Assembly (NCBI GenBank): GCA_965246885.1
Contig: OZ251992.1
Coordinates: forward strand, 3,328,001-3,392,000
Reading direction: 5' to 3'
Origin: Abditibacterium sp.
GTDB lineage: Bacteria; Armatimonadota; Abditibacteriia; Abditibacteriales; Abditibacteriaceae
DNA length: 64,000 nt
The translations under genes were made by a program, and so were the position numbers. Under the pieces are notes generated by a model that ran no database searches, was not told the origin of the DNA, and worked only from the letters and a program-made list of their open reading frames with translations. Below are positions 1 through 64,000 of the stretch, in pieces; within the stretch, counting starts at the first letter, position 1; each line of letters begins with the position of its first letter.

Positions 1-119
1 ACCGCGCACACTCATTATCCCTTTCGCCACTCGGATGGCTTTGTCGGTTTGCGCGTGGACGGCGCCGTGAAGTTTCGCAAGCCAACCAGTCTCACGAGCG
101 CCGATTTCAACGCCCTCTC

Positions 120-980
120 TTAGGGCGTCTTCCCCTCGCGCGCCGTTTCCATCAACTGCACGAGCGAGATAAAGTCCTCCTCGCCCAACCCCTGCGCCAA
201 GCCCTGCTGATACACCCCTCGCACGGCGGCGGTCTGGGGCAGTTCGAGGTGGCTCGCGCTCGCAGTTTCGAGCGCCAAGCGCAGGTCTTTCTCCAGATGC
301 TTGACGGAGAACTGCGGCGCGAAGTCGCGCGCCAGCAGTTTGGGTTCCTTCATGTCCGACACGCCCGACCGCGCCACGTTATGGTACAGCACCTCAAAGA
401 ACGTTTGGTCGGGGATGCCGTTCGCGCGGCACAGGCTCAGCCCCTCGCCCAAAGCGCCCGCAATCGCGGCGATTTGCAGGTTCATCGCCAACTTGAGCGT
501 CGAGGCCGTGCCCAAAGCGCCGATGTGAAAAATTTCCTTCGAGAGCGGCGCGAGGACAGGCCGCGCGGCTTCGAGCGTTTCGCGCTCGCCACCGATATAG
601 AACACCGTCTGCCGCGCTTGCGCGGCGGGTTTCGAGCCGGTAAAGGGCGCTTCCAAAAAGCGCGCGCCCGTCTTCTCGACCCGCGCGGCGAACTCAAGTG
701 TCCAGCGCGCCGAAATCGTCGAGCTTTGCACCACTATCTGCCCCGCGCGAAGCGATGGCTCAATTTGCCCCAGCACTTCCTCGACTGCTTTCGGGTCGGC
801 CACGACCAGAATGATTACATCCGCGCCCTCGACGGCCTTAGCCGCGTCCGCCTCGAAGCCCGGAAAGTCCGCTTGCGCCGTCCGATTCCACGCGCGAAGC
901 GGGAAGCCATCCGCCGCCAAGTTGCGCGCCCATGCGCTTCCGATTATCCCCAACCCCAAGACCGCCACTGTGTGTTGCAT
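120..980 (-). CDS. NAD(P)-dependent oxidoreductase, 3-hydroxyisobutyrate dehydrogenase/GarR family
   Basis: Rossmann motif VLGLGIIG, EAPFTGS, catalytic region KLAMN and C-terminal F(S)VKHLEKDL. Start set at ATG 980 (MQHTVAV). Confidence 0.9.
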   Translation of the reverse strand: MQHTVAVLGLGIIGSAWARNLAADGFPLRAWNRTAQADFPGFEADAAKAVEGADVIILVVADPKAVEEVLGQIEPSLRAGQIVVQSSTISARWTLEFAARVEKTGARFLEAPFTGSKPAAQARQTVFYIGGERETLEAARPVLAPLSKEIFHIGALGTASTLKLAMNLQIAAIAGALGEGLSLCRANGIPDQTFFEVLYHNVARSGVSDMKEPKLLARDFAPQFSVKHLEKDLRLALETASASHLELPQTAAVRGVYQQGLAQGLGEEDFISLVQLMETAREGKTP

Positions 981-1086
981 CAAAGCCAGTATCCTCGCCC
1001 CACCCGTCGCGGGAACGGTGCCGAAACCGTCCGGCGACTCGCCCACCGGGTTAGGCCACCGAAAGAATTAAGCGCGGGAATCGGCG

Positions 1087-1212
1087 ACACGCGTAATTCT
1101 TCCATCCGCGCAGCTAATTCTTCCGTCGGCGCAGCTAATTCTTCCATCCGCGCGCTTAATTGTTTCATCGGCGCAGCTCATTCTTCCGTCGGCGCGACCC
1201 GTTCTTCCATCC
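1087..1212. repeat. Degenerate tandem array of six 21-bp units (family A)
   Basis: Units such as GCGCAGCTAATTCTTCCGTCG and GCGCAGCTAATTCTTCCATCC start at 1087, 1108, 1129, 1150, 1171 and 1192. A reverse-orientation partial unit (GAAAGAATTAAGCGCG) lies at ~1061. Confidence 0.9.
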
Positions 1213-1239
1213 GCGCGCATGGGCGGAGCGGTGGCGCGC

Positions 1240-2436
1240 CTAATTTTGTGCGTCGGCGGGTTCGGTGACGATAAGGATGTCAACGGTGCGCAGTTCACCC
1301 GCGAGGCGCCCGATGATGTCGCCTTTCCAGAGTTTGCGCCAAAAGGTGCGGCTGGAATGTCCGATGACCAGTTGGGTAATCTCGTTGTCGCGGGCGTAGC
1401 GGATGACCTCGCTCGCCACGTCACCGTGCAAGGTGATGATGGGGATGTCCAGCTTTTCGGCGAGGGCGAAGTCGCGCTCCAACACCAACTTCTCCTCTTG
1501 GCACAGCACATGGTCGGCGACATACACCGCGCGCAAATCGCCTTGCAAACGCTGGGCGATGCGCCATCCGCGCCGCAAAAGCCGCAAGCTCGAAGTGGTG
1601 GGCGACAAGCACACCATGATGCGGTCGCCGGTGTTCCAATGCGTTTCAATGCCCTTGTCACGGCGATAGCTGGACACGTCGTCGTCCACTTCGCGGGCGA
1701 CTTCACGGAGCGCGATTTCCCGCAACGCCGACAGATTGCCCTCGCGGAAGAAATTGCTGAGCGCCGATTCCACCTTGTCGGGGTGGTAGATATCGCCGCG
1801 CTTGAGGCGGTTGACAAGGGCGCGCGGCGTGATGTCCACAATCGTAACTTCGTGCGCTTCGCGCAAAACCCGGTCGGGCACGGTTTCGCGCACGCGCACG
1901 CCAGTGATGTCGAATACGGCATCGCTCAGGCTTTCCAAGTGCTGCACGTTGAGCGCGGAAAGCACGGTGATGCCCGCGTCGAGCAGAACTTCCACGTCCT
2001 GCCAGCGTTTCTCCCTCGCGCTACCGGGGACGTTGGTGTGAGGCAGTTCGTCCACAAGACAAATTTGCGGGCGGCGCCGCAAGACGGCGTCGGTATCCAT
2101 TTCTTCGAGGGTGACGCCGCGATATTCGATGCGCGCGCGGGGGATGACTTCCAAATCGCCCAACTGCGCGACTGTGCCCGCGCGACCGTGCGTTTCGATG
2201 AAGCCAATCACGACATCTTGCCCGCGCGCGCGGCGGCGGTTGGCTTCTTCGAGCATCTTATACGATTTCCCCACGCCCGCCGCGAAGCCCAGATATATCT
2301 TGAGCCGTCCGCGCCCCGTCGCGTTGGGCGATGGCGCGGCGTCCTCGTCCAAAGCGTCATGGTCGAGGGCGGCAGGCGCAGCGATGCCCGCTTCTTGATT
2401 GGCGATTTGGAGCCACTCTTCGGGCGATTTGGGCAT
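1240..2436 (-). CDS. kdpD: Stand-alone KdpD N-terminal sensor domain plus USP domain (no TM or kinase domain)
   Basis: GRLKIYLGFAAGVGKSYKML, LVDELPHTN, KRWQDVE, NVQHLESL and FFREGNL are KdpD-N motifs. A USP-like C-terminus follows (RIMVCLS...ITQLVIGHS). Confidence 0.9.
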   Translation of the reverse strand: MPKSPEEWLQIANQEAGIAAPAALDHDALDEDAAPSPNATGRGRLKIYLGFAAGVGKSYKMLEEANRRRARGQDVVIGFIETHGRAGTVAQLGDLEVIPRARIEYRGVTLEEMDTDAVLRRRPQICLVDELPHTNVPGSAREKRWQDVEVLLDAGITVLSALNVQHLESLSDAVFDITGVRVRETVPDRVLREAHEVTIVDITPRALVNRLKRGDIYHPDKVESALSNFFREGNLSALREIALREVAREVDDDVSSYRRDKGIETHWNTGDRIMVCLSPTTSSLRLLRRGWRIAQRLQGDLRAVYVADHVLCQEEKLVLERDFALAEKLDIPIITLHGDVASEVIRYARDNEITQLVIGHSSRTFWRKLWKGDIIGRLAGELRTVDILIVTEPADAQN

Positions 2437-2439
2437 GGG

Positions 2440-3174
2440 TCAGGCGCCTCCAAGGGCATCCATCCAACGCCGCAAACTGGGGGTGAGTTCCTCCAAAACG
2501 AGGCGGCCACGAAGCGGCGGCGCGCTGTTTTGCCACAGGAAATTGGCGAGGGCTTCCTCGCCCAGCCACAGCCAAAAGCGGTCGTTCTGGTTCCACCCGT
2601 CGCGGTCGGCGTGCGCTTTGACAAGCGCCACGAACACGGGCGAGAACACCACTTCGCACTCGACGAGAGCTTCTTCGGGCGTCTCGATTTGAAAGCGGTG
2701 CGCGAAGCCTCCCGGCGTCTCGTGCGGGGCCGTTTCTTCCACGCCCAGCCGGAAGCCGTTGACGGTCGCGCCGTCCATGATGCCCCCGCTTTCGGGCACG
2801 ATGGGGGGCGCATCATGGGCAAGGGCCGCCGCGACCGCGCCGCGCAAAACCTCAGTCGTGAAGGGCTTGCGCAGGAAGTTGGTCGCCCCGGCGCGTCCGG
2901 CGGCGAGGGCGAGATCTACCGTCCCGAACGCCGTCGCCATGATCACTTTGACGCCCGGTTGCCGCTCTTTGAGGGCGCGCAAAACCTCAATGCCTTCCAT
3001 CTGCGGCATGCGCTGGTCGAGCAGAACCAAGTCGAAGGCGCTCCCGTCGCCGAACTTTTCCAAGGCTTCCGGCCCATCGGCGGCAGTCTGCGCGCGGTGC
3101 CCATCGGCTTGCAAGGCCAGCCGGAGCATAAGCCGGATATTGCTTTCGTCGTCCACGACTAAGATGTTCGCCAT
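2440..3174 (-). CDS. Response regulator: receiver domain plus uncharacterised C-terminal domain
   Basis: ILVVDDE, LLDQRMP (phospho-Asp), ATAFG and KPF. The C-terminal ~115 aa has no recognisable HTH. Confidence 0.85.
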   Translation of the reverse strand: MANILVVDDESNIRLMLRLALQADGHRAQTAADGPEALEKFGDGSAFDLVLLDQRMPQMEGIEVLRALKERQPGVKVIMATAFGTVDLALAAGRAGATNFLRKPFTTEVLRGAVAAALAHDAPPIVPESGGIMDGATVNGFRLGVEETAPHETPGGFAHRFQIETPEEALVECEVVFSPVFVALVKAHADRDGWNQNDRFWLWLGEEALANFLWQNSAPPLRGRLVLEELTPSLRRWMDALGGA

Positions 3175-3186
3175 AATTGTTTGTCC

Positions 3187-5022
3187 TCACCCCTGCGCTT
3201 CCAACTCGAACTCGAACTCGCTGCCGTTACCCACCTCGCTTTGGACGCGGATTTCGCCGCCGTGCGCGTTCACCAGAGTTTGCGAGATGGGCAAGCCCAA
3301 CCCCGCACCGCCGCGCGTGGCGCCGGGGACTTGCGCGAAGCGCTCGAAGATGCGCCCCAAAAACTCGGCGGGGATGCCGTCGCCGGAGTCGCGGATGGTG
3401 AAAGCGACTTTGGGCGACTCTTTAGCCTCGCGCGCGCCTGCCTCGATGGCGACCTCGCCGCCTGCGGGCGTGTGGCGGATGGCGTTGTTCAGTAAGTTGA
3501 GCAGGACGCGCTCGATTTGGGCGCGGTCGGCGCGCACGAGGGGTAAGTCGGCGCGGGCGAAGGTTTGCAAGCGCACGCCCTTGTCGCGCGCCGTTGCCGC
3601 GACGCCCGCGACGGCACTTTCAAGCAGTTCGCGCGGCGAGACCCACTCGAAGCGGGGCGGCGTGGCGCCCGCTTCGAGTTTGGTGATGTCGAGCAGGTCG
3701 CGCAGGAGGGCGTCGAGCCGCGCCAAGTCGGTGCGCTGGGCATGCACAATGTCGCGCTGGTCGCCGTTGAGCGGCCCGACGGCGCCTTGTTCGAGCAGTT
3801 GGGCCGAGAGTAAGAGGCTCGTGACGGGGGTGCGCAGTTCGTGCGATGCGACGCCGATGAACTCGGTCTTGAGGCGGTCGAGCGCTTGCAAGTGCGTCAC
3901 GTCTTCGAGCACTAAAACGGCGCCGAGGACAGTGTCGTCGTCGCGCATGGGAGTGGCGCGCACCCGGTAGACGCGCTGGGCGTCGCCGCTTTGGATGGAG
4001 ATAAGCCCTCCAGCGCCTTCGTCGGCAGCGACGGCGCCCGATGTGATGGCGCCTTCTAAGGCCGCGACGATCTTCGGCTCGTCCAACGCGCGCGCGAGCG
4101 GCAAGCCCGCCAACTTGGACGCGGGGCCGAATAACCCCTGCGCGGCGCGGTTGAGATGCACGAGGGTGCGCGTCGCGTCAGCGACAATGACGGGATCAAA
4201 AAGGCTTTCGAGGGCCGCGTCGGACATCTTCTGGGCGCGCTGGAGGCGCGTCTCTTGGCCCTGCTTGGCAACACGCAGCTTGCCGGTCATGTCGTTGAAG
4301 GCGCGGGCGAGCAGGCCGATTTCGTCGTCGCGGCGCAGTTCGATGGAGCGGTTGAGATGCCCCGCGCCGATTTGTTCGGCTTCTTGAACAAGCGCGAGGA
4401 GCGGCGTAAGGGCGGCGTTGACGGCGCGGCGGGCGAACCAGATGGCCAACCCCAGCGCCGCAAGGGTCAGGGCAATACCGATGAGGGCGCCTTGGCTGGC
4501 GTCGCGCTTGGCGCGTTCGTCGGCGCGCACGATGGCGGCTTGGTTGATGTCCAATATCTGCTGCGCCTCGGCCTTGATGCGGCGGAAGTGCGGCTCCAAC
4601 TCGGCAAAGTAAAAGCGCGCGCCCTCGGCGGTGGAGTATTTTCCCCCAAGCAGAACCGCGACTTTGGCTTTATAGGCGGCGTAATCACCGGCGAGGCCGT
4701 CGGCGGTGGCTTGTTCGCCGCGCTCGGTGATGTTGGCGCGCTCGCTGCCAAGGGCGTGGTCAAAGATGGGGGTGTTGGCGGCGAACTGAGTGCGCGCTTT
4801 GGTGCTTTGCCCCGCGAGGAAGAAAGTGGCGGCAGAGTCTTGGCGTTCGAGCGACTCTTTCATGGTCTGCGCGGCAACGACCGACGCGTAGTTGTCCTTC
4901 AAGATGCGGTCAATGGAGCCGCCCAGCCGCAAGAAGTTGGCGACCGCGCCCAACATGACGACCGCCATCAGCGCCACAAGCGCGAGGTGAGATGCGAAGA
5001 GTTGGGTGCGTAGGCTTTTCAT
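3187..5022 (-). CDS. Membrane sensor histidine kinase (2 TM, HAMP, PAS-like, HisKA, HATPase)
   Basis: HAMP DDEIGLLARAFNDM, H-box ASHELRTP, N-box NLLNNAIRH, G boxes DSGDGI and GAGLGL. Start ATG 5022 overlaps the upstream stop (ATGA). Confidence 0.92.
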   Translation of the reverse strand: MKSLRTQLFASHLALVALMAVVMLGAVANFLRLGGSIDRILKDNYASVVAAQTMKESLERQDSAATFFLAGQSTKARTQFAANTPIFDHALGSERANITERGEQATADGLAGDYAAYKAKVAVLLGGKYSTAEGARFYFAELEPHFRRIKAEAQQILDINQAAIVRADERAKRDASQGALIGIALTLAALGLAIWFARRAVNAALTPLLALVQEAEQIGAGHLNRSIELRRDDEIGLLARAFNDMTGKLRVAKQGQETRLQRAQKMSDAALESLFDPVIVADATRTLVHLNRAAQGLFGPASKLAGLPLARALDEPKIVAALEGAITSGAVAADEGAGGLISIQSGDAQRVYRVRATPMRDDDTVLGAVLVLEDVTHLQALDRLKTEFIGVASHELRTPVTSLLLSAQLLEQGAVGPLNGDQRDIVHAQRTDLARLDALLRDLLDITKLEAGATPPRFEWVSPRELLESAVAGVAATARDKGVRLQTFARADLPLVRADRAQIERVLLNLLNNAIRHTPAGGEVAIEAGAREAKESPKVAFTIRDSGDGIPAEFLGRIFERFAQVPGATRGGAGLGLPISQTLVNAHGGEIRVQSEVGNGSEFEFELEAQG

Positions 5023-6950
5023 GATGACGTTGGCGACGTGAGAGCGCGCTCCTCTTCCCGGTCGAGCCACGCGTCGAAGTGATACGGCACGTTCACCGCG
5101 ACAACTCCGGGCTTTGAGCGCAGCTTCCACAAGAGCATGAGCGCAGTTTGGCCATGTAGCGCGCGCGCCCACCACGCCGTTGCGATGGCTTCGGGAATGA
5201 CCAGCGTCACCAAGCAACCGGGGTCGTTCGCTTGCAACTCGTCTATCAACCGCAAGACGGGCGCCGCAAGCGCGCGGTAGGGCGATGGCAGGAACTGAAG
5301 TGGCACGCCGCGCCCGTACAAAGTCCACTTCTCGCGCAGGCGCGCTTCTTTTTGCGGGTCGATGGACACATGGATAGCACGCGCATCGGGCGATATGGAG
5401 CGCGCGTATTGCAAGGCGGGAATGACGCCGCGATGCAGGTCGGGCACGAGGACAAGGACGTGGTGCCGCGCGCCTTGGCGCGGGCGGTAGCCCTCCAGCG
5501 ACAGTTGCCGCGCCGCGCCGTCGTAGTAGTGGCGAATCAGGCCAAACAAGAACACGAGCGCGGGCGTGAGGAAAAGGATCATCCACGCGCCGTCGCGGCA
5601 CTTCACGCACGCGAAGACGACCGTTACAACTGCCGTTGCCAAGGAACCAACGGCGTTGACCGTGAGCCGCCCTTGCCAGCCGCGCCCGCGCTCTGCCAAC
5701 CAGTGCTTCACCATACCCGCTTGCGACAGGGTAAACGACAGGAACACGCCGATGGCGAACAAAGGGATGAGCGCATGGACACTGCCGCCAAAGCCAACGA
5801 CCAGCATACTCGCCGCGACTGCCAAAGCGATGATGCCCCGGTCGAAGACGAGCTTATCGCCCACGTTGGCGAGTTGGCGCGGCAGTAGCCCGTCGCGCGC
5901 CATAAGCGAGCACAAGCGCGGAAAGTCGGCGAACGAGGTGTTGCACGACAGCACGAGGATGGCGCAGGTTGCTATCTGGAGCGCCAGATAAAGCGGGCCG
6001 GTGCCAAACACCACGCGCCCCAACTGCGAAAGAACAGTCTCGCTGTAACCCCGCGCGTTGGGCGGAATGGCACCCGCGTGTGCGGCCAGAACGGACACGC
6101 CGATGAACAGACCGCCCAAAAGCACGCCCATCCAGATCATCGTCTTGCCCGCGTTAACTGGAGCGGGGTCGCGGAACGCTTGGACGCCGTTGGAAATGGC
6201 CTCGACGCCCGTCAAGGCGGTGCAACCACTGGAAAAGGCGTGCAATATCAAGAACAGAACGCCGAGCGACTCCAGCTTGGGGAGTTCTCCCTTTTCGCCC
6301 GCCACGCGCGCCGCGAGCAAGTCGGAGGGGGAATGTACCGGGTGCCAGTGCCCAGTCGCCATGAGCGCTAACCCCCATACGATAAGCAGCGCGGTGATGC
6401 CGACGAACCCATAAACCGGAACCGCGAAGAAGACGCCACTTTCTTTGGCGCCGCGCAGGTTCACAAGCGCGATGAACGCCAGAAACCCGACGGCAAGCGG
6501 GACGGTGAAGCGCTCCGCTTGAATCCCGTAGTTCCCCATGAGGGAAACAATCGCCGCCACACCCGCCGACGCGCACACTGCCGCGTTCAAAACGTAATCC
6601 AACAAAAGCGCCGCGCCCGCCGTGCGTCCGGCCTTCGGGCCAAGGTTATCGCCCGCGACGGTGTAAGCGCCGCCGCCTCCCGGATAAGCGCCCAAAGTTT
6701 GGCGATACGACACCACCACAATCGCCAACAACAGCGCCACCGCCCCCGCCAGCCAAGGCGTCCAGCCGAAGTAAGGGACGGCGCCTGCGAGGAGAAGCGC
6801 AGCCATCATTTCTTCGGTCGCAAACGCCACGCTGGACAGGGCATCGGACGCGAAGACGGGGAGCGCGATGAGGTTGGACAGCTTCTGGTGGTGCGCGTCC
6901 GAGGTTTGCAAAGGGTCGCCGATGAGCAGGCGGCGCAAGGAAAAGGTCAT
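5019..6950 (-). CDS. APC-family permease, KimA/YdaO-like (probable K+ transporter)
   Basis: ASDALSSVAFATEE, YPGGGGAY, LTGVEAISNG, LIPLFAIGVF. About 12 TM segments plus a cytosolic C-terminal domain. Confidence 0.85.
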   Translation of the reverse strand: MTFSLRRLLIGDPLQTSDAHHQKLSNLIALPVFASDALSSVAFATEEMMAALLLAGAVPYFGWTPWLAGAVALLLAIVVVSYRQTLGAYPGGGGAYTVAGDNLGPKAGRTAGAALLLDYVLNAAVCASAGVAAIVSLMGNYGIQAERFTVPLAVGFLAFIALVNLRGAKESGVFFAVPVYGFVGITALLIVWGLALMATGHWHPVHSPSDLLAARVAGEKGELPKLESLGVLFLILHAFSSGCTALTGVEAISNGVQAFRDPAPVNAGKTMIWMGVLLGGLFIGVSVLAAHAGAIPPNARGYSETVLSQLGRVVFGTGPLYLALQIATCAILVLSCNTSFADFPRLCSLMARDGLLPRQLANVGDKLVFDRGIIALAVAASMLVVGFGGSVHALIPLFAIGVFLSFTLSQAGMVKHWLAERGRGWQGRLTVNAVGSLATAVVTVVFACVKCRDGAWMILFLTPALVFLFGLIRHYYDGAARQLSLEGYRPRQGARHHVLVLVPDLHRGVIPALQYARSISPDARAIHVSIDPQKEARLREKWTLYGRGVPLQFLPSPYRALAAPVLRLIDELQANDPGCLVTLVIPEAIATAWWARALHGQTALMLLWKLRSKPGVVAVNVPYHFDAWLDREEERALTSPTSS

Positions 6951-6989
6951 GAGAGTTGGGCAATGGGAGTTGTAGGGTTGTCAGGATAT

Positions 6990-8534
6990 TCATCCCACCT
7001 GCTTCATCTTCAGCGCGAAGAGTTCGGCATCAATACGCGCGGCGATGCGGCGCCACTCTTCTTCTTCGAGCTTTCCATGTCGCTCGGCATCTTGATACGA
7101 CTTCTTTTCCGCCGCCAGCACCATGATACGCACTTCGGCAGACTGCTTCTCTTCGTGCAAACCGCCGTGCGCCGTAGGGAAAGCGGAGTTCGCTTCCAAC
7201 AATGCCAAGCGCCGCGTGTAATCGTGGGCGAGCGTTTCGATAATCCACTGGGGATACGCTTCGCTCATCCGCAGTTCATCCAAATAGGCAAGCGCGGCCT
7301 GCGTCGCCCCCAATTCGCTTTTCAGCCGCTTGTCATCACCCGGCATGCGCGCGGCCTCCCCGATTACATTCAAGTGCCCAAGCAACGGGCCGATAGTAAG
7401 CCCCTGCACCATCAGCGAAAACATCACAGCGCCAAAAGTGGCGGCGACGAGCGTGTCGCGCCCCGCCAGCCGTGTGGGAAGTCCCATTACCAGCGCCATC
7501 GAAAGCGCGCCGCGTAGTCCGCCCCACACCAAGACGTGTTGCCACGCTCGCGGCACTTGGGCGCCCATGCGGTTGACAATCCACGACAACGGGTAAATCA
7601 CGCTTCGCCCTAATAAAACCAAAAGCGCCGCGCTGAGGGCGAGGGCGATTTTGTGCTTCCAATCGAGTGCCACGACTTCGATGCCAACCAGAAGGAAGAT
7701 CAACGAGTTGACGACGAATCCCGCGTATTCCCAAAAGGCCGTGACCGCGAGGCGAACGCCCGGAGTCATCGCCTGTTGGCCGAAGTTGCCCAGTACAAGC
7801 CCCGCCGCGACCACAGCCATTACCCCCGAAACATGAAGTGTCTCTGCCGCCAAGTAAGACCCGAAAGCCACGAGAGTCGTCAGCGTGATTTCGACCAAAT
7901 GATCGTCCAGATTCTGGTGCAACCGCGTCGCGGCGGCGCCAAGGAGCGCGCCCAGAGCGGTGCCGCCCACGATGAGCCGCAAGAACTGCACGAAGCCCGC
8001 GCCCCACGAAAGCGTCCCGCCCAACGCCGCCGCCGTCAGCACCGAAAATAACACGACGGCCACCCCATCGTTGAACAGGCTTTCGGCTTCCATGATGAGC
8101 GTCAAACGCCGCCCCGCACCCAAGCGTTTGAAAATTGCCAATACCGAGATCGGGTCGGTTGCCGAAATCAACGCTCCAAAAATCAGCGCCGAAAGCAGCG
8201 GCACTCTCAACACCCACGCCGCCGTCACACCCACTAAAATGGTCGAAAGGATCGTCCCGGCAAAGGTGTACACCGCAATGGGCGCCCAGTTGCGGCGTAG
8301 AGAATCGAGTCGCAGATGGAGGGCGGCCTCGAACAGAAGCGGCGGCAGGAACACCGTAAACAGCAACGCCGGTTCGAGATGCGCTCCCGGAAAAAGCCGC
8401 GAGAGTCCGACGAGTAACCCAGTTACCACAAGCGCCAGCGCATAGGGCACGCGCAAGCGTCGCGCTAACAACGCCACCAAGAACGCGATGAGCAGCAACC
8501 AAAAGAACTGCGTGTTGGAGCCAAGGGTGTTCAT
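6990..8534 (-). CDS. CPA1-family Na+/H+ antiporter
   Basis: FLPPLLFEAA, ISATDPISV, ESLFNDG and WGGLRGA are CPA1 motifs. Start set at ATG 8534. Confidence 0.92.
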   Translation of the reverse strand: MNTLGSNTQFFWLLLIAFLVALLARRLRVPYALALVVTGLLVGLSRLFPGAHLEPALLFTVFLPPLLFEAALHLRLDSLRRNWAPIAVYTFAGTILSTILVGVTAAWVLRVPLLSALIFGALISATDPISVLAIFKRLGAGRRLTLIMEAESLFNDGVAVVLFSVLTAAALGGTLSWGAGFVQFLRLIVGGTALGALLGAAATRLHQNLDDHLVEITLTTLVAFGSYLAAETLHVSGVMAVVAAGLVLGNFGQQAMTPGVRLAVTAFWEYAGFVVNSLIFLLVGIEVVALDWKHKIALALSAALLVLLGRSVIYPLSWIVNRMGAQVPRAWQHVLVWGGLRGALSMALVMGLPTRLAGRDTLVAATFGAVMFSLMVQGLTIGPLLGHLNVIGEAARMPGDDKRLKSELGATQAALAYLDELRMSEAYPQWIIETLAHDYTRRLALLEANSAFPTAHGGLHEEKQSAEVRIMVLAAEKKSYQDAERHGKLEEEEWRRIAARIDAELFALKMKQVG

Positions 8535-8617
8535 CAAGCAGTTGCATAGTTTCCTCAAGGGGCAGAGATCTGACTCTTAGCGCAGTGACCTTCCAAACAC
8601 TTCCTTCAATGAGCGGT

Positions 8618-9235
8618 TTATTTTCCTGTCGCGTCGAGCGCCAAATTGAGTTCCAACACGTTGACGCCCGCTTCGCCGAGCACACCTAACCCGCGCCCTT
8701 GTGTATTGGCTTGGATAAGCGACTGGACTTTATCAAGCGACAAGTTGCGCGCTTTGGCGACGCGGGGCGCTTGCAGGGCGGCGTTTTCGGGCGAAATCTG
8801 CGGGTCGAGGCCGCTCGCGGAGCGCGTGACGGCATCGGCGGGGAGCGGCGCGTCGGACGCGAGGTTGTTCTCCGTCCGGTACGCCGCCGCCAATTGCTTG
8901 ATGCCGTCGTAGGCGTCCACTTTGGCCTTCTTGTCTTCCTTGACGCCGTTGATGAGTTTGTCCGATGTCGGGCCAAGGTTGGTGCCGCCCGACGAGGTGG
9001 CGTCGTAGCCGTTTCCGGCGGCGGAGGCGCGCGGGTGGAAGTAGATCGGCTTGGCGAAGGGCTGGCCAATCAAGCGCGAGCCGACGACCTTGCCGTTCTG
9101 TTCGATGAGAGAGCCGTTCGCTTGCGCTGGCATGGCGACCTTGGCGATGAGCGTGATGAGCGCCGGAAAGACGAGGCCGGTCAGGATGGTAAACGCCAGC
9201 ACGGACAGGATGGCGGGGCGAAGTTGTTTGAGCAT
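8618..9235 (-). CDS. kdpC: K+-transporting ATPase subunit C
   Basis: QANGSLI, GSRLIGQPF, YFHPRASA, SASGLDPQIS and VNVLELNLALD. Start ATG 9235. Confidence 0.96.
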   Translation of the reverse strand: MLKQLRPAILSVLAFTILTGLVFPALITLIAKVAMPAQANGSLIEQNGKVVGSRLIGQPFAKPIYFHPRASAAGNGYDATSSGGTNLGPTSDKLINGVKEDKKAKVDAYDGIKQLAAAYRTENNLASDAPLPADAVTRSASGLDPQISPENAALQAPRVAKARNLSLDKVQSLIQANTQGRGLGVLGEAGVNVLELNLALDATGK

Positions 9236-9245
9236 GAGTTTTGGT

Positions 9246-9327
9246 TTAGCCACAGATGAACACCGAGGAACACAGATAAATAAGCCATCCAGAAAATCCG
9301 TGTCCATCCGTGTTCATCTGTGGCTAA
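9246..9327. repeat. REP-like inverted repeat (CACAGATGAACAC type) between kdpB and kdpC
   Basis: TTAGCCACAGATGAACAC pairs with GTGTTCATCTGTGGCTAA. Internal submotifs (ACACAGAT, ATCCGTGT) are repeated. Confidence 0.8.
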
Positions 9328-9334
9328 TAATTTT

Positions 9335-11389
9335 TTACGCGAGGTGCAGCACGACGAGGATTTTGTCGAGGAGCCAGATGCACGGGAAGGGGACGACGAG
9401 GCCGCCCAAGCCGTAGATGAGCAGGTTGCGCTGGAGCGTTTTGGCGGCGCTTTGGGGTTTGTAGGGCACGCCTTTGAGGGCGAGGGGAATGAGCGCGATG
9501 ATGATGAGCGCGTTGAAGATAACCGCCGCAAGGATGGCGCTTTTGTCGTTGGAAAGGCCGATAAAGTTCAGCCGTTGCAAGGCGGGGAAGGTCGCCACGA
9601 ACATGGCGGGGATGATGGCGAAGTATTTCGCCACATCGTTGGCAATGGAGAAGGTGGTGAGCGCGCCGCGCGTCATGAGCAACCCCTTGCCGATTTCCAC
9701 GACTTCGATGAGCTTGGTCGGGTCGGAGTCCAAGTCCACCATGTTGCCCGCTTCTTTGGCGGCCTGCGTGCCGGTGTTCATCGCCACGCCGACGTCGGCT
9801 TGCGCGAGGGCGGGCGCGTCGTTCGTGCCGTCGCCGGTCATGGCGACCAGCTTGCCGTCGGCCTGCTCCTTTTTGATGAGTTCCATCTTGTCTTCGGGCG
9901 TGGCCTGCGCGAGGAAGTCGTCCACGCCCGCCTCGCCCGCGATGGACTTGGCGGTAAGCGGGTTGTCACCGGTAATCATCACGGTGCGGATGCCCATCGC
10001 GCGCAGCGAATCGAAGCGCTCCTTCATGCCGGTCTTCACGATGTCCTTCAGGTAAATAACGCCCAACACGCGGTTGCCCGACGAGACGCCCAAAGGCGTG
10101 CCGCCCAGTTGCGAGATGCGCGTGACTTCGGCGTCGAACTCCGGCGGGACACTGCCGCCGTGCGACTCGACCCACTTTTTCACCGACTCGCCCGCGCCCT
10201 TGCGGACGGACTCGCGCCCGTAGTCCACGCCGCTCATGCGGGTTTGTGCGGTGAACTCGATCCACTCGGCGCCGGGGATGGAGCTTTGCTCGCGGTCGCT
10301 CAAACCGTACTTGTCGCGCGCCAACACGAGGATGGAACGGCCTTCGGGCGTCTCGTCGGCGAGCGAGGACAGTTGCGCGGCCTCGGCGATTTCGCGCTCG
10401 GACACGCCCGGCATGGCGGCGAACTCGGCGGCTTGGCGGTTGCCGTAGGTAATGGTGCCGGTCTTGTCGAGGAGCAGGGTGTTGACATCGCCCGCCGCTT
10501 CGACGGCTTTGCCCGACATCGCCAGCACGTTGTGCTGCATGACCCGATCCATGCCCGCGATGCCGATGGCGCTGAGCAACCCGCCGATGGTGGTGGGAAT
10601 CAAGCAGACGAGCAACGCGACCAGCACGGGAATAGTGGGCGCCGCGCCTTGGCCCGCGCCGCGCACCGAGTAATTGGCGAAGGGCAGAAGCGTCACGACG
10701 GCGAACAGGAAGACGATGGTCAGGCCCGACAGGAGGATGGAAAGCGCAATCTCGTTGGGCGTCTTTTGGCGCTGGGCGCCTTCGACCAAGGCAATCATGC
10801 GGTCCAGAAAAGATTCGCCGGGGTTCTGGGTGATGCGGATAACGATGCGGTCGGACAGAACCTTTGTGCCGCCCGTGACGGCGGAGCGGTCGCCGCCCGA
10901 TTCGCGGATGACGGGCGCCGATTCGCCGGTGATAGCCGACTCGTCCACTGCCGCGACGCCCTCGATGATTTCGCCGTCGCCGGGAATGCCGTCGCCCGCT
11001 TCGCAGACGACGATGTCGCCCTTGCGCAGTTCGCTCGACGCCACGACTTCTTCTTTGCCGTTCACGATGCGGCGCGCGTTGGCCTGCGTTTTGGCTTTGC
11101 GGAGCGTGTCGGCCTGCGCCTTGCCGCGCCCTTCGGCGATGGCTTCGGCGAAGTTGGCGAAGAGGACGGTGAACCACAACCAGAGCGAGATTTGCCCCGT
11201 GAAGAGGGCGTTGCCGGTGTGCCCGAACACGTCCTTGAGCCACAGATAAGTCGTGACGATGGAGCCGACATACACGACGAACATGACCGGGTTCTTGGCG
11301 ACGGCGCGCGGGTCTAACTTGCGAAGCGCGTCGCCCAAAGCGCGGCGCACGATGGCGCCGTCGAACATGGAAACGGATTTGGATTTCAT
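9335..11389 (-). CDS. kdpB: K+-transporting P-type ATPase subunit B
   Basis: [18 protein letters not shown] phosphorylation motif, TGDN and GDGTND. Confidence 0.98.
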
Positions 11390-11404
11390 GGGAGTTCCGA
11401 GGGC

Positions 11405-13153
11405 TTAGGAGAACGTCTTCCCCGCGTTCATCAGGAAGTGTTCGACGACGGGGCCGAGCGCGAGGACGGGGAAGTAGGTAAGCGCGCCAACGATGATGAT
11501 GGTGCCGCACAAGACGGCGACGAAGGTGCCGGAATCGGTCGGGAAGGTGCCGCTCGTGGTGGGCGTGTATTTCTTCTTGGCGAGGCTGCCCGCGATGGCA
11601 AGGAGCGGGATAATCATCAAGAAGCGGCCAACGAGCATGGCGATGCCGAGCGTGACGTTATAGAACGGGGTGTTGGCCGAAAAGCCCGCGAAGGCGCTGC
11701 CGTTGTTGCCGGTCGCGCTCGTGAAAGCGTAGAGAATCTCGCTCAGCCCGTGCGGGCCGGAGTTGTTGACGTTGGAAAACGTCGGGCCGTAGGTGCCATT
11801 GATGCCGCCCGTTGGAAGCGACAAGTTGGCGCCCAAGGCGGCGAAGCCGAGGATGGAGGCGGCGAGGACGAGGACGGCGAGCATGGCCATCTTCACCTCG
11901 TAGCCCTCGATCTTCTTGCCGATGTATTCGGGGGTGCGCCCGACCATCAGGCCCGCGATGAAGACGGCGAGAATGGCGAACATCAGCATGCCATACAAGC
12001 CCGCGCCCACGCCGCCGAAGATGCACTCCCCCGACAGGATGTTGAGGAGCGGCACGAGGCCGCCGATGGGCGTGAAGGAGTCGTGCATGGCGTTGACGGC
12101 GCCGCAACTGGCGTCGGTCGTAATCACCGCGAACAGGGCGGAGTTGGCTATGCCAAATCGCGTCTCTTTCCCTTCCATATTGCCGCCCGGAACGCCAAGG
12201 GCATGGACGAGCGGGTTGCCGACCGCTTCGGCGTTGTAACACACGACGGTGCCCAGCAGAAAGAGGGCGAACATGGCGCCCAGCAGCGCGTAGCCTTGCT
12301 TGACGTTGCCGACCATCTTGCCGAAGGTGTAGGTGAGCGCGGCGGGAATCAGGAAGATGCTGAGCATCTGCAGGAAGTTGCAAAGGGGAGTCGGGTTCTC
12401 GTAGGGATGCGCGGAGTTGGCGTTGAAAAAGCCGCCGCCGTTGGTGCCGAGCATCTTGATGGCTTCCTGCGACGCGACGGGGCCTTGCGCGAGGGTCTGT
12501 TTGGCGCCCTCGACGGTCGTGACCGCCGTGTAGGGGCTAAAGTTCTGCGGCACGCCTTGCCACACTAAAACCAGCGCGAACACAAGCGACAAGGGCAGCA
12601 GGATGTACAGCGTCGAGCGCGTCACGTCCACCCAGAAGTTGCCGATGCCGCTCGCGGTGCGCCGCGCGATGCCGCGCACAAGGGCGATGGCAACCGCCAA
12701 ACCCGCCGCCGCGCTCATCCAGTTGTGAATGGCGAGGGCCACCATGTTCGACCCATACGACACGGTGGCTTCAGGCGTGTAGGCCTGCCAGTTGGTGTTG
12801 GTCGAGAACGACGCGGAGGTATTGAACGCCAGATCGGGCGTCATCTCCTTGCCGCCGAAGCCCTGCGGGTTGAAGGGCAAACTGCCTTGCAAGCGCAACA
12901 GGGCGTAGGTCAGCACGACGCCCACCAGCGAGAACGCCAGAAGCGCGAAAGCATATTGCGTCCACGTCTGGTCGTCGCGGTTCTCGTCCACGCCAAAGGC
13001 GCGATACAGCGCGCGCTCGAAGGGGCCGATAACGGGCGAGAGGACGGTGCGCTCGCCCTCAAACACGCGCGCCATATACGCGCCGAGCGGCTTGACGGTG
13101 AGGAGGAGCACGCCGCAATACAGCAGGATTTGAAGGATTCCTTGGGAAGTCAT
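11405..13153 (-). CDS. kdpA: K+-transporting ATPase subunit A
   Basis: [25 protein letters not shown] and TGNNGSAF pore motifs. Start ATG 13153 (MTSQGILQ). Confidence 0.98.
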
Positions 13154-13157
13154 GGCT

Positions 13158-13244
13158 TTAGAAGCGTTCCGGCTTGAGTAGCGCGAAAAGCAGATAACCG
13201 AGCAGGCCCAGCGACAAGAGGGCGGACAGGATGAGGTCGAACAT
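13158..13244 (-). CDS. kdpF: K+-transporting ATPase subunit F (28 aa)
   Basis: [28 protein letters not shown]. Hydrophobic helix ending in the KdpF signature YL..ALL.PE.F, directly upstream of kdpA. Too short for the ORF track. Confidence 0.93.
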
Positions 13245-13257
13245 GGTGCGGAAAGGG

Positions 13258-13341
13258 TTAGGCGCCCTCGCAAAACGACACATAAAGCGCCGCGAGCGCG
13301 AAGAACGCGAGGGTCAAAACGAGCAGGAAAAGGTCGAGCAT
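13258..13341 (-). CDS. Small hydrophobic peptide (27 aa) upstream of kdpF
   Basis: [27 protein letters not shown]. One TM helix, with a GGGAGG RBS 9 nt upstream. Confidence 0.75.
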
Positions 13342-13344
13342 GGC

Positions 13345-13482
13345 TTACGACCTCCCGTCGAAGCGGCGCCCTTGGCAAGCGCGCGCAATGCGCGCTTTTT
13401 GCGCCTTGGTCGGGTGGCAATACAGCCACAGCAAACTGCCCCATGCGGCGCCAACCAGCGCCAAATCTTGAAGACCGTGCAT
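13345..13482 (-). CDS. Putative small protein (45 aa), first ORF after the leader terminator
   Basis: [49 protein letters not shown] lies upstream, and its stop is 3 nt before the next ATG. Confidence 0.45.
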
Positions 13483-13519
13483 TGCGTTTTAACTCCGTGA
13501 AGCACCCGCCCCGCGCCCG

Positions 13520-13587
13520 AAAACGAAAAAGGAGGCCGAAAAGCCGCCACCGCGCGCTTGCGGGTGACTGGCTTTTCGGCCTCCTTT
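13520..13587 (-). terminator. Intrinsic terminator in the kdp operon leader (probable attenuator)
   Basis: Perfect 18-bp stem AAAGGAGGCCGAAAAGCC/GGCTTTTCGGCCTCCTTT with a minus-strand U-tract TTTTTCGTTTT. Confidence 0.85.
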
Positions 13588-13675
13588 GGGACGGGCCGCG
13601 CGGGGAAAGATGTCTGCGCGCGGCCCTTCTTCTTGGCAACCAAGATGGGTTCTTCTATTGTCTTGTCTTTCGACT
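13588..13675 (-). promoter_or_regulatory. Structured 5' leader upstream of the kdp terminator
   Basis: GTC-GAAA-GAC hairpin, A-rich ACAATAGAAGAA, TCTTGG-TTG-CCAAGA hairpin and a 10-bp GGGCCGCGCG/CGCGCGGCCC hairpin. Confidence 0.55.
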
Positions 13676-13681
13676 GCTTCC

Positions 13682-13711
13682 AGATTAGCGCGTTCCCACC
13701 CATTCGCGCAA
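13682..13711 (-). promoter_or_regulatory. Putative sigma70-type promoter for the kdp leader
   Basis: TTGCGC-N18-TAATCT on the minus strand, just after the DUF2294 stop. Confidence 0.35.
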
Positions 13712-13718
13712 GGGCGCA

Positions 13719-14096
13719 TTACCTCCGTCCGGCGAATAGCTTCTCGACGTTTTGCGCCAACACATACACCTCGACCTGCTCGGCGGCCTCGACGCTCAGG
13801 TCGCAGTGGGAACGCAGCACCGGGCAACCCGCCAAGCCCGCCACCACGTCCTCGATTTCGGCGTGATTAATGGAGCGTAACTCTTGCCGCGCGCTTTTGA
13901 TGAGCTTGCGCCCCCCGTCGGATGCGCACAGCTTTTCTTCGACGGATGTGAGAATCGCGGTGCAACGCACCAGCACCATATCGCCGACCAAATGGGCGCG
14001 CACTTCGCCCGGCCCGCGCCCTTGTTGCTCGCGGTGAAAGCGGGTGACGGCGGTGGCAATCTCGGCTTCAAAGGCGCCTTTGGAAGGGAAATTCAT
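13719..14096 (-). CDS. DUF2294 / MpsC-like protein
   Basis: KGAFEAEIATAVTRFHREQQGRGP, LTSVEEKL, GRKLIKSARQEL and SHCDLSV match the family pattern. Start ATG 14096. Confidence 0.85.
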   Translation of the reverse strand: MNFPSKGAFEAEIATAVTRFHREQQGRGPGEVRAHLVGDMVLVRCTAILTSVEEKLCASDGGRKLIKSARQELRSINHAEIEDVVAGLAGCPVLRSHCDLSVEAAEQVEVYVLAQNVEKLFAGRR

Positions 14097-14117
14097 CGGC
14101 AACAGCGCAAGGTGATT

Positions 14118-15275
14118 TTACGGCAAGGCGAGTTGCAGCGCGCCTAAAAAGCGGGCGGCCCCGGCGCCATTCACCAAGCGGTGATCGCACGTAAGCACCA
14201 AACGCGCGCGGCGTTCCCAACGCAGGCCAGCCTCGCCTACGCGCACGGGTGCATCGTAGGGGGTGCCGATAAAGAGCGTCGCGGTCGCGGGCGGCACGAC
14301 CAAGGGGATGGCCGACAAAATCCCGGCGCGCGACAGGTCGGAGATGATCAGTTGCGCTTCGCCGTGCGACTTTTCCCCGGCGCGAATGGACGCGATCGCG
14401 GCGCGACTGGCGCGGCTAAAGCCCTCGAAGTCGAGCGTTTCGGCGCGCGACACGACGGCGACGGCGAGTTCGTCCGCTTCGAGCGCGACCGCGAACCCGA
14501 CGTTGACGTGCCTCCACTCGCGCAAAAGCCCGCCGCGCTTCCATGTGGAGCAAAAGCGGCGGTGCTCGCCCATCACGCGCGCAATGGCCCAGCCGATGAC
14601 GTGAAGCGGCGTGACTTTGAGCGGGTTGGCGCCAATGTGCGCCGCGCGCTGATTCTCGACTTCGCGCTCGATGGCGTCCCACGACACCTCGATTTCCAAG
14701 ATGGCGGGCACCACTTCGCGCCATGCGCTTTCCAAATGCGCGGCCAAGCGCGCTTGACGGGGCGACAGAGGACGCTCGACGAACGGCTCGAAGGAAGCGG
14801 CTTCGCTGGCTTTGTGTTCGATGTGCGCGCGCAGTTCTCCCTGCGAAACGCGCCCGCCGGAGTCGCGCGCGAGGGTGTCCAACTCGCGCGCTGAAACGCC
14901 CTCGCCCCGTGCGGTTGCGCGTTCGCGCGGCGCGGCGGCGCCGTTGCAAACCGCCCCCGCGCCACTTCCAGCCGCGTGTGCGACCTCGGCGGGCGCATGA
15001 GTGGGAGCGGCAACTTCATCGGGGGCGCCCGTCGCTTGCGGGGTGGCGATGCGGCACACGACAGCGCCGATTTGCGCGTCGTCGTCCACCTTGACCAGCC
15101 ACTCTTCGACCAGCCCCGCGACGGGCGACTCTAAGCTCATGATGGCTTTGTCGGTCTCGATTTCAAGGAGCGGCTCGTCGCGCTCGACGCGCTCTCCGGC
15201 GGCTTTCCAGAGTGTCACGACGCGGGCGCCGACCAAGCCTTCGCCCAATTGGGGGATTTTAAAAGGAAACGTCAT
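14118..15275 (-). CDS. 2-oxoacid dehydrogenase E2 (lipoyl domain plus acyltransferase)
   Basis: Lipoyl motif IETDKAI and C-terminal TCDHRLVNG. Start ATG 15275 overlaps the E1 stop. Confidence 0.85.
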   Translation of the reverse strand: MTFPFKIPQLGEGLVGARVVTLWKAAGERVERDEPLLEIETDKAIMSLESPVAGLVEEWLVKVDDDAQIGAVVCRIATPQATGAPDEVAAPTHAPAEVAHAAGSGAGAVCNGAAAPRERATARGEGVSARELDTLARDSGGRVSQGELRAHIEHKASEAASFEPFVERPLSPRQARLAAHLESAWREVVPAILEIEVSWDAIEREVENQRAAHIGANPLKVTPLHVIGWAIARVMGEHRRFCSTWKRGGLLREWRHVNVGFAVALEADELAVAVVSRAETLDFEGFSRASRAAIASIRAGEKSHGEAQLIISDLSRAGILSAIPLVVPPATATLFIGTPYDAPVRVGEAGLRWERRARLVLTCDHRLVNGAGAARFLGALQLALP

Positions 15276-17215
15276 AACGACAGGGAATGGCGCATTGTCA
15301 AGCGCACCGCGTCCGCGACGCGCTCGGCGTCGGGCAACACCCTCTCCTCCAGTTTGGGGTGAAAGGGCACTTGCACGTCGGGCCGCGTCACCAGTTGCGG
15401 CGGCGCGGCGAAGTAGTCCCACGTCCGCGCTTGCGCTGTCAGGCGCGCGATGACCGTCGCGCCAAAGCTCGCCGTCTCGTTGTCCTCTTGGATGACCACG
15501 AGCCGCCCCGTCTTTTGGAGCGACCGCTCCACGCTCGCCCAATCACACGGCACCAGAAAGCGCAGGTCTATCACTTCCGCCTCGATGTTCTCGCCCGCCA
15601 AAAGCGCCGCCGCTTCGAGCGCGACCTCGACCGTGTTGCCCCACGCGACAAGAGTCGCGTCCCGCCCCGCGCGGCGCGTCAAGGCCCCCACGCCCTGTCC
15701 CCCATTGAGCGCGAGCGGCATGGCGGCCCGCCGGAACAAGCGCTTGGGCAACAGGAGCAGCGTCGGGTCATCGGCGTTCAGAGCGTCCCGAAAGAGTTCG
15801 ACGGCGCACCCCGGCGTCGAAGGCACGCTTACGCGTAGCCCCGGCGTGTGCGTCCACCAGCCCTCCCCGGTCTGCGAATGCCAAGGCCCGCCTGCCGGAA
15901 GATACGCCCCACACGGCGCCAGCAAAACAAGGGGACACGCGAACTCTCCGGCGCTTCGCCAGCGCAATGTCGCGGCCTGATTGACCAACTGATTGAACGC
16001 CGGAGCCAGAAAATCAATGAACTGAATTTCAAAAACAGGCCGCCAACCCGTCGCCGCCAACCCCACGCCCGCTCCGACTATGGTCGCTTCGGCGAGCGGG
16101 GAGTTCTCGACGCGCCCCGGAAACTCGGTCGAAAGTCCCCGCGTCAGCCCGAACACGCCGCCCTTGGGGTCTTCGATGTCCTCGCCAAACAAGAGCACGC
16201 GCGGGTCGTCCGCGAGGGCGCGCCGCAGTTCGGCGCCCAGCGCCTCGACCATCGTTTCTTCGCCACGCGCGTTGGCGTAGGGCAGCTTGTTCGCGGAGGA
16301 GAACTCCGGGACAGCGAGAACGTTGCTCAGGGCTTCCGACGCGACGGGCGCGCGCTCGGCGTTCTGGTAATCGGCGTCCACATCGGCGGCGATGCGCGCC
16401 AAGTCGTCGGCCCAGCCCTCCGCCGTCAGCGCGCCTTCTTCCATCAGCGCGTCGCGCAGGAGGGAAATGGGGTCGCGCGTTGCCATTTCTTCGATGTCCT
16501 CTGCCGTGCGATACACGCGGTGATCGTCCGACAGGGTGTGCGACCACAATCTGTCCAACTCGCACCACAACACGCGCGGGCCGTTTCCCTCGCGCAACTC
16601 CTCGACGGCGCACCGCGCGGCCTTGGAGAGGGCGAGCGCGTCGCGGCCATCCACCCGCGTCAGGATGCCCTCGTTGAGGGCGCCGATGTTCCAAGGCGTC
16701 ATCCGCGCGGTCGGCGTCGAGATGCCGTAACCGTTATCCGCCACGACAAACAAAACCGGCAACGACTCCTGCAAAGCGAAGCAAAGCGCCTCGTAGAACT
16801 CGCCTTGGCGCGTGGAAGCGTCGCCGATAAAGCAGACCGACACGGCGCCGTCCCCACTTTTCTTCATGCCCCACGCGGCGCCCACGCACGGGAGGCACTG
16901 TATCCCCGTCGGCGTGGCGGACGGGAAGATGCCCCCCTTTTGGCTTCCGAAGTGGCTGCTCATCAAGCGCCCCGCGCCGATGCCGTCGCGCTTGCCGAAG
17001 AAATTGAGCGCAATTTGATAATTGGTCTCGCCGCGCGCAAGGGCAACGGCGCGCTCGCGGTAGTAGGGAAACACCCAGTCGCCCTCGCGCAGCGGAGCGC
17101 AAACGGCGGCGAGCGCCTCGTGTCCGGCGCCGGGCACTTGCAAAAACCCGCGCCCTTGGCGCACGAGAATGCCCTCGCGCCGGTCGCCCTCGCGCGAAGT
17201 CGCCATGAGGCGCAA
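15272..17215 (-). CDS. Fused E1 alpha/beta 2-oxoacid dehydrogenase (ThDP-dependent)
   Basis: GHEA, PYYR, ThDP motif GDAST...DNGYGIST, then the beta part GEDIEDPKGGVFG, SPLAEATIVG, EIQFIDF. Start uncertain (TTG 17215 or ATG 17206). Confidence 0.9.
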   Translation of the reverse strand: MRLMATSREGDRREGILVRQGRGFLQVPGAGHEALAAVCAPLREGDWVFPYYRERAVALARGETNYQIALNFFGKRDGIGAGRLMSSHFGSQKGGIFPSATPTGIQCLPCVGAAWGMKKSGDGAVSVCFIGDASTRQGEFYEALCFALQESLPVLFVVADNGYGISTPTARMTPWNIGALNEGILTRVDGRDALALSKAARCAVEELREGNGPRVLWCELDRLWSHTLSDDHRVYRTAEDIEEMATRDPISLLRDALMEEGALTAEGWADDLARIAADVDADYQNAERAPVASEALSNVLAVPEFSSANKLPYANARGEETMVEALGAELRRALADDPRVLLFGEDIEDPKGGVFGLTRGLSTEFPGRVENSPLAEATIVGAGVGLAATGWRPVFEIQFIDFLAPAFNQLVNQAATLRWRSAGEFACPLVLLAPCGAYLPAGGPWHSQTGEGWWTHTPGLRVSVPSTPGCAVELFRDALNADDPTLLLLPKRLFRRAAMPLALNGGQGVGALTRRAGRDATLVAWGNTVEVALEAAALLAGENIEAEVIDLRFLVPCDWASVERSLQKTGRLVVIQEDNETASFGATVIARLTAQARTWDYFAAPPQLVTRPDVQVPFHPKLEERVLPDAERVADAVRLTMRHSLSL

Positions 17216-17295
17216 AAGTGGAATGAAAGAATGGATGATGGAGATTGTAGGACAAGCGGGCCGGGAGAAGGTAGCAACCGTACAAGACTTGGCGT

Positions 17296-17445
17296 CTCCT
17301 TCTTTCTATGCCCGGCGACTGAAGTCGCGGGCAACTCACGGCGAAGCCTCCCTGTGGAGGCTGGAGAGTTGGAAGTGCAGTCGGCGCAGGCCGACTTCGC
17401 CGTCGGTTGCCCGCGACTTCAGTCGCCGGGCATAGAAAGAAGGAG
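17296..17445. repeat. REP/MITE-like palindromic element (CCCGGCGACTRAAGTCGCGG family), copy 1
   Basis: Perfect 40-bp arms (17296-17335 and 17406-17445) enclosing two short hairpins. Confidence 0.9.
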
Positions 17446-17449
17446 CGGG

Positions 17450-19441
17450 TCAGTGCCCCCGCCGTCGTTTGGGCGCCGACTTGCCGCCTTTGCCGCGCCC
17501 GATGGCGGGATGGGCGGGCGCTTGGCGGCGCGGGGGAGACGGGTTATTAAGCGTGAAGCCGAAGTAAGTGAGTTCCTTGTGCGTTGCCGAGGTCGTGCCC
17601 GCTTCCCCCTCAACTGGCTTGGCGAAGCGGCGAACCAGTTCGAGTGGGAGCGCGGTGCCTTCGATGGCGGCACGGGTTTGGCCCGTCCGGTCGGCGAAAA
17701 AGCGCAGCGTTCCGGCGACGACGGCGTTTGGCGCGCAGACGCTGCGGTTCGAGACGCGCGCGTCCTGCCCGTCGGCAGTGCGCTCGTCCATCACGAGGTC
17801 AAAGGGCATCAGGCGCGCGAGCAGTTCGCGGAAGCGGCGGGTCAACTCCTTATCCGCGAGGGGCATTTGGGCCGGTAAGGGCACGCCCAAGGCACGCAAG
17901 GCGGCGGCCATAGCGAGCGCGGCGTCTTCGATGGCCTTGATGAGCACGCCGCGCTCGGTCGCCCACTTTTCGATGGCGGCGGGGTCGAACAAGTGGCGCG
18001 GCAAGCCGTAGACCTCGCCAACATATCCGGCGCGTTGGTAAGCCTCGGCGTAGACGTTATAGGTCGTGAGGTGGTCGCTACCGGGCACGATGAGGCCGTC
18101 TATGTCGCACTCTTCGCGCGTCATGCGGTGCAGGCTTTCGATGGCGCTCATCACGGCGAGGGCGGGCGCGATTTCCCGCTCGGCGACCAAAAGCTCGGCC
18201 CAAGGGTGGTCAACGGGAAGTGCCTCGACCTGCTTGCCATACTTGGATAAGCGGCCCGCTTGCGTGATAAGTCCGCGCGCTTGCAAGTCGGCGACGGCGC
18301 GGCGGTAGGCGGCCTTGTCGAGACGGATGGGCAGTTCCAACTCGTCGGCGCGCACGCCCAAATCGGCGCAGGTGAGGGCAACGCGTTCGCTGTCGCCCGC
18401 CAGTTGAAACTCCGGCGCGACGGGGCGCAGGCGCGCGAAGTCAATGGCACGCTCGGACAAAATCCACACGCGCCCGCCCGCGACGCGGCCATGCACGCGG
18501 CCCGCCATCTGGAGCATCTCGTTGGGGCCAAGCGGCAAGCGCGTCAGGACGTTGCGCCCATTGGAAATCACGTTGGCAAAGCGCGTGTCGTCAATCACGA
18601 CGGTATCCAGCCCGCGCACGTTGAGCGCGCTTTGACCGGCGGCGGTCATGGTGAGGAGGAAGGGCTTCGTCGCGCCTTCGTCTTCCAAAAACGGGCGCAG
18701 CGTCCGCACCGCTTCGCCGCCGTGATAGAACGCGACGTTGATGTCCGGCGCGGCTTCTTGCGCGACCATTGCCGCCGCTTCGACGCCCGCGCGCGTTGGC
18801 AAAAAGACCCCGACGCCGCGCCGCTCGTCGCGCACTTGCGCGAGATAACGCTCGTCCAAGAACTCGGCGGGCGTGCAGTGAAGAACGTTGACGTTGGCGG
18901 CTTTGTCGGGGTCGAAGGAGTAGACTTGGAGTACCTCGGCGGAGCCGAGGTACTCGCGGTAAAAGCGCGGGTCAACTGTCGCCGACAGCCAAATAAAGCG
19001 GCAACCGGCCCGCTTGCCTAAGGCAAGGCAAAGCTCCAACTCGGCGGAAGTCTGGTGAATCTCGTCCACGACAAGCGTGTCCGCGCCGGTGATGTCGCCG
19101 TCCTGAAACCAGCGCCGCGCGATTCCGGTGGTTACGATGAGGACGTTCTGATTGGGCAGTTCGGGCGTGGCCTCGCGCTCGCGGTTCACGACGCCCACGT
19201 TGAGCGGCGCGCCCAAAATCTCTTCGGCAATGGGCCGCACCGCGAGGGTCTTGCCCGTCCCGGTTCCGGCGATGATGCCAAAGCCCCGGCCCGACCGCGC
19301 CAGTTCGCGGACTTTGTCGCCGTGCGTGCGGGAAAGGTAGGTATCGATGTCGAGCGTAAAGGCGATTTCGATGGTTTCGCACGCCGCGCGGGTGGGCGCG
19401 ATGACGATGACGCGGCCTTTGACGGGGTTCGGAGGAAGCAC
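17450..19441 (-). CDS. DExH-box (HrpA/HrpB-like) helicase
   Basis: GTGTGKT, DEIH, SAT, FLPTR and QMAGRVHGR. Start estimated at GTG 19441. Confidence 0.85.
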   Translation of the reverse strand: MLPPNPVKGRVIVIAPTRAACETIEIAFTLDIDTYLSRTHGDKVRELARSGRGFGIIAGTGTGKTLAVRPIAEEILGAPLNVGVVNREREATPELPNQNVLIVTTGIARRWFQDGDITGADTLVVDEIHQTSAELELCLALGKRAGCRFIWLSATVDPRFYREYLGSAEVLQVYSFDPDKAANVNVLHCTPAEFLDERYLAQVRDERRGVGVFLPTRAGVEAAAMVAQEAAPDINVAFYHGGEAVRTLRPFLEDEGATKPFLLTMTAAGQSALNVRGLDTVVIDDTRFANVISNGRNVLTRLPLGPNEMLQMAGRVHGRVAGGRVWILSERAIDFARLRPVAPEFQLAGDSERVALTCADLGVRADELELPIRLDKAAYRRAVADLQARGLITQAGRLSKYGKQVEALPVDHPWAELLVAEREIAPALAVMSAIESLHRMTREECDIDGLIVPGSDHLTTYNVYAEAYQRAGYVGEVYGLPRHLFDPAAIEKWATERGVLIKAIEDAALAMAAALRALGVPLPAQMPLADKELTRRFRELLARLMPFDLVMDERTADGQDARVSNRSVCAPNAVVAGTLRFFADRTGQTRAAIEGTALPLELVRRFAKPVEGEAGTTSATHKELTYFGFTLNNPSPPRRQAPAHPAIGRGKGGKSAPKRRRGH

Positions 19442-19464
19442 AAGGGAAGTGTGGGGCGCTCCGC

Positions 19465-20286
19465 TTACGTCCGGCGCGCGCGGATGGCGCCATAGCGGAC
19501 TTCCCGCGACGACAGCAAGCGGTAAATGCGCGATCCGGGCATGCCCGCAAAGTCCGCGAAGGGCGCGCGCAGCCACGTCGGGACGTGCCCCAAAATGTCG
19601 CGCTCCTTGGCGGGCGCGATGTAGTCGAGGGCGCGCACCACGTTCGGCGTAATGTCGGTATCGTCCTCGATGGCAAAGCCCGCCGCCACGAACTCCGCGC
19701 GCAACTCGTCCCACTTCGGGCGCGGGCGCATGTCGCACCAACAGAACACGCCGTCCGGCGCGAGCACGCGCGCCACCTCCGCGAGGAACCCCGGCATGGA
19801 CGGGTAGCAATGCGACGACTCCACGTTGACCACGACATCGAACGTGCCCGCTTCAAGCGGCAAAGCGAGGGCGTTGCCCTGCCGAAAGCGCAAGTGCGGC
19901 GCGTCGTGCAGCTTTTGGGCGAGCAGGACGGCTTGCTCGGAGTAGTCCAGCCCCATCATCAAGCGCGGCGCCCGGTGGCGCGCCAGATAATTGGCTCCGC
20001 CGCCCCGCCCCGACCCGACCTCGACCACCCTCTGACCTTCCAAGGGCACCCCGCGCGTCACGCGCTCGTACAAACCGATAAAGGGCCGATCGGCATCGCC
20101 GCGCGCGTCCAACTCAAGGCGTTCGACCACGTCGTCCATGAAGCCGTAGTTCATAAACGTCCAATCGCCCTGCGAATAGCGGCGGGCGAGCAGTTCATAC
20201 CACGCCTTCCACAGGTCGGCCTTGAGGCGCGGGAAAGCGTCGGTTTGCGCGAGGAGTTTGAGAACGGGTTCGCTCAGGGTTTTCAT
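19465..20286 (-). CDS. Class I SAM-dependent methyltransferase (lipid/fatty-acid O-methyltransferase-like)
   Basis: FMNYG, VVEVGSGRGGG and FDVVVNVESSHCY. Confidence 0.88.
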   Translation of the reverse strand: MKTLSEPVLKLLAQTDAFPRLKADLWKAWYELLARRYSQGDWTFMNYGFMDDVVERLELDARGDADRPFIGLYERVTRGVPLEGQRVVEVGSGRGGGANYLARHRAPRLMMGLDYSEQAVLLAQKLHDAPHLRFRQGNALALPLEAGTFDVVVNVESSHCYPSMPGFLAEVARVLAPDGVFCWCDMRPRPKWDELRAEFVAAGFAIEDDTDITPNVVRALDYIAPAKERDILGHVPTWLRAPFADFAGMPGSRIYRLLSSREVRYGAIRARRT

Positions 20287-20310
20287 GGGTCGGGGGAGAG
20301 GGTTCGGGGG

Positions 20311-21723
20311 TTAGCGGCGCTCGATGGTCATCGGCAGGCCGCCATCGGGCAAGACGGAAATCCACGCGCGCGGGGTCACTTCGCGCTCCGGCGCAACAAG
20401 CATCCGGTAACGCTGAAGGAGCGTCGCCAACACGAGCGGGCCTTGCAACAGCGCCAACCCCGCGCCCATGCAAAAGCGCGAGCCGCCGCCAAAAGGGAAG
20501 TAGGTGTATTTGGGACGGTCGGCTTTAACAGCGCCCAGAAAGCGTTCGGGACGAAACGCGTCCGGTTCGGGCCACCAACGCGGGTCGCGGTGCGTCAGCC
20601 ACGACACCAGCACGATGCAGGTGTTCTTCGGGATGAAATGCCCCCGGATGGCGTCGTCCGCCAGCGCTGTGCGCGCGACGGTCGGGATGGGCGGGAACAT
20701 GCGCAGCGTCTCGTCATAGACGGCGCGCAGGTAAGGCAGGTTGGGCAAATCGGCGGCGGTAGGCGTGCGACCGTTTAGCACCTCTTCGAGTTCCGCGACC
20801 AAGCGCGCTTCGGCTTCGGGGTGGCGCGAAAGCAGATACTGCGCCCACACCACGCTTGAAGTCGTCGTGTCCTGTCCGGCGCGCACGAGCGCGTGCATCT
20901 CGCCCGCGATCTCCTCGTCCGTCCAGCCGACGCCATCGGCGTCCGTTGCGCCCATCAGCACGTCCAGCAAGTCGGTCGGTTCGTCGCTCGCCGCGCCGCG
21001 CGCGCGGCGCTCGTCCACGATGTCCCTCATGGCGCGGATAATGGAACCCTTGGCGCGGGCAAAGCGGCGGCGGCGCGGCGACGTCAGGCGCTTGAGGACG
21101 GGCGTGTTCTCGTGCAGCCACACTAAATTCACGTCGGGAAACGCCACGTCGCGGCCCTTTTCGAGCGTTTCTATCTGCGCCCCGAAATCCGTTCCGAGCA
21201 GCATCTTGCCCGCCACACGCAGCGTCAAATCCATTAGCTCCGGCACCATATCGAAGGTGTCGTCCCCACTTTGTAGCCGCTTCTCCCAACGATTCACCGT
21301 CACGCCCGCTTGATCGGTGATGCAGTCGGCCATACCATTCAAGCGCGCGCGGGTAAAGGAGGGCATCTCCAGCTTGCGCCGCATTTTGTGGTCTTGCCCT
21401 TCGGCGGCGAGGATGCACGGCCCGAACATCGTCAAATAGCGCGAGCGCAACATCCCCGCGTTGGGGTAGTTGGCAGAGTTGGTTTCGATGACGTACGCGA
21501 TGTCGTCCGGGTGCGACAACACATGCAGGTCGAAGCGCGACCCCAGTCGGCCCAAGCCCAGCATCTGCAACTTCGACAGGTCGCCGTGTGAATTATTGGC
21601 GTGGTTGAACGCGGTCAGCGAGTTGTGGCGCAGTTCGGGCAAATGGCCGAGCAACCAATGCCCACGCGGGCCGGGAACGGCGGGGAAACGAGAAAACGGC
21701 GCGGGCGAAGCGGAAGAAACCAT
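20311..21723 (-). CDS. Cytochrome P450
   Basis: I-helix AGQDTT, ETLR, PERF and heme motif FGGGSRFCMG. Confidence 0.96.
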   Translation of the reverse strand: MVSSASPAPFSRFPAVPGPRGHWLLGHLPELRHNSLTAFNHANNSHGDLSKLQMLGLGRLGSRFDLHVLSHPDDIAYVIETNSANYPNAGMLRSRYLTMFGPCILAAEGQDHKMRRKLEMPSFTRARLNGMADCITDQAGVTVNRWEKRLQSGDDTFDMVPELMDLTLRVAGKMLLGTDFGAQIETLEKGRDVAFPDVNLVWLHENTPVLKRLTSPRRRRFARAKGSIIRAMRDIVDERRARGAASDEPTDLLDVLMGATDADGVGWTDEEIAGEMHALVRAGQDTTTSSVVWAQYLLSRHPEAEARLVAELEEVLNGRTPTAADLPNLPYLRAVYDETLRMFPPIPTVARTALADDAIRGHFIPKNTCIVLVSWLTHRDPRWWPEPDAFRPERFLGAVKADRPKYTYFPFGGGSRFCMGAGLALLQGPLVLATLLQRYRMLVAPEREVTPRAWISVLPDGGLPMTIERR

Positions 21724-21886
21724 AAAACAGGGCGCACTTTGCGGGAACAAAAACCGTTATAGCTTAACGCACGCGCTTTTCTCGTTCCAAGAGGGGCGTG
21801 GTTTCACCACTGGCATCGCGCACCGAGTCAGCGCCTCTCGTCTTGCCCCAACCGCCTTCCCGCGACCCCAAAATGGTGTGGGCGGG

Positions 21887-22030
21887 CGAAAGAATGAGGC
21901 GCGCCGCCGAAAGAATTAGCTGCATGACGGGAGAATTAGCTAATTCTTTCAGTGACGCGCCTCATTCTTTCAGTGACGCGCCTCATTCTTCCGATGGCGC
22001 GTATGGGTGGGCGAAAGAATTAACCCGGCG
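21887..22030. repeat. 21-bp-period array (family A), forward units followed by inverted units
   Basis: CGAAAGAATGAGGCGCGCCGC and CGAAAGAATTAGCTGCATGAC, a central palindrome GAATTAGCTAATTC, then inverted units GCCTCATTCTTTCAGTGACGC and GCCTCATTCTTCCGATGGCGC. Confidence 0.8.
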
Positions 22031-22039
22031 AATGGCTCC

Positions 22040-22848
<809 letters not shown>

Positions 22849-22852
<4 letters not shown>

Positions 22853-23751
22853 CCCGTCCGCCCCAATTCCGCCCAAGGCAACAGGCGCGGTTGCAAGAAC
22901 TTGAACGCCAAGTCCGTCGCCAAGCCCAAAAGCCCCAAGACAAGGATGCCGACGAAGATTTCATCGGTGCGCAGGAAGCGTTGCGCTTTCATAATGCGAT
23001 AGCCCAAGCCGGAATCCGTCGCCACCACTTCGGCGATAACCAGATACGTCCACGCCCAGCCGATCATGGTGCGGCAGGTTTCCATCAGTCCGGGGAGGGT
23101 CGCGGGAAGCAGGACGTTGAACAAGACTTGGCGGGGTTTGGCGCCGAGGGTGCGGGAAGCGTTGAGCAAATCGCGGGGCACGAGGCGCGTCACATCGGCG
23201 ACGATGATAACCATCTGGAAGTAGGTGCCCAGAAAGATGAGCAAAATCTTCGCGGGTTCGCCGATGCCCGCCGCGACCATCACCAACGGGATGAGAGCCG
23301 GGACGGGGATGTAGCGGATAAAGCCATTGAGCGGCTCTTGCGAGGCCTCGACCCCTTTATACGCGCCGATAAGGATGCCGAGCGGAATGGCGAGGATGGC
23401 CGATGCGAGGAAGCCCGCCGAGATGCGAAAGACGCTGATCTTGATGTCGGGCCACAACTCCCCACCGTGCCAAAGCCGCGCGGCGGACGACAGGACGGCG
23501 GTGGGAGTCGGAAGGATAAGCGGCGACACGCGGCCCGTGTAGGAAAAGAAACACCATAACGCGAACACAAGCACGAAGGTGGTGGCCGAGAGAATCCAAT
23601 ACAGCATCGGAGACAGTTCCCCGCCCAGCTGGAACGGGGACGCGCGGCGGCGCGGCGCGGCGCGATTGGCAACCGGCGCGGCGGACGCGAGGGAAACGTC
23701 GGCGTCAAGGGAGTGGGCTTGCATGGGTGGGTGTGGGTGAGGAGCGATCAT
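22849..23751 (-). CDS. NitT/TauT-family ABC transporter permease
   Basis: LPTP, IRYIP, EAA-like loop ASRTLGA and WTYLVIAE. Start ATG 23751 (alternatively 23724). Confidence 0.92.
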
Positions 23752-23756
23752 ATCTC

Positions 23757-23870
23757 CCCGGCGACTAAAGTCGCGGCAACCCACAGCAAAACCTCCCTGC
23801 GGAGGTTGTAGGCGTTTACAGTCCGCGTAGGCGGACTTTGCTGTGGGTTGCCGCGACTTTAGTCGCCGGG
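23757..23870. repeat. REP/MITE-like palindromic element (same family as 17296), copy 2
   Basis: Perfect 34-bp arms (23757-23790 and 23837-23870) with two internal hairpins. Confidence 0.9.
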
Positions 23871-23875
23871 AGCAA

Positions 23876-24982
23876 CTATTTGTAATCGTAAGGCGCGGCT
23901 TTGCCCAAGCCCTTGGCGAGCGAGGCTTTGACGAACTTCGGCTCGACGGCGGCGGCGTAGTCGGGCATCTTCGTTACTTGTCCGGCTTTGACGAGGAACT
24001 CGGAGTTGGACTGGCCGCTCGTGTAAAGCGAAGTGAGGGCGCTTGATTTCTGCATGGCGGCGAGCGATTCGGGCGCGGAGAAGATTTTCGTGCCCTTCAC
24101 GAACGCTTTGTAGTCGTTGATGGGCGTGTCGGTGCGCTTGGCGAGGATTTTGATGGCGGCGTCGGGGTTCTTTTTCCACCAATCTATCGCGTCGTACCAC
24201 GCGTCCACAATCTTCTGCACATCTTCGGGCCGCTTTTCGACGATGTCGGACTTGATTACGAGCAGGTCGGGAATGGCGCCGGGAACGTCCTTGGAGGTGA
24301 AGAGCGCCTTGGAGCCTTTGACGTCTTTGAGAATCTTGTCGAGCGATGGCTCCCACACAACGGCGGCATCCACTTGTTTGGACAGCATCGCGGCGGGGCA
24401 ATCTTGCACTTTGATGTTGGTGAACTGGATGTCCTTTTCCGTCATGCCGTTCTTTTCGAGGGCCTTGAGCAGCAGGAAGTGGTCGACGGTGCCAAGCTCG
24501 GTGGCAACTTTCTTCCCCTTGAGGTCTTTGACGGAGCCGATACCGGGGCTGGCCAGAAGCGCGTCGTTGCCGAAGGAGTTGTCGTTGACGAGGACGGCTT
24601 TTAGGGGAAGCCCTTGCGCGAGAGGCGCAAGGGAGTCTCCCCAAGTTTGGCAGTTGGCGTCAACGGCGCCCGCCGAAAGCGCGCTGATGGAATCGGAGTA
24701 GTTCGGAAACCACTTCAGCTTGACATCGGCGCCGCGCTTTTTGAAGAAGCCTTGCTGCTCGGCGATGTCCCACGCGACCCAGCCGGGCCAATCGGAATAG
24801 CCGATGGTGATGGCATTGGCGTCGCCGGTGTCGGCTGAGGTCGAAGCGGGATTGCTCGCGGCGTTGCCGGGGGCGGCGGCGTTGGCAGAGGGCGCGGCAG
24901 TGTTGTCGGTAGACGGAGAGGAGCATCCGCCGATGAAGGCGAGGCCGAGAGCGAGGACTGGAGCGAAGTGTTTGGCTTGCAT
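23876..24982 (-). CDS. ABC transporter substrate-binding lipoprotein (NitT/TauT; likely guanidine or related N-compound)
   Basis: Lipobox-like LAFIGGC, IGYSDWPGW, NDNSFGNDA and WEP. Divergent from the guanidine carboxylase operon. Start ATG 24982. Confidence 0.88.
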   Translation of the reverse strand: MQAKHFAPVLALGLAFIGGCSSPSTDNTAAPSANAAAPGNAASNPASTSADTGDANAITIGYSDWPGWVAWDIAEQQGFFKKRGADVKLKWFPNYSDSISALSAGAVDANCQTWGDSLAPLAQGLPLKAVLVNDNSFGNDALLASPGIGSVKDLKGKKVATELGTVDHFLLLKALEKNGMTEKDIQFTNIKVQDCPAAMLSKQVDAAVVWEPSLDKILKDVKGSKALFTSKDVPGAIPDLLVIKSDIVEKRPEDVQKIVDAWYDAIDWWKKNPDAAIKILAKRTDTPINDYKAFVKGTKIFSAPESLAAMQKSSALTSLYTSGQSNSEFLVKAGQVTKMPDYAAAVEPKFVKASLAKGLGKAAPYDYK

Positions 24983-25395
24983 TGGCTGTTTAAAGTTGAA
25001 AACAGCGCAGCACGCAAGGGACTGAAGAAGCCGGATGGCTCTTTCAAACGGGCCTTTTCGGTGCCGCACTGGGTTGGTGCGGCCCAGAATGCAGCGTCGT
25101 GGGTCAGGCAAACCGGGAGGGGCGCCTGTCTTCCGTTCGGTTCCGAGCCTGAAAGCGCGCCTTGCCGGGGCAAACGAACTTTCCCCAAACATTGTGAAGG
25201 CCGCGCGTTTCGGCGGCGTTTCAAGTGCGGAAATTTTGGCGACGGTGCTTGGCGACGGGTTCGCGCTTAAGCGTTTCCGGCGCATTTCGCGGACGTAAAT
25301 TGTTCGCGGAAGCGGGCGTGGGGTCTTGTGGAAAGGCGCGGGGCGGTGTAACTTTTGGCGGTGATCAAGAAAGCGGCGCCTCGTGTGTTCGCTTT

Positions 25396-25490
25396 GGTGA
25401 CTATGGTTCCGGCCCGCCAAGCGCGGGCGTCTGGTCAAAGAGTTACCGGCTTCCTTTGGGGAGTTACACGGCGGGATAAAAGCCCGGGAG
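25396..25490 (+). ncRNA. Guanidine-I riboswitch (ykkC-yxkD subtype 1)
   Basis: P1 GGTGACT/AGTTACC, CTATGGTTCCG...CTGGTCAAAGAG, P2 hairpin and 3' ACACGGCGGGATAAAAGCCCGGGAG. Sits upstream of cgdAB-carboxylase-atzF. Confidence 0.9.
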
Positions 25491-25531
25491 AGATCGCCCG
25501 CGCGGGCGTTCGTCGCCCTGCCCTACTCCAC

Positions 25532-26272
25532 ATGCCGATTTCACCCGACACCCCGCCCGCCTACCTTTGGGAAGAGTTCATCCCCGGCGGCAACCACTTT
25601 TCTTGCCTCGCGCGGCGCGGCACCCTGCTGCGCTTCACAGACGCCGGAGGCGGCGCCAACGCTTCGCTGTCGCTCGTCAATTTCGCCCAAACGACCGAGC
25701 GCCTCAACATCCCCGACACCCTCAAAGGCCAACACACCGCCATGATTACGCGCGGTCACGTCCTTTATTCCGACATGGGCCGCGTTTTGTGTTCCGTCAT
25801 CGAAGACACCGTCTGCTGGCACGACGCGCTCTGCGGCCCCGGCGACGACGCCGACCTCGTCGCTCGCTATGGCAACGTCCGCACCTACGCCGATGCGCGC
25901 AATGACATGTTCCGCTCGGCGCGCGGCGGGCTGCTCATCGAGCTTGGCAAGTACAGTTTGGGCGCGCGCGACCTCGGCCCGACGCTCAACCTGTTCTCCA
26001 AAGTCTCCGTCGAGGACGGCGGGACGCTCCATTTCCACCCCGACAACTCGCGCGCCGGGGATGTCGTCACGCTTCGCTTCGAGATGGACTGCCTCTTAGC
26101 CGTCTCGACCGCGCCGCACCGCCTCGACCCACGCCCCGACTACGCTCCGTCCGGCGTCGGCTTGCGATGCGAACGCGCCCTGCCCGTCACTTCCGACGAC
26201 GAATGTCGCGTTAGTTGCCCGCAAAACGAGCGCGCCTTCCAGAATACGGAGCGATATTACGCGGGAGCTTGA
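25532..26272 (+). CDS. cgdA: Urea amidolyase-associated protein UAAP1 / carboxyguanidine deiminase subunit A (DUF1989)
   Basis: [30 protein letters not shown] and NLFSKV. Start ATG 25532. Confidence 0.88.
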
Positions 26273-26283
26273 AATTTCTCGGA

Positions 26284-26410
26284 AGCGCGTCTGGCAGGAC
26301 GCTTGGCGAAGCCGGATGCCGGGGATTTTATATCCCCGAACTGCTTGGAGAACGGGGGTATGAAACCCCCGGCATCCGGGCCTGCGGCCCAAGCGTTCTC
26401 CGAACGCGCT
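26284..26410. repeat. REP-like nested palindrome between cgdA and cgdB
   Basis: CCGGATGCCGGGG pairs with CCCCGGCATCCGG. Internal GGGGA-TTTTATA-TCCCC and GGGGGT-ATGAA-ACCCCC hairpins, plus outer pairs ACGCTTGG/CCAAGCGT and AGCGCGT/ACGCGCT. Confidence 0.7.
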
Positions 26411-26427
26411 GCCCAAAACCAAACACC

Positions 26428-27078
26428 ATGACCATCCTCAAAAGCTCCTTAAACCCCGCCGACGCCACCGAAAGCGTCCTCTGTCCCCCCGGCGACGGCT
26501 GGTTGCACCTGCTCCGCGCCGGAGAAACGCTGCGCATCGAAGACCTCGAAGGCAACCAAGCCGTTGACACGCTCTTCTACGATGCCAACGACCCCGCCAA
26601 TCGCTACTCCGCCACCAACACGGTCGCGCGCGGCGGCAACCTCTATCTGGGCGCCGGAAGCGAACTTATCTCCGAAGCGGGCGACGTGCTGGCGACCATC
26701 ACCGCCGACACTTGCGGGCGCCACGACACCGTCGGCGGCGCGTGTTCCGCCGAAAGCAACACCGTCCGCTACGCCCTCGACAAGCGCCCGATGCACTCCT
26801 GCCGCGATACCTTTTTGCGCCTCTTGGAAAGCGCACCGCCCGACTTGCCGCGCCTTTCCAAGCGCGACTTGTCCGCCAACATCAACTTCTTTATGAACGT
26901 CCCCGTCTCGCCCGACGGCAAGCTGCGCTTCGAGGACGGCATCTCCGCGCCGGGGAAATACGTCGAAGTGCGGGCGCAAATGGACTTGCTCGTGCTCATC
27001 TCCAACTGCCCCCAACTCAACAACCCCTGCAACGCCTACAATCCCACCCCCATCCGCCTGTTGGTCTGGAGCGCCTGA
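26428..27078 (+). CDS. cgdB: Urea amidolyase-associated protein UAAP2 / carboxyguanidine deiminase subunit B (DUF1989)
   Basis: [35 protein letters not shown] and [11 protein letters not shown]. Confidence 0.92.
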
Positions 27079-27096
27079 GGCGCGGCCTTCCTTCCC

Positions 27097-30000
27097 ATGT
27101 TCGACAAAGTTCTCATTGCCAATCGCGGCGTCATCGCTTGCCGCATTATCCGCACCCTGCACTCGATGGGCGTGCGCGCCGTCGCGGTTTATTCCGACGC
27201 CGACCGCGACGCGCGCCACGTTGGGATGGCGGACGAGGCCGTTCGCATTGGCGAGGCGCCCGCGAGCGCCTCCTATTTGCGCGGCGACGCCATTCTCGAA
27301 GCCGCGCGGCAAACCGGCGCCGGGGCCATTCATCCCGGCTACGGCTTTTTGTCCGAGAACGCCGATTTCGCCCAGAGTTGCGAGGACGCGGGCATCGCCT
27401 TCATCGGGCCAACCGCCGAGCAGATGCGCTTGTTTGGCCCCAAGCACTCGGCGCGCGCCATCGCTTTGCGCGAGGGCGTGCCGCTTCTGCCGGGTTCGGG
27501 GTTGCTCGATTCCGTCGAGGAGGCGGCGCGCGAAGCGGAGCGCATCGGCTTTCCCGTCATGCTCAAAAGCACGGCGGGCGGCGGCGGCATCGGCATGAGA
27601 TTGGTCGAAAACGAGGCGGAACTGCTCGCGGCGTTCGAGGCTGTCGGGCGCCTCGCGCAGTCCAACTTCAAGGACGGCGGCTTGTATGTCGAACGCTTCG
27701 TGCGCCGCGCGCGGCATATCGAAGTGCAACTGTTTGGAGATGGGCGCGGCGGCGTTATTCATTTGGGCGAGCGCGACTGCTCCGTCCAGCGCCGCAACCA
27801 GAAGGTCATTGAGGAAACGCCCGCGCCGCATTTGACGGATTCGCAGCGCGCGGAACTCTTCGAGGCCGCCCTCAAATTGGGCCGTGCCGTCAATTACCGC
27901 AGCGCCGGAACGGTCGAGTTCGTTTTCGACGAGGAGCGCGGCGAGTTCTACTTCCTCGAAGTCAACACGCGCTTGCAGGTCGAGCATGGCGTGACGGAGC
28001 AGGTCGCGGGCGTGGATTTGGTCGAGTGGATGGTGCGTTTGGCGGCGGGCGAATTGCCGCCGCTCGAAACGCCGGTCTTGCGCGGGCACTCGATTCAAGT
28101 CCGCGTTTACGCCGAAGACCCCGGCAAAGAGTTTCAGCCGTGTGCCGGGTTGCTCACCCGCGCCGACTTCCCCGGCGAAGAGACCGCGCGCGTCGAAACG
28201 TGGGTGCGCGCGGGCGTGGAAGTCCCGCCGTTCTACGACCCGATGCTTGCCAAAATCATCGTCACGGCGCCCGACCGCGCGGGGGCCGTCGCGCGGTTGC
28301 AAAGCGCCTTGGACGCGACCCATCTCGCGGGCATCGAAACCAATATCGAATATCTGCGCCAGATTGCGCGCGACGTTACCTTCATCCAAGGCCGCCAAAC
28401 GACGGCGTATCTGGCGGGGCTGCCTTATCGCTCGCGCGGCGTGGACGTTGTGGACGCGGGCATCCAAACCCTTGTGCAAGACTTTCCCGGTCGCATGGGT
28501 TTGTGGGATGTCGGCGTACCGCCGTCCGGCCCGATGGACTCGCTGGGGCACCGTTTGGCGAACCGTTTAGTCGGCAACGACGCGGGCGCCGCGACGCTGG
28601 AATGTACCGTTTCCGGCCCGACGCTGCGCTTTCGGGGCGCGACGACGATTGCTCTCGGAGGCGCGGATATGGGCGCGACTGTGGACGGAATCGCTCTCAA
28701 ACCCTACGAAGTCCACGCGATTGCGGCGGGGGCGACGCTTAAAATGGGCGCGATTGTCGGCGCGGGCGTGCGCGCTTACGTCGCGGTGTGCGGCGGCTTC
28801 GACGTGCCGGAGTATCTCGGCAGCCGCGCGACGTTCACGCTCGGCAATTTCGGCGGACACGCGGGGCGCACGCTCCGCGTCGGCGACGTTCTGCCGTTGG
28901 GGGACTTCCATCAAGAGCCGATGGAAGCCAATCAAGTCTTGATGGAAGGGAATCAAGAGCCGATGGACGGGAATCAGGTCTTGATGGAAGGGAATCAAGA
29001 GCCGATGGAGTTCCATCAAGAGCCGATGGAAAAGAATCAAGCGTTGATGGAAGCCAATCAAGAGCCGATGGAAGCCAATCAAGGCTTGCGGGAGTTCCCT
29101 CAAGACCTGATTCCCGCCCTGACGAACAGTTGGGAGATCGCCGTGCTTTACGGCCCGCACGCGGCGCCGGACTTTTTCACGCCCGAAGACATCGCCGAGT
29201 TCTTCGCGGCTTCGTGGGAAGTCCATTACAATTCCAGTCGGACGGGCGTGCGCTTGATTGGCCCCAAACCCAAATGGGCGCGGCCCGATGGCGGCGAAGC
29301 GGGGTTGCATCCGTCGAACATTCACGACAACGCTTACGCGATTGGGGCGGTTGATTTCACGGGCGATACCGCGATTATTCTTGGCCCCGACGGGCCGAGT
29401 TTGGGCGGCTTCGTGTGTCCGGTGTGCATCATCGAAGCGGACTTGTGGAAAGTCGGGCAACTGCGCCCCGGCGACACCATTCGCTGGATTCCCGTCGCCT
29501 TCGAGGAGGCCGAGGTGCGCCTGCGCGAGTTGGAGGCCGCCATCGAGTCGCTCGATTTGACCGCGACGCGGCGCCCATTCATCGTGTCTGAGCCGGACGG
29601 CGCGATATTGTTCCGGCGCGAGGCGAGCGAATCGGCCCCGTCCGTCACGCACCGCCAAGCGAGCGACGTTTACATTCTTGTCGAATACGGGCCGGTCGTG
29701 CTTGACCTCAATTTGCGGTTGCGCGCCCACCGACTGATGCTCTGGTTGCGCGAGCAACGGGTGGACGGCTTGCTCGATTTGACGCCGGGAATCCGTTCGC
29801 TCCAACTCTACTTCGACCCAAAGCGCGTGGCGCGCGCGACGTTGCTGGAAGTGCTCCAACGCGCCGAGGACGAGCTTTCAAGCGCGGCGGACGTGGAGAT
29901 TCCCACGCGCATCGTGCATCTGCCGCTCAGTTGGAACGACCCGACGGTGCAGGTCGCCATTGATAAATATCAAGCGTCCGTCCGTCCGAACGCGCCTTGG

Positions 30001-30852
30001 TGCCCCTCCAACGTCGAGTTCATCCGCCGCATCAACGGCTTGGATTCGGTCGAGGACGTGCGGCGCATCGTCTTCGACGCTTCCTATCTGGTTCTCGGCT
30101 TGGGCGACGTTTACCTCGGCGCGCCCGTCGCCACGCCCGTTGACCCGCGCCACCGGCTCGTCACGACCAAATACAACCCCGCCCGCACCTACACCGCGCA
30201 AAACGCCGTCGGCATCGGCGGCGCTTACATGTGCATCTACGGCCTCGAAGGGCCGGGAGGCTACCAACTCGTCGGGCGCACGCTGCCGATTTGGAATACC
30301 TTCGGCGGCGTGCGCGACTTCGACCGCCCGTATCTGCTGCGCTTCTTCGATCAAGTGCGTTATTACCCCGTCTCCGAAGAGGAACTGCTCGCTCTACGCG
30401 CCGATTTCATGGCGGGCCGCTTCGCGCTACGGATCGAGGAGGAAACTTTCCGGCAAGGCGACTACAACCGCTTCTTGGCCGACAACGCCGCGTCCATTGC
30501 CGCCTTCAAAACCCGCCAGCAAGCCGCGTTTGATGCCGAGCGCGAAATGTGGCGCGCGACCGGCCAAGCCGATTATCAGGCCGAATCGGATAACAACGCG
30601 CCGCCACCGTCCGACTTCGAGGTTCCCGCAGGCGCTGTCACCCTCAGCGCGCCAACATCGGGGATGGTGTGGAAAATCCTCTTCGCCGAGGGCGATTCCA
30701 TCCGCGCGGGCGAGGTCGTGCTGATTCTGGAGTCCATGAAAACCGAATTCGCCGTCGTCGCGCCCCATGACGGCACGCTCATTCGTCTGACGTGCGCCGA
30801 GGGCCAAGGCGTCACGGCGGGCGGGGTGTTGGGGGTGCTTGGGGAGGCTTAA
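27097..30852 (+). CDS. uca: Urea/guanidine carboxylase (biotin carboxylase, carboxyltransferase, BCCP)
   Basis: [45 protein letters not shown] and biotin site ESMK. Confidence 0.96.
28906..29115 (+). repeat. In-frame tandem array of ~10 x 21 bp (7-aa repeat) inside uca
   Basis: Encodes [70 protein letters not shown]. Confidence 0.95.
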
Positions 30853-30867
30853 TCTTCCGCCAACCAT

Positions 30868-30944
30868 CGTAGGGGCAGCCCATGTGGTTGCCCTCGTTAC
30901 GACTGCGGCGTTGTTACAGGGCAACCACATGGGCTGCCCCTACG
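30868..30944. repeat. GTAG-type REP doublet between uca and atzF
   Basis: Perfect 27-bp inverted arms CGTAGGGGCAGCCCATGTGGTTGCCCT / AGGGCAACCACATGGGCTGCCCCTACG. Confidence 0.88.
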
Positions 30945-30957
30945 GACTTTACTGAAT

Positions 30958-32709
30958 ATGCAACCACTCACTTTCCAATCCCTCCGCGCCGCCTACGCAA
31001 GCGGCGCCGCGACACCCTCCACACTGTTCCCCGAACTCCTCGCTGCCGCGCGGGAAGCGCCCGATGGTGTGTGGATTTGCCTCGCCGAGCCGGACGAATT
31101 GCTCGCCCAAGCGCGCGCATTGGAGGCCCGCAACCCCGCCGACTTGCCGCTTTACGGCGTCCCGTTCGCCGTCAAAGACAACATAGACGTTGCGGGCTTT
31201 CCGACGACGGCGGGGTGCGCGGCTTTCGCCTACACGCCGGAGCGAAGCGCGTTTGTCGTGCGGCTGCTCGAAGACGCGGGCGCCATTTGCTTGGGCAAGA
31301 CCAACCTCGACCAATTCGCAACGGGCTTGAATGGCACGCGCTCGCCGTTTGGCGTGTGCCACAACGCCATCCAGCCAGAGTACATCGCGGGCGGCAGTTC
31401 GAGCGGCTCGGCGGTCGCGGTCGCGTTGGGGCTGGTTTCGTTCGCTTTGGGAACGGATACGGCGGGTTCGGGGCGGGTTCCGGCGGCGCTGAACGGGTTG
31501 GTCGGCCTCAAGCCGACGCGCGGTGTGTGGAGCATGAGCGGCGTGGTTCCGGCGTGCCGCACGCTCGACACCGTCTCGGTGTTCACGCACAACGCGGCGG
31601 ACGCGGCGAGGGTGTTCGCTACGCTCGCCAAACCCGACGCCGCCGACCCGTTCGGGCGCGGAGTGGAGCAGAACGGGCACGACTTTTCGGCGCTTCCGGC
31701 GTGGAAGTTAGGCGTGCCCGACGCGGGGAGTCTCGAATTCTTCGGCGACGCCGAATATGCCGCGCTGTTCCAAGGGGCGAGGGAAAAGGCGCAGTCGCTG
31801 GGCGCGCAGGTGGTGGAGATCCCCTTCGCGCCGTTTCTCGAAGCCGCGCGGCTGTTGTATGAGGGGCCTTGGGTAGCGGAGCGGTATCGCGCGGTGCGGT
31901 CGCTCGTCGAAACCAATCCCGACGCGCTACTGCCCGTGACGCGGAGCATCATCGAGCGCGGCACCCAATTCTCGGCGCTCGATGTTTACGCGGCGACCGA
32001 GCAGTTGGCCGCACTCAAAAAACGCTGCGACGCCGCCATGAGCGGGGTGGACGCGGTCGTGACGCCGACCATCGGGGCGCCTTACACGGTCGCGCAGATG
32101 CTCGCCGACCCGATTCGGCTCAACTCCCAATTGGGCTATTACACGAACTTTATGAACCTGCTCGACTACGCGGCCATCGCGCTTCAGGCGGGGTCGCGCG
32201 GCGACGGGATGCCGTTCGGCGTCACGTTCTTTTCTTCGGCCCACTCCGATGTGCCCCTGCTCCGCTTAGGCGCGCGCTGGGGCGGGGAGGACACGGCGGC
32301 GCTTCCCACTTGGAGCGGCGCGATTCCCGTCGCGGTGTGCGGCGCGCACCTGAGCGGGTTGCCGCTCAACTGGCAACTGACATCGCGCGGCGCGCGTCTG
32401 TTGCGCACCGTCAAAAGCGCGCCGAAATACCGCTTCTATGCGCTCGCGGGCGGGCCGCCGTTTCGCCCCGGCATGGTGCGCGTCGCGGAGGGCGGCGCGG
32501 CCATTGACATGGAAATCTGGAGCGTGCCGACGCAGGGCTATGGGAGTTTCGTCGCGGGCATCCCGTCGCCCCTTGGCATCGGAACGGTAGAACTGGAAGA
32601 CGGCGGCAGGGTGCAGGGTTTCGTATGCGAGGGCATCGCCGCCGGGGATGCGCGCGACATCACCGAGTTTGGCTCGTGGCGCGCGTTCTTGGCGGCGCAG
32701 GGGAAGTGA
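30958..32709 (+). CDS. atzF: Allophanate hydrolase
   Basis: Amidase signature VKDNID, GGSSSGS, GTDTAGSGRVPA, plus C-terminal domain VCGAHLSGLPLN...PLGIG. Confidence 0.95.
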   Translation: MQPLTFQSLRAAYASGAATPSTLFPELLAAAREAPDGVWICLAEPDELLAQARALEARNPADLPLYGVPFAVKDNIDVAGFPTTAGCAAFAYTPERSAFVVRLLEDAGAICLGKTNLDQFATGLNGTRSPFGVCHNAIQPEYIAGGSSSGSAVAVALGLVSFALGTDTAGSGRVPAALNGLVGLKPTRGVWSMSGVVPACRTLDTVSVFTHNAADAARVFATLAKPDAADPFGRGVEQNGHDFSALPAWKLGVPDAGSLEFFGDAEYAALFQGAREKAQSLGAQVVEIPFAPFLEAARLLYEGPWVAERYRAVRSLVETNPDALLPVTRSIIERGTQFSALDVYAATEQLAALKKRCDAAMSGVDAVVTPTIGAPYTVAQMLADPIRLNSQLGYYTNFMNLLDYAAIALQAGSRGDGMPFGVTFFSSAHSDVPLLRLGARWGGEDTAALPTWSGAIPVAVCGAHLSGLPLNWQLTSRGARLLRTVKSAPKYRFYALAGGPPFRPGMVRVAEGGAAIDMEIWSVPTQGYGSFVAGIPSPLGIGTVELEDGGRVQGFVCEGIAAGDARDITEFGSWRAFLAAQGK

Positions 32710-32721
32710 GAAACTCCAACC

Positions 32722-33123
32722 ATGAATAGCCCTCCCCCTTTGCCCCGCACCGCGTTCACGGGGATGCGCCTCCTGAGCGCGGTGTGCGTCGTCGTGTCGC
32801 TGGCGTGGGTGGTGGCGCTACTCGTCAGCGACGTGTGGCACGGCTTGCACCCGTATAAAGCGCACCAAACTATCGGCGCTTTCGCGCTGATTTTTATCGG
32901 GGCGTCGTATATCTGCTTGCAACTGAGCCTCAAGCGCGAAGCGATGGAGATGCTCCAAGGGCTGCTGTTGGGGATGGCGTTCGTCTTGTGGGGGAGCGAG
33001 CAACTGCTGCCGCCGCGCCGCTTGTCCACGCTGATGGATGCTTTCGTGGTTTCGATATTCGTGGTGGATTTGGGCGTCATTATCTGGGGGCACTTGCGGC
33101 GCAAAGATCATGGGGCGCCGTGA
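32722..33123 (+). CDS. Small hypothetical membrane protein (~4 TM)
   Basis: Hydrophobic 133-aa ORF 12 nt downstream of atzF. Confidence 0.6.
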   Translation: MNSPPPLPRTAFTGMRLLSAVCVVVSLAWVVALLVSDVWHGLHPYKAHQTIGAFALIFIGASYICLQLSLKREAMEMLQGLLLGMAFVLWGSEQLLPPRRLSTLMDAFVVSIFVVDLGVIIWGHLRRKDHGAP

Positions 33124-33176
33124 GGGGACGCACCGCAGTTGACCCGCGCGCCCAAGCGTCCGACACTGGGCGCCTC

Positions 33177-33965
33177 ATGCAATTGGAATCGAAAACCCTC
33201 GTCGTCATCGGCGGCACGACCGGCTTGGGGCTGTCCGCCGCGCGCGCGTTCGTCAAAGAAGGCGCCCGCGTCGTCGTCGTCGGGCGCAACCCCGACTCAT
33301 GCGCCGCCGCCCAAAACGAACTGGGCGCCGCGTCGCGCGCGTTGTCCGGCGACGCGAGTCATCCCGATACCGCGCCGCGCGCCATCGAGTTGGCCGTTAA
33401 GGAGTTCGGCGGGTTCGACGGGTTGTATCACGTCGCGGGCGGGTCGGGGCGCAGGATGGGCGACGGGCCGCTCCACGAAGTCACGGACGCGGGCATCGCG
33501 GCCACGCTCGAACTGAACCTTTCCTCCTTGATTATGTCCAACCGCGCGGCGGTGCAGCAGTTCTTAAAGCAAGGGCGCGGCGGCGCGGTTCTCAACATGG
33601 GCAGCGTGTTGGGCCGCGACCCGTCGCCGCGATTTTTCGCCACCCACGTCTACGCCGCGAGCAAGGCGGCGGCGGAAGGCTTCACCAAGTCGTGCGCGGC
33701 GTATTACGCGCCCGACAACATCCGCTTCAACCTGCTCGCCCCGGCGCTCGTCGAAACCCCGATGGCCAAGCGCGCGGCGGAGGATGAAACCATCCTGTCG
33801 TTCATCCAAACCAAACAGCCCCTCGACGGCGGGCGCATCGGCCACCCCGAAGACTTGGACGCGGCGGCAGTGTTCTTCCTAAGCGACGGCTCCCGCTTTT
33901 GCACGGGGCAGATGCTTTTCGTGGACGGCGGATGGATGGTGTCGGAAGGACAGAACCCGGATTGA
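33177..33965 (+). CDS. SDR-family oxidoreductase
   Basis: GGTTGLG, YAASK and TGQMLFVDGG. Start ATG 33177. Confidence 0.92.
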   Translation: MQLESKTLVVIGGTTGLGLSAARAFVKEGARVVVVGRNPDSCAAAQNELGAASRALSGDASHPDTAPRAIELAVKEFGGFDGLYHVAGGSGRRMGDGPLHEVTDAGIAATLELNLSSLIMSNRAAVQQFLKQGRGGAVLNMGSVLGRDPSPRFFATHVYAASKAAAEGFTKSCAAYYAPDNIRFNLLAPALVETPMAKRAAEDETILSFIQTKQPLDGGRIGHPEDLDAAAVFFLSDGSRFCTGQMLFVDGGWMVSEGQNPD

Positions 33966-33983
33966 GTAATCTAAGGCAGCACC

Positions 33984-34946
33984 ATGAAAATCGGATTTAT
34001 CGGCATCGGCGGCATCGCCGGGAACTACTTTGGCTCGTTGGAAAAGCTCGGCCAACCCATCCACGCCGTGTGCGACGTGAACGCGGCGCGCACGGAAGAG
34101 GTCGCCGGGAAACTGGGCGCTTCTCCTTACACCGACCACCACGCGATGTTGCGCGACCACAAGCTGGACGCCGTGTTCATCTGCGTGCCGCCCTTCGCGC
34201 ACGACACGCAGGTCGCGGATTGTGCCCAAGCGGGCGCGCATTTGTTCGTCGCCAAGCCGGTCGGTTTGCACCTCGACCAAGCTCTGCGCGCGCGCGACGC
34301 GGTTGTCCAAAGCGGCGTGTTGAACCAAGCGGGCTACATGGCGCGCTACTCGGACATTACCGAGCGCGCCAAGGAGTTGGCCAAGGGGCGCCACATCGGT
34401 TTGGCGACGGGGCGCTTTATGTGCAACATGGGAAGCGGGCATCCTTGGTGGGGCATCAAAGCCAAGTCGGGCGGGCAGATGTTGGAGCAAACCACGCACT
34501 GCTTCGACTGGATGCGCTACTTCTTGGGCGAAGTCGAGGAAGTCTCGACCTACGGCCACTTCGACAACGCGGGCGATACGGCGGACTTCGAGGATTCCAG
34601 CGCGTGCAACCTCAAATTCAAATCCGGCGCGGCGGGGAGCGTCTTGTCAACGTGCGTGACGAGCGTGCCGGACGGCCATTCCAACGAACTCTTTGGCCGC
34701 GAGTTCTACCTGCGCGCCGACCACGACCACAAGCTGACCACGCTTATAGACGGGCAGGACGCGGCGTTCAAGGGCGAGGAGGCGGGCTACTTCCGTCAAG
34801 TCGAACTCTTTTTGAAAGCCGTCGAGACGGGCGACAAGTCCCTCATTCGCTGCGACTTCGAGGACGCGGTGCGCTCGCTCGCGGTGACAATCGCCGCGAA
34901 CGAGTCGCTGGAACGCGGCGTTCCCGTCAAGGTCGCGGCGGTTTAG
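33984..34946 (+). CDS. Gfo/Idh/MocA-family oxidoreductase
   Basis: IGFIGIGGIA, AKP (variant of EKP) and SGGQMLEQTTHCFD. Confidence 0.88.
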   Translation: MKIGFIGIGGIAGNYFGSLEKLGQPIHAVCDVNAARTEEVAGKLGASPYTDHHAMLRDHKLDAVFICVPPFAHDTQVADCAQAGAHLFVAKPVGLHLDQALRARDAVVQSGVLNQAGYMARYSDITERAKELAKGRHIGLATGRFMCNMGSGHPWWGIKAKSGGQMLEQTTHCFDWMRYFLGEVEEVSTYGHFDNAGDTADFEDSSACNLKFKSGAAGSVLSTCVTSVPDGHSNELFGREFYLRADHDHKLTTLIDGQDAAFKGEEAGYFRQVELFLKAVETGDKSLIRCDFEDAVRSLAVTIAANESLERGVPVKVAAV

Positions 34947-34970
34947 AGGAAACCAATTCGCTTTCTTTGG

Positions 34971-35022
34971 CCCGGCGACTAAAGTCGCGGGCAACCCACA
35001 GCTAAGTCGGCCTGCGCCGACT
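34971..35022. repeat. Half copy of the CCCGGCGACTAAAGTCGCGG REP family (copy 3)
   Basis: CCCGGCGACTAAAGTCGCGGGCAACCCACAGC followed by the hairpin AGTCGGC-CTGC-GCCGACT. Confidence 0.85.
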
Positions 35023-35064
35023 ACGGGTTATGGTGCGCATCTGGGCCAAAGGGGGAATTAACCT

Positions 35065-35844
35065 ATGAAATACGGCACTCTACAAGGCGTGTTGGGCGAG
35101 CCATTGAGCAACGTCTTTGAAGTTGCGGCGCGAATGGGCTTCGCGGGCGTCGAACTCGACTGGAACGCGCGCGACCAAGCCTTCGATGTCGCCGCTATTC
35201 GAGAAAGCGCGGTGCGGGCGGGAGTGCAAGTCTGTTCGGTCGCCGCGCATTTCCTCAACGACGGCAACATCGCGAACGCGGACGTCGCCCATGCGGCGGG
35301 GGACGCCGTTCGAGAGGGCATCGCCCTCTGCGCCGCGCTGGGCGCGGGCGTTCTCCTCGTGCCGTTCTTCGGGCCAGCCGAAATTACCGACACCTCCGAG
35401 GCGCTACTCATCGAGAACCTGCGCGCCTTAGCGCCCGACGCGGAAGCGATGGGCGTTCGGCTGGGAATCGAAACCGCGCGTTCGGGCGCCCAAATGCGGC
35501 GCGTGTTCGAGGCGGTCGGCTCGCCATTCGTCGGGGCCTATTGGGACATGGGCAACAGCCCCTCGCTGGGTTACGACAACCTCGAAGAGATTGCCGCGCT
35601 CAAGGGCCATCTGGTGCAAGTCCACGCCAAGGAGTGGGTCGGGCCGAACGTAGCAGAGCGCCCGATGCACTACCCCGGCTTGAACGAAAAACCATTGGGC
35701 CAAGGCGACGTTCCGCTTAAGGCGACCCTCGCCGCGCTTAGGGAAGCGGGGTATAACGGCTGGCTGGTGCTGGAAACGGGCGCGTTCGGCAACCCACACG
35801 GGAGCGCGGCGCGCGCCCTCGCCACACTAAAGGAGTTCGTATGA
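35065..35844 (+). CDS. Sugar phosphate isomerase/epimerase (AP_endonuc_2 TIM barrel)
   Basis: GFAGVEL, LGIET, YWDMGN, VHAKE and WLVLET metal ligands. Confidence 0.85.
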   Translation: MKYGTLQGVLGEPLSNVFEVAARMGFAGVELDWNARDQAFDVAAIRESAVRAGVQVCSVAAHFLNDGNIANADVAHAAGDAVREGIALCAALGAGVLLVPFFGPAEITDTSEALLIENLRALAPDAEAMGVRLGIETARSGAQMRRVFEAVGSPFVGAYWDMGNSPSLGYDNLEEIAALKGHLVQVHAKEWVGPNVAERPMHYPGLNEKPLGQGDVPLKATLAALREAGYNGWLVLETGAFGNPHGSAARALATLKEFV

Positions 35845-36629
35845 CACCGACTCAATCGTATCTCCAGCACTGCTCCGGCATCCTTGGAGCCGTCGCCGCG
35901 CAGGAAGAAGCCATCCAAGCGGCGGCCAATATCTTCGCGCGCACCATCCTCGCGGGGCGCATGGTTCATGTCTTTGGCAGTGGGCACTCCCGCATTATGG
36001 TCGAGGAGATGTGGCCGCGCTACGGCTCCTTCCCCGGCTGGAATCCGCTCGTGGAACTGTCGCTGTCGTTCCACAACCTTGTCGTGGGCGCCAATGGACA
36101 ACGCCAAGCGATGTTCCTCGAAAACGTGTCCGGGCTGGCCGACCGCATTCTGCGCAACTTCGACTTGGAACCCATAGACAGCGCGCTCATTATCTCCTCC
36201 AGTGGCTGTAACGTGGTGCCCATCGAAATGGCCGAGCAGTTCCACCGGCGCGGTATCCAAGTCGTCTCGATCATCTCGCTCAGGCACTCGCAGGCTTCCA
36301 CGTCCAAGCGCGCCGACGACAAGAAGTTGGGCGACTTTTCCGACATCATCCTCGACACCGGCGCGCCCGTTGGAGATGCGATGGTTCATATCGAAGGACT
36401 CGACACGCCCGTCGCGCCCGGCTCGACGGTGGGTGGATGCCTCTTGGTCAACAGCATCAAAGCCGAAGTCGCCAAACTGCTCACGCAAGCGGGCCAGCCG
36501 CCCAAGGTACTGTCCGGCGCCGCCATCGTGGGCGCCGAACGCGCCGTTGAACTGTTCGAGTCGGCCTACGACGAACACGCGCACCGCTTGGCGCGGCTCT
36601 ATGCGAAGGTGGGCTTGCCCAAGGAGTAA
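35841..36629 (+). CDS. SIS-domain protein
   Basis: VHVFGSGHS, IISSSGCN and DIILDTGAPVGDA. Confidence 0.85.
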   Translation: MTPTQSYLQHCSGILGAVAAQEEAIQAAANIFARTILAGRMVHVFGSGHSRIMVEEMWPRYGSFPGWNPLVELSLSFHNLVVGANGQRQAMFLENVSGLADRILRNFDLEPIDSALIISSSGCNVVPIEMAEQFHRRGIQVVSIISLRHSQASTSKRADDKKLGDFSDIILDTGAPVGDAMVHIEGLDTPVAPGSTVGGCLLVNSIKAEVAKLLTQAGQPPKVLSGAAIVGAERAVELFESAYDEHAHRLARLYAKVGLPKE

Positions 36630-36635
36630 CCGCCC

Positions 36636-38018
36636 ATGAACGTCCTCAATTTCTCCGCTATCCTTTTGCGCGCCTCGGTGGACATCCTCGTCATCGGCGC
36701 GGGCAGCGCGGGTTGCGCGGCGGCGCTCGCGGCGCGTGAGACGGGCGACCGCTCCGTGTTGCTCGCGGAAAAGTACGGCTTCGCGGGCGGCTCCTCGACG
36801 GGCGTGTTGACGACGTTCTACGGGTTCTTTACGCCGGGAGATGCACCGCGCAAAGTCGTCGGCGGCATCCCAGACCGCGTGGTAGATGCCCTCGACGCGC
36901 GGCGGGCAATGTATCTGCGGCCCAACACCTACGGCGCCGGAACGGGCGTGACGTATAACCCGGAAGTCTTGAAGCTGGTCTGGGACGAACTGCTCGCGCG
37001 CGCGGGTGTGCAGGTCGCGCTCCATTCCACCCTCGTAGGCGTGGAAATGGGCGCGGACGGGCCGACGCACGCCGTCTTTCATTCCAAAAACGGCTTTTGG
37101 AAGGTCGCGGCAAAACGCTTCATTGACGCTTCGGGCGACGCCGACTTTTGCGCCCTCGCGGGCTTTGGGTTTGAACTGGCGGGCGAATTAGAACCCGCGC
37201 AAACCCTCACCACGACCTTCAAGATGAGCGGCGTGGACTGGGCGGCCTTTGAGGGGGCGGGCGGAAAGAAAGAATTAATGCGGGCGATGAGCGACGCGGT
37301 AGACGCGGGCTTTCCCCTGCCCCGCAAAGCGGGCAGCGCGCATCTCTTGCCGCTTAAGGGAGTTATTTCAACCGTCGCCGTGCGTGTCGCAAACGAGGAC
37401 GCGCTCGATTGGGCGGGCTTGACGCGCGCCGAAATCGAAGGGCGGCGCCAAGCGTTCATCTACGAGCAGTTCTTCCGCGAGCGTGTCGTGGGCTTTTCCG
37501 AAGCCGATATTGTGGCGCTTAGCACCCAAATCGGCGTGCGCGAAACGCGGCGCGTGTTCGGCGAATACCGGCTGACGCGCGACGACTGCTTCGCCGTGCG
37601 CCGCTTCGACGACGCCGTGTTGCTCTGCGGCGCGCCCATCGAAGACCACCGCGCCGGGAAGAACGGCGAAGAAGAGACCGTCTGGGGCTACATTCCCGGT
37701 GGCGACGCTTATGACGTGCCTTACCGGGCGCTCGTCCCGCGCGCGAGTGACACCACATGGGTCGTCGGGCGCTGCTTTTCGGCGACGCACGACGCCCACG
37801 CTTCGTGCCGGAGCATGGGCCAAACCATGAGCATGGGCCAAGCGGCGGGCCTCGCCGCCTGCCTGTCGCTCGATACCGATACGGGCGCCCGCGCCCTCGA
37901 CATCTCTGCACTCCGCGAGCGATTGCGGACACTGGGCGCCGTGTTGGAACCGCCCGCCGCCGTCGCCCAAACCGCCGCCCGCGCGTGGAGGAAGAATTTC
38001 GACCACCTCGTGATTTAA
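36636..38018 (+). CDS. FAD-dependent oxidoreductase (FAD_oxidored type)
   Basis: DILVIGAGSAG, FIDASGDAD, GVRETRR, VPYRAL and GRCFSA...MGQAAG. Confidence 0.88.
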   Translation: MNVLNFSAILLRASVDILVIGAGSAGCAAALAARETGDRSVLLAEKYGFAGGSSTGVLTTFYGFFTPGDAPRKVVGGIPDRVVDALDARRAMYLRPNTYGAGTGVTYNPEVLKLVWDELLARAGVQVALHSTLVGVEMGADGPTHAVFHSKNGFWKVAAKRFIDASGDADFCALAGFGFELAGELEPAQTLTTTFKMSGVDWAAFEGAGGKKELMRAMSDAVDAGFPLPRKAGSAHLLPLKGVISTVAVRVANEDALDWAGLTRAEIEGRRQAFIYEQFFRERVVGFSEADIVALSTQIGVRETRRVFGEYRLTRDDCFAVRRFDDAVLLCGAPIEDHRAGKNGEEETVWGYIPGGDAYDVPYRALVPRASDTTWVVGRCFSATHDAHASCRSMGQTMSMGQAAGLAACLSLDTDTGARALDISALRERLRTLGAVLEPPAAVAQTAARAWRKNFDHLVI

Positions 38019-38438
38019 ATGGGAGTTCAATGTTTTCCGGTCTTCGACCAAAAAGTTCGCAATGTGCTTGAGTCAGATGGAAAAATTTTGGCCCGCGCGC
38101 TCCCCGACGCCCCCGATGATGAAAACTCCATCTTGTGGCCGCTTACCCGCTTTGTTTCGACCTCGCCCGATGAACTTGCTTCCTTGGCAGAAGAGTTGGA
38201 AGAAGCCGGGGTTAATGTTTCGGAGTTCAAGGAAGAATGGTTCGCTCCCGCAGATGCGGTCACAGCGCTCGACGCCATTTTGCAGGAGGTGAGCGCTGAC
38301 CCAACTCTGCTTTCTTTTCCACCCAAAGCCCGCATCAGAGACGTGAGCGATGTGGTCGAAGAACTCGAAGAACTCCGCGCGCAACTCAAAATTGCTGCCG
38401 CTCAAGGCGCCCGTTTCCATTTGCAATTCTGCTTTTAA
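38019..38438 (+). CDS. Hypothetical acidic protein, lower GC than its neighbours
   Basis: 139-aa ORF exactly filling the gap between two co-directional genes. Confidence 0.6.
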   Translation: MGVQCFPVFDQKVRNVLESDGKILARALPDAPDDENSILWPLTRFVSTSPDELASLAEELEEAGVNVSEFKEEWFAPADAVTALDAILQEVSADPTLLSFPPKARIRDVSDVVEELEELRAQLKIAAAQGARFHLQFCF

Positions 38439-38444
38439 ACCACC

Positions 38445-39479
38445 ATGCAACCCCGTCCGCTTCGCACGACCGTTATCGGGTCGTATCCTTTCCCCGGCTG
38501 GCTCGAATTGGCAACGCAGAACCTCGCCCTCTTCGGCACCGACGACCTCGCCGAACTGCAAAACGACGCCGTCGTCTGCGCCCTGCACGACCAAGTCAGC
38601 GCGGGGTTGGACGTTGTCACCGACGGCGAGCAGACGCGGCTCGATTTCAACCTGTCGTTCTACGGCTTCTTGGAGGGCATCTCGCTCGAATCGAACAGTC
38701 CGCGCCACTTCGGGCCGCCCGCCCACGACCAGCGCGGCAAGCACACCGTCACGGGCGAGATATCCGCTCCGCGCGGTCTGGGCACCGTCGAAGAGTTCAC
38801 CCGCTTGCAGCGACTCGCGCCCGCAGGCCCGACGCTTAAAGCGAGCGTCCCCGGCCCCTACACCATGAGCGGGCGCCTGCTCCCCAACGAGCGTTATAAG
38901 GACAGATGGGAACTGACCGAGGCGCTCGTCCCGCTCGTGCGCGCCGAGTTGGAAGCGCTCGTCGAGGCCGGATGCAGGGAAATCACCGTGGACGAGCCGT
39001 CCATGAGTTGCTACGCCTACAAGGAAGACACGCGCCGCTTCGTGGACATCTTCAACCGCACCGTCGCGCCCATTGTTGGCAAGACCCGCCTCAGCACCCA
39101 CTTTTGCTTCGGCAACTTCAAAGCGCGCGCCGTCGGGCCGCGCCATATCGCGCCGATGCTCCCCGACTTTCTCGACTTCGAGGTAGACGAAATCCACGTC
39201 GAAATGGCTTCGCGCGAGTTCGCCGAAATCGAGCGCATCGCCGAAATCGCCGAGCGGTGCGATGTCGCCGTTGGCATCATAGACGTCAAATCGTATTACA
39301 TCGAAACCCCCGCCGATGTCGCCGAGCGCGTGCGGCTGTGCCTCAAACACGCCCCCGCCGCCAAGCTCGCTTTTGCGCCCGACTGCGGCCTCAGTCAAAC
39401 CGCGCGCTGGGCCGCCAAGCGCAAACTGGAGAACACGTGCGCGGGCGTGAAACTTGTGCGCGCCGAACTGGGGGTTTAA
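38445..39479 (+). CDS. Cobalamin-independent methionine synthase II family (single-barrel MetE-like Zn enzyme)
   Basis: TTVIGSYP, TDGEQTR, DEP, Zn ligands H-x-C (THFCFGN), E (VEMA) and PDCG. Confidence 0.88.
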   Translation: MQPRPLRTTVIGSYPFPGWLELATQNLALFGTDDLAELQNDAVVCALHDQVSAGLDVVTDGEQTRLDFNLSFYGFLEGISLESNSPRHFGPPAHDQRGKHTVTGEISAPRGLGTVEEFTRLQRLAPAGPTLKASVPGPYTMSGRLLPNERYKDRWELTEALVPLVRAELEALVEAGCREITVDEPSMSCYAYKEDTRRFVDIFNRTVAPIVGKTRLSTHFCFGNFKARAVGPRHIAPMLPDFLDFEVDEIHVEMASREFAEIERIAEIAERCDVAVGIIDVKSYYIETPADVAERVRLCLKHAPAAKLAFAPDCGLSQTARWAAKRKLENTCAGVKLVRAELGV

Positions 39480-39488
39480 CCGAGCATC

Positions 39489-40328
39489 ATGATTGCAGCC
39501 TTTCAAAAAGACGACGCGCTTCTGGCCGACATCCGCGCCCACTCGGGCGAGGCCGGTTTCCGCTTGTGGTGGTTGGGGCAAAGCGGCTTCTTGCTCCAAT
39601 ACGCGGGCAAACATCTGGTGTTCGACCCGTATCTGTCGGACTCCCTCACCCACAAATACGACAACACCGACAAGCCGCACTTTCGCATGACCGAGCGCGT
39701 GCTTGACCCCAGCCGCTTGTTCGCCGATGTCGTGACCAGCACCCATAACCACACCGATCACCTCGACGCCCTCACCCTCAAGCCGATATTTGAAAATAGC
39801 CCCTACGCCCGACTCGTTATCCCCGAAGCCAACCGCGAGTTCGTGGCGAAGCGCCTCGTTTGGAACCCCACGCTCGCCGTCGGTCTGAGCGCGGGCGAAT
39901 CGAAGACTCTTGGCCCCTTCACTTTCCACGCCATCCCTTCCGCCCACAACGAACTCGAAACCGACGCGCAGGGGCGGCACGTCTTTCTGGGCTTCGTCGT
40001 CTGCTTTGGCGGCTTTAGCGTCTACCATTCCGGCGACACGCTGCTTTATCCGGGGCTGACTAACAAACTCAAACCGTTCAAAGTGGACGTCGCCCTCTTG
40101 CCCATCAACGGCGACCTGCCGGAGCGCCGCGTCGCAGGCAACATGAACGGGAACGAGGCGGCGAGATGTGCCAAAGAGATCGGCGCCCGCTACGTGATAC
40201 CGCACCATTTCGAGATGTTCGAGTTCAACACCGCCTCGCCCGACGAATTTAGCTTTGAATGTGAGAGACTGGGACAACCTCACCGCGTGCTACGCGCCGG
40301 TGAGCGGTTCGATTATCCCGTGCCATGA
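39489..40328 (+). CDS. MBL-fold metallohydrolase (UlaG-like lactonase)
   Basis: WLGQSGF, DPYLS, THNHTDHLD, HSGDT and IPHHFEMF. Confidence 0.88.
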   Translation: MIAAFQKDDALLADIRAHSGEAGFRLWWLGQSGFLLQYAGKHLVFDPYLSDSLTHKYDNTDKPHFRMTERVLDPSRLFADVVTSTHNHTDHLDALTLKPIFENSPYARLVIPEANREFVAKRLVWNPTLAVGLSAGESKTLGPFTFHAIPSAHNELETDAQGRHVFLGFVVCFGGFSVYHSGDTLLYPGLTNKLKPFKVDVALLPINGDLPERRVAGNMNGNEAARCAKEIGARYVIPHHFEMFEFNTASPDEFSFECERLGQPHRVLRAGERFDYPVP

Positions 40329-41263
40329 GCTTTATCCGCACTGTGCTGGGCGACATCTCGCCCGATGAGTTGGGCGTGTGTTACTCCCACGAACACCTCA
40401 TCATTGACCCGTCGTACGCGACCGAGCGGAACCCCGACTTCCTGCTCGACTCGGTCGAACGCGCGGTCGAGGAGCTTTGCGAACTCAAAACAATGGGCGT
40501 GGGAGCCTGCGTGGACTCAATGCCAATGGAGTGCGGGCGCAACCTCGAAAAGCTGGCGGAAATCTCCCGTCGCACCGGCGTCCACATCCTCGCGCCGACC
40601 GGTTTGCACCTCGAAAAATACTACTCCCCCGACCAAAACGCGGACTGGGCCGGACTGGACGCCAACGAACTGACCTATCTGTTCTGCTCCGACATCTATC
40701 CCGATCCCAAAGTCATCTGGCACACCTTTCCCGTGTGGTGCGGCCTGATTAAAATTGCCGCGTTGGAGCAGTGGGACGAGCGCACCAAGACCCTTTTCAA
40801 AGCGGGCGCGCGCACCCAAGCCGCCACCGGAGCGCCCATCCTCACGCACACCGAAAACGGCGAACTGGCGCTCGAACAAGCCCTCTTTTTGCGCGACAAA
40901 GGCGCTAACCTGCGCCACGTCGTGCTGTCGCACCTCGACCGCAAACCCGACGTCGAGATGCACCGCGCCGTCTTGCGCACCGGCGTCACCATCGAATACG
41001 ATTCCCACTTCCGTTGGAAGGGCATCGAACCAAACCCCACGCTCGCCCTGCTCCGCGAACTGCTACCCGAATTTCCCGACCAAATCGTGTTGGGCATGGA
41101 CGCCGCGCGGCGCAGTTATTGGAAATCCTACGGCGGCGCGCCGGGGTTAAGCTATCTCTTTGGCGATTTCCGCGTTCAAATGCTTGAAGCGGGCATCGCC
41201 GAAGAGTTGGTGGAGCGCGTTTTCGTTTCGACCCCAGCGCGCGTGTATTCTTTTAAGAACTAA
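40325..41263 (+). CDS. Phosphotriesterase-family amidohydrolase/lactonase
   Basis: IRTVLGDI, SHEHL, IKIA, THTE, SHLD and GMD. Confidence 0.88.
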   Translation: MSFIRTVLGDISPDELGVCYSHEHLIIDPSYATERNPDFLLDSVERAVEELCELKTMGVGACVDSMPMECGRNLEKLAEISRRTGVHILAPTGLHLEKYYSPDQNADWAGLDANELTYLFCSDIYPDPKVIWHTFPVWCGLIKIAALEQWDERTKTLFKAGARTQAATGAPILTHTENGELALEQALFLRDKGANLRHVVLSHLDRKPDVEMHRAVLRTGVTIEYDSHFRWKGIEPNPTLALLRELLPEFPDQIVLGMDAARRSYWKSYGGAPGLSYLFGDFRVQMLEAGIAEELVERVFVSTPARVYSFKN

Positions 41264-41269
41264 ACCATT

Positions 41270-42346
41270 ATGAAAATCGCAGGACTTTCTTTCGACCATA
41301 TGCACATGGGCGACTTGCTGCGCCAAGCGCACAACCACCCCGACGCGCAAATCGTGGGCGTTGCGGATAATAACCCGCAGAACGCGGCCAATGTCCAAAC
41401 GGTCGTGCGCAACTTCTCCATTGCGCCCGACAAAGTATTCGACAACTACGCGCGGTGTTTGGAAACCACCAAACCCGATATCGCCATTTTGTGCCCTGCT
41501 ATTGCCGACCATGCCTCTCTGACGGAGTTAGCTGCCAGTTATGGCACGCACATATTAGTGGAGAAGCCGTTCGCTTTCTCCCTCGCCGACGCCGACCGGA
41601 TGATAGCGGCGTGCGAGAAGAACCATGTCAAGCTCGTCATCAATTGGCCATTGGCGTGGTATCCCGTTTATAACACCGTCGCGCGGCTCATCAAAGAAGG
41701 CACCATTGGGAATGTCTTGGAGGTGCATCACTATGGTGGCAATAGCGGGCCGATGAAGCACTTAGCGGACAAAGTGGAGGTCGGCGAAGAGGAAGCGAAC
41801 AGACGCAAAAACGAGTCATGGTTTTATAAAAAGGCTTCCGGAGGCGGCTCCTTAATAGACTACATGGGCTACGGCACCACGCTTGGCACATGGTTTCACG
41901 GCGGCGCCGCGCCCCTCGAAGTGACGACGATGTGGGATATTCCCCCCGGCTTGGAAGTGGACGAACACTCCGTCACCGCCGCCAAATACGCGACGGGCAT
42001 TTCCAAGTTCGAGACGCGCTGGGGCACCTTCACCAACCCTTGGCAGTTGCAACCGCAACCCAAGTGCGGCTTCAACATCGTCGGCGAAGCGGGCACGGTC
42101 GCCGCTTACGATTACGATGACTTCGTGCGCGTCCAAACGAGGGAACATCCCGAAGGCTTCGAGGTGCCCGCCGACAAATTGGTGGCGCCCAACTCGAACC
42201 CCATCGAACATTTCATCGCGCATATCCGGGGCGAAGTCGAGCTTCACCCCTGCCTCTCGCCGCAAACCTGCCGCATCGGGCAACAGATCGTGGACACCGC
42301 CATCGCATCGGCAACGCAAGGCAAGACGCTCGCCCTGCTGCCATAG
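41270..42346 (+). CDS. Gfo/Idh/MocA-family oxidoreductase
   Basis: VEKPFA, VINWP and GGGSLIDYMGYG. Confidence 0.88.
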   Translation: MKIAGLSFDHMHMGDLLRQAHNHPDAQIVGVADNNPQNAANVQTVVRNFSIAPDKVFDNYARCLETTKPDIAILCPAIADHASLTELAASYGTHILVEKPFAFSLADADRMIAACEKNHVKLVINWPLAWYPVYNTVARLIKEGTIGNVLEVHHYGGNSGPMKHLADKVEVGEEEANRRKNESWFYKKASGGGSLIDYMGYGTTLGTWFHGGAAPLEVTTMWDIPPGLEVDEHSVTAAKYATGISKFETRWGTFTNPWQLQPQPKCGFNIVGEAGTVAAYDYDDFVRVQTREHPEGFEVPADKLVAPNSNPIEHFIAHIRGEVELHPCLSPQTCRIGQQIVDTAIASATQGKTLALLP

Positions 42347-42348
42347 TT

Positions 42349-42502
42349 GGAGGGCGGCGGGGCAACCACAGACGTCTGTCACTCTTTCCCAGACGACGGT
42401 GGGGCGGTGACGCACGTCCGCCATTGCGTCACAGACGTCTGGGAAAGAGTGACAGACGTCTGTGGTTGCCCCGCCGCCCTCCCGCAATGAGTCGCCGACG
42501 TC
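42349..42502. repeat. Perfect 47-bp inverted repeat built from 21-bp-period units (family B)
   Basis: Arms at 42349-42395 and 42436-42482. CAGACGTC-like cores recur every 21 bp (42369, 42390, 42411, 42432, 42453, 42474, 42495). Confidence 0.9.
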
Positions 42503-42532
42503 CGCGACCGCTTCGTTTCCTCCCCTCTTCCA

Positions 42533-43675
42533 ATGGCTGACACCACTCCTTCTCAAGACGACTACGCGCTTAAGTCCAATGCGGGCGAGGAAATCGCCGC
42601 TCCGCAGCTTGCGTATCACCCGCGCCGCCCGCGCTCTTACCGGCCCCGCATCGCCCTCGTCGGGACGGGCGGCATCGCGCCGTTTCACCTGCGCGCTTAC
42701 AAAAACATGGGCTTCGAGGTCGTCGCGCTGTGCAACCGCACACTTGAAAAAGCCGAAAAGTTGCGCGACGAGTTCTTCCCTGACGCCCGCGTCGTCTCCG
42801 ATGCGCGCGCCGTGTGGAACGACGACTCCATCGAAGTCGTGGACATCCTCACGCACCCCGATGAGCGCGTCGCTCTCATCGCGGATGCCCTCAGTAGCGG
42901 CAAGCACGTCCTCAGCCAAAAGCCGTTCGTGACGGATTTGGCAACTGGCGAGGAGTTATGCGACTTGGCCGACCGCGTCGGGCGGCGCTTGGCGGTCAAC
43001 CAAAACGGTCGCTACGCGGCGCATTACTCGTGGATGCGCGCGGCGCTCCGGGAGGGACTAATCGGCGACTTGGCTTCGAGCCATTTCCACGTTCATTGGA
43101 ATCACGGCTGGATCGCGGGCACGCCGTTCGAGCAAATTCCGGCCATTATCCTCTGGGACTTCGCCATTCACTGGTTCGACCTGACCGCGCACCTGTGGGA
43201 TCAAACACCCACCCGCGTTTTTGCCACTTCGGCCCGCGCGCCAGAGCAAACCATCCGCCCCGCGATGCTGGCCCAAGCCCTTGTGGAGTTCCCGCGCGGC
43301 CAAGCGAGTTTGGTCTTCGACGCCCTGCTCCCCTTTGGCGCGCGCGACGAAAGCTATGTCGGCGGCACGCACGGCTCGCTCGTTTCCAGTGGGCCAGATT
43401 TGAACTCCCAAGCCGTCACCCTCTTCACCGAAGCGGGATGGGCGCGGCCTCAGTTGGAAGGCGACTGGTTCGGGAGCGGTTTCGAGGGCGCGATGGGGGA
43501 ACTGCTTTGCGCCATCGCGGAAAACCGCGCGCCCGAAAACAGCGCGCGCAGCAACCTCGGCTCGCTTGCGCTGTCGTTCGCGGCGGTCGCGTCGAGTTTG
43601 GAGGGCACCCCCAAAGTTCCCGGCGAAGTGCGCGCCTTGCCAGAAGGCGCGCTGCACTTTCGCTCTGGGGTCTAA
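42533..43675 (+). CDS. Gfo/Idh/MocA-family oxidoreductase
   Basis: LVGTGGIA, SQKP, NQNGRY and DFAIHWFD. Confidence 0.88.
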   Translation: MADTTPSQDDYALKSNAGEEIAAPQLAYHPRRPRSYRPRIALVGTGGIAPFHLRAYKNMGFEVVALCNRTLEKAEKLRDEFFPDARVVSDARAVWNDDSIEVVDILTHPDERVALIADALSSGKHVLSQKPFVTDLATGEELCDLADRVGRRLAVNQNGRYAAHYSWMRAALREGLIGDLASSHFHVHWNHGWIAGTPFEQIPAIILWDFAIHWFDLTAHLWDQTPTRVFATSARAPEQTIRPAMLAQALVEFPRGQASLVFDALLPFGARDESYVGGTHGSLVSSGPDLNSQAVTLFTEAGWARPQLEGDWFGSGFEGAMGELLCAIAENRAPENSARSNLGSLALSFAAVASSLEGTPKVPGEVRALPEGALHFRSGV

Positions 43676-43684
43676 GGCGGGGCG

Positions 43685-44764
43685 TTAAATCCCCAAGAAC
43701 GCGCGGTAAATATTCTCGAACAAGCGCACGTCCACGAGGGTATCCGACGCGGACGAGGCGAAGGGGGTGCCCTCAGCAATTCCCTTCAAGAACTGGCGCG
43801 CTTCTTCGCGGTAGGCCCACGAGGGCGCGGGATATTCGCGGGTGTGTTGCGGAAGCGCGTCGCCGTGGGCGGATTGGTAGATTTCGACGGTGGCGGGGGT
43901 GTTCTTTTGCATGAGCGGGGGAGCGTCGGTCTTGAGGTAGCCGCCCTCGAAGAAGATTTGGGTGTGTTCCTCCCACGCGTGGAAGCGGGTGTAGGCACTT
44001 TCGACGACGGCGCGGGTGCCGCCAATGTCGAGGACAACAATGCCCGTCATGCCGTCGGCGTCGAGGTTGACGTCCACCACGCGCGCTTTGCCTGCCGTGT
44101 CACCGAGGAAAAAGCGGAGCAGGTTGACGTTATGCGTCCACTGCTGGAGGTAGCCGAGGTAGGATTCCTTGCGCTCGGCGGGGAGCCAGTCGGGGCACTC
44201 GTCGGGCGCGGGGGGTGGCGGGGCACCGGCTGGCCCCTCGAAGGAAACGACGTTGGGGTCTTTGGCGTATATCCAGTCGCCGCCGAAACCATGCTGGCGC
44301 GCGAGGACGACGCGGCCCCGGTCGCCCGATGCGCGCCACTCGTCGCACAGCGCTTTGATGCGCAGGTTGCCCGCGTCGTAGCGCTTCATGTAGCCGACCA
44401 TGAGCCGCTTGCCGCTCGCTCGCTCGGCGTCCACGATGCTTTGGGCGCGCTTGACGGACACCGCCATCGGCTTTTCCATGAAGACGTGCTTGCCCGCGCG
44501 GAGCAAGTCTTCGGCGATGGCGCCTTGCAGGGCGTAGGGGCCGGACACGCCAACGGCTTCGATGTCGGGGTCGGCGGCGATTTCCTCGTGCGAAGCGTAG
44601 ACGCGCGGGATGCCGTAGTAGTCGGCGACCTGCTGGCCGAGGCCGGGGCGCACTTCGGCGAGGGCGCGGAAGTCACATTCGGGCAACGACTTGAAGTTCG
44701 GGATGTGAATCTGCTGGGCGACGAAGCCGCAGCCGACGTAAGCGAAGCGAACGGGTTGGGACAT
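43685..44764 (-). CDS. Gfo/Idh/MocA-family oxidoreductase
   Basis: VGCGFVA, FMEKPMA and GYMKRYD. Start ATG 44764. Confidence 0.88.
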   Translation of the reverse strand: MSQPVRFAYVGCGFVAQQIHIPNFKSLPECDFRALAEVRPGLGQQVADYYGIPRVYASHEEIAADPDIEAVGVSGPYALQGAIAEDLLRAGKHVFMEKPMAVSVKRAQSIVDAERASGKRLMVGYMKRYDAGNLRIKALCDEWRASGDRGRVVLARQHGFGGDWIYAKDPNVVSFEGPAGAPPPPAPDECPDWLPAERKESYLGYLQQWTHNVNLLRFFLGDTAGKARVVDVNLDADGMTGIVVLDIGGTRAVVESAYTRFHAWEEHTQIFFEGGYLKTDAPPLMQKNTPATVEIYQSAHGDALPQHTREYPAPSWAYREEARQFLKGIAEGTPFASSASDTLVDVRLFENIYRAFLGI

Positions 44765-44888
44765 GATGGTAGGGCGCGGCGACGAGGCAATGGGAGGTCT
44801 CATTTTATACTAACGGCGCGTCTTTGGACGCGCCGTTGGGAAGCGGGCGCCCATGTAAAATAAGGGCGCGCCTTTTCCAGCCTTCCCG

Positions 44889-46547
44889 ATGCCCGTCGCT
44901 CCCTCGAACCCCGCCGTTTCGTCTTCCCCGACCGCTTCCACGCGCGCAACAGCCCCCCTGCGCGCGGCGGCGGTGCTATCACTACTCTATTTTCTGGCGC
45001 GCTTTCTGGGCTTGTTTCAGGGCGCGCTCATCACGGCGCTCCTTGGCCCCAAAGAAGCGGACGCTTACGGTTACGCTTTTGCCCTGCCCGACTTTTTGAA
45101 CTACCTCGTCGCGGGCGGGGCGCTGTCGCTGACGTTCATCCCACTGTTTACCGGGCTGTGGCAAAAGGGCAAGGAAGCGCAGGCGTGGCGCTTTTACTCG
45201 TCGCTGGCGTCCCTCATGGGAGTGGTGTTGGTGGCTCTAACACTTCTGCTGATGCTGTTTGCACCGCAGATAATCGCGCTCACCAAGCCGGGGTTAGCGC
45301 TTCCCGGCAAGCGCGCCACGTTCGAGATGACGGTGCAAATGACGCGGGTGATGCTTCCGGCGCAATTGTTCTTTTATCTGGGCGGCCTGTTGTCGGCGGT
45401 GCTGAACTCGTTCAAGCGCTTTGGCGCGTCGGGGTGGACGGGCGCGGTTTACAACGCCGTCGCCATGCTGGTCGCGGTTCCGATGTGGGCGGCGTCGCAC
45501 AACCCCATCGCGTTCGCGGTGGGGATTACGGTCGGTGCCCTCGCGGGCAATTTCGTGTTGCCGCTTTTGGCGCTACGCGATGCGCCGCGCGCTCAAAGGC
45601 CGCGCTTCTCGTTTCAGTTGGATGCTTCCAACCCGTCGGTGCGTCGCTTTTTCCGGCTCGCGCTCCCGATAATGCTGGGCGTGTCGTTTCCGGTGGTGGA
45701 CGTGTGGGTGGTGCAGTTCTGGACGTCGGACATGGCGGCGGGCGCGTTTTCGCATATCAACAACGCCAATCGGCTGATGATCGCCGCGCAGGGGTTATTG
45801 GGCCAAGCGGCGGCGGTGGCGGCGTTTCCGTTTCTGGCGAGCAAGGTCGCCGAGGGCGATTTTCGGGCGTTCTCGGAGTTCTTGCGGTCGGGCTTGCGGC
45901 GCTTGCTGTTCATCACGATGCCGATTTCCGTCTTGCTGATTCTGTGCGCGCACCCCCTTGTGGCGCTCTTGTTTGGCTGGGGGAACTTCAACCGCGCTTA
46001 TAAGATAGACGAGACGGCGCAGTGTTTCGCGCTGTTTTGCGTGGGGTTGTTCGCGTGGGGCGGGCAGTCGCTCGTGGCGCGCGGCTTTTACGCGCTGGGG
46101 GATACGAGGACACCGACGATTTACGGGTCGGTGTTGACCGTCCTTTATATCGCGCTGTGCGGGATGCTCAAGTATTGGGGGTTCGGGGTGGCGGGCCTTG
46201 CGCTGGCGACTTCCATTGGCGCGGCGGGGCAGTTCGTGGGGCTGTTGGTGCTGCTGGATGTCCGCCTCAGGGGGCCGCGTTTTGACGCGGCCCTGAGTTT
46301 AGACCGCATCGTGGGGACGCTGGTGCGCACGTTTGTGGCGTGTTTTCTGATGGGGGTGGCGGGGCTGCTCGCGCTTTTGCTGGCGCGCCCATTGGCGGGC
46401 GAGGGCAAGGCGGCGCAAGGGTTGCTTCTCGTGTGGACGGGGGGTATCGCGGCGTTTGTGTTTGTGTCGGCGGCGAACCGCTTTGAGATTCCCGAATGGC
46501 TGTGGCTGCGCGACAAATTGACGCGGCGGCGCGGCGCGCGGGCGTAG
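44889..46547 (+). CDS. murJ: MurJ/MviN-family lipid II flippase
   Basis: ARFLG, ADAY..AF.LPD, FIPLF, FFRLALP and RGFYALGDTRTP. About 14 TM segments. Confidence 0.88.
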   Translation: MPVAPSNPAVSSSPTASTRATAPLRAAAVLSLLYFLARFLGLFQGALITALLGPKEADAYGYAFALPDFLNYLVAGGALSLTFIPLFTGLWQKGKEAQAWRFYSSLASLMGVVLVALTLLLMLFAPQIIALTKPGLALPGKRATFEMTVQMTRVMLPAQLFFYLGGLLSAVLNSFKRFGASGWTGAVYNAVAMLVAVPMWAASHNPIAFAVGITVGALAGNFVLPLLALRDAPRAQRPRFSFQLDASNPSVRRFFRLALPIMLGVSFPVVDVWVVQFWTSDMAAGAFSHINNANRLMIAAQGLLGQAAAVAAFPFLASKVAEGDFRAFSEFLRSGLRRLLFITMPISVLLILCAHPLVALLFGWGNFNRAYKIDETAQCFALFCVGLFAWGGQSLVARGFYALGDTRTPTIYGSVLTVLYIALCGMLKYWGFGVAGLALATSIGAAGQFVGLLVLLDVRLRGPRFDAALSLDRIVGTLVRTFVACFLMGVAGLLALLLARPLAGEGKAAQGLLLVWTGGIAAFVFVSAANRFEIPEWLWLRDKLTRRRGARA

Positions 46548-46600
46548 ATGGGCGCCGAAATTGCGGGAGTGGAAGATATTCCACAGGAGGAATCACTACC

Positions 46601-46819
46601 ATGAGCGATACAAACGACAAACTGCGCGGAGGCGCCAACGAAGCCGTTGGCAACGTCAAACAAGCCGTCGGCAACGCGACCGGCGACACCAACCTGCAAG
46701 CCGAAGGGCAGTCCCAAGAAGTCAAAGGCGAAGCCCAAAGCGCTCTGGGCCACGCCAAAGAAGCCATCGGCAACGCCGCCGAAGCGCTCGGCAACGCGGT
46801 CAAAGGTTCGGGCCACTAA
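46601..46819 (+). CDS. CsbD-family general stress protein
   Basis: DKLRGGANEAVGNVKQAVGNATGDTNLQAEG. AGGAGG RBS upstream. Confidence 0.92.
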   Translation: MSDTNDKLRGGANEAVGNVKQAVGNATGDTNLQAEGQSQEVKGEAQSALGHAKEAIGNAAEALGNAVKGSGH

Positions 46820-46838
46820 GCCGAAGCCGCGTGAGGAA

Positions 46839-46872
46839 GCGCCGCTTGGGTTGCTCAAGCGGCGCCTTTTTG
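46839..46872 (+). terminator. Intrinsic terminator after the CsbD gene
   Basis: GCGCCGCTTGGG-TTG-CTCAAGCGGCGC followed by CTTTTTGT. Confidence 0.7.
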
Positions 46873-47487
46873 TGTCTCAAACGCCCGCAGTGAGCGCACA
46901 AGCTGAATCACATCCGACAGAAGTTGCGCGTGCTGGCCTGTGGGGTTGGCGAAGAAGACGTGCTCTAACTTCTGTTCCACGCGCGGCGACACGAGCCACA
47001 CTCGCAAGGGCGAAGGCCGCGCCCACGAGCTTTTCCACACCCACTGCGCCACTTCGATTGGCCGCGCCCGCACCCACACGTCCAGATAACGGGCCGCGTC
47101 ATCTTCTATCTCGGCGATGAACTCCGCGAACTCCTCCATCATCCCTTCGCGCAGATACTGGTCGCGCCACTCCTCAAAGACACGGCGCAGAACCTCAACT
47201 TGCTTATTGGGCCACGCGCGCCACTTCTCTCCCTTTAGTCGGTAGCGGAGCAACCATGTGTCCACATCCCAAACCGGTGCGCGCTCGTGGGAAAGCAACT
47301 CTAACCAACGCGGCAACACGAACTTGAAGACCGCCGTTTCGTAGAGGAGCGCGCGGTCTTCCAAGTTTTCCAGTTGTTCCCAAGAGAGCGTTTCAAGTGT
47401 AGGGTCGCTTTCAATCCACGCCACGATGAGGTCGTCGGTGCGGGATGAAAAGGCGGCGTAGAGCGCGGCGCGCAGTTCCGGTGTCAT
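46855..47487 (-). CDS. Hypothetical Trp-rich protein
   Basis: 210-aa ORF with natural protein-like composition and no recognisable motif. Confidence 0.6.
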   Translation of the reverse strand: MTPELRAALYAAFSSRTDDLIVAWIESDPTLETLSWEQLENLEDRALLYETAVFKFVLPRWLELLSHERAPVWDVDTWLLRYRLKGEKWRAWPNKQVEVLRRVFEEWRDQYLREGMMEEFAEFIAEIEDDAARYLDVWVRARPIEVAQWVWKSSWARPSPLRVWLVSPRVEQKLEHVFFANPTGQHAQLLSDVIQLVRSLRAFETQKGAA

Positions 47488-47553
47488 GGAAAGCAGTGTT
47501 TCTCATTTGCACGGCGCGCGATTGGCGCGGTTGCTTCCAACTCTTCATCCCTT

Positions 47554-49053
47554 ATGTCCCAACCCCACGACATCCCGTCCTTCCTCCATGTTCTCGAACG
47601 CGCGGGCGAACTCCGGCGCATCAGTGTTCCCGTCTCGGCGAAGCTGGAAATCACCGAAATCGCCGACCGCGTGGTGAAGCAGGCTGGCCCCGCCCTCTTG
47701 TTCGAGCGCGTGCGCGAAGCACCCGATGTGCCCGTCGCTATTGGGCTGTTCGGCTCGCATAAGCGGTTGGCGCTCGCGCTCCATGATGAACCCGCCAACA
47801 TCGCGCGGCGTATCACCGAACTCATTGGGACGCGGCCCCCTAACTCGCTCGTCGGCATGGCGCGCATGGGGTTGCAGATGCTCCCCACCATCGCGTCGCT
47901 GAGCGTCAAGCGGCCCAAGGACGGGCCTTGCAAGGAGGTGATTTTACGCGGGGACGAGGCGGACTTGCGCGCCATCCCCGTCCTCACCTGCTGGCCGGAT
48001 GACGGTGGGCCGTTTGTGACGTTGCCGATGGTCTTTACGCACAACCCCAACACCGGGCGGCGCAACGTCGGCATGTATCGGGTGCAGATTTTCGACGAGC
48101 GGACGGCGGGGATGCACTGGCAAATCCACAAAGTCGGCGCGCAACATCAGCGCGACGCCGGGGCCAAGCCCATCGAAGCGGCGGTCTGCTTGGGCGGCGA
48201 CCCATGTCTGCCGTTCTGCGCCCTTGCGCCGTTGCCCGAAGAGATAGACGAGATGATCTTCGCCGGATTCCTGCGCGGCAAGCCCGTCGAAATGGTGAAG
48301 TGCGAAACGATAGACGTCGAAGTCCCCGCCGACTGCGAATACGTGTTAGAAGGCACCATCACCCCCGGCGAGGTGCGACCGGAAGGGCCATTTGGCGACC
48401 ACACCGGCTACTATACGCCAGTCGAGAACTACCCCGTCTTTCGCGTTTCGTGCATTACGCGGCGCAAGAAACCCGTGTATCCCGCGACTATTGTCGGCAT
48501 CCCGCCGATGGAAGACGGGTATCTGGGCAAAGCGGTCGGGGAGATTTTCCTGCCCCTCATCAAAACGCAACTGCCGGAACTGGTGGACATGAACCTGCCC
48601 GTCGAGGGGACGTTTCACCACTTGTGCATCGTCAGCATCAAGAAGCGCTACCCCAACCACGCCTATAAAGCGATGCACGCCTTGTGGGGGCTGGGGCAAC
48701 TGATGTTTTCTAAAGTCATCATCGTCGTGGACGAGGACGTGGACGTGCATAATCTGTCGGAAGTGTTGTGGCGCGCGACGAACAACTTCGACCCGGAGCA
48801 CGACGTGCAAATCGTGAAGGGGCCGGTGGACGCGCTCGATCACAGCGCGCGCTCGGTCGGTTTCGGCTCCAAGATTGGAATAGATGCCACGCGCAAGTGG
48901 CCATCGGAAGGCTACACCCGTGAGTGGCCCGAAGTCGTGAAGATGGACAGGGCCACCGTTGCCAAAGTGGATGCCATCTGGGATTCGCTGGGTTTGGGCC
49001 GCAACCCCGGTAGCCCGTCAGTGGACGGGCATATCAGCGCGCCGATGCCGTGA
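47554..49053 (+). CDS. UbiD-family decarboxylase (menaquinone futalosine pathway, MqnL-like)
   Basis: LEITEIADR, WPDDGGPF, NVGMYR, EGPFGDHTGYY, GIPPMED and KIGIDATRK. Confidence 0.92.
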   Translation: MSQPHDIPSFLHVLERAGELRRISVPVSAKLEITEIADRVVKQAGPALLFERVREAPDVPVAIGLFGSHKRLALALHDEPANIARRITELIGTRPPNSLVGMARMGLQMLPTIASLSVKRPKDGPCKEVILRGDEADLRAIPVLTCWPDDGGPFVTLPMVFTHNPNTGRRNVGMYRVQIFDERTAGMHWQIHKVGAQHQRDAGAKPIEAAVCLGGDPCLPFCALAPLPEEIDEMIFAGFLRGKPVEMVKCETIDVEVPADCEYVLEGTITPGEVRPEGPFGDHTGYYTPVENYPVFRVSCITRRKKPVYPATIVGIPPMEDGYLGKAVGEIFLPLIKTQLPELVDMNLPVEGTFHHLCIVSIKKRYPNHAYKAMHALWGLGQLMFSKVIIVVDEDVDVHNLSEVLWRATNNFDPEHDVQIVKGPVDALDHSARSVGFGSKIGIDATRKWPSEGYTREWPEVVKMDRATVAKVDAIWDSLGLGRNPGSPSVDGHISAPMP

Positions 49054-49188
49054 GCGCGACATTCAACATAGAAAACGGAGTCAGGAGAGGCATAGGAGAA
49101 ACGTGAACCCATTCGACTGGCACCGATTCGGGCGCGATGCAACTGCCGCAACTGGTCGAAAAGCGGTAGGCGCGGCACTTGTAGCAGT

Positions 49189-50517
49189 TCATGGCTGTGA
49201 GGTTAAGGCCACGCCGGGGCGAGTCATTAGCCGCGTTCGCGCAACCATTGCAGAGTACTCTATCGCTTCAGAAAGCAGCTTCCCAGCACAAATGGCCCAG
49301 CCAATAGAGGGGATGTATAAAGCGTGCCCCATAATAGAAGCGCTCAGCAGGGGTAAATACGCGAGGAGCAACCAACCGTAGCCGAACAATTGAATCCGGT
49401 CGCGCACCCTCCCGAATTGCCACCAGAACCCAATCACTGCGAGCGCTACCAGCACGTCTGCATAAAAACTTGCCGCCCACAACGGCAACAGCGAGAGAAG
49501 TCGGTAGAGCGTGTTGAACGCTTCGCCCGATTTCCAATCGTTCCAAAGCACCAGCACGATGCCCGCGAGCGCACACGGCCACATCCGCCGCCAGCCGCTT
49601 CGCCGCCAAATCAGAGCCGCAATCAACACGAGCGCGACGCCCACCGGCGCCACGTCCCCCAGCGAAAACAAACTCGCGGGACGGCCCCCAATACAATAAG
49701 AACAGAAGCGATAAAACCACGAGCCGTTTGTGCCAAAGCGAAAACCCATCCCATGAAGCGCCCACAACCGAAACACGAACGCGACCGCGACGATCCCCGG
49801 CAACACCGCAACCGACCGAACCTGTGCGCTACGTGACAGCGCGCGCTCCCCATCCCACTCGTGCCACAATAGCAGTCCCGCGAGAAAGGGGGTAATGTAA
49901 CTCATTTCCTTGACTGCGATAGCGAGCAACTGCGCGCCGACGGCGAAGGCAAAAAACCGCTTCTGGCCAGTGCGCCAAAACGAAAGCAGCGACCACAGAC
50001 ACAACACCAGCGCGCTCGCCAGCCATACATCGACACTATCTTTCCACCAAAGAAGCGCGGGGGCGGGAACGGGCAACGTCATCCACGCAAGTGCGCCCGA
50101 TGCCCATATCGCCACCGAAAGCAACGCCACGCGGCCACCCAGTACGCGCCACAGAAACGCGAAGAGCAACACGCAGGCGACGAAATGCGACGCGAAATGC
50201 ACCGCCATGAATCCCTGCGCGCCGTTTCGCCCGAACAGTTGCAGTTGGAACCACCAAATCAGCGACGGCAGGGGGCGATAGAAGGCGCGCGTTTCGCCAC
50301 CCGCCCATGAACCCGTCCACCACGCGAGCGTGTCGCGCAACGTGTGCGCCTTCGCCAACCCGCTCAACAAAAGCAACTGATCAACATAATCGCCCATCTC
50401 GGCGTCGGTACCGCGCGCTGGGAACTGCGACCACGACTCGCGTAGTCCCCATGCCCACGAGAGGGCCAACACTACAAGCGCGCCCGCCCACTGCCGAAAT
50501 TTCAGGTCTGTTCTCAT
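49189..50517 (-). CDS. Polytopic membrane protein, possibly GT-C-like
   Basis: Many TM segments, FYRPL motif in the first loop and KE motif (AVKEMSY). Start uncertain. Confidence 0.6.
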   Translation of the reverse strand: MRTDLKFRQWAGALVVLALSWAWGLRESWSQFPARGTDAEMGDYVDQLLLLSGLAKAHTLRDTLAWWTGSWAGGETRAFYRPLPSLIWWFQLQLFGRNGAQGFMAVHFASHFVACVLLFAFLWRVLGGRVALLSVAIWASGALAWMTLPVPAPALLWWKDSVDVWLASALVLCLWSLLSFWRTGQKRFFAFAVGAQLLAIAVKEMSYITPFLAGLLLWHEWDGERALSRSAQVRSVAVLPGIVAVAFVFRLWALHGMGFRFGTNGSWFYRFCSYCIGGRPASLFSLGDVAPVGVALVLIAALIWRRSGWRRMWPCALAGIVLVLWNDWKSGEAFNTLYRLLSLLPLWAASFYADVLVALAVIGFWWQFGRVRDRIQLFGYGWLLLAYLPLLSASIMGHALYIPSIGWAICAGKLLSEAIEYSAMVARTRLMTRPGVALTSQP

Positions 50518-50774
50518 TTCGTTCCCAGTTTGACCTACGGTCACAACCGGCCAAAGTTGGGCGTTGAGGAGCGCCGTTGTCGTTGCGCGTTGCGAGCGCG
50601 GAAAAATGCCGCACCGAGCCGGTTGGCACGTCTCCGGGCAGCATCACGACCTGCGTGTTGTAGGTTTTCCCTTTCATTCACGCTCCTTCGTGTTCTCTGT
50701 GTTTGATTGAAGATAGAGTAAGTGCCAATTGGGACTTGACGAAAGGCCAAAAATGCGCCAAACAGGGCGGCTGT

Positions 50775-52223
50775 ATGTTTCGCGCCGCATCTTTGTCTTC
50801 GTCGGAATCGTCGGCGCCCGCTCGCTTGGAAGGTGAGCAAGTGCGGCTCTCGATGAGCCGCGTCATCACCGGCTGGGTGTTCGGCTCCATCTTCTTCCAA
50901 CTGTCGGGCGGCCCGGTTTACGCGTCGTTCGCGCGGCAGTTGGGCATCAACGAGGCCACTTTTGGCTTTTTGGCGGGCATCATGCCGCTCATGGGCTTCC
51001 TGCAACTGTGGGCGGCGCGCTTGCTTGAGGGACGCGTCGGCGCGCGCGCGATGATGCTGTGGGCCGGACTAATCGGGCGCTCGCTGTGGATTGTGGCGGC
51101 GGCGCTCCCGCTTCTTCACAAAGCGGCGCCGGGGATGTTGCCGCGCGTGGCGCTGGTTCCGGCGTTCGTGGGCATCGTGGTGGTATCCGCCGCCTTTCAA
51201 GCGTTCACCGGCCCGTCGTTTTTCGTGTGGATGAGCGCGCTGGTGCCGGGGCGCGTCGGGCCGAGCTTTTGGGCCAAGCGGCACCAGATGGGCACGGTCG
51301 CCGGGATAGGCGCCGTCTTGGTGGGCGGCTGGCTGGCCGATCAGGGCGGCGCCGTCAAAGCGTGGTCGGGCGGCGCCATCTCGCCTTTGCTACTGTATAG
51401 CGCGATTCTGATTGTCGCCGCCGTTTGCGGCGTGGCGGACATCGCGGCGTTCTTCGGCGTGCGCGAGCCAGTAACGGACGCCAAGACAGAAGTGCAAACG
51501 CCCCTCTGGGAATCGTTCAAGGCCCCCTTACGCGAGCGGCAGGTGCGCAACTACCTCGCGTTTACCATGCTTTCGACCGTCGGCTTCGCCACGACGGGGC
51601 CGATGACCACGCTGTTTTGCTTGGAACAGTTGAACCTCTCGCGCACCCAAACCGGCATGGTGCTGACCATTGGCCCGCTTTTGGGCATCGCGCTCGCGGC
51701 GCCGATGTGGGGGCGCATCGCCAAAGCGCACGGCACGCGCCCGATGCTGCGCTTCGCTTCGGTGTTCATGATTAGCGTTCCGCTTGCGTGGCTTCTCGCT
51801 ACGCCGCGCACGATCTGGCCCGTCGCGGCGCTGATTGCCCTGTCGGGCGTCGTGGTGACGGCGTATGAGATTTCCAACCTCAACTTCATGACGCGCGCCT
51901 GCCCACACCTGTCGCGCGGCTCGCTCACGGCGCTCCTGTCGTTGTGCGGCGGCACGACCTTCGCGCTCTTCTCGACGCTCGCGGGAATGGTCGTGCAACA
52001 CCTGCACGGCTGGCATGCGGAGGTTTGGGGCAAGACGCTGACCGGCTTCCACGTCATCTTCGCGTTTTCCCTCTTGCCGCGCGTTTTGAACGCCCTCTGG
52101 ATCGCGCCCAAATTGCAAGAGGAAGACGCCACCCCCACGCGCGACGCGGTGCGCGAAATCGGCGCGGACTCGGTGGCGGCCCTGCGCGCGAGCGCCGCGC
52201 GGCTGTTTGGCAGGGAAGAATGA
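50775..52223 (+). CDS. MFS transporter
   Basis: About 12 TM segments and motif A-like WGRIAKAHGTRP. Confidence 0.85.
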   Translation: MFRAASLSSSESSAPARLEGEQVRLSMSRVITGWVFGSIFFQLSGGPVYASFARQLGINEATFGFLAGIMPLMGFLQLWAARLLEGRVGARAMMLWAGLIGRSLWIVAAALPLLHKAAPGMLPRVALVPAFVGIVVVSAAFQAFTGPSFFVWMSALVPGRVGPSFWAKRHQMGTVAGIGAVLVGGWLADQGGAVKAWSGGAISPLLLYSAILIVAAVCGVADIAAFFGVREPVTDAKTEVQTPLWESFKAPLRERQVRNYLAFTMLSTVGFATTGPMTTLFCLEQLNLSRTQTGMVLTIGPLLGIALAAPMWGRIAKAHGTRPMLRFASVFMISVPLAWLLATPRTIWPVAALIALSGVVVTAYEISNLNFMTRACPHLSRGSLTALLSLCGGTTFALFSTLAGMVVQHLHGWHAEVWGKTLTGFHVIFAFSLLPRVLNALWIAPKLQEEDATPTRDAVREIGADSVAALRASAARLFGREE

Positions 52224-52225
52224 GG

Positions 52226-53914
52226 CTATCCGCTTCGCCGCCGGAGCCGTATCAGCGTGGCTTCCTCGACCCGCAACGCCCGCGCTACTCCGACGAACGC
52301 TCCCAACGCCAATATCCCCGACGCGCTCACGCCCAGCAGCAAGCGCGCTTTGCCCGCGCCGCTTGGCGCCAGAACGTGCGCCGCAAAGTGCGCCACGACA
52401 ACCGCAACCGCAGTCGCGGCGAGCAACTGCGCGAGGAAGCGGAGATGCTCGCGCGTCCGCACCTGCCCCAAATGGGGCCGCAGAAGCAACCACATAATCA
52501 CGCACTTGAGCGACTTGGAGAACGCTTCCGCCCCCGCGATGGCAGCCAACCCCCAACCCAACTGCTCGACGCCCACCCGCGCGACCATAATCCACACGAC
52601 CGAGATGGCGAGGCCAATCAGCGTCGGCGCCCACGTCCGCGTCAGGGCGTAGAACGCCTGCCCCAACATCATCTCGCACGCGAAGCCCGTCAGCCCCAGC
52701 GAATACGCCACGAACGGCGGCACGATTTGCAGCACGTTGGGCGTCGTGAGCCGACCGCCCGACCAGAGCGCATACAAGAGCGGCGAGCGGAGCGCGATGA
52801 GAATCCCCGTAAGCGGCACGAATACGAAAAAGCACACGCGTAGCGCCTTCACGACGAGTTCCGTGAGCGGCTGCCGGTCACGCTCGCGCGCGAGGTCGGC
52901 CATGAACGGAAAAATCCCAATCGAAAGTGCGTAGGGGAAGACTTGGATGAAGGTGTCGTTGATGAGGCGCGATAGCTTGAGCGCAAAGCGCGGCGCCGCG
53001 CTCCCCGCGACTTCCCCCGTTAGGCCGAGCAAGTAAAATCCGCGTGCCTCCGAAATCACAATGCCCAGCACAAGCGGCAACGCGAGCAGAAACATCTTCC
53101 GAACGCGCGGGTTGGAAAAGTCCACGCGCGGGCGCAAGAGCCGCCACTTCGGGCCAATCGCCCACACGTGCGGCACCAGCTTCAAGAGCGAGCCAATGAA
53201 AAACCCCGCCAAAATCAGATGCAACGAGCGCAGGCTCAGGTCGAGCAACTGCGCCTCATAAAACGCCGGAGGGTGCGCGGCAGACACCATCTTCTGCGCG
53301 GCGACCAAACGCGCGATGGGCTTGTGATACAGCACATACGCCCCCACTGCGCCGCCGAACACACCCAGTTTCCACAGGGCATCCCCCACCGCCGCCCACA
53401 CGAAGCGCTTGTAGCCGTTGAGAATGGTGTACGTCAGCGACGACAAGCCAAGCGACACCAAGCCCAACAAAAGGAAGCGCGCTGAGGAAGTCGTGAGCGC
53501 GATCTGCTGCACATTGGACGTGTGTGACAATTTCCCCACCAACCAAGGCATCCCCGCCAACCCCGCCACCGTAGTGAGCAAAAGCAGCGATAAAAACGTC
53601 CACAGCGCGGTCGAGGCAAACTTCCACGTTTCCTCTTCGCCGTCCTCCTTGAGCGACGCAATGAACTGCGGCAAAAACGCCGGGTTGATGACCTTCTCGA
53701 AGACCAGCCAGAACCGCTGCACGATGTCGGTAGCGACGGCATAGACATCGGCGGGCCACGACAAACCGAAGTTGTGCGCAATGAGCGGTTGCGCCGCGAA
53801 GCCCACGAGGAAGCGCACCAGATGGAGCGCGGTGATGCCAAGCGTCGCGCGCGCGACGGAAGTGCGGGCGCCGGGCGCGGGCGGCGCGGTGGGGGGAAGC
53901 GGGGTAGTAGTCAC
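52226..53914 (-). CDS. Second MurJ/MviN-like flippase (MOP superfamily)
   Basis: ADVYAVA, AFLPQF, LALPLV, SIGIFPFM and QAFYAL..TWAP. Start estimated at GTG 53914. Confidence 0.82.
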   Translation of the reverse strand: MTTTPLPPTAPPAPGARTSVARATLGITALHLVRFLVGFAAQPLIAHNFGLSWPADVYAVATDIVQRFWLVFEKVINPAFLPQFIASLKEDGEEETWKFASTALWTFLSLLLLTTVAGLAGMPWLVGKLSHTSNVQQIALTTSSARFLLLGLVSLGLSSLTYTILNGYKRFVWAAVGDALWKLGVFGGAVGAYVLYHKPIARLVAAQKMVSAAHPPAFYEAQLLDLSLRSLHLILAGFFIGSLLKLVPHVWAIGPKWRLLRPRVDFSNPRVRKMFLLALPLVLGIVISEARGFYLLGLTGEVAGSAAPRFALKLSRLINDTFIQVFPYALSIGIFPFMADLARERDRQPLTELVVKALRVCFFVFVPLTGILIALRSPLLYALWSGGRLTTPNVLQIVPPFVAYSLGLTGFACEMMLGQAFYALTRTWAPTLIGLAISVVWIMVARVGVEQLGWGLAAIAGAEAFSKSLKCVIMWLLLRPHLGQVRTREHLRFLAQLLAATAVAVVVAHFAAHVLAPSGAGKARLLLGVSASGILALGAFVGVARALRVEEATLIRLRRRSG

Positions 53915-53981
53915 GGAATCGGCACCCTTAGAACGCGCCAAAGGGCGAATGTGTCGTTTCGTCGCGCATCCATCCACCAAC

Positions 53982-54011
53982 AAAAAAACGCGGCCCCAAA
54001 GGGGCCGCGTT
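53982..54011 (-). terminator. Intrinsic terminator
   Basis: AACGCGGCCCC-TTT-GGGGCCGCGTT followed by a T-run on the minus strand. Confidence 0.8.
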
Positions 54012-54020
54012 AGTTGGGGA

Positions 54021-54275
54021 TTACATCATCATGCGCCCGAAGCGGGCTTCGTCTTCTTGGGGCGTTGAGCGCAGGACAGGGGCTTTTCGTTTCGGTTCGA
54101 GGGCGCTTTTGACGGTTTCGACGCCGGAGAGAATCCAGTTGTAAGGCCAGAGGGCGCGCATTTCGTGGTCGTCGTCGCCTTCGTATAACTGGGATTGGAG
54201 GCGGTTGACTTCGTTTTGGAGGGCGCGGACTTCGGCGCGCAGGGTTTCAATTTCTTGGGTGTGAATGGTTTTCAT
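54021..54275 (-). CDS. Small hypothetical coiled-coil protein (84 aa)
   Basis: MKTIHTQEIETLRAEVRALQNEVNRLQSQL heptads. Followed by a terminator. Confidence 0.65.
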   Translation of the reverse strand: MKTIHTQEIETLRAEVRALQNEVNRLQSQLYEGDDDHEMRALWPYNWILSGVETVKSALEPKRKAPVLRSTPQEDEARFGRMMM

Positions 54276-54377
54276 GGTGTCTCTCAAAACCGGTCGCCTC
54301 GTGACGCTCTGGCGGCGGTTCTGGCATATGTTGGGTGCAAGCAAACGGTGTTCCAAAGGGAACGTTATCTTCGACAT

Positions 54378-55100
54378 TCAAAAGACGCCGGAGTAGCAGT
54401 AAAGTCGCCCGCCTTCGGGGACAATGGCGGCTTTGCGGCGCACCAAGCGGAGTTGGTGCAAGCGGGCGATGCGGTTGTTGCAGGCGGTCACAGATTCAAG
54501 AGAAAGGGCATCCACCACGTCGCGTACCGTCGCCGTACCACGCTTCATGACGGCGTCGAGGGTTTCGATGAGGTGGTCGGGCAGTTTGCCGATGACGCGC
54601 CAGTTAATGCGCGCTTCGCCGTCGGCATAAGGGTCGGCGAGAGTGCGGCGCAGTTCGCCCAAGTCGTCAACGGGCACCACGATGGCGGCGGCTTCGCGCT
54701 GAGCGAGCGCGACTTCCACGTTTTCTAACAAAGCCTGCGCGATAGCGTCGTTCTTGACGAGAAGCACCATGTAACGGTCGGGATACTCTTTGGTGCTCAT
54801 GCGCGAAAAGATGGTGCCGATGGCTTCGTCGGCGAAAGAGTAGTCCATCATCTCGACGCCGTCGAAATCGAGCGCCAAAACGCCACCGGGCGCGAGGTCG
54901 CGTAGCGACCCGTCAAGCGACTCTTGCACTTGGCGACCCAAAGGGCGCATGGCGAGGTAGGGGCCGAACTCGCCCAGTGATTTTTGTTGCATGGCGACAG
55001 CCCCCTCGCGGGGCGCCTCGCCATCGAGTAAGACTTCCTCTTCGGGAGCTAAGACGCCCCGCCGGGGCTTGGCTGGAACTTTGGTTTGAATGCGGGCCAT
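54378..55100 (-). CDS. STAS-like (DUF4325-type) domain fused to a C-terminal winged HTH
   Basis: LALDFDGVEMMDYSFADEAIG (STAS-like) and TVRDVVDALSLESVTACNNRIARLHQLRLVRR (wHTH-like). Confidence 0.7.
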   Translation of the reverse strand: MARIQTKVPAKPRRGVLAPEEEVLLDGEAPREGAVAMQQKSLGEFGPYLAMRPLGRQVQESLDGSLRDLAPGGVLALDFDGVEMMDYSFADEAIGTIFSRMSTKEYPDRYMVLLVKNDAIAQALLENVEVALAQREAAAIVVPVDDLGELRRTLADPYADGEARINWRVIGKLPDHLIETLDAVMKRGTATVRDVVDALSLESVTACNNRIARLHQLRLVRRKAAIVPEGGRLYCYSGVF

Positions 55101-55295
55101 CGTGGAATCCTTGGAACTTCTAAACGCGCCGCTGCTCTTTTTGGTTCACTCGAATCAGTGAAGAGACGGCTCATTTCATTATCGCTCAATCCGGCCCCCA
55201 CGTCAAGTGCCGTCGCCTAAATCCCCCGTTTTGTCGGGAACTCCCCATTTGCGAGCGCCCCCGGTTGCGGATTTGCATCCGCCCTCCCGATACCT

Positions 55296-57056
55296 ATGCG
55301 TAAAGCCAAAACTCTTCTGGGATTGTCCGTCATCACGCGCACCGACGGCAAAAATCTGGGCACCGTCCGCGACCTCATCTTCAGCGACAACTCGCAAAAG
55401 CTGCTTGCCCTCCTCATGAGCGGGCCGGAACTGTTCCACCTCATAGACGCCACCTGCGTGCCTTGGAACCAAATCCGCGAAATCGGCACCGATGCCCTTA
55501 TGGTTGAGGGGGACGACTCGCTCATCAAGGTGCACTCCGACGCCGTTATCGCCGAAGCCTTCGACGCCAAGCAGTCGGTGGACGGCAAGCAAGTCACCAC
55601 CGACCAAGGCGAGAACTTGGGCCACGTTTCCGACCTTTACCTCGACGATTCGGGCTACGTTTCCGCTTTTGAAGTGTCCGGTGGCTTGTTCGCGGACGCC
55701 GTCGGCGGCAAGCGATACCTCGAAAACCCCGCCCGCATCAAAGTCGGCGAAGATGTCATCATCGTCCCCCACGACTCCGTGCATCAATTAGAAATGCAAG
55801 CCGATGCCGAACCGGGCGGCATCAAGGGCCTTCTCGCGTCAGCATCCGATAAAGTCGGCGACGCCTACGACTCTGCCAAAGCAAGCGTGAGTGACGCTTA
55901 CGCAAACATCTCTTCCGCTTCGGTCGAAAAGCAGCGCGAGTTCGTGATTGGCAAAGTCGCGGGCCGCGACGTCGTCATCCCCGCCAGTCAAGCGACAATG
56001 GCCACCCCGCCCGCCTTGGCCGTTCAAGCCGTCGAATCGGGCACGACCCACCTCTCCTCATCCACCACATCGGGCGCGCTGGAGGTCGAGCGCGGCGCGG
56101 AGGAAACCATCGTGCGCCCCGCCAATTTCGGGACGGTTCAAACTGGAAGCGGCCAACTCGCGCCCGGTGTGCCCGTGCCCGCCAGCACGCTTGGCCACCT
56201 CAACGCCCGCGTCGTTGAAGGCGCTCCCGAAAGCACAAGCGACGCCGCGACCCTCACGGAACTCCAGCGCGCCACGCCCGCAACCGCCACCGACATTAGC
56301 TCGCGCGGCGACGTGGTGGACGGCGAAGTTCTCGTGCGCGAGGGAGAAACCATCACCGCCGCGCATGCCGATCGCGCCATCAACGCCGGTATATTGGGCA
56401 CGCTCGTTGGCTCCGTCAAACTCGGCGCCCCCGCCGCCGCGCAGACCGCCTTCCACAACGTCGGTCAAAGCGCCGAAAACGCGGCTATTGGCAAACCCGC
56501 AGGCCGCGAAGTGGACGCTCCCGACGGCTCCATCCTCGTCGCTCCCGGCCAAATCATCACCCAAGCCATTCTCGACCGCGCCGATTTGCACGGCAAACGC
56601 GCCGAAGTTATCGCTTCGGCAGGGCTTGGCGCCGCCAGCGTTGCGACTCAGGATACCCTCGGCCAAGTCAAAGAAACCGCCTCCAACGTTTTCGGCACTC
56701 TCAAAGAAAAGGTGGCCGGACTCACCGGAACAGCGCAGGATAAAAAAGCCGAATATGACGCCGCCAACGTGGAGAAGAAAATCAAGGACGCCGTCGGTCG
56801 CCCCGTCACCCGCGTGATTCTTGCCAAAGACGATAGCGTGATTCTCAACACCGGCGACATCATCACTAACAAGGCCATCGAACACGCCCGCCAAGCCGAC
56901 GTGCTCGACATCCTACTTGATTCGGTCTACAACCAAACTCCCGACATCACGCCGGAAATGCTGCGCTTGGAAGGCAAAGGCGAGGACGCCCTCGCCACCC
57001 AAGCCCAACCCACCGGCGGCCCCATCACTGCCACCACCGCCCCAAACCCATCGTAA
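55296..57056 (+). CDS. PRC-barrel domain protein with C-terminal repeats
   Basis: Two PRC barrels ([40 protein letters not shown]) and repeated G..IT motifs. Confidence 0.82.
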
Positions 57057-57117
57057 GACGGCGGCGACCCAAAGAATTTCTTCTGGGAGCGAAAGACAGG
57101 GTTCTGCCAGAGATTCC

Positions 57118-57201
57118 CACACCTGTAGGAATCTCCGACAGACCTCTGGGAATGAATGGCAGACGTGCGGGAATGAGTGGCAGACGTGCGGGAATCTCCC
57201 G
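57118..57201. repeat. Tandem array of four 21-bp units (family B)
   Basis: CACACCTGTAGGAATCTCCGA, CAGACCTCTGGGAATGAATGG, CAGACGTGCGGGAATGAGTGG, CAGACGTGCGGGAATCTCCCG. Confidence 0.85.
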
Positions 57202-57220
57202 CCGCCGTCCGCCCTCAAGC

Positions 57221-57258
57221 AAAAGAACCCCCTGCTTTGGCAAGGGGTTCTTTTCTTT
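57221..57258. terminator. Bidirectional terminator between the PRC-barrel gene and the tRNA
   Basis: AAAAGAACCCC...GGGGTTCTTTT hairpin with T-runs on both strands. Confidence 0.75.
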
Positions 57259-57332
57259 TGTGCCCGGAAGGATTCGAACCTCCGACCTGCTGATCCGTAG
57301 TCAGCCGCTCTATCCAGCTGAGCTACGGGCAC
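57259..57332 (-). tRNA. tRNA-Arg (ACG)
   Basis: GTGCCCG acceptor stem, D-arm TAGCTCAGCTGGATAGAGC, anticodon arm GCTGA-CTACGGA-TCAGC and T-arm GGAGG-TTCGAAT-CCTTC. CCA is not encoded. Confidence 0.97.
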
Positions 57333-57401
57333 ATCTGCTGGAAGCCTCGGTGAAAGGCCCGACAAATGTTACCGCAAATTCGGGAGGTTGTCAACTTCGC
57401 T

Positions 57402-58562
57402 TTACCGCACGCCCATCAAAACTTCCAGCGTCAGTTGCTCTAACCGCTCGTACGGAAGGGAGCGCGCGGAGAGGGTATCGGGGTCGAGTTGGAGGGACTT
57501 GTAGGAGTCGGCTTTTTCTTTCGAGTAGCCGCCTGCTGCGACCGAATCGCCCGTGCCGTTCAGTTCGCGGAAGATGGTCTGTATCTCGGAGTCGGCGTTC
57601 CACTGCGCGGCCTTTTCCTTAAGGATGAGATAGGTTCGCATACAGCCGCGCGCGAATGCCCACACGTCGGCGTAGTCGCTCGTGCGCAGGGCGTGCGCGT
57701 CGAAGTGGAGCGGGCCGGAATAAGCGTTGTCTTCGAGGAGTTTGACGAGATAGAAGTTGCCCTTCAAGTCTTCGGCGCCAAAGCGCAGGTCTTGGTCGAA
57801 GCGTCCCGGCTTTTGGCCGTTGAGGTCAATGTGGAACAGTTTTTTGGCGTCAATGGCCTGCGCGATGTTGTGGGTGAAGTTGAGGCCCGCGATAGTGTCG
57901 TGCGCGAACTCCGGGTTGACGCCGACGTTTTCGGGATGGTCGAGGGTTTCGATGAAAGCGAGGGCGTGGCCCGTCGTGGCGAGGTAGATGTCGCCGCGCG
58001 GCTCGTTGGGCTTGGGTTCGAGCGCGAGCTTATAATTGTAACCCTGCTCCATTTGGTAGGCGTTGAGGAAGTTGAGCGCTTCGCGGAACCACTTAAGCGG
58101 CTCCAATGGGTTCTTGGCGCCGTCCACTTCGGCGCCCTCGCGCCCGCCCCAGAAGACATACACGCCCGCGCCAAATTCGGCGCCCAAGTCCATCGCGCGC
58201 ATCGTCTTTTGGATGGCGAAGTTGCGCACTTTGGCATCGCTCGACGTGAACGCGCCGTCTTTAAAGACCGGGTGCGAGAACAGGTTCGTCGTCGCCATCG
58301 GCACTTTCATCCCAGTCTCTTGGAGGGTCTGCTTAAAGGTGGAAACGATTTGGTCGCGCTCGGAAGCCGACGCGCCAAAGGGCACGAGGTCGTTGTCGTG
58401 GAAGTTGACGCCGTGCGCGCCCAGTTCCGCGAGTTTGCGAACCGACTCGTTGGGGTCAATAGCGGGGCGGACGGGATCGCCGAACGGGTCGCGGCCTTGG
58501 TTGCCGACCGTCCAGAGTCCAAAGGTGAAACGGTCTTGCGGCGTGGGTTGATAGTTGCTCAT
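57402..58562 (-). CDS. xylA: Xylose isomerase (short class I type)
   Basis: [37 protein letters not shown] and FDQD. Start ATG 58562. Confidence 0.97.
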
Positions 58563-58691
58563 GGTGTTTCCGAAACAGGTGCAATTTACACCCCCACGCG
58601 CGGCACGGCAACCGCCGCCCACGCACTTATTCCCCGACGCGGCGCAACCAAAGCGCCCGACGCGTGGGAAGGGGCGGGGCATGGCGGCGGG

Positions 58692-60119
58692 CTACTTGTC
58701 GCCTCCGGCGGCGCGCAGAATAAGGGAGACTTGGGAGCCACTGCCACTTTCGTCTACAGGAGTAGAACCATTTTTATTTCTGGCGTTCACGTCGGCGCCG
58801 TGCGCGAGCAAGAGCTTGGTGGTTTCAATGGCGTCCACTTTAGCGGCCCAGTAAAGGGGCGTTTCATCCCAGTTGGTTCGGGCGTCCACCTTGGCGCCGT
58901 GCGCGAGCAAGAGCTTGGCGACTTGGCCGGTATCAAAACTGCTGTAAAGGAAGGGGCCGCCGTAACCCAACTCAGAGGAGATATAGTGCAAGGGGGTCGC
59001 GCCATTCTTGTCGCGCGCGTCCACAGGCGCGCTCTGCGCGAGTAGCAAGGAGGCGAGATCGGCGCTCCCTGCCCGTGCGGCCCAGTGCAACGGCGTAGCG
59101 CCGTTGTTGTCCCGTGCGCCGATGTTGGCACCGTTATCCAGCAACAGGGCGGCTAATCGAACCGCGCGTTGAATAGCGGGCTGGGTGGCTTCGGGGGCAC
59201 CAAGGTGGGCCTCATAGGCACCGTGAACAACATTGGCGACGTAGTGCAAGGGCGTGACGCCGTCGTTGTCTTTAGCATTGGGGTCGGCATCGTGCGCGAG
59301 AAGCAGCGCGACGCTGGCGGCGTTGTTGCAAGAGACAGCCTCGTGTAAAGGCGTGCGCCCATTGAAGTCTCTGGTTTCTGTTTTGGCGCCCTTAGCGAGC
59401 AGGAGCGCCGTCAACTTGGGGTTGTTGTGTCTAACGGCCCAGTAGAGGGGCGTTGAGTAGCTATCTCCAGCGTTCACATCGACATCCTTGGCGAGGAGCA
59501 GAAACGCTACTTTGTCCGCGCGGCGTGCGACGGCATAACTCAGAGGCCGCATGCCCCAATGTCCTTTGGAATCCGGGTCGGCGCCGTGCGCGAGCAGGAG
59601 CGCCGCCACCTTGTTCATGTCGTTGAAGGTGGTGTAGTGCAAGGGCGTGTCGCCCTCGTTGTCCCCGGTGCCCGCGTCGGCGCCGCGCGCGAGCAGGAGC
59701 GCGGCGACTTTGTCGGCCCCCACGCGCGCGGCCACATGGAGCGGCGTCGCGCCTCCGCCGTGTCGGGCGTTCACATCGGCGCCCTTGGTCAGCAGAAGCG
59801 CGGCAAGTGGGGTGTCATCTTCGACGGCAGCGAAATGAAGGGGCGTCCAGTGAGAGGCGTTGATGAGGCGCACGTTGGTCGCGCCCGCCCGCAACGCGCG
59901 TCCCATCGCGGCGACGTTGGGAGTATTTAGAGCATGGAATGCACCGTCATCATCGGCATGGAGGAAGCCGAACGCGCGGGCGAAGTCGGCGTTGGCTTTG
60001 GCGACACGCGCCGAGGCAGTGCGCGTGATGGCGCAGCGCCGCGCAACTTTGGCCGAAACGGGCGCGGCGAGGGAAGCGACGAGTGTAAGCGCGGCGAAGA
60101 ATTGGTTGGAGCGAAACAT
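58692..60119 (-). CDS. Secreted ankyrin repeat protein
   Basis: N-terminal signal-like peptide and about 10 TPLH...LLLA.GAD.N repeats. Confidence 0.92.
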   Translation of the reverse strand: MFRSNQFFAALTLVASLAAPVSAKVARRCAITRTASARVAKANADFARAFGFLHADDDGAFHALNTPNVAAMGRALRAGATNVRLINASHWTPLHFAAVEDDTPLAALLLTKGADVNARHGGGATPLHVAARVGADKVAALLLARGADAGTGDNEGDTPLHYTTFNDMNKVAALLLAHGADPDSKGHWGMRPLSYAVARRADKVAFLLLAKDVDVNAGDSYSTPLYWAVRHNNPKLTALLLAKGAKTETRDFNGRTPLHEAVSCNNAASVALLLAHDADPNAKDNDGVTPLHYVANVVHGAYEAHLGAPEATQPAIQRAVRLAALLLDNGANIGARDNNGATPLHWAARAGSADLASLLLAQSAPVDARDKNGATPLHYISSELGYGGPFLYSSFDTGQVAKLLLAHGAKVDARTNWDETPLYWAAKVDAIETTKLLLAHGADVNARNKNGSTPVDESGSGSQVSLILRAAGGDK

Positions 60120-60174
60120 GGTGTCGATAGTGTCCTAATGGTGCCCTCAGGCGGCGCGGCAATTTGCGCGGCCA

Positions 60175-60209
60175 AAACAAAAAGCGCCCGACTCGTGGGA
60201 GTCGGGCGC
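60175..60209 (-). terminator. Intrinsic terminator after the AAA ATPase
   Basis: GCGCCCGACTC-CCAC-GAGTCGGGCGC followed by TTTTTGTTTT. Confidence 0.8.
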
Positions 60210-60236
60210 GGGGGGTGGGAGGAGGGGCAACCGGGA

Positions 60237-61250
60237 TTAGCCGTGCGCGCCGTTGAGGTGCGGCTTGTCGGCGGGGGTTTCGTCTTCAAAGGGGTCGCCC
60301 GCCATTTCGAGGGGCGTTTCTTTCATCTTGAAGCCGCAGGTCGCCTCGTCGGTGCCGGTGTTACCGCACACCCAGCCGCCGCCGCTTTTGCCGCGCACGT
60401 ATTTGGCGGCGATGCCGCAGTTGCAATGCACCGTATCGAGGTCGTCGGCCTCGAACTCCTCCTCGACCTCGACCGGCGCCGCTTTGGGCGCGGCTTTAGC
60501 GGCGGAGGGGCGCGGCGCGGGCGCGGCGGGCGTTTCGGCTTGGAGGGCTTCGGACGGGGCGCCGTCGGTGAGCCAGTTCTTGAGCGTGCGCGCCACTTCA
60601 CGGCCCGCGCGGTTGACGACGGCGCCTGAGAGTTGCGGGCAGCGCGTTTTGCCGACGATGAAGTTGTTGTCCACATCTATGTCGGCCACCACGTCGAACT
60701 CGTATTCCAAGCCGTCGCGCTGGATGGGCGCCATGCCGACTTTGCGGATGGTGGTGCGCCCCGACTTGGGGTCTTTCTCTTGGACGTATTCGGTCTTGGC
60801 GCGCATGGTGCCTATGATGTGGCATTTGCTCGAAATCATGGCGTCCACCATCGCGTTGTGTTGGGGCGTCACGTCGCGCCACGCGCCGAAGTTGTTGCCC
60901 GACTGCGTGCGCCGCGCCGCTTTGTCCACTTGCTCCAAGGCGCCGTCTTTGCCGACCCACGCATGGGAGAGGGAGTCAATGACCAGGACATCGTAGCCCG
61001 CTTCCTCGGCGGCCTCCATCGCCTCGACGTAGGTCTTGGGCGAATACGTCTCGATTTCGAGGACGTCGAACTCGAACTGGTCGGAATACTTGGAGGCCGA
61101 CCCGCGCTCGGTGTCAATGACAGCGATCTTGGAGCCGAGGTGCGAAGCAATCGCCAAGGCGGTGTAAGTCTTTCCGGCGCCGGCAACGCCAATCAGGGCC
61201 ATGCGAAGCCGCGCGCTCTTTTTCGTAGCTTTTTGAAATGAAAGGGCCAT
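60237..61250 (-). CDS. AAA_24 / Sak4-like ATPase with a C-terminal Cys4 (GRF-like) zinc finger
   Basis: GVAGAGKT, IDTERGS, VIDSLSHAW, TMRAK, QRDGLEYEFD and KTR. C-terminal CNC-x16-C-x9-C. Confidence 0.85.
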   Translation of the reverse strand: MALSFQKATKKSARLRMALIGVAGAGKTYTALAIASHLGSKIAVIDTERGSASKYSDQFEFDVLEIETYSPKTYVEAMEAAEEAGYDVLVIDSLSHAWVGKDGALEQVDKAARRTQSGNNFGAWRDVTPQHNAMVDAMISSKCHIIGTMRAKTEYVQEKDPKSGRTTIRKVGMAPIQRDGLEYEFDVVADIDVDNNFIVGKTRCPQLSGAVVNRAGREVARTLKNWLTDGAPSEALQAETPAAPAPRPSAAKAAPKAAPVEVEEEFEADDLDTVHCNCGIAAKYVRGKSGGGWVCGNTGTDEATCGFKMKETPLEMAGDPFEDETPADKPHLNGAHG

Positions 61251-61349
61251 TGTGTTTCCCCCGGCGCGTCGGACAGGCAAGCATCCCCGCGCAAGTTGCC
61301 GCCCAGTCTACTCGTTTCATCCGCACGGGTGAAGGCGGCGGGCGGAGAT

Positions 61350-62582
61350 TTATTTATCGCGCCCCGCAAGCGGCTCGATGTTTAGCTTCCGGTAGCGCCC
61401 CCAGTCGGCGATGAGGGGCAGAAGTTGAATCCGCGTCACGCCTTGAACCTGCGGCAGAATCGCGCGGGCGCCCGTGCCATCGGCGTTCGCGCGGAAGATG
61501 CGGTTGCCCTTCGCTTTCGCTGCGTCCACGCTTCCGCGAATCCAAAAGAGTTGCTTGCCGTCGAGCGACCACTGGGGCGAAAAGTCATCCTGCGCGCCGT
61601 GCGTCAGGCGCGTGAGTTTCTTCGTCGGCAAGTCAAAGCTGAACAGGTTGCGCGTCGGGTCTGTTGGCGAAGCGGGGCCAACAAAGACGACCTTCTTCTG
61701 TGTTGGATGCCAGAGGAACTGCGGATGCCACGCGCGAAGCGGAAGTTCTCCATATATCGCGTTGTCTTTGAGGCGATAGCGGAGGACGGAGAACTCGTCA
61801 TCAATGGCGCCAACGACTTTGCTGGCCTTGTGCTTCAGGTCGAAGTGAATAAGGAAAGTCGGCGGCGCTTTCGCGCCTTCCAATTGATTGAACCCATAAG
61901 TATCAATCGGCTTGAGAGCAGACAGACAAACCAAATCTTTGCCATCGGGCGGAAGCACCGGAGCGAAGAAACTTCTCCTGTGAGCATAATCTGGGTCTTG
62001 GAAAGAGTAGCCGAACCTCTTCGCGCCACTCTCTAAGAACTGACGCGGCACACGGCGTGAACTCCAAATTTCCCGCCGCGATGTTGAGTCGAAGAGGTCA
62101 ACCTCACCGCGATCCCCCGACATTCCCATCAGTTGCTCGGAGACAACCAAATACTTCTGGTTAACGCTCCATGAGACATCGCCGAACTCGTATCCCACGC
62201 CCCGTTTGAAGGCGCGGAGACGGTAGGCCCCCAAAAATACTCTCTCCTGCGCGTTGAAGCGGGCTGTAAACAGAGATATTTCCGCCGAAGCCGCGTTGTC
62301 TTGTAACGGCAAATCGCGTGGAACATCCGCGAACGCGATGCGGCGTCCATCTGGGGACATCTTCCAATCTGTGTTCTGGACATTGTGGCGAGAATTGAAG
62401 AGAAACGAGTCCCGCAACACAAACGGCGTTTCCTGCCCCAAGCGCACGGCTTCCCACTTCTGCCCGCGCCCGAAGACGAGTACACCGCCCGGTGCCGATG
62501 GGCGCGCGGCTTTCTTCTTCGGCGCCGCGTAGATGGGCGCGGTGAGGGCGGCGAGGAGCGCGATATTCCTAATGTGATTCAT
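61350..62582 (-). CDS. Secreted TolB-like beta-propeller hypothetical protein
   Basis: Signal peptide and PD40-like motifs SPDGRRIAF and PQWSLDGKQL. Confidence 0.7.
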   Translation of the reverse strand: MNHIRNIALLAALTAPIYAAPKKKAARPSAPGGVLVFGRGQKWEAVRLGQETPFVLRDSFLFNSRHNVQNTDWKMSPDGRRIAFADVPRDLPLQDNAASAEISLFTARFNAQERVFLGAYRLRAFKRGVGYEFGDVSWSVNQKYLVVSEQLMGMSGDRGEVDLFDSTSRREIWSSRRVPRQFLESGAKRFGYSFQDPDYAHRRSFFAPVLPPDGKDLVCLSALKPIDTYGFNQLEGAKAPPTFLIHFDLKHKASKVVGAIDDEFSVLRYRLKDNAIYGELPLRAWHPQFLWHPTQKKVVFVGPASPTDPTRNLFSFDLPTKKLTRLTHGAQDDFSPQWSLDGKQLFWIRGSVDAAKAKGNRIFRANADGTGARAILPQVQGVTRIQLLPLIADWGRYRKLNIEPLAGRDK

Positions 62583-62630
62583 GCGTTTAAGCGTAGCACA
62601 TCGCAGATGGTGGGGCGAGGCGCGGAGACG

Positions 62631-62670
62631 AAAAAGCGCGGCCCCGGTTGTGGGGCCGCGCTCTTTGTTT
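62631..62670. terminator. Terminator downstream of trxA
   Basis: AAAAAGCGCGGCCCC-GGTTGT-GGGGCCGCGCTCTTT hairpin. Confidence 0.75.
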
Positions 62671-62681
62671 CGGGGCGCGTC

Positions 62682-63008
62682 TTACGCCAGAATGTTGTCC
62701 ACTTTCGAGGACAGGGCGGCTTCGGCGACGTAGCCGACGCTGGAGTCCACGACTTGGCCGTCTTTGAAGAACAGGATGTTCGGGATGGTTTGGACGGCGT
62801 ATTTGCCTGCGGTTTCGGGGTTCTCGTCCACGTCCACTTTGTAGAAGGCGGCTTTGCCTTGATATTTCTCGGACACGCGGTCTAAGACGGGCGCGAGCAT
62901 CTTGCAGGGCGGGCACCACGTCGCGGTGAAATCAACGACGACCACGCCAGTGGCGTTTTCAACGGCTTGAGCGAAATTGTCGCTCGTCAAAGCGGATACT
63001 TTCGACAT
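62682..63008 (-). CDS. trxA: Thioredoxin
   Basis: VDFTATWCPPCK, KVDVDEN and IP..LFFKDG. GGAG RBS upstream. Confidence 0.95.
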   Translation of the reverse strand: MSKVSALTSDNFAQAVENATGVVVVDFTATWCPPCKMLAPVLDRVSEKYQGKAAFYKVDVDENPETAGKYAVQTIPNILFFKDGQVVDSSVGYVAEAALSSKVDNILA

Positions 63009-63053
63009 AGGGTTTTCTCCAGAACGCGGGCGGGGAGCGGATTAGGCGCCGCC

Positions 63054-63077
63054 ATTGTTCGATAATTTACGAACAAT
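63054..63077. promoter_or_regulatory. Putative ArsR-family operator between the divergent trxA and arsR-like genes
   Basis: Inverted repeat ATTGTTCG-N8-CGAACAAT in an AT-rich patch. Confidence 0.6.
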
Positions 63078-63120
63078 TGAAACGCCGCGCGGTTCCCGCT
63101 CGTTTTGAAAAGCACGAACC

Positions 63121-63462
63121 ATGCGAGACCTCCACCACCCGCCGCGCGAGTGCCTCGAACTGACGCAGGTATTGCACGCGCTGTCCGACCCTATTCGCTT
63201 ATGCATCGCCCGCGAACTGGCGGGGCGCGACGCCCTGCCATGCGGCACCTTTTGCGAGACCGCGCCCAAGTCCACCATGTCTCACCACTTCAAAGTCTTG
63301 CGCACGGCGGGCGTTATCCTGCAACGAAGCGAAGGAACCTCCTGCTTCAATACGCTGCGCCGCGCCGACTTGGACGCGCGCTTTCCAGGGTTGCTGGACG
63401 CCATTCTGCGCGCGCCCTCGGCGCCGTGCGACGGTTTGCCGTGCGAGGACGAAGCGCAATGA
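63121..63462 (+). CDS. ArsR/SmtB-family HTH transcriptional regulator
   Basis: LHALSDPIRL, KSTMSHHFKVLRTAGVI and LDARFPGLL. Confidence 0.9.
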   Translation: MRDLHHPPRECLELTQVLHALSDPIRLCIARELAGRDALPCGTFCETAPKSTMSHHFKVLRTAGVILQRSEGTSCFNTLRRADLDARFPGLLDAILRAPSAPCDGLPCEDEAQ

Positions 63463-64000
63463 ACCTCCTCGGCCTTCACACGCGCGAGTTAGAAGTGCAC
63501 CTGCAAACGCGCGGCGAAGCGGCGTTTCGCGGGCGGCAAATAGCCGACTGGATATACAAGAAGGGCGCCGCCGACTTCGCCGACATGAAGAACCTGAGCG
63601 CCGCGCTACGCGACAAGCTGGCGGCGCAAGATGCGTTGGAGTTCCCGTCGGTTGCTAAGCGCACCGTCGCTGCCGATGGCACGACCAAGCTCTTGCTTGC
63701 GCTCAACGACGGCGAACAGATCGAGACCGTGCGCTTGCCCTACCCCGACCGCTTGAGCGTTTGCGTGTCCAGTCAAGCGGGGTGCGCGATGGCGTGCCAG
63801 TTCTGCGCGACCGGCTTGGGCGGCTTCCGGCGCAACTTAACGGCTGCCGAAATCATCGGGCAAATCCTGCTCGTCAAGCGCGAGGGAACGGACAACCAAA
63901 CGCCGACCCACGTCGTCTTCATGGGCATGGGCGAGCCGCTTCTTAATACGACGCACGTCTTCCACACCATCGAACTGATGCACGAAGAGATGGGCATCCC
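63459..64000 (+). CDS. rlmN: 23S rRNA m2A2503 methyltransferase RlmN (runs off the window end)
   Basis: FRGRQIADWIY, DGTTKLL, IETV, CVSSQAGCAMACQFC radical-SAM motif and VFMGMGEP. The ATG overlaps the arsR-like stop. Confidence 0.95.
   Translation, partial: MNLLGLHTRELEVHLQTRGEAAFRGRQIADWIYKKGAADFADMKNLSAALRDKLAAQDALEFPSVAKRTVAADGTTKLLLALNDGEQIETVRLPYPDRLSVCVSSQAGCAMACQFCATGLGGFRRNLTAAEIIGQILLVKREGTDNQTPTHVVFMGMGEPLLNTTHVFHTIELMHEEMGI

Follow-up and report, generated by a model that had tools for sequence, protein, structure and literature searches.

An attenuator RNA tied to MpsC (DUF2294) ahead of an Abditibacterium kdp operon suggests that MpsC may be an RNA-binding switch able to replace the usual DNA-binding regulator

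In the BglG/SacY/LicT systems, an RNA hairpin with two internal loops (RAT) overlaps an intrinsic terminator, attenuators are located on both sides of the regulator gene, and the default state is OFF. The ANTAR regulators AmiR, NasR, and EutV have a three-helix ANTAR domain, twin hexaloop hairpins, and two-component control of termination, and the c-di-AMP (ydaO) riboswitch controls kdp and kimA in Bacillota. In the sections consulted here, PMC9337991 and PMC9646797 describe the Na+-I (DUF1646) and Li+ riboswitches, like the leader analyzed below, as ON switches ahead of ion transport genes. The consulted sections of PMC6689103 place Staphylococcus aureus MpsC, of the same Pfam family as the protein studied here, beside a bicarbonate transporter; there, MpsC is reported as dispensable and is given no function, loss of mpsC left growth unaffected, mpsAB alone complemented E. 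coli, and mpsA expression was lower in 5% CO2.

The window, a 64,000-nucleotide stretch of DNA related most closely, among named organisms, to Abditibacterium and other Armatimonadota, carries a kdp island entirely on the minus strand. The order is fused E1, E2, mpsC, a 236-nt gap, ORFs of 45 and 27 amino acids (aa), and kdpFABC, followed on the same strand by genes for a CPA1 antiporter, an APC permease, a HAMP-PAS kinase, a response regulator, and a KdpD-N/Usp protein.

13719 to 14096, minus: MpsC/DUF2294 gene, 125 aa, ATG start (Pfam PF10057, E = 6.6e-29)
13682 to 13711, minus: promoter-like site with −35 TTGCGC (13711-13706), 18-nt spacer, and −10 TAATCT (13687-13682); a weak match
13650 to 13661, minus: A-rich single-stranded stretch ACAATAGAAGAA
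13578 to 13641, minus: conserved antiterminator hairpin (alignments and pair counts)
13520 to 13587, minus: intrinsic terminator of 18 perfect pairs (13587-13570 with 13545-13528), inner stem, and U-tract (folding)
13345 to 13482, minus: 45-aa ORF, no Pfam or NCBIfam family, 51 to 62% identity in four close loci
13258 to 13341, minus: 27-aa hydrophobic ORF ahead of kdpF; comparable ORFs in many related loci (by eye)
8618 to 13244, minus: kdpFABC (Pfam and start assignment)
13158 to 13244, minus: kdpF (Pfam)
11405 to 13153, minus: kdpA (Pfam)
9335 to 11389, minus: kdpB (Pfam)
8618 to 9307, minus: kdpC, start uncertain (Pfam)
6990 to 8558, minus: CPA1 Na+/H+ antiporter (domain search)
5019 to 6950, minus: APC permease, possibly a KimA-like K+ transporter (domain search)
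3187 to 5010, minus: histidine kinase, HAMP-PAS-HisKA-HATPase (domain search)
2440 to 3174, minus: atypical response regulator, a receiver plus an acidic C-terminal domain of about 113 aa without a Pfam family (domain search)
1240 to 2436, minus: KdpD N-terminal sensor plus Usp domain, kinase domain absent (best match NF038185, under its cut-off)

The MpsC gene lies where a first, sequence-only reading of this DNA had placed it, and PF10057 is the sole family matched by the protein (100.7 bits, against a curated Pfam cut-off of 23). The same reading had listed small ORFs and kdpFABC after the terminator, an 18-bp perfect terminator with a U-tract (13587/13528), three hairpins, and no ydaO consensus, and each of these was borne out by Pfam and start assignment, by folding, or by an Rfam scan. 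The three small hairpins are part of the minimum-energy fold of the leader (z = −6.2, better than all 200 shuffles), and the middle one competes with the conserved helix described below. No Rfam family was found in the window leader or in 20 related loci; searches at gathering and E-value thresholds gave chance matches to the terminator only. The promoter claim held in part: sequence and spacing are as described and the position is conserved, but the site has just 6 of 12 consensus bases and was missed by a consensus promoter scan. In a comparison of 20 leaders picked by hand, TTG-N17-18-TAnnnT occurred 41 to 43 nt upstream of the motif in the window and in four of the six other Abditibacterium-type leaders scored, and the distant leaders scored had near-consensus promoter sites ahead of the motif. 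Similarly, the A-rich stretch is present at 13661 but is only loosely kept, and only in the closest relatives.

By its computed folds, the leader is an attenuator whose default state is OFF, and it contains a genuine antiterminator. Its hairpin, the only copy in its own genome, is closed by a helix (P1) of GGUUGCC (13641-13635) with GGAGGCC (13584-13578), paired in the order G-C, G-C, U.G, U.G, G.A, C-G, C-G; above P1 lie an internal loop, the pairs 13629-13590 and 13628-13591, a purine internal loop, and a variable P2 (13626-13617 with 13602-13593). Because the 3′ strand of the hairpin is the start of the 18-bp terminator, an antiterminator exists, and the earlier statement that there was no obvious intrinsic antiterminator helix does not hold: the covarying GGUUGCC/GGAGGCC helix overlaps the terminator 5′ arm, which includes the P1 3′ strand. 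In the window, the terminator fold reaches −87.2 kcal/mol versus −65.2 kcal/mol with P1 enforced, a difference of 22 kcal/mol. The terminator claims the P1 strand in 22 of the 23 copies (of 36) that the script could score, 13 being left out, with a median of 10.8 kcal/mol. P1 nevertheless forms unaided in some nascent transcripts, with a pair probability of 0.69 in the one ending at 13575 and 0.50 at 13540.

A conserved RNA motif next to DUF2294 homologues, whose absence would have refuted the sequence-only proposal, was found. Its elements follow the order GGUUGCC, 6 to 7 nt, AAGG, a variable hairpin, GUC, a short linker, GGAGGCC, and a terminator starting in GGAGGCC. Across 38 close copies, collected with P1 pairing (and not the inner pairs) as a selection criterion, 93% of cells are paired, with C-G in 26 copies and A-U in 11 at one P1 pair, and G-C in 21 and C-G in 10 at one inner pair; sliding the partners lowers pairing to 20 to 52%. 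In the broad set, two P1 positions are paired in 62/62 copies, with three pair types each. Among 21 close loci, 19 had downstream sequence, and in 18 of these the hairpin and terminator follow the mpsC stop (17 found by pattern, L018 additionally, none in L019). Where upstream sequence was available, 11 of 20 loci have another motif copy, again with a terminator, ahead of mpsC; the window is without such a copy. Since most copies are downstream of mpsC, mpsC itself is often not under motif control. Further copies are distant from any mpsC stop, ahead of kdp in genomes G054 and G305 and ahead of a permease in G013. At three loci a degenerate MpsC gene, lacking the GRGP loop, lies directly beside kdp and the leader is absent; a fourth, in G242, was outside the leader comparison.

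We hypothesize that MpsC prevents termination by binding the hairpin as it is transcribed, the layout resembling bgl and the input ANTAR, and on comparative sequence evidence we put the probability of this reading at about 0.68. RNA polymerase would start just past the mpsC stop, and the nascent RNA would fold into the long irregular hairpin, whose two conserved internal loops the covariation reveals. If unheld, the hairpin would lose its 3′ strand to the far more stable terminator and transcription would stop near 13520, the two conformers being mutually exclusive and the OFF default computed. Active MpsC may hold the internal loops through a conserved basic surface, permitting read-through into kdpFABC, the antiporter, the permease, and the signaling genes. 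In the K+ clade, gene context and receiver-MpsC fusions suggest that MpsC activity may be set by a split Kdp sensor made up of the non-kinase KdpD, the HAMP-PAS kinase, and the receiver protein, whose acidic tail would control MpsC. Such a module would replace the DNA-binding KdpE, and the same protein-RNA pair is located ahead of CO2/bicarbonate genes in other lineages. As in BglG/SacY/LicT, an irregular two-loop hairpin overlaps the terminator in a mutually exclusive manner, attenuators flank mpsC at many loci, and the default is OFF; unlike them, MpsC is without CAT and PRD domains (PF10057 alone was found), its hairpin is 41 to 69 nt long with a variable apical stem and another consensus, and its input appears to be two-component rather than PTS phosphorylation. 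MpsC/DUF2294 proteins are most likely a new antiterminator family, presumably with a mechanism of known kind. Protein-mediated antitermination, as first proposed for this locus, has gained strong comparative support (the motif tracks MpsC and not kdp, it flanks mpsC at many loci, and DNA-binding KdpE is absent from the loci), but neither the antiterminator helix nor the atypical two-component module had been part of that proposal. Against the reading stand the unaffected growth of S. aureus without mpsC, the many MpsC genes that have no motif beside them, the motif copies in genomes where MpsC was not found, and an MpsC fold with no clear counterpart among known RNA-binding proteins.

The motif follows MpsC rather than kdp across genomes. 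Among 61 relatives, MpsC was found in 20, kdpA in 24, and the motif in 16, all of them MpsC positive; none of the 41 MpsC-negative relatives has it. In 150 genomes of the phylum (MpsC in 32, kdpA in 47), a broader RNA model matched 17 at E ≤ 0.001, 16 of which have MpsC, most positives belonging to the model training set (G013, G214, G218, G305, G308, and G313 did not). No strong match was found in the 22 kdpA-positive, MpsC-negative genomes of this sample. This search used strict filters, which missed real copies in G020, G247, and G281, and the kdp loci of MpsC-negative genomes were therefore fetched directly; 20 such loci, from 19 of the 22 genomes, gave no motif match below E 0.09. Among 16 fetched loci with intact MpsC, the model matched 15, and inspection by eye showed a variant in the sixteenth. 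Nine weak matches in MpsC-negative genomes (E 0.003 to 0.03) were rejected as coding sequence or as being without a terminator. Exceptions are G297, with a motif and no clear gene after it (completeness, 95%), and G237, with a motif ahead of a permease (80%), in both of which MpsC was not found, as well as G249, which has an atypical regulator and no MpsC (88%). In a tree of 63 rows with L140 dropped, the K+ MpsC proteins group on one branch with strong support (100/100), so the tallies represent few independent events. Separately, KdpA matches its profile in two pieces (to about residue 430 and from about 433) in G039, G214, G218, G223, G250, G261, G305, G308, and G313, which points to an insertion of some 40 to 55 residues.

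Beyond the K+ clade, a real conserved attenuator RNA is tied to MpsC/DUF2294 in several lineages. The best 80 of 571 confirmed distant metagenome loci gave weak matches to the first RNA model directly after the mpsC stop. With a descriptor, the element was detected in 32 of 73 windows after mpsC at distant loci, compared with 6/287 windows that follow other ORFs at these loci and 41/3316 in the own genome. The broader model, trained on 36 of these 80 loci, matched within 350 nt of the mpsC stop in 45 of the 80 and recovered 6 of the 37 held-out loci with enough sequence. An adjacent motif is absent from 35 of the 80, from L019, L023-L026, and L067, and from fdhD-linked mpsC genes. P1 words are clade specific in the distant copies (GGAAGAC/GUAAGCC, GGCAGAU/AUAGGCC, and GGUAGGC/GCAGGCC), and five positions are invariant across the broad alignment. 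Copies in Bacillota, such as Anoxybacillus mpsC-motif-sbtA and Acetoanaerobium mpsC-motif-MFS, were not scored by model R1; they were found by the descriptor and then added to R2. Most of the 56 chosen downstream proteins that were scanned were GTP-PEPCK; the others included DUF4914, DabB/DabA, citrate synthase, aminotransferases, MFS carriers, and second, divergent copies of MpsC. As the targets vary (PEPCK, DUF4914, DabBA, SbtA, MFS), it is MpsC that is constant and not a regulated function.

Several features of these loci are recorded in their own right. Divergent second MpsC copies without the GRGP loop are often downstream of the motif (L122:4564-4941, L125:4618-4977, L154:6596-6973, L180:6581-6961, L192:2111-2494, and others) and are possible feedback inhibitors or heterodimer partners. 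Motif copies with terminators also lie away from the mpsC stop (L152:4834-4889, L186:4248-4310, and L194:899-959), the L152 copy preceding, by eye, a PurE-like gene; L281:3745-3807 is a motif match that was not read. Anoxybacillus mpsC (L065:7810-7975) is preceded by a longer hairpin with its base overlapping a terminator, possibly a large variant of the element, and a distant DUF2294 subfamily beside fdhD/formate dehydrogenase genes in Bacilli (L286, L287, and L288) has no model match. In staphylococci the leader of mpsA, the first gene of the bicarbonate transporter, is long and has a strong terminator at its end (L285:1373-1583); staphylococcal mpsA leaders were not scored by the RNA model built here, and a hand-drawn long-range helix in one was discarded, as it is not the minimum-energy fold.

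If the hairpin were instead an unrecognized riboswitch, for an ion, pH, bicarbonate, or a nucleotide such as c-di-AMP, mpsC would merely be a co-regulated accessory. Such a switch would fit the ON-switch architecture with an aptamer strand overlapping the terminator, as Na+-I is described in part of PMC9337991, the invariant G, A, and C positions in noncanonical loops, the orphan motif copies of G297 and G237, and the S. aureus mpsC mutant without a phenotype (PMC6689103, sections consulted). We consider it unlikely, however: the RNA is one hairpin without branches, just five of its bases are invariant, its loop sequences differ from clade to clade, it is missing from the kdp loci of MpsC-negative genomes and where MpsC is degenerate, and its copies mostly follow mpsC and so often leave mpsC outside motif control. 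In addition, the targets range from K+ uptake to carbon metabolism, and the same motif ahead of carbon-metabolism genes weakens the ion-sensing alternative that had been raised for this leader. The MpsC-linked RNA shares a 5′ GGUUG start with tested Na+-I constructs, but it is one hairpin with a long-range P1, whereas Na+-I, in the consulted sections, folds as two separate hairpins, the P2 loop being G-rich and conserved (PMC9337991). Identity with Na+-I was rejected on this difference in structure and on the RF03071 searches, which gave no match in the window or its own genome and none over the cut-off in 31 genomes. With ydaO the RNA shares the attenuation of the same kinds of K+ uptake genes, but it is without an Rfam match, much smaller, and linked to a protein family.

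The signaling genes differ from the usual ones as well. Like KdpDE, the island has a KdpD sensor domain, a kinase, and a receiver beside kdpFABC; unlike it, the window KdpD consists of KdpD-N and Usp without a kinase domain of its own, the kinase is a separate HAMP-PAS protein, and the regulator has no OmpR-type DNA-binding domain. A regulator with receiver and Trans_reg_C (KdpE) is present in 13 of the 20 MpsC-negative kdp loci; six others showed none in the fetched stretch, and one (G249) has an atypical regulator. The atypical regulator tail occurs in 16 of 16 intact-MpsC loci versus 1 of 20 MpsC-negative loci, the HAMP-PAS kinase in 16 of 16 fetched MpsC loci, and the non-kinase KdpD-N in 15 of 16 within the stretch. 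The window regulator and 20 regulators from MpsC loci or G249 have a receiver only, Trans_reg_C being absent. G013 provides an internal control, with one locus carrying MpsC, motif, permease, kinase, and atypical regulator and a second carrying kdpA with KdpE and no motif. Alongside the hairpin, its overlap with the terminator, and the linkage to MpsC, these comparisons demonstrate an exchange with KdpE. One or two extra paralogues of the atypical regulator occur in the same kdp island at L260, L261, L262, L264, and L273, and in P0129 most of MpsC is joined to a KdpD sensor domain, which may be an assembly or frameshift artifact.

The regulator tail, or some general factor, might also be the protein that binds the RNA, leaving MpsC as adaptor, sensor, or inhibitor. 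In the K+ clade the tail co-occurs with the motif as tightly as MpsC does, the MpsC fold yields no RNA-binding assignment, and the divergent second MpsC copies after the motif make heteromers plausible. We nonetheless regard another binder as quite unlikely: the tail is acidic (pI 4.7), is without a Pfam family, and is found in none of the 80 distant MpsC loci, where the motif persists, and it is therefore a poor candidate for a general RNA binder and a fair one for a partner of MpsC. A fold search with the full regulator matched the receiver domain alone.

As for MpsC as the RNA binder, the AF2 model (pLDDT 93) predicts an alpha/beta domain, and the protein as a whole has no strong basic character (pI 6.5). 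Across 90 close and 54 distant sequences, the residues K8, R24, R29 (in the GRGP loop), R35, R46, K69, and R72 (numbered on the 127-aa ORF from 14102) stay basic among distant members. MpsC had no sequence match in the PDB and no Foldseek match at E ≤ 0.001, and the Atlas gave leads under 0.8 only; the best Z in the fold search was 6.7, with RbfA entries at 5.1 and 4.5 among unrelated rows. Receiver-MpsC fusions number 78 among 120 listed of the 718 longer homologues of one distant member, a frequency that indicates the pattern of an output domain and recalls the ANTAR regulators, in which a receiver is likewise joined to an RNA-binding output domain, putative here. The ANTAR domain itself is absent from both MpsC and the response regulator, the MpsC domain is predicted to be alpha/beta, the target is one long hairpin, and the window receiver is a separate protein. 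A suspected CsrA-MpsC fusion found no support beyond one weak 15-residue match among 65 proteins.

We find it very improbable that MpsC acts negatively, by promoting termination, blocking an activator, or acting on promoter DNA, with basal read-through from kinetic folding of the hairpin. This would fit the S. aureus loss of mpsC without a growth defect and the lower mpsA expression in 5% CO2, as the consulted sections of PMC6689103 give them, and the unaided formation of P1 in nascent transcripts, but the conserved features sit on the antiterminator conformer, and with a terminator so much more stable (22 kcal/mol in the window, and winning in 22 of 23 scored copies) a stabilizer is needed. 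That the hairpin is simply the ordinary terminator of an E1-E2-mpsC transcript, with a separate kdp promoter downstream, is hardly credible, since the E2 stop 21 nt ahead of the mpsC start and the weak promoter match are outweighed by the covariation of the upstream hairpin, the positional conservation of the promoter-like site, the absence of E1/E2 beside MpsC in 16 compared loci, and the motif copies far from mpsC stops in G054, G305, and G013.

The antitermination reading can be extended, and we lean slightly toward this wider version: MpsC/DUF2294 proteins may be widespread, unrecognized RNA-binding antiterminators and response-regulator output domains with a cognate hairpin, gating bicarbonate/CO2 genes (DabBA, SbtA, PEPCK, and DUF4914) in many bacteria and perhaps sensing inorganic carbon, with one clade rewired under a split KdpD to replace KdpE at K+ operons. 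If true, a family whose present name comes from a transporter that MpsC does not serve would gain a function, and there would be a new antiterminator protein class, a new two-component output domain, and a candidate mechanism for the regulation of bicarbonate transport and PEPCK in heterotrophic and anaerobic bacteria; it would also mean that control of kdp has shifted from the DNA level to the RNA level with no role for c-di-AMP. A riboswitch, if that is what the RNA proves to be, would define a new class associated with K+- and carbon-linked genes, and a 125-aa protein together with a 64-nt RNA would allow a test between the two. No description of the MpsC-linked element was found in the literature searched, although it may be listed in survey supplements or elsewhere; the main texts of PMC11109978, PMC8632094, and PMC6429828 do not contain mpsC, DUF2294, kdp, PEPCK, bicarbonate, or potassium.

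Elsewhere in the window, genes for a fused E1 alpha-beta plus E2, a DEAD-type helicase, a methyltransferase, and a cytochrome P450 lie upstream of mpsC (14118-21750, minus), with a linkage to mpsC that is not conserved. A Guanidine-I riboswitch (89 bits; 25390-25492, plus) precedes two DUF1989 genes, a urea-type carboxylase, and an allophanate hydrolase (25355-32709), with an NMT1-type ABC transporter in the opposite direction, and a tRNA gene (Rfam) is located at 57259-57332 (minus). A tandem repeat with a period of about 21 nt on a small contig (G000:C2:33312-33495) accounts for nine pattern matches.
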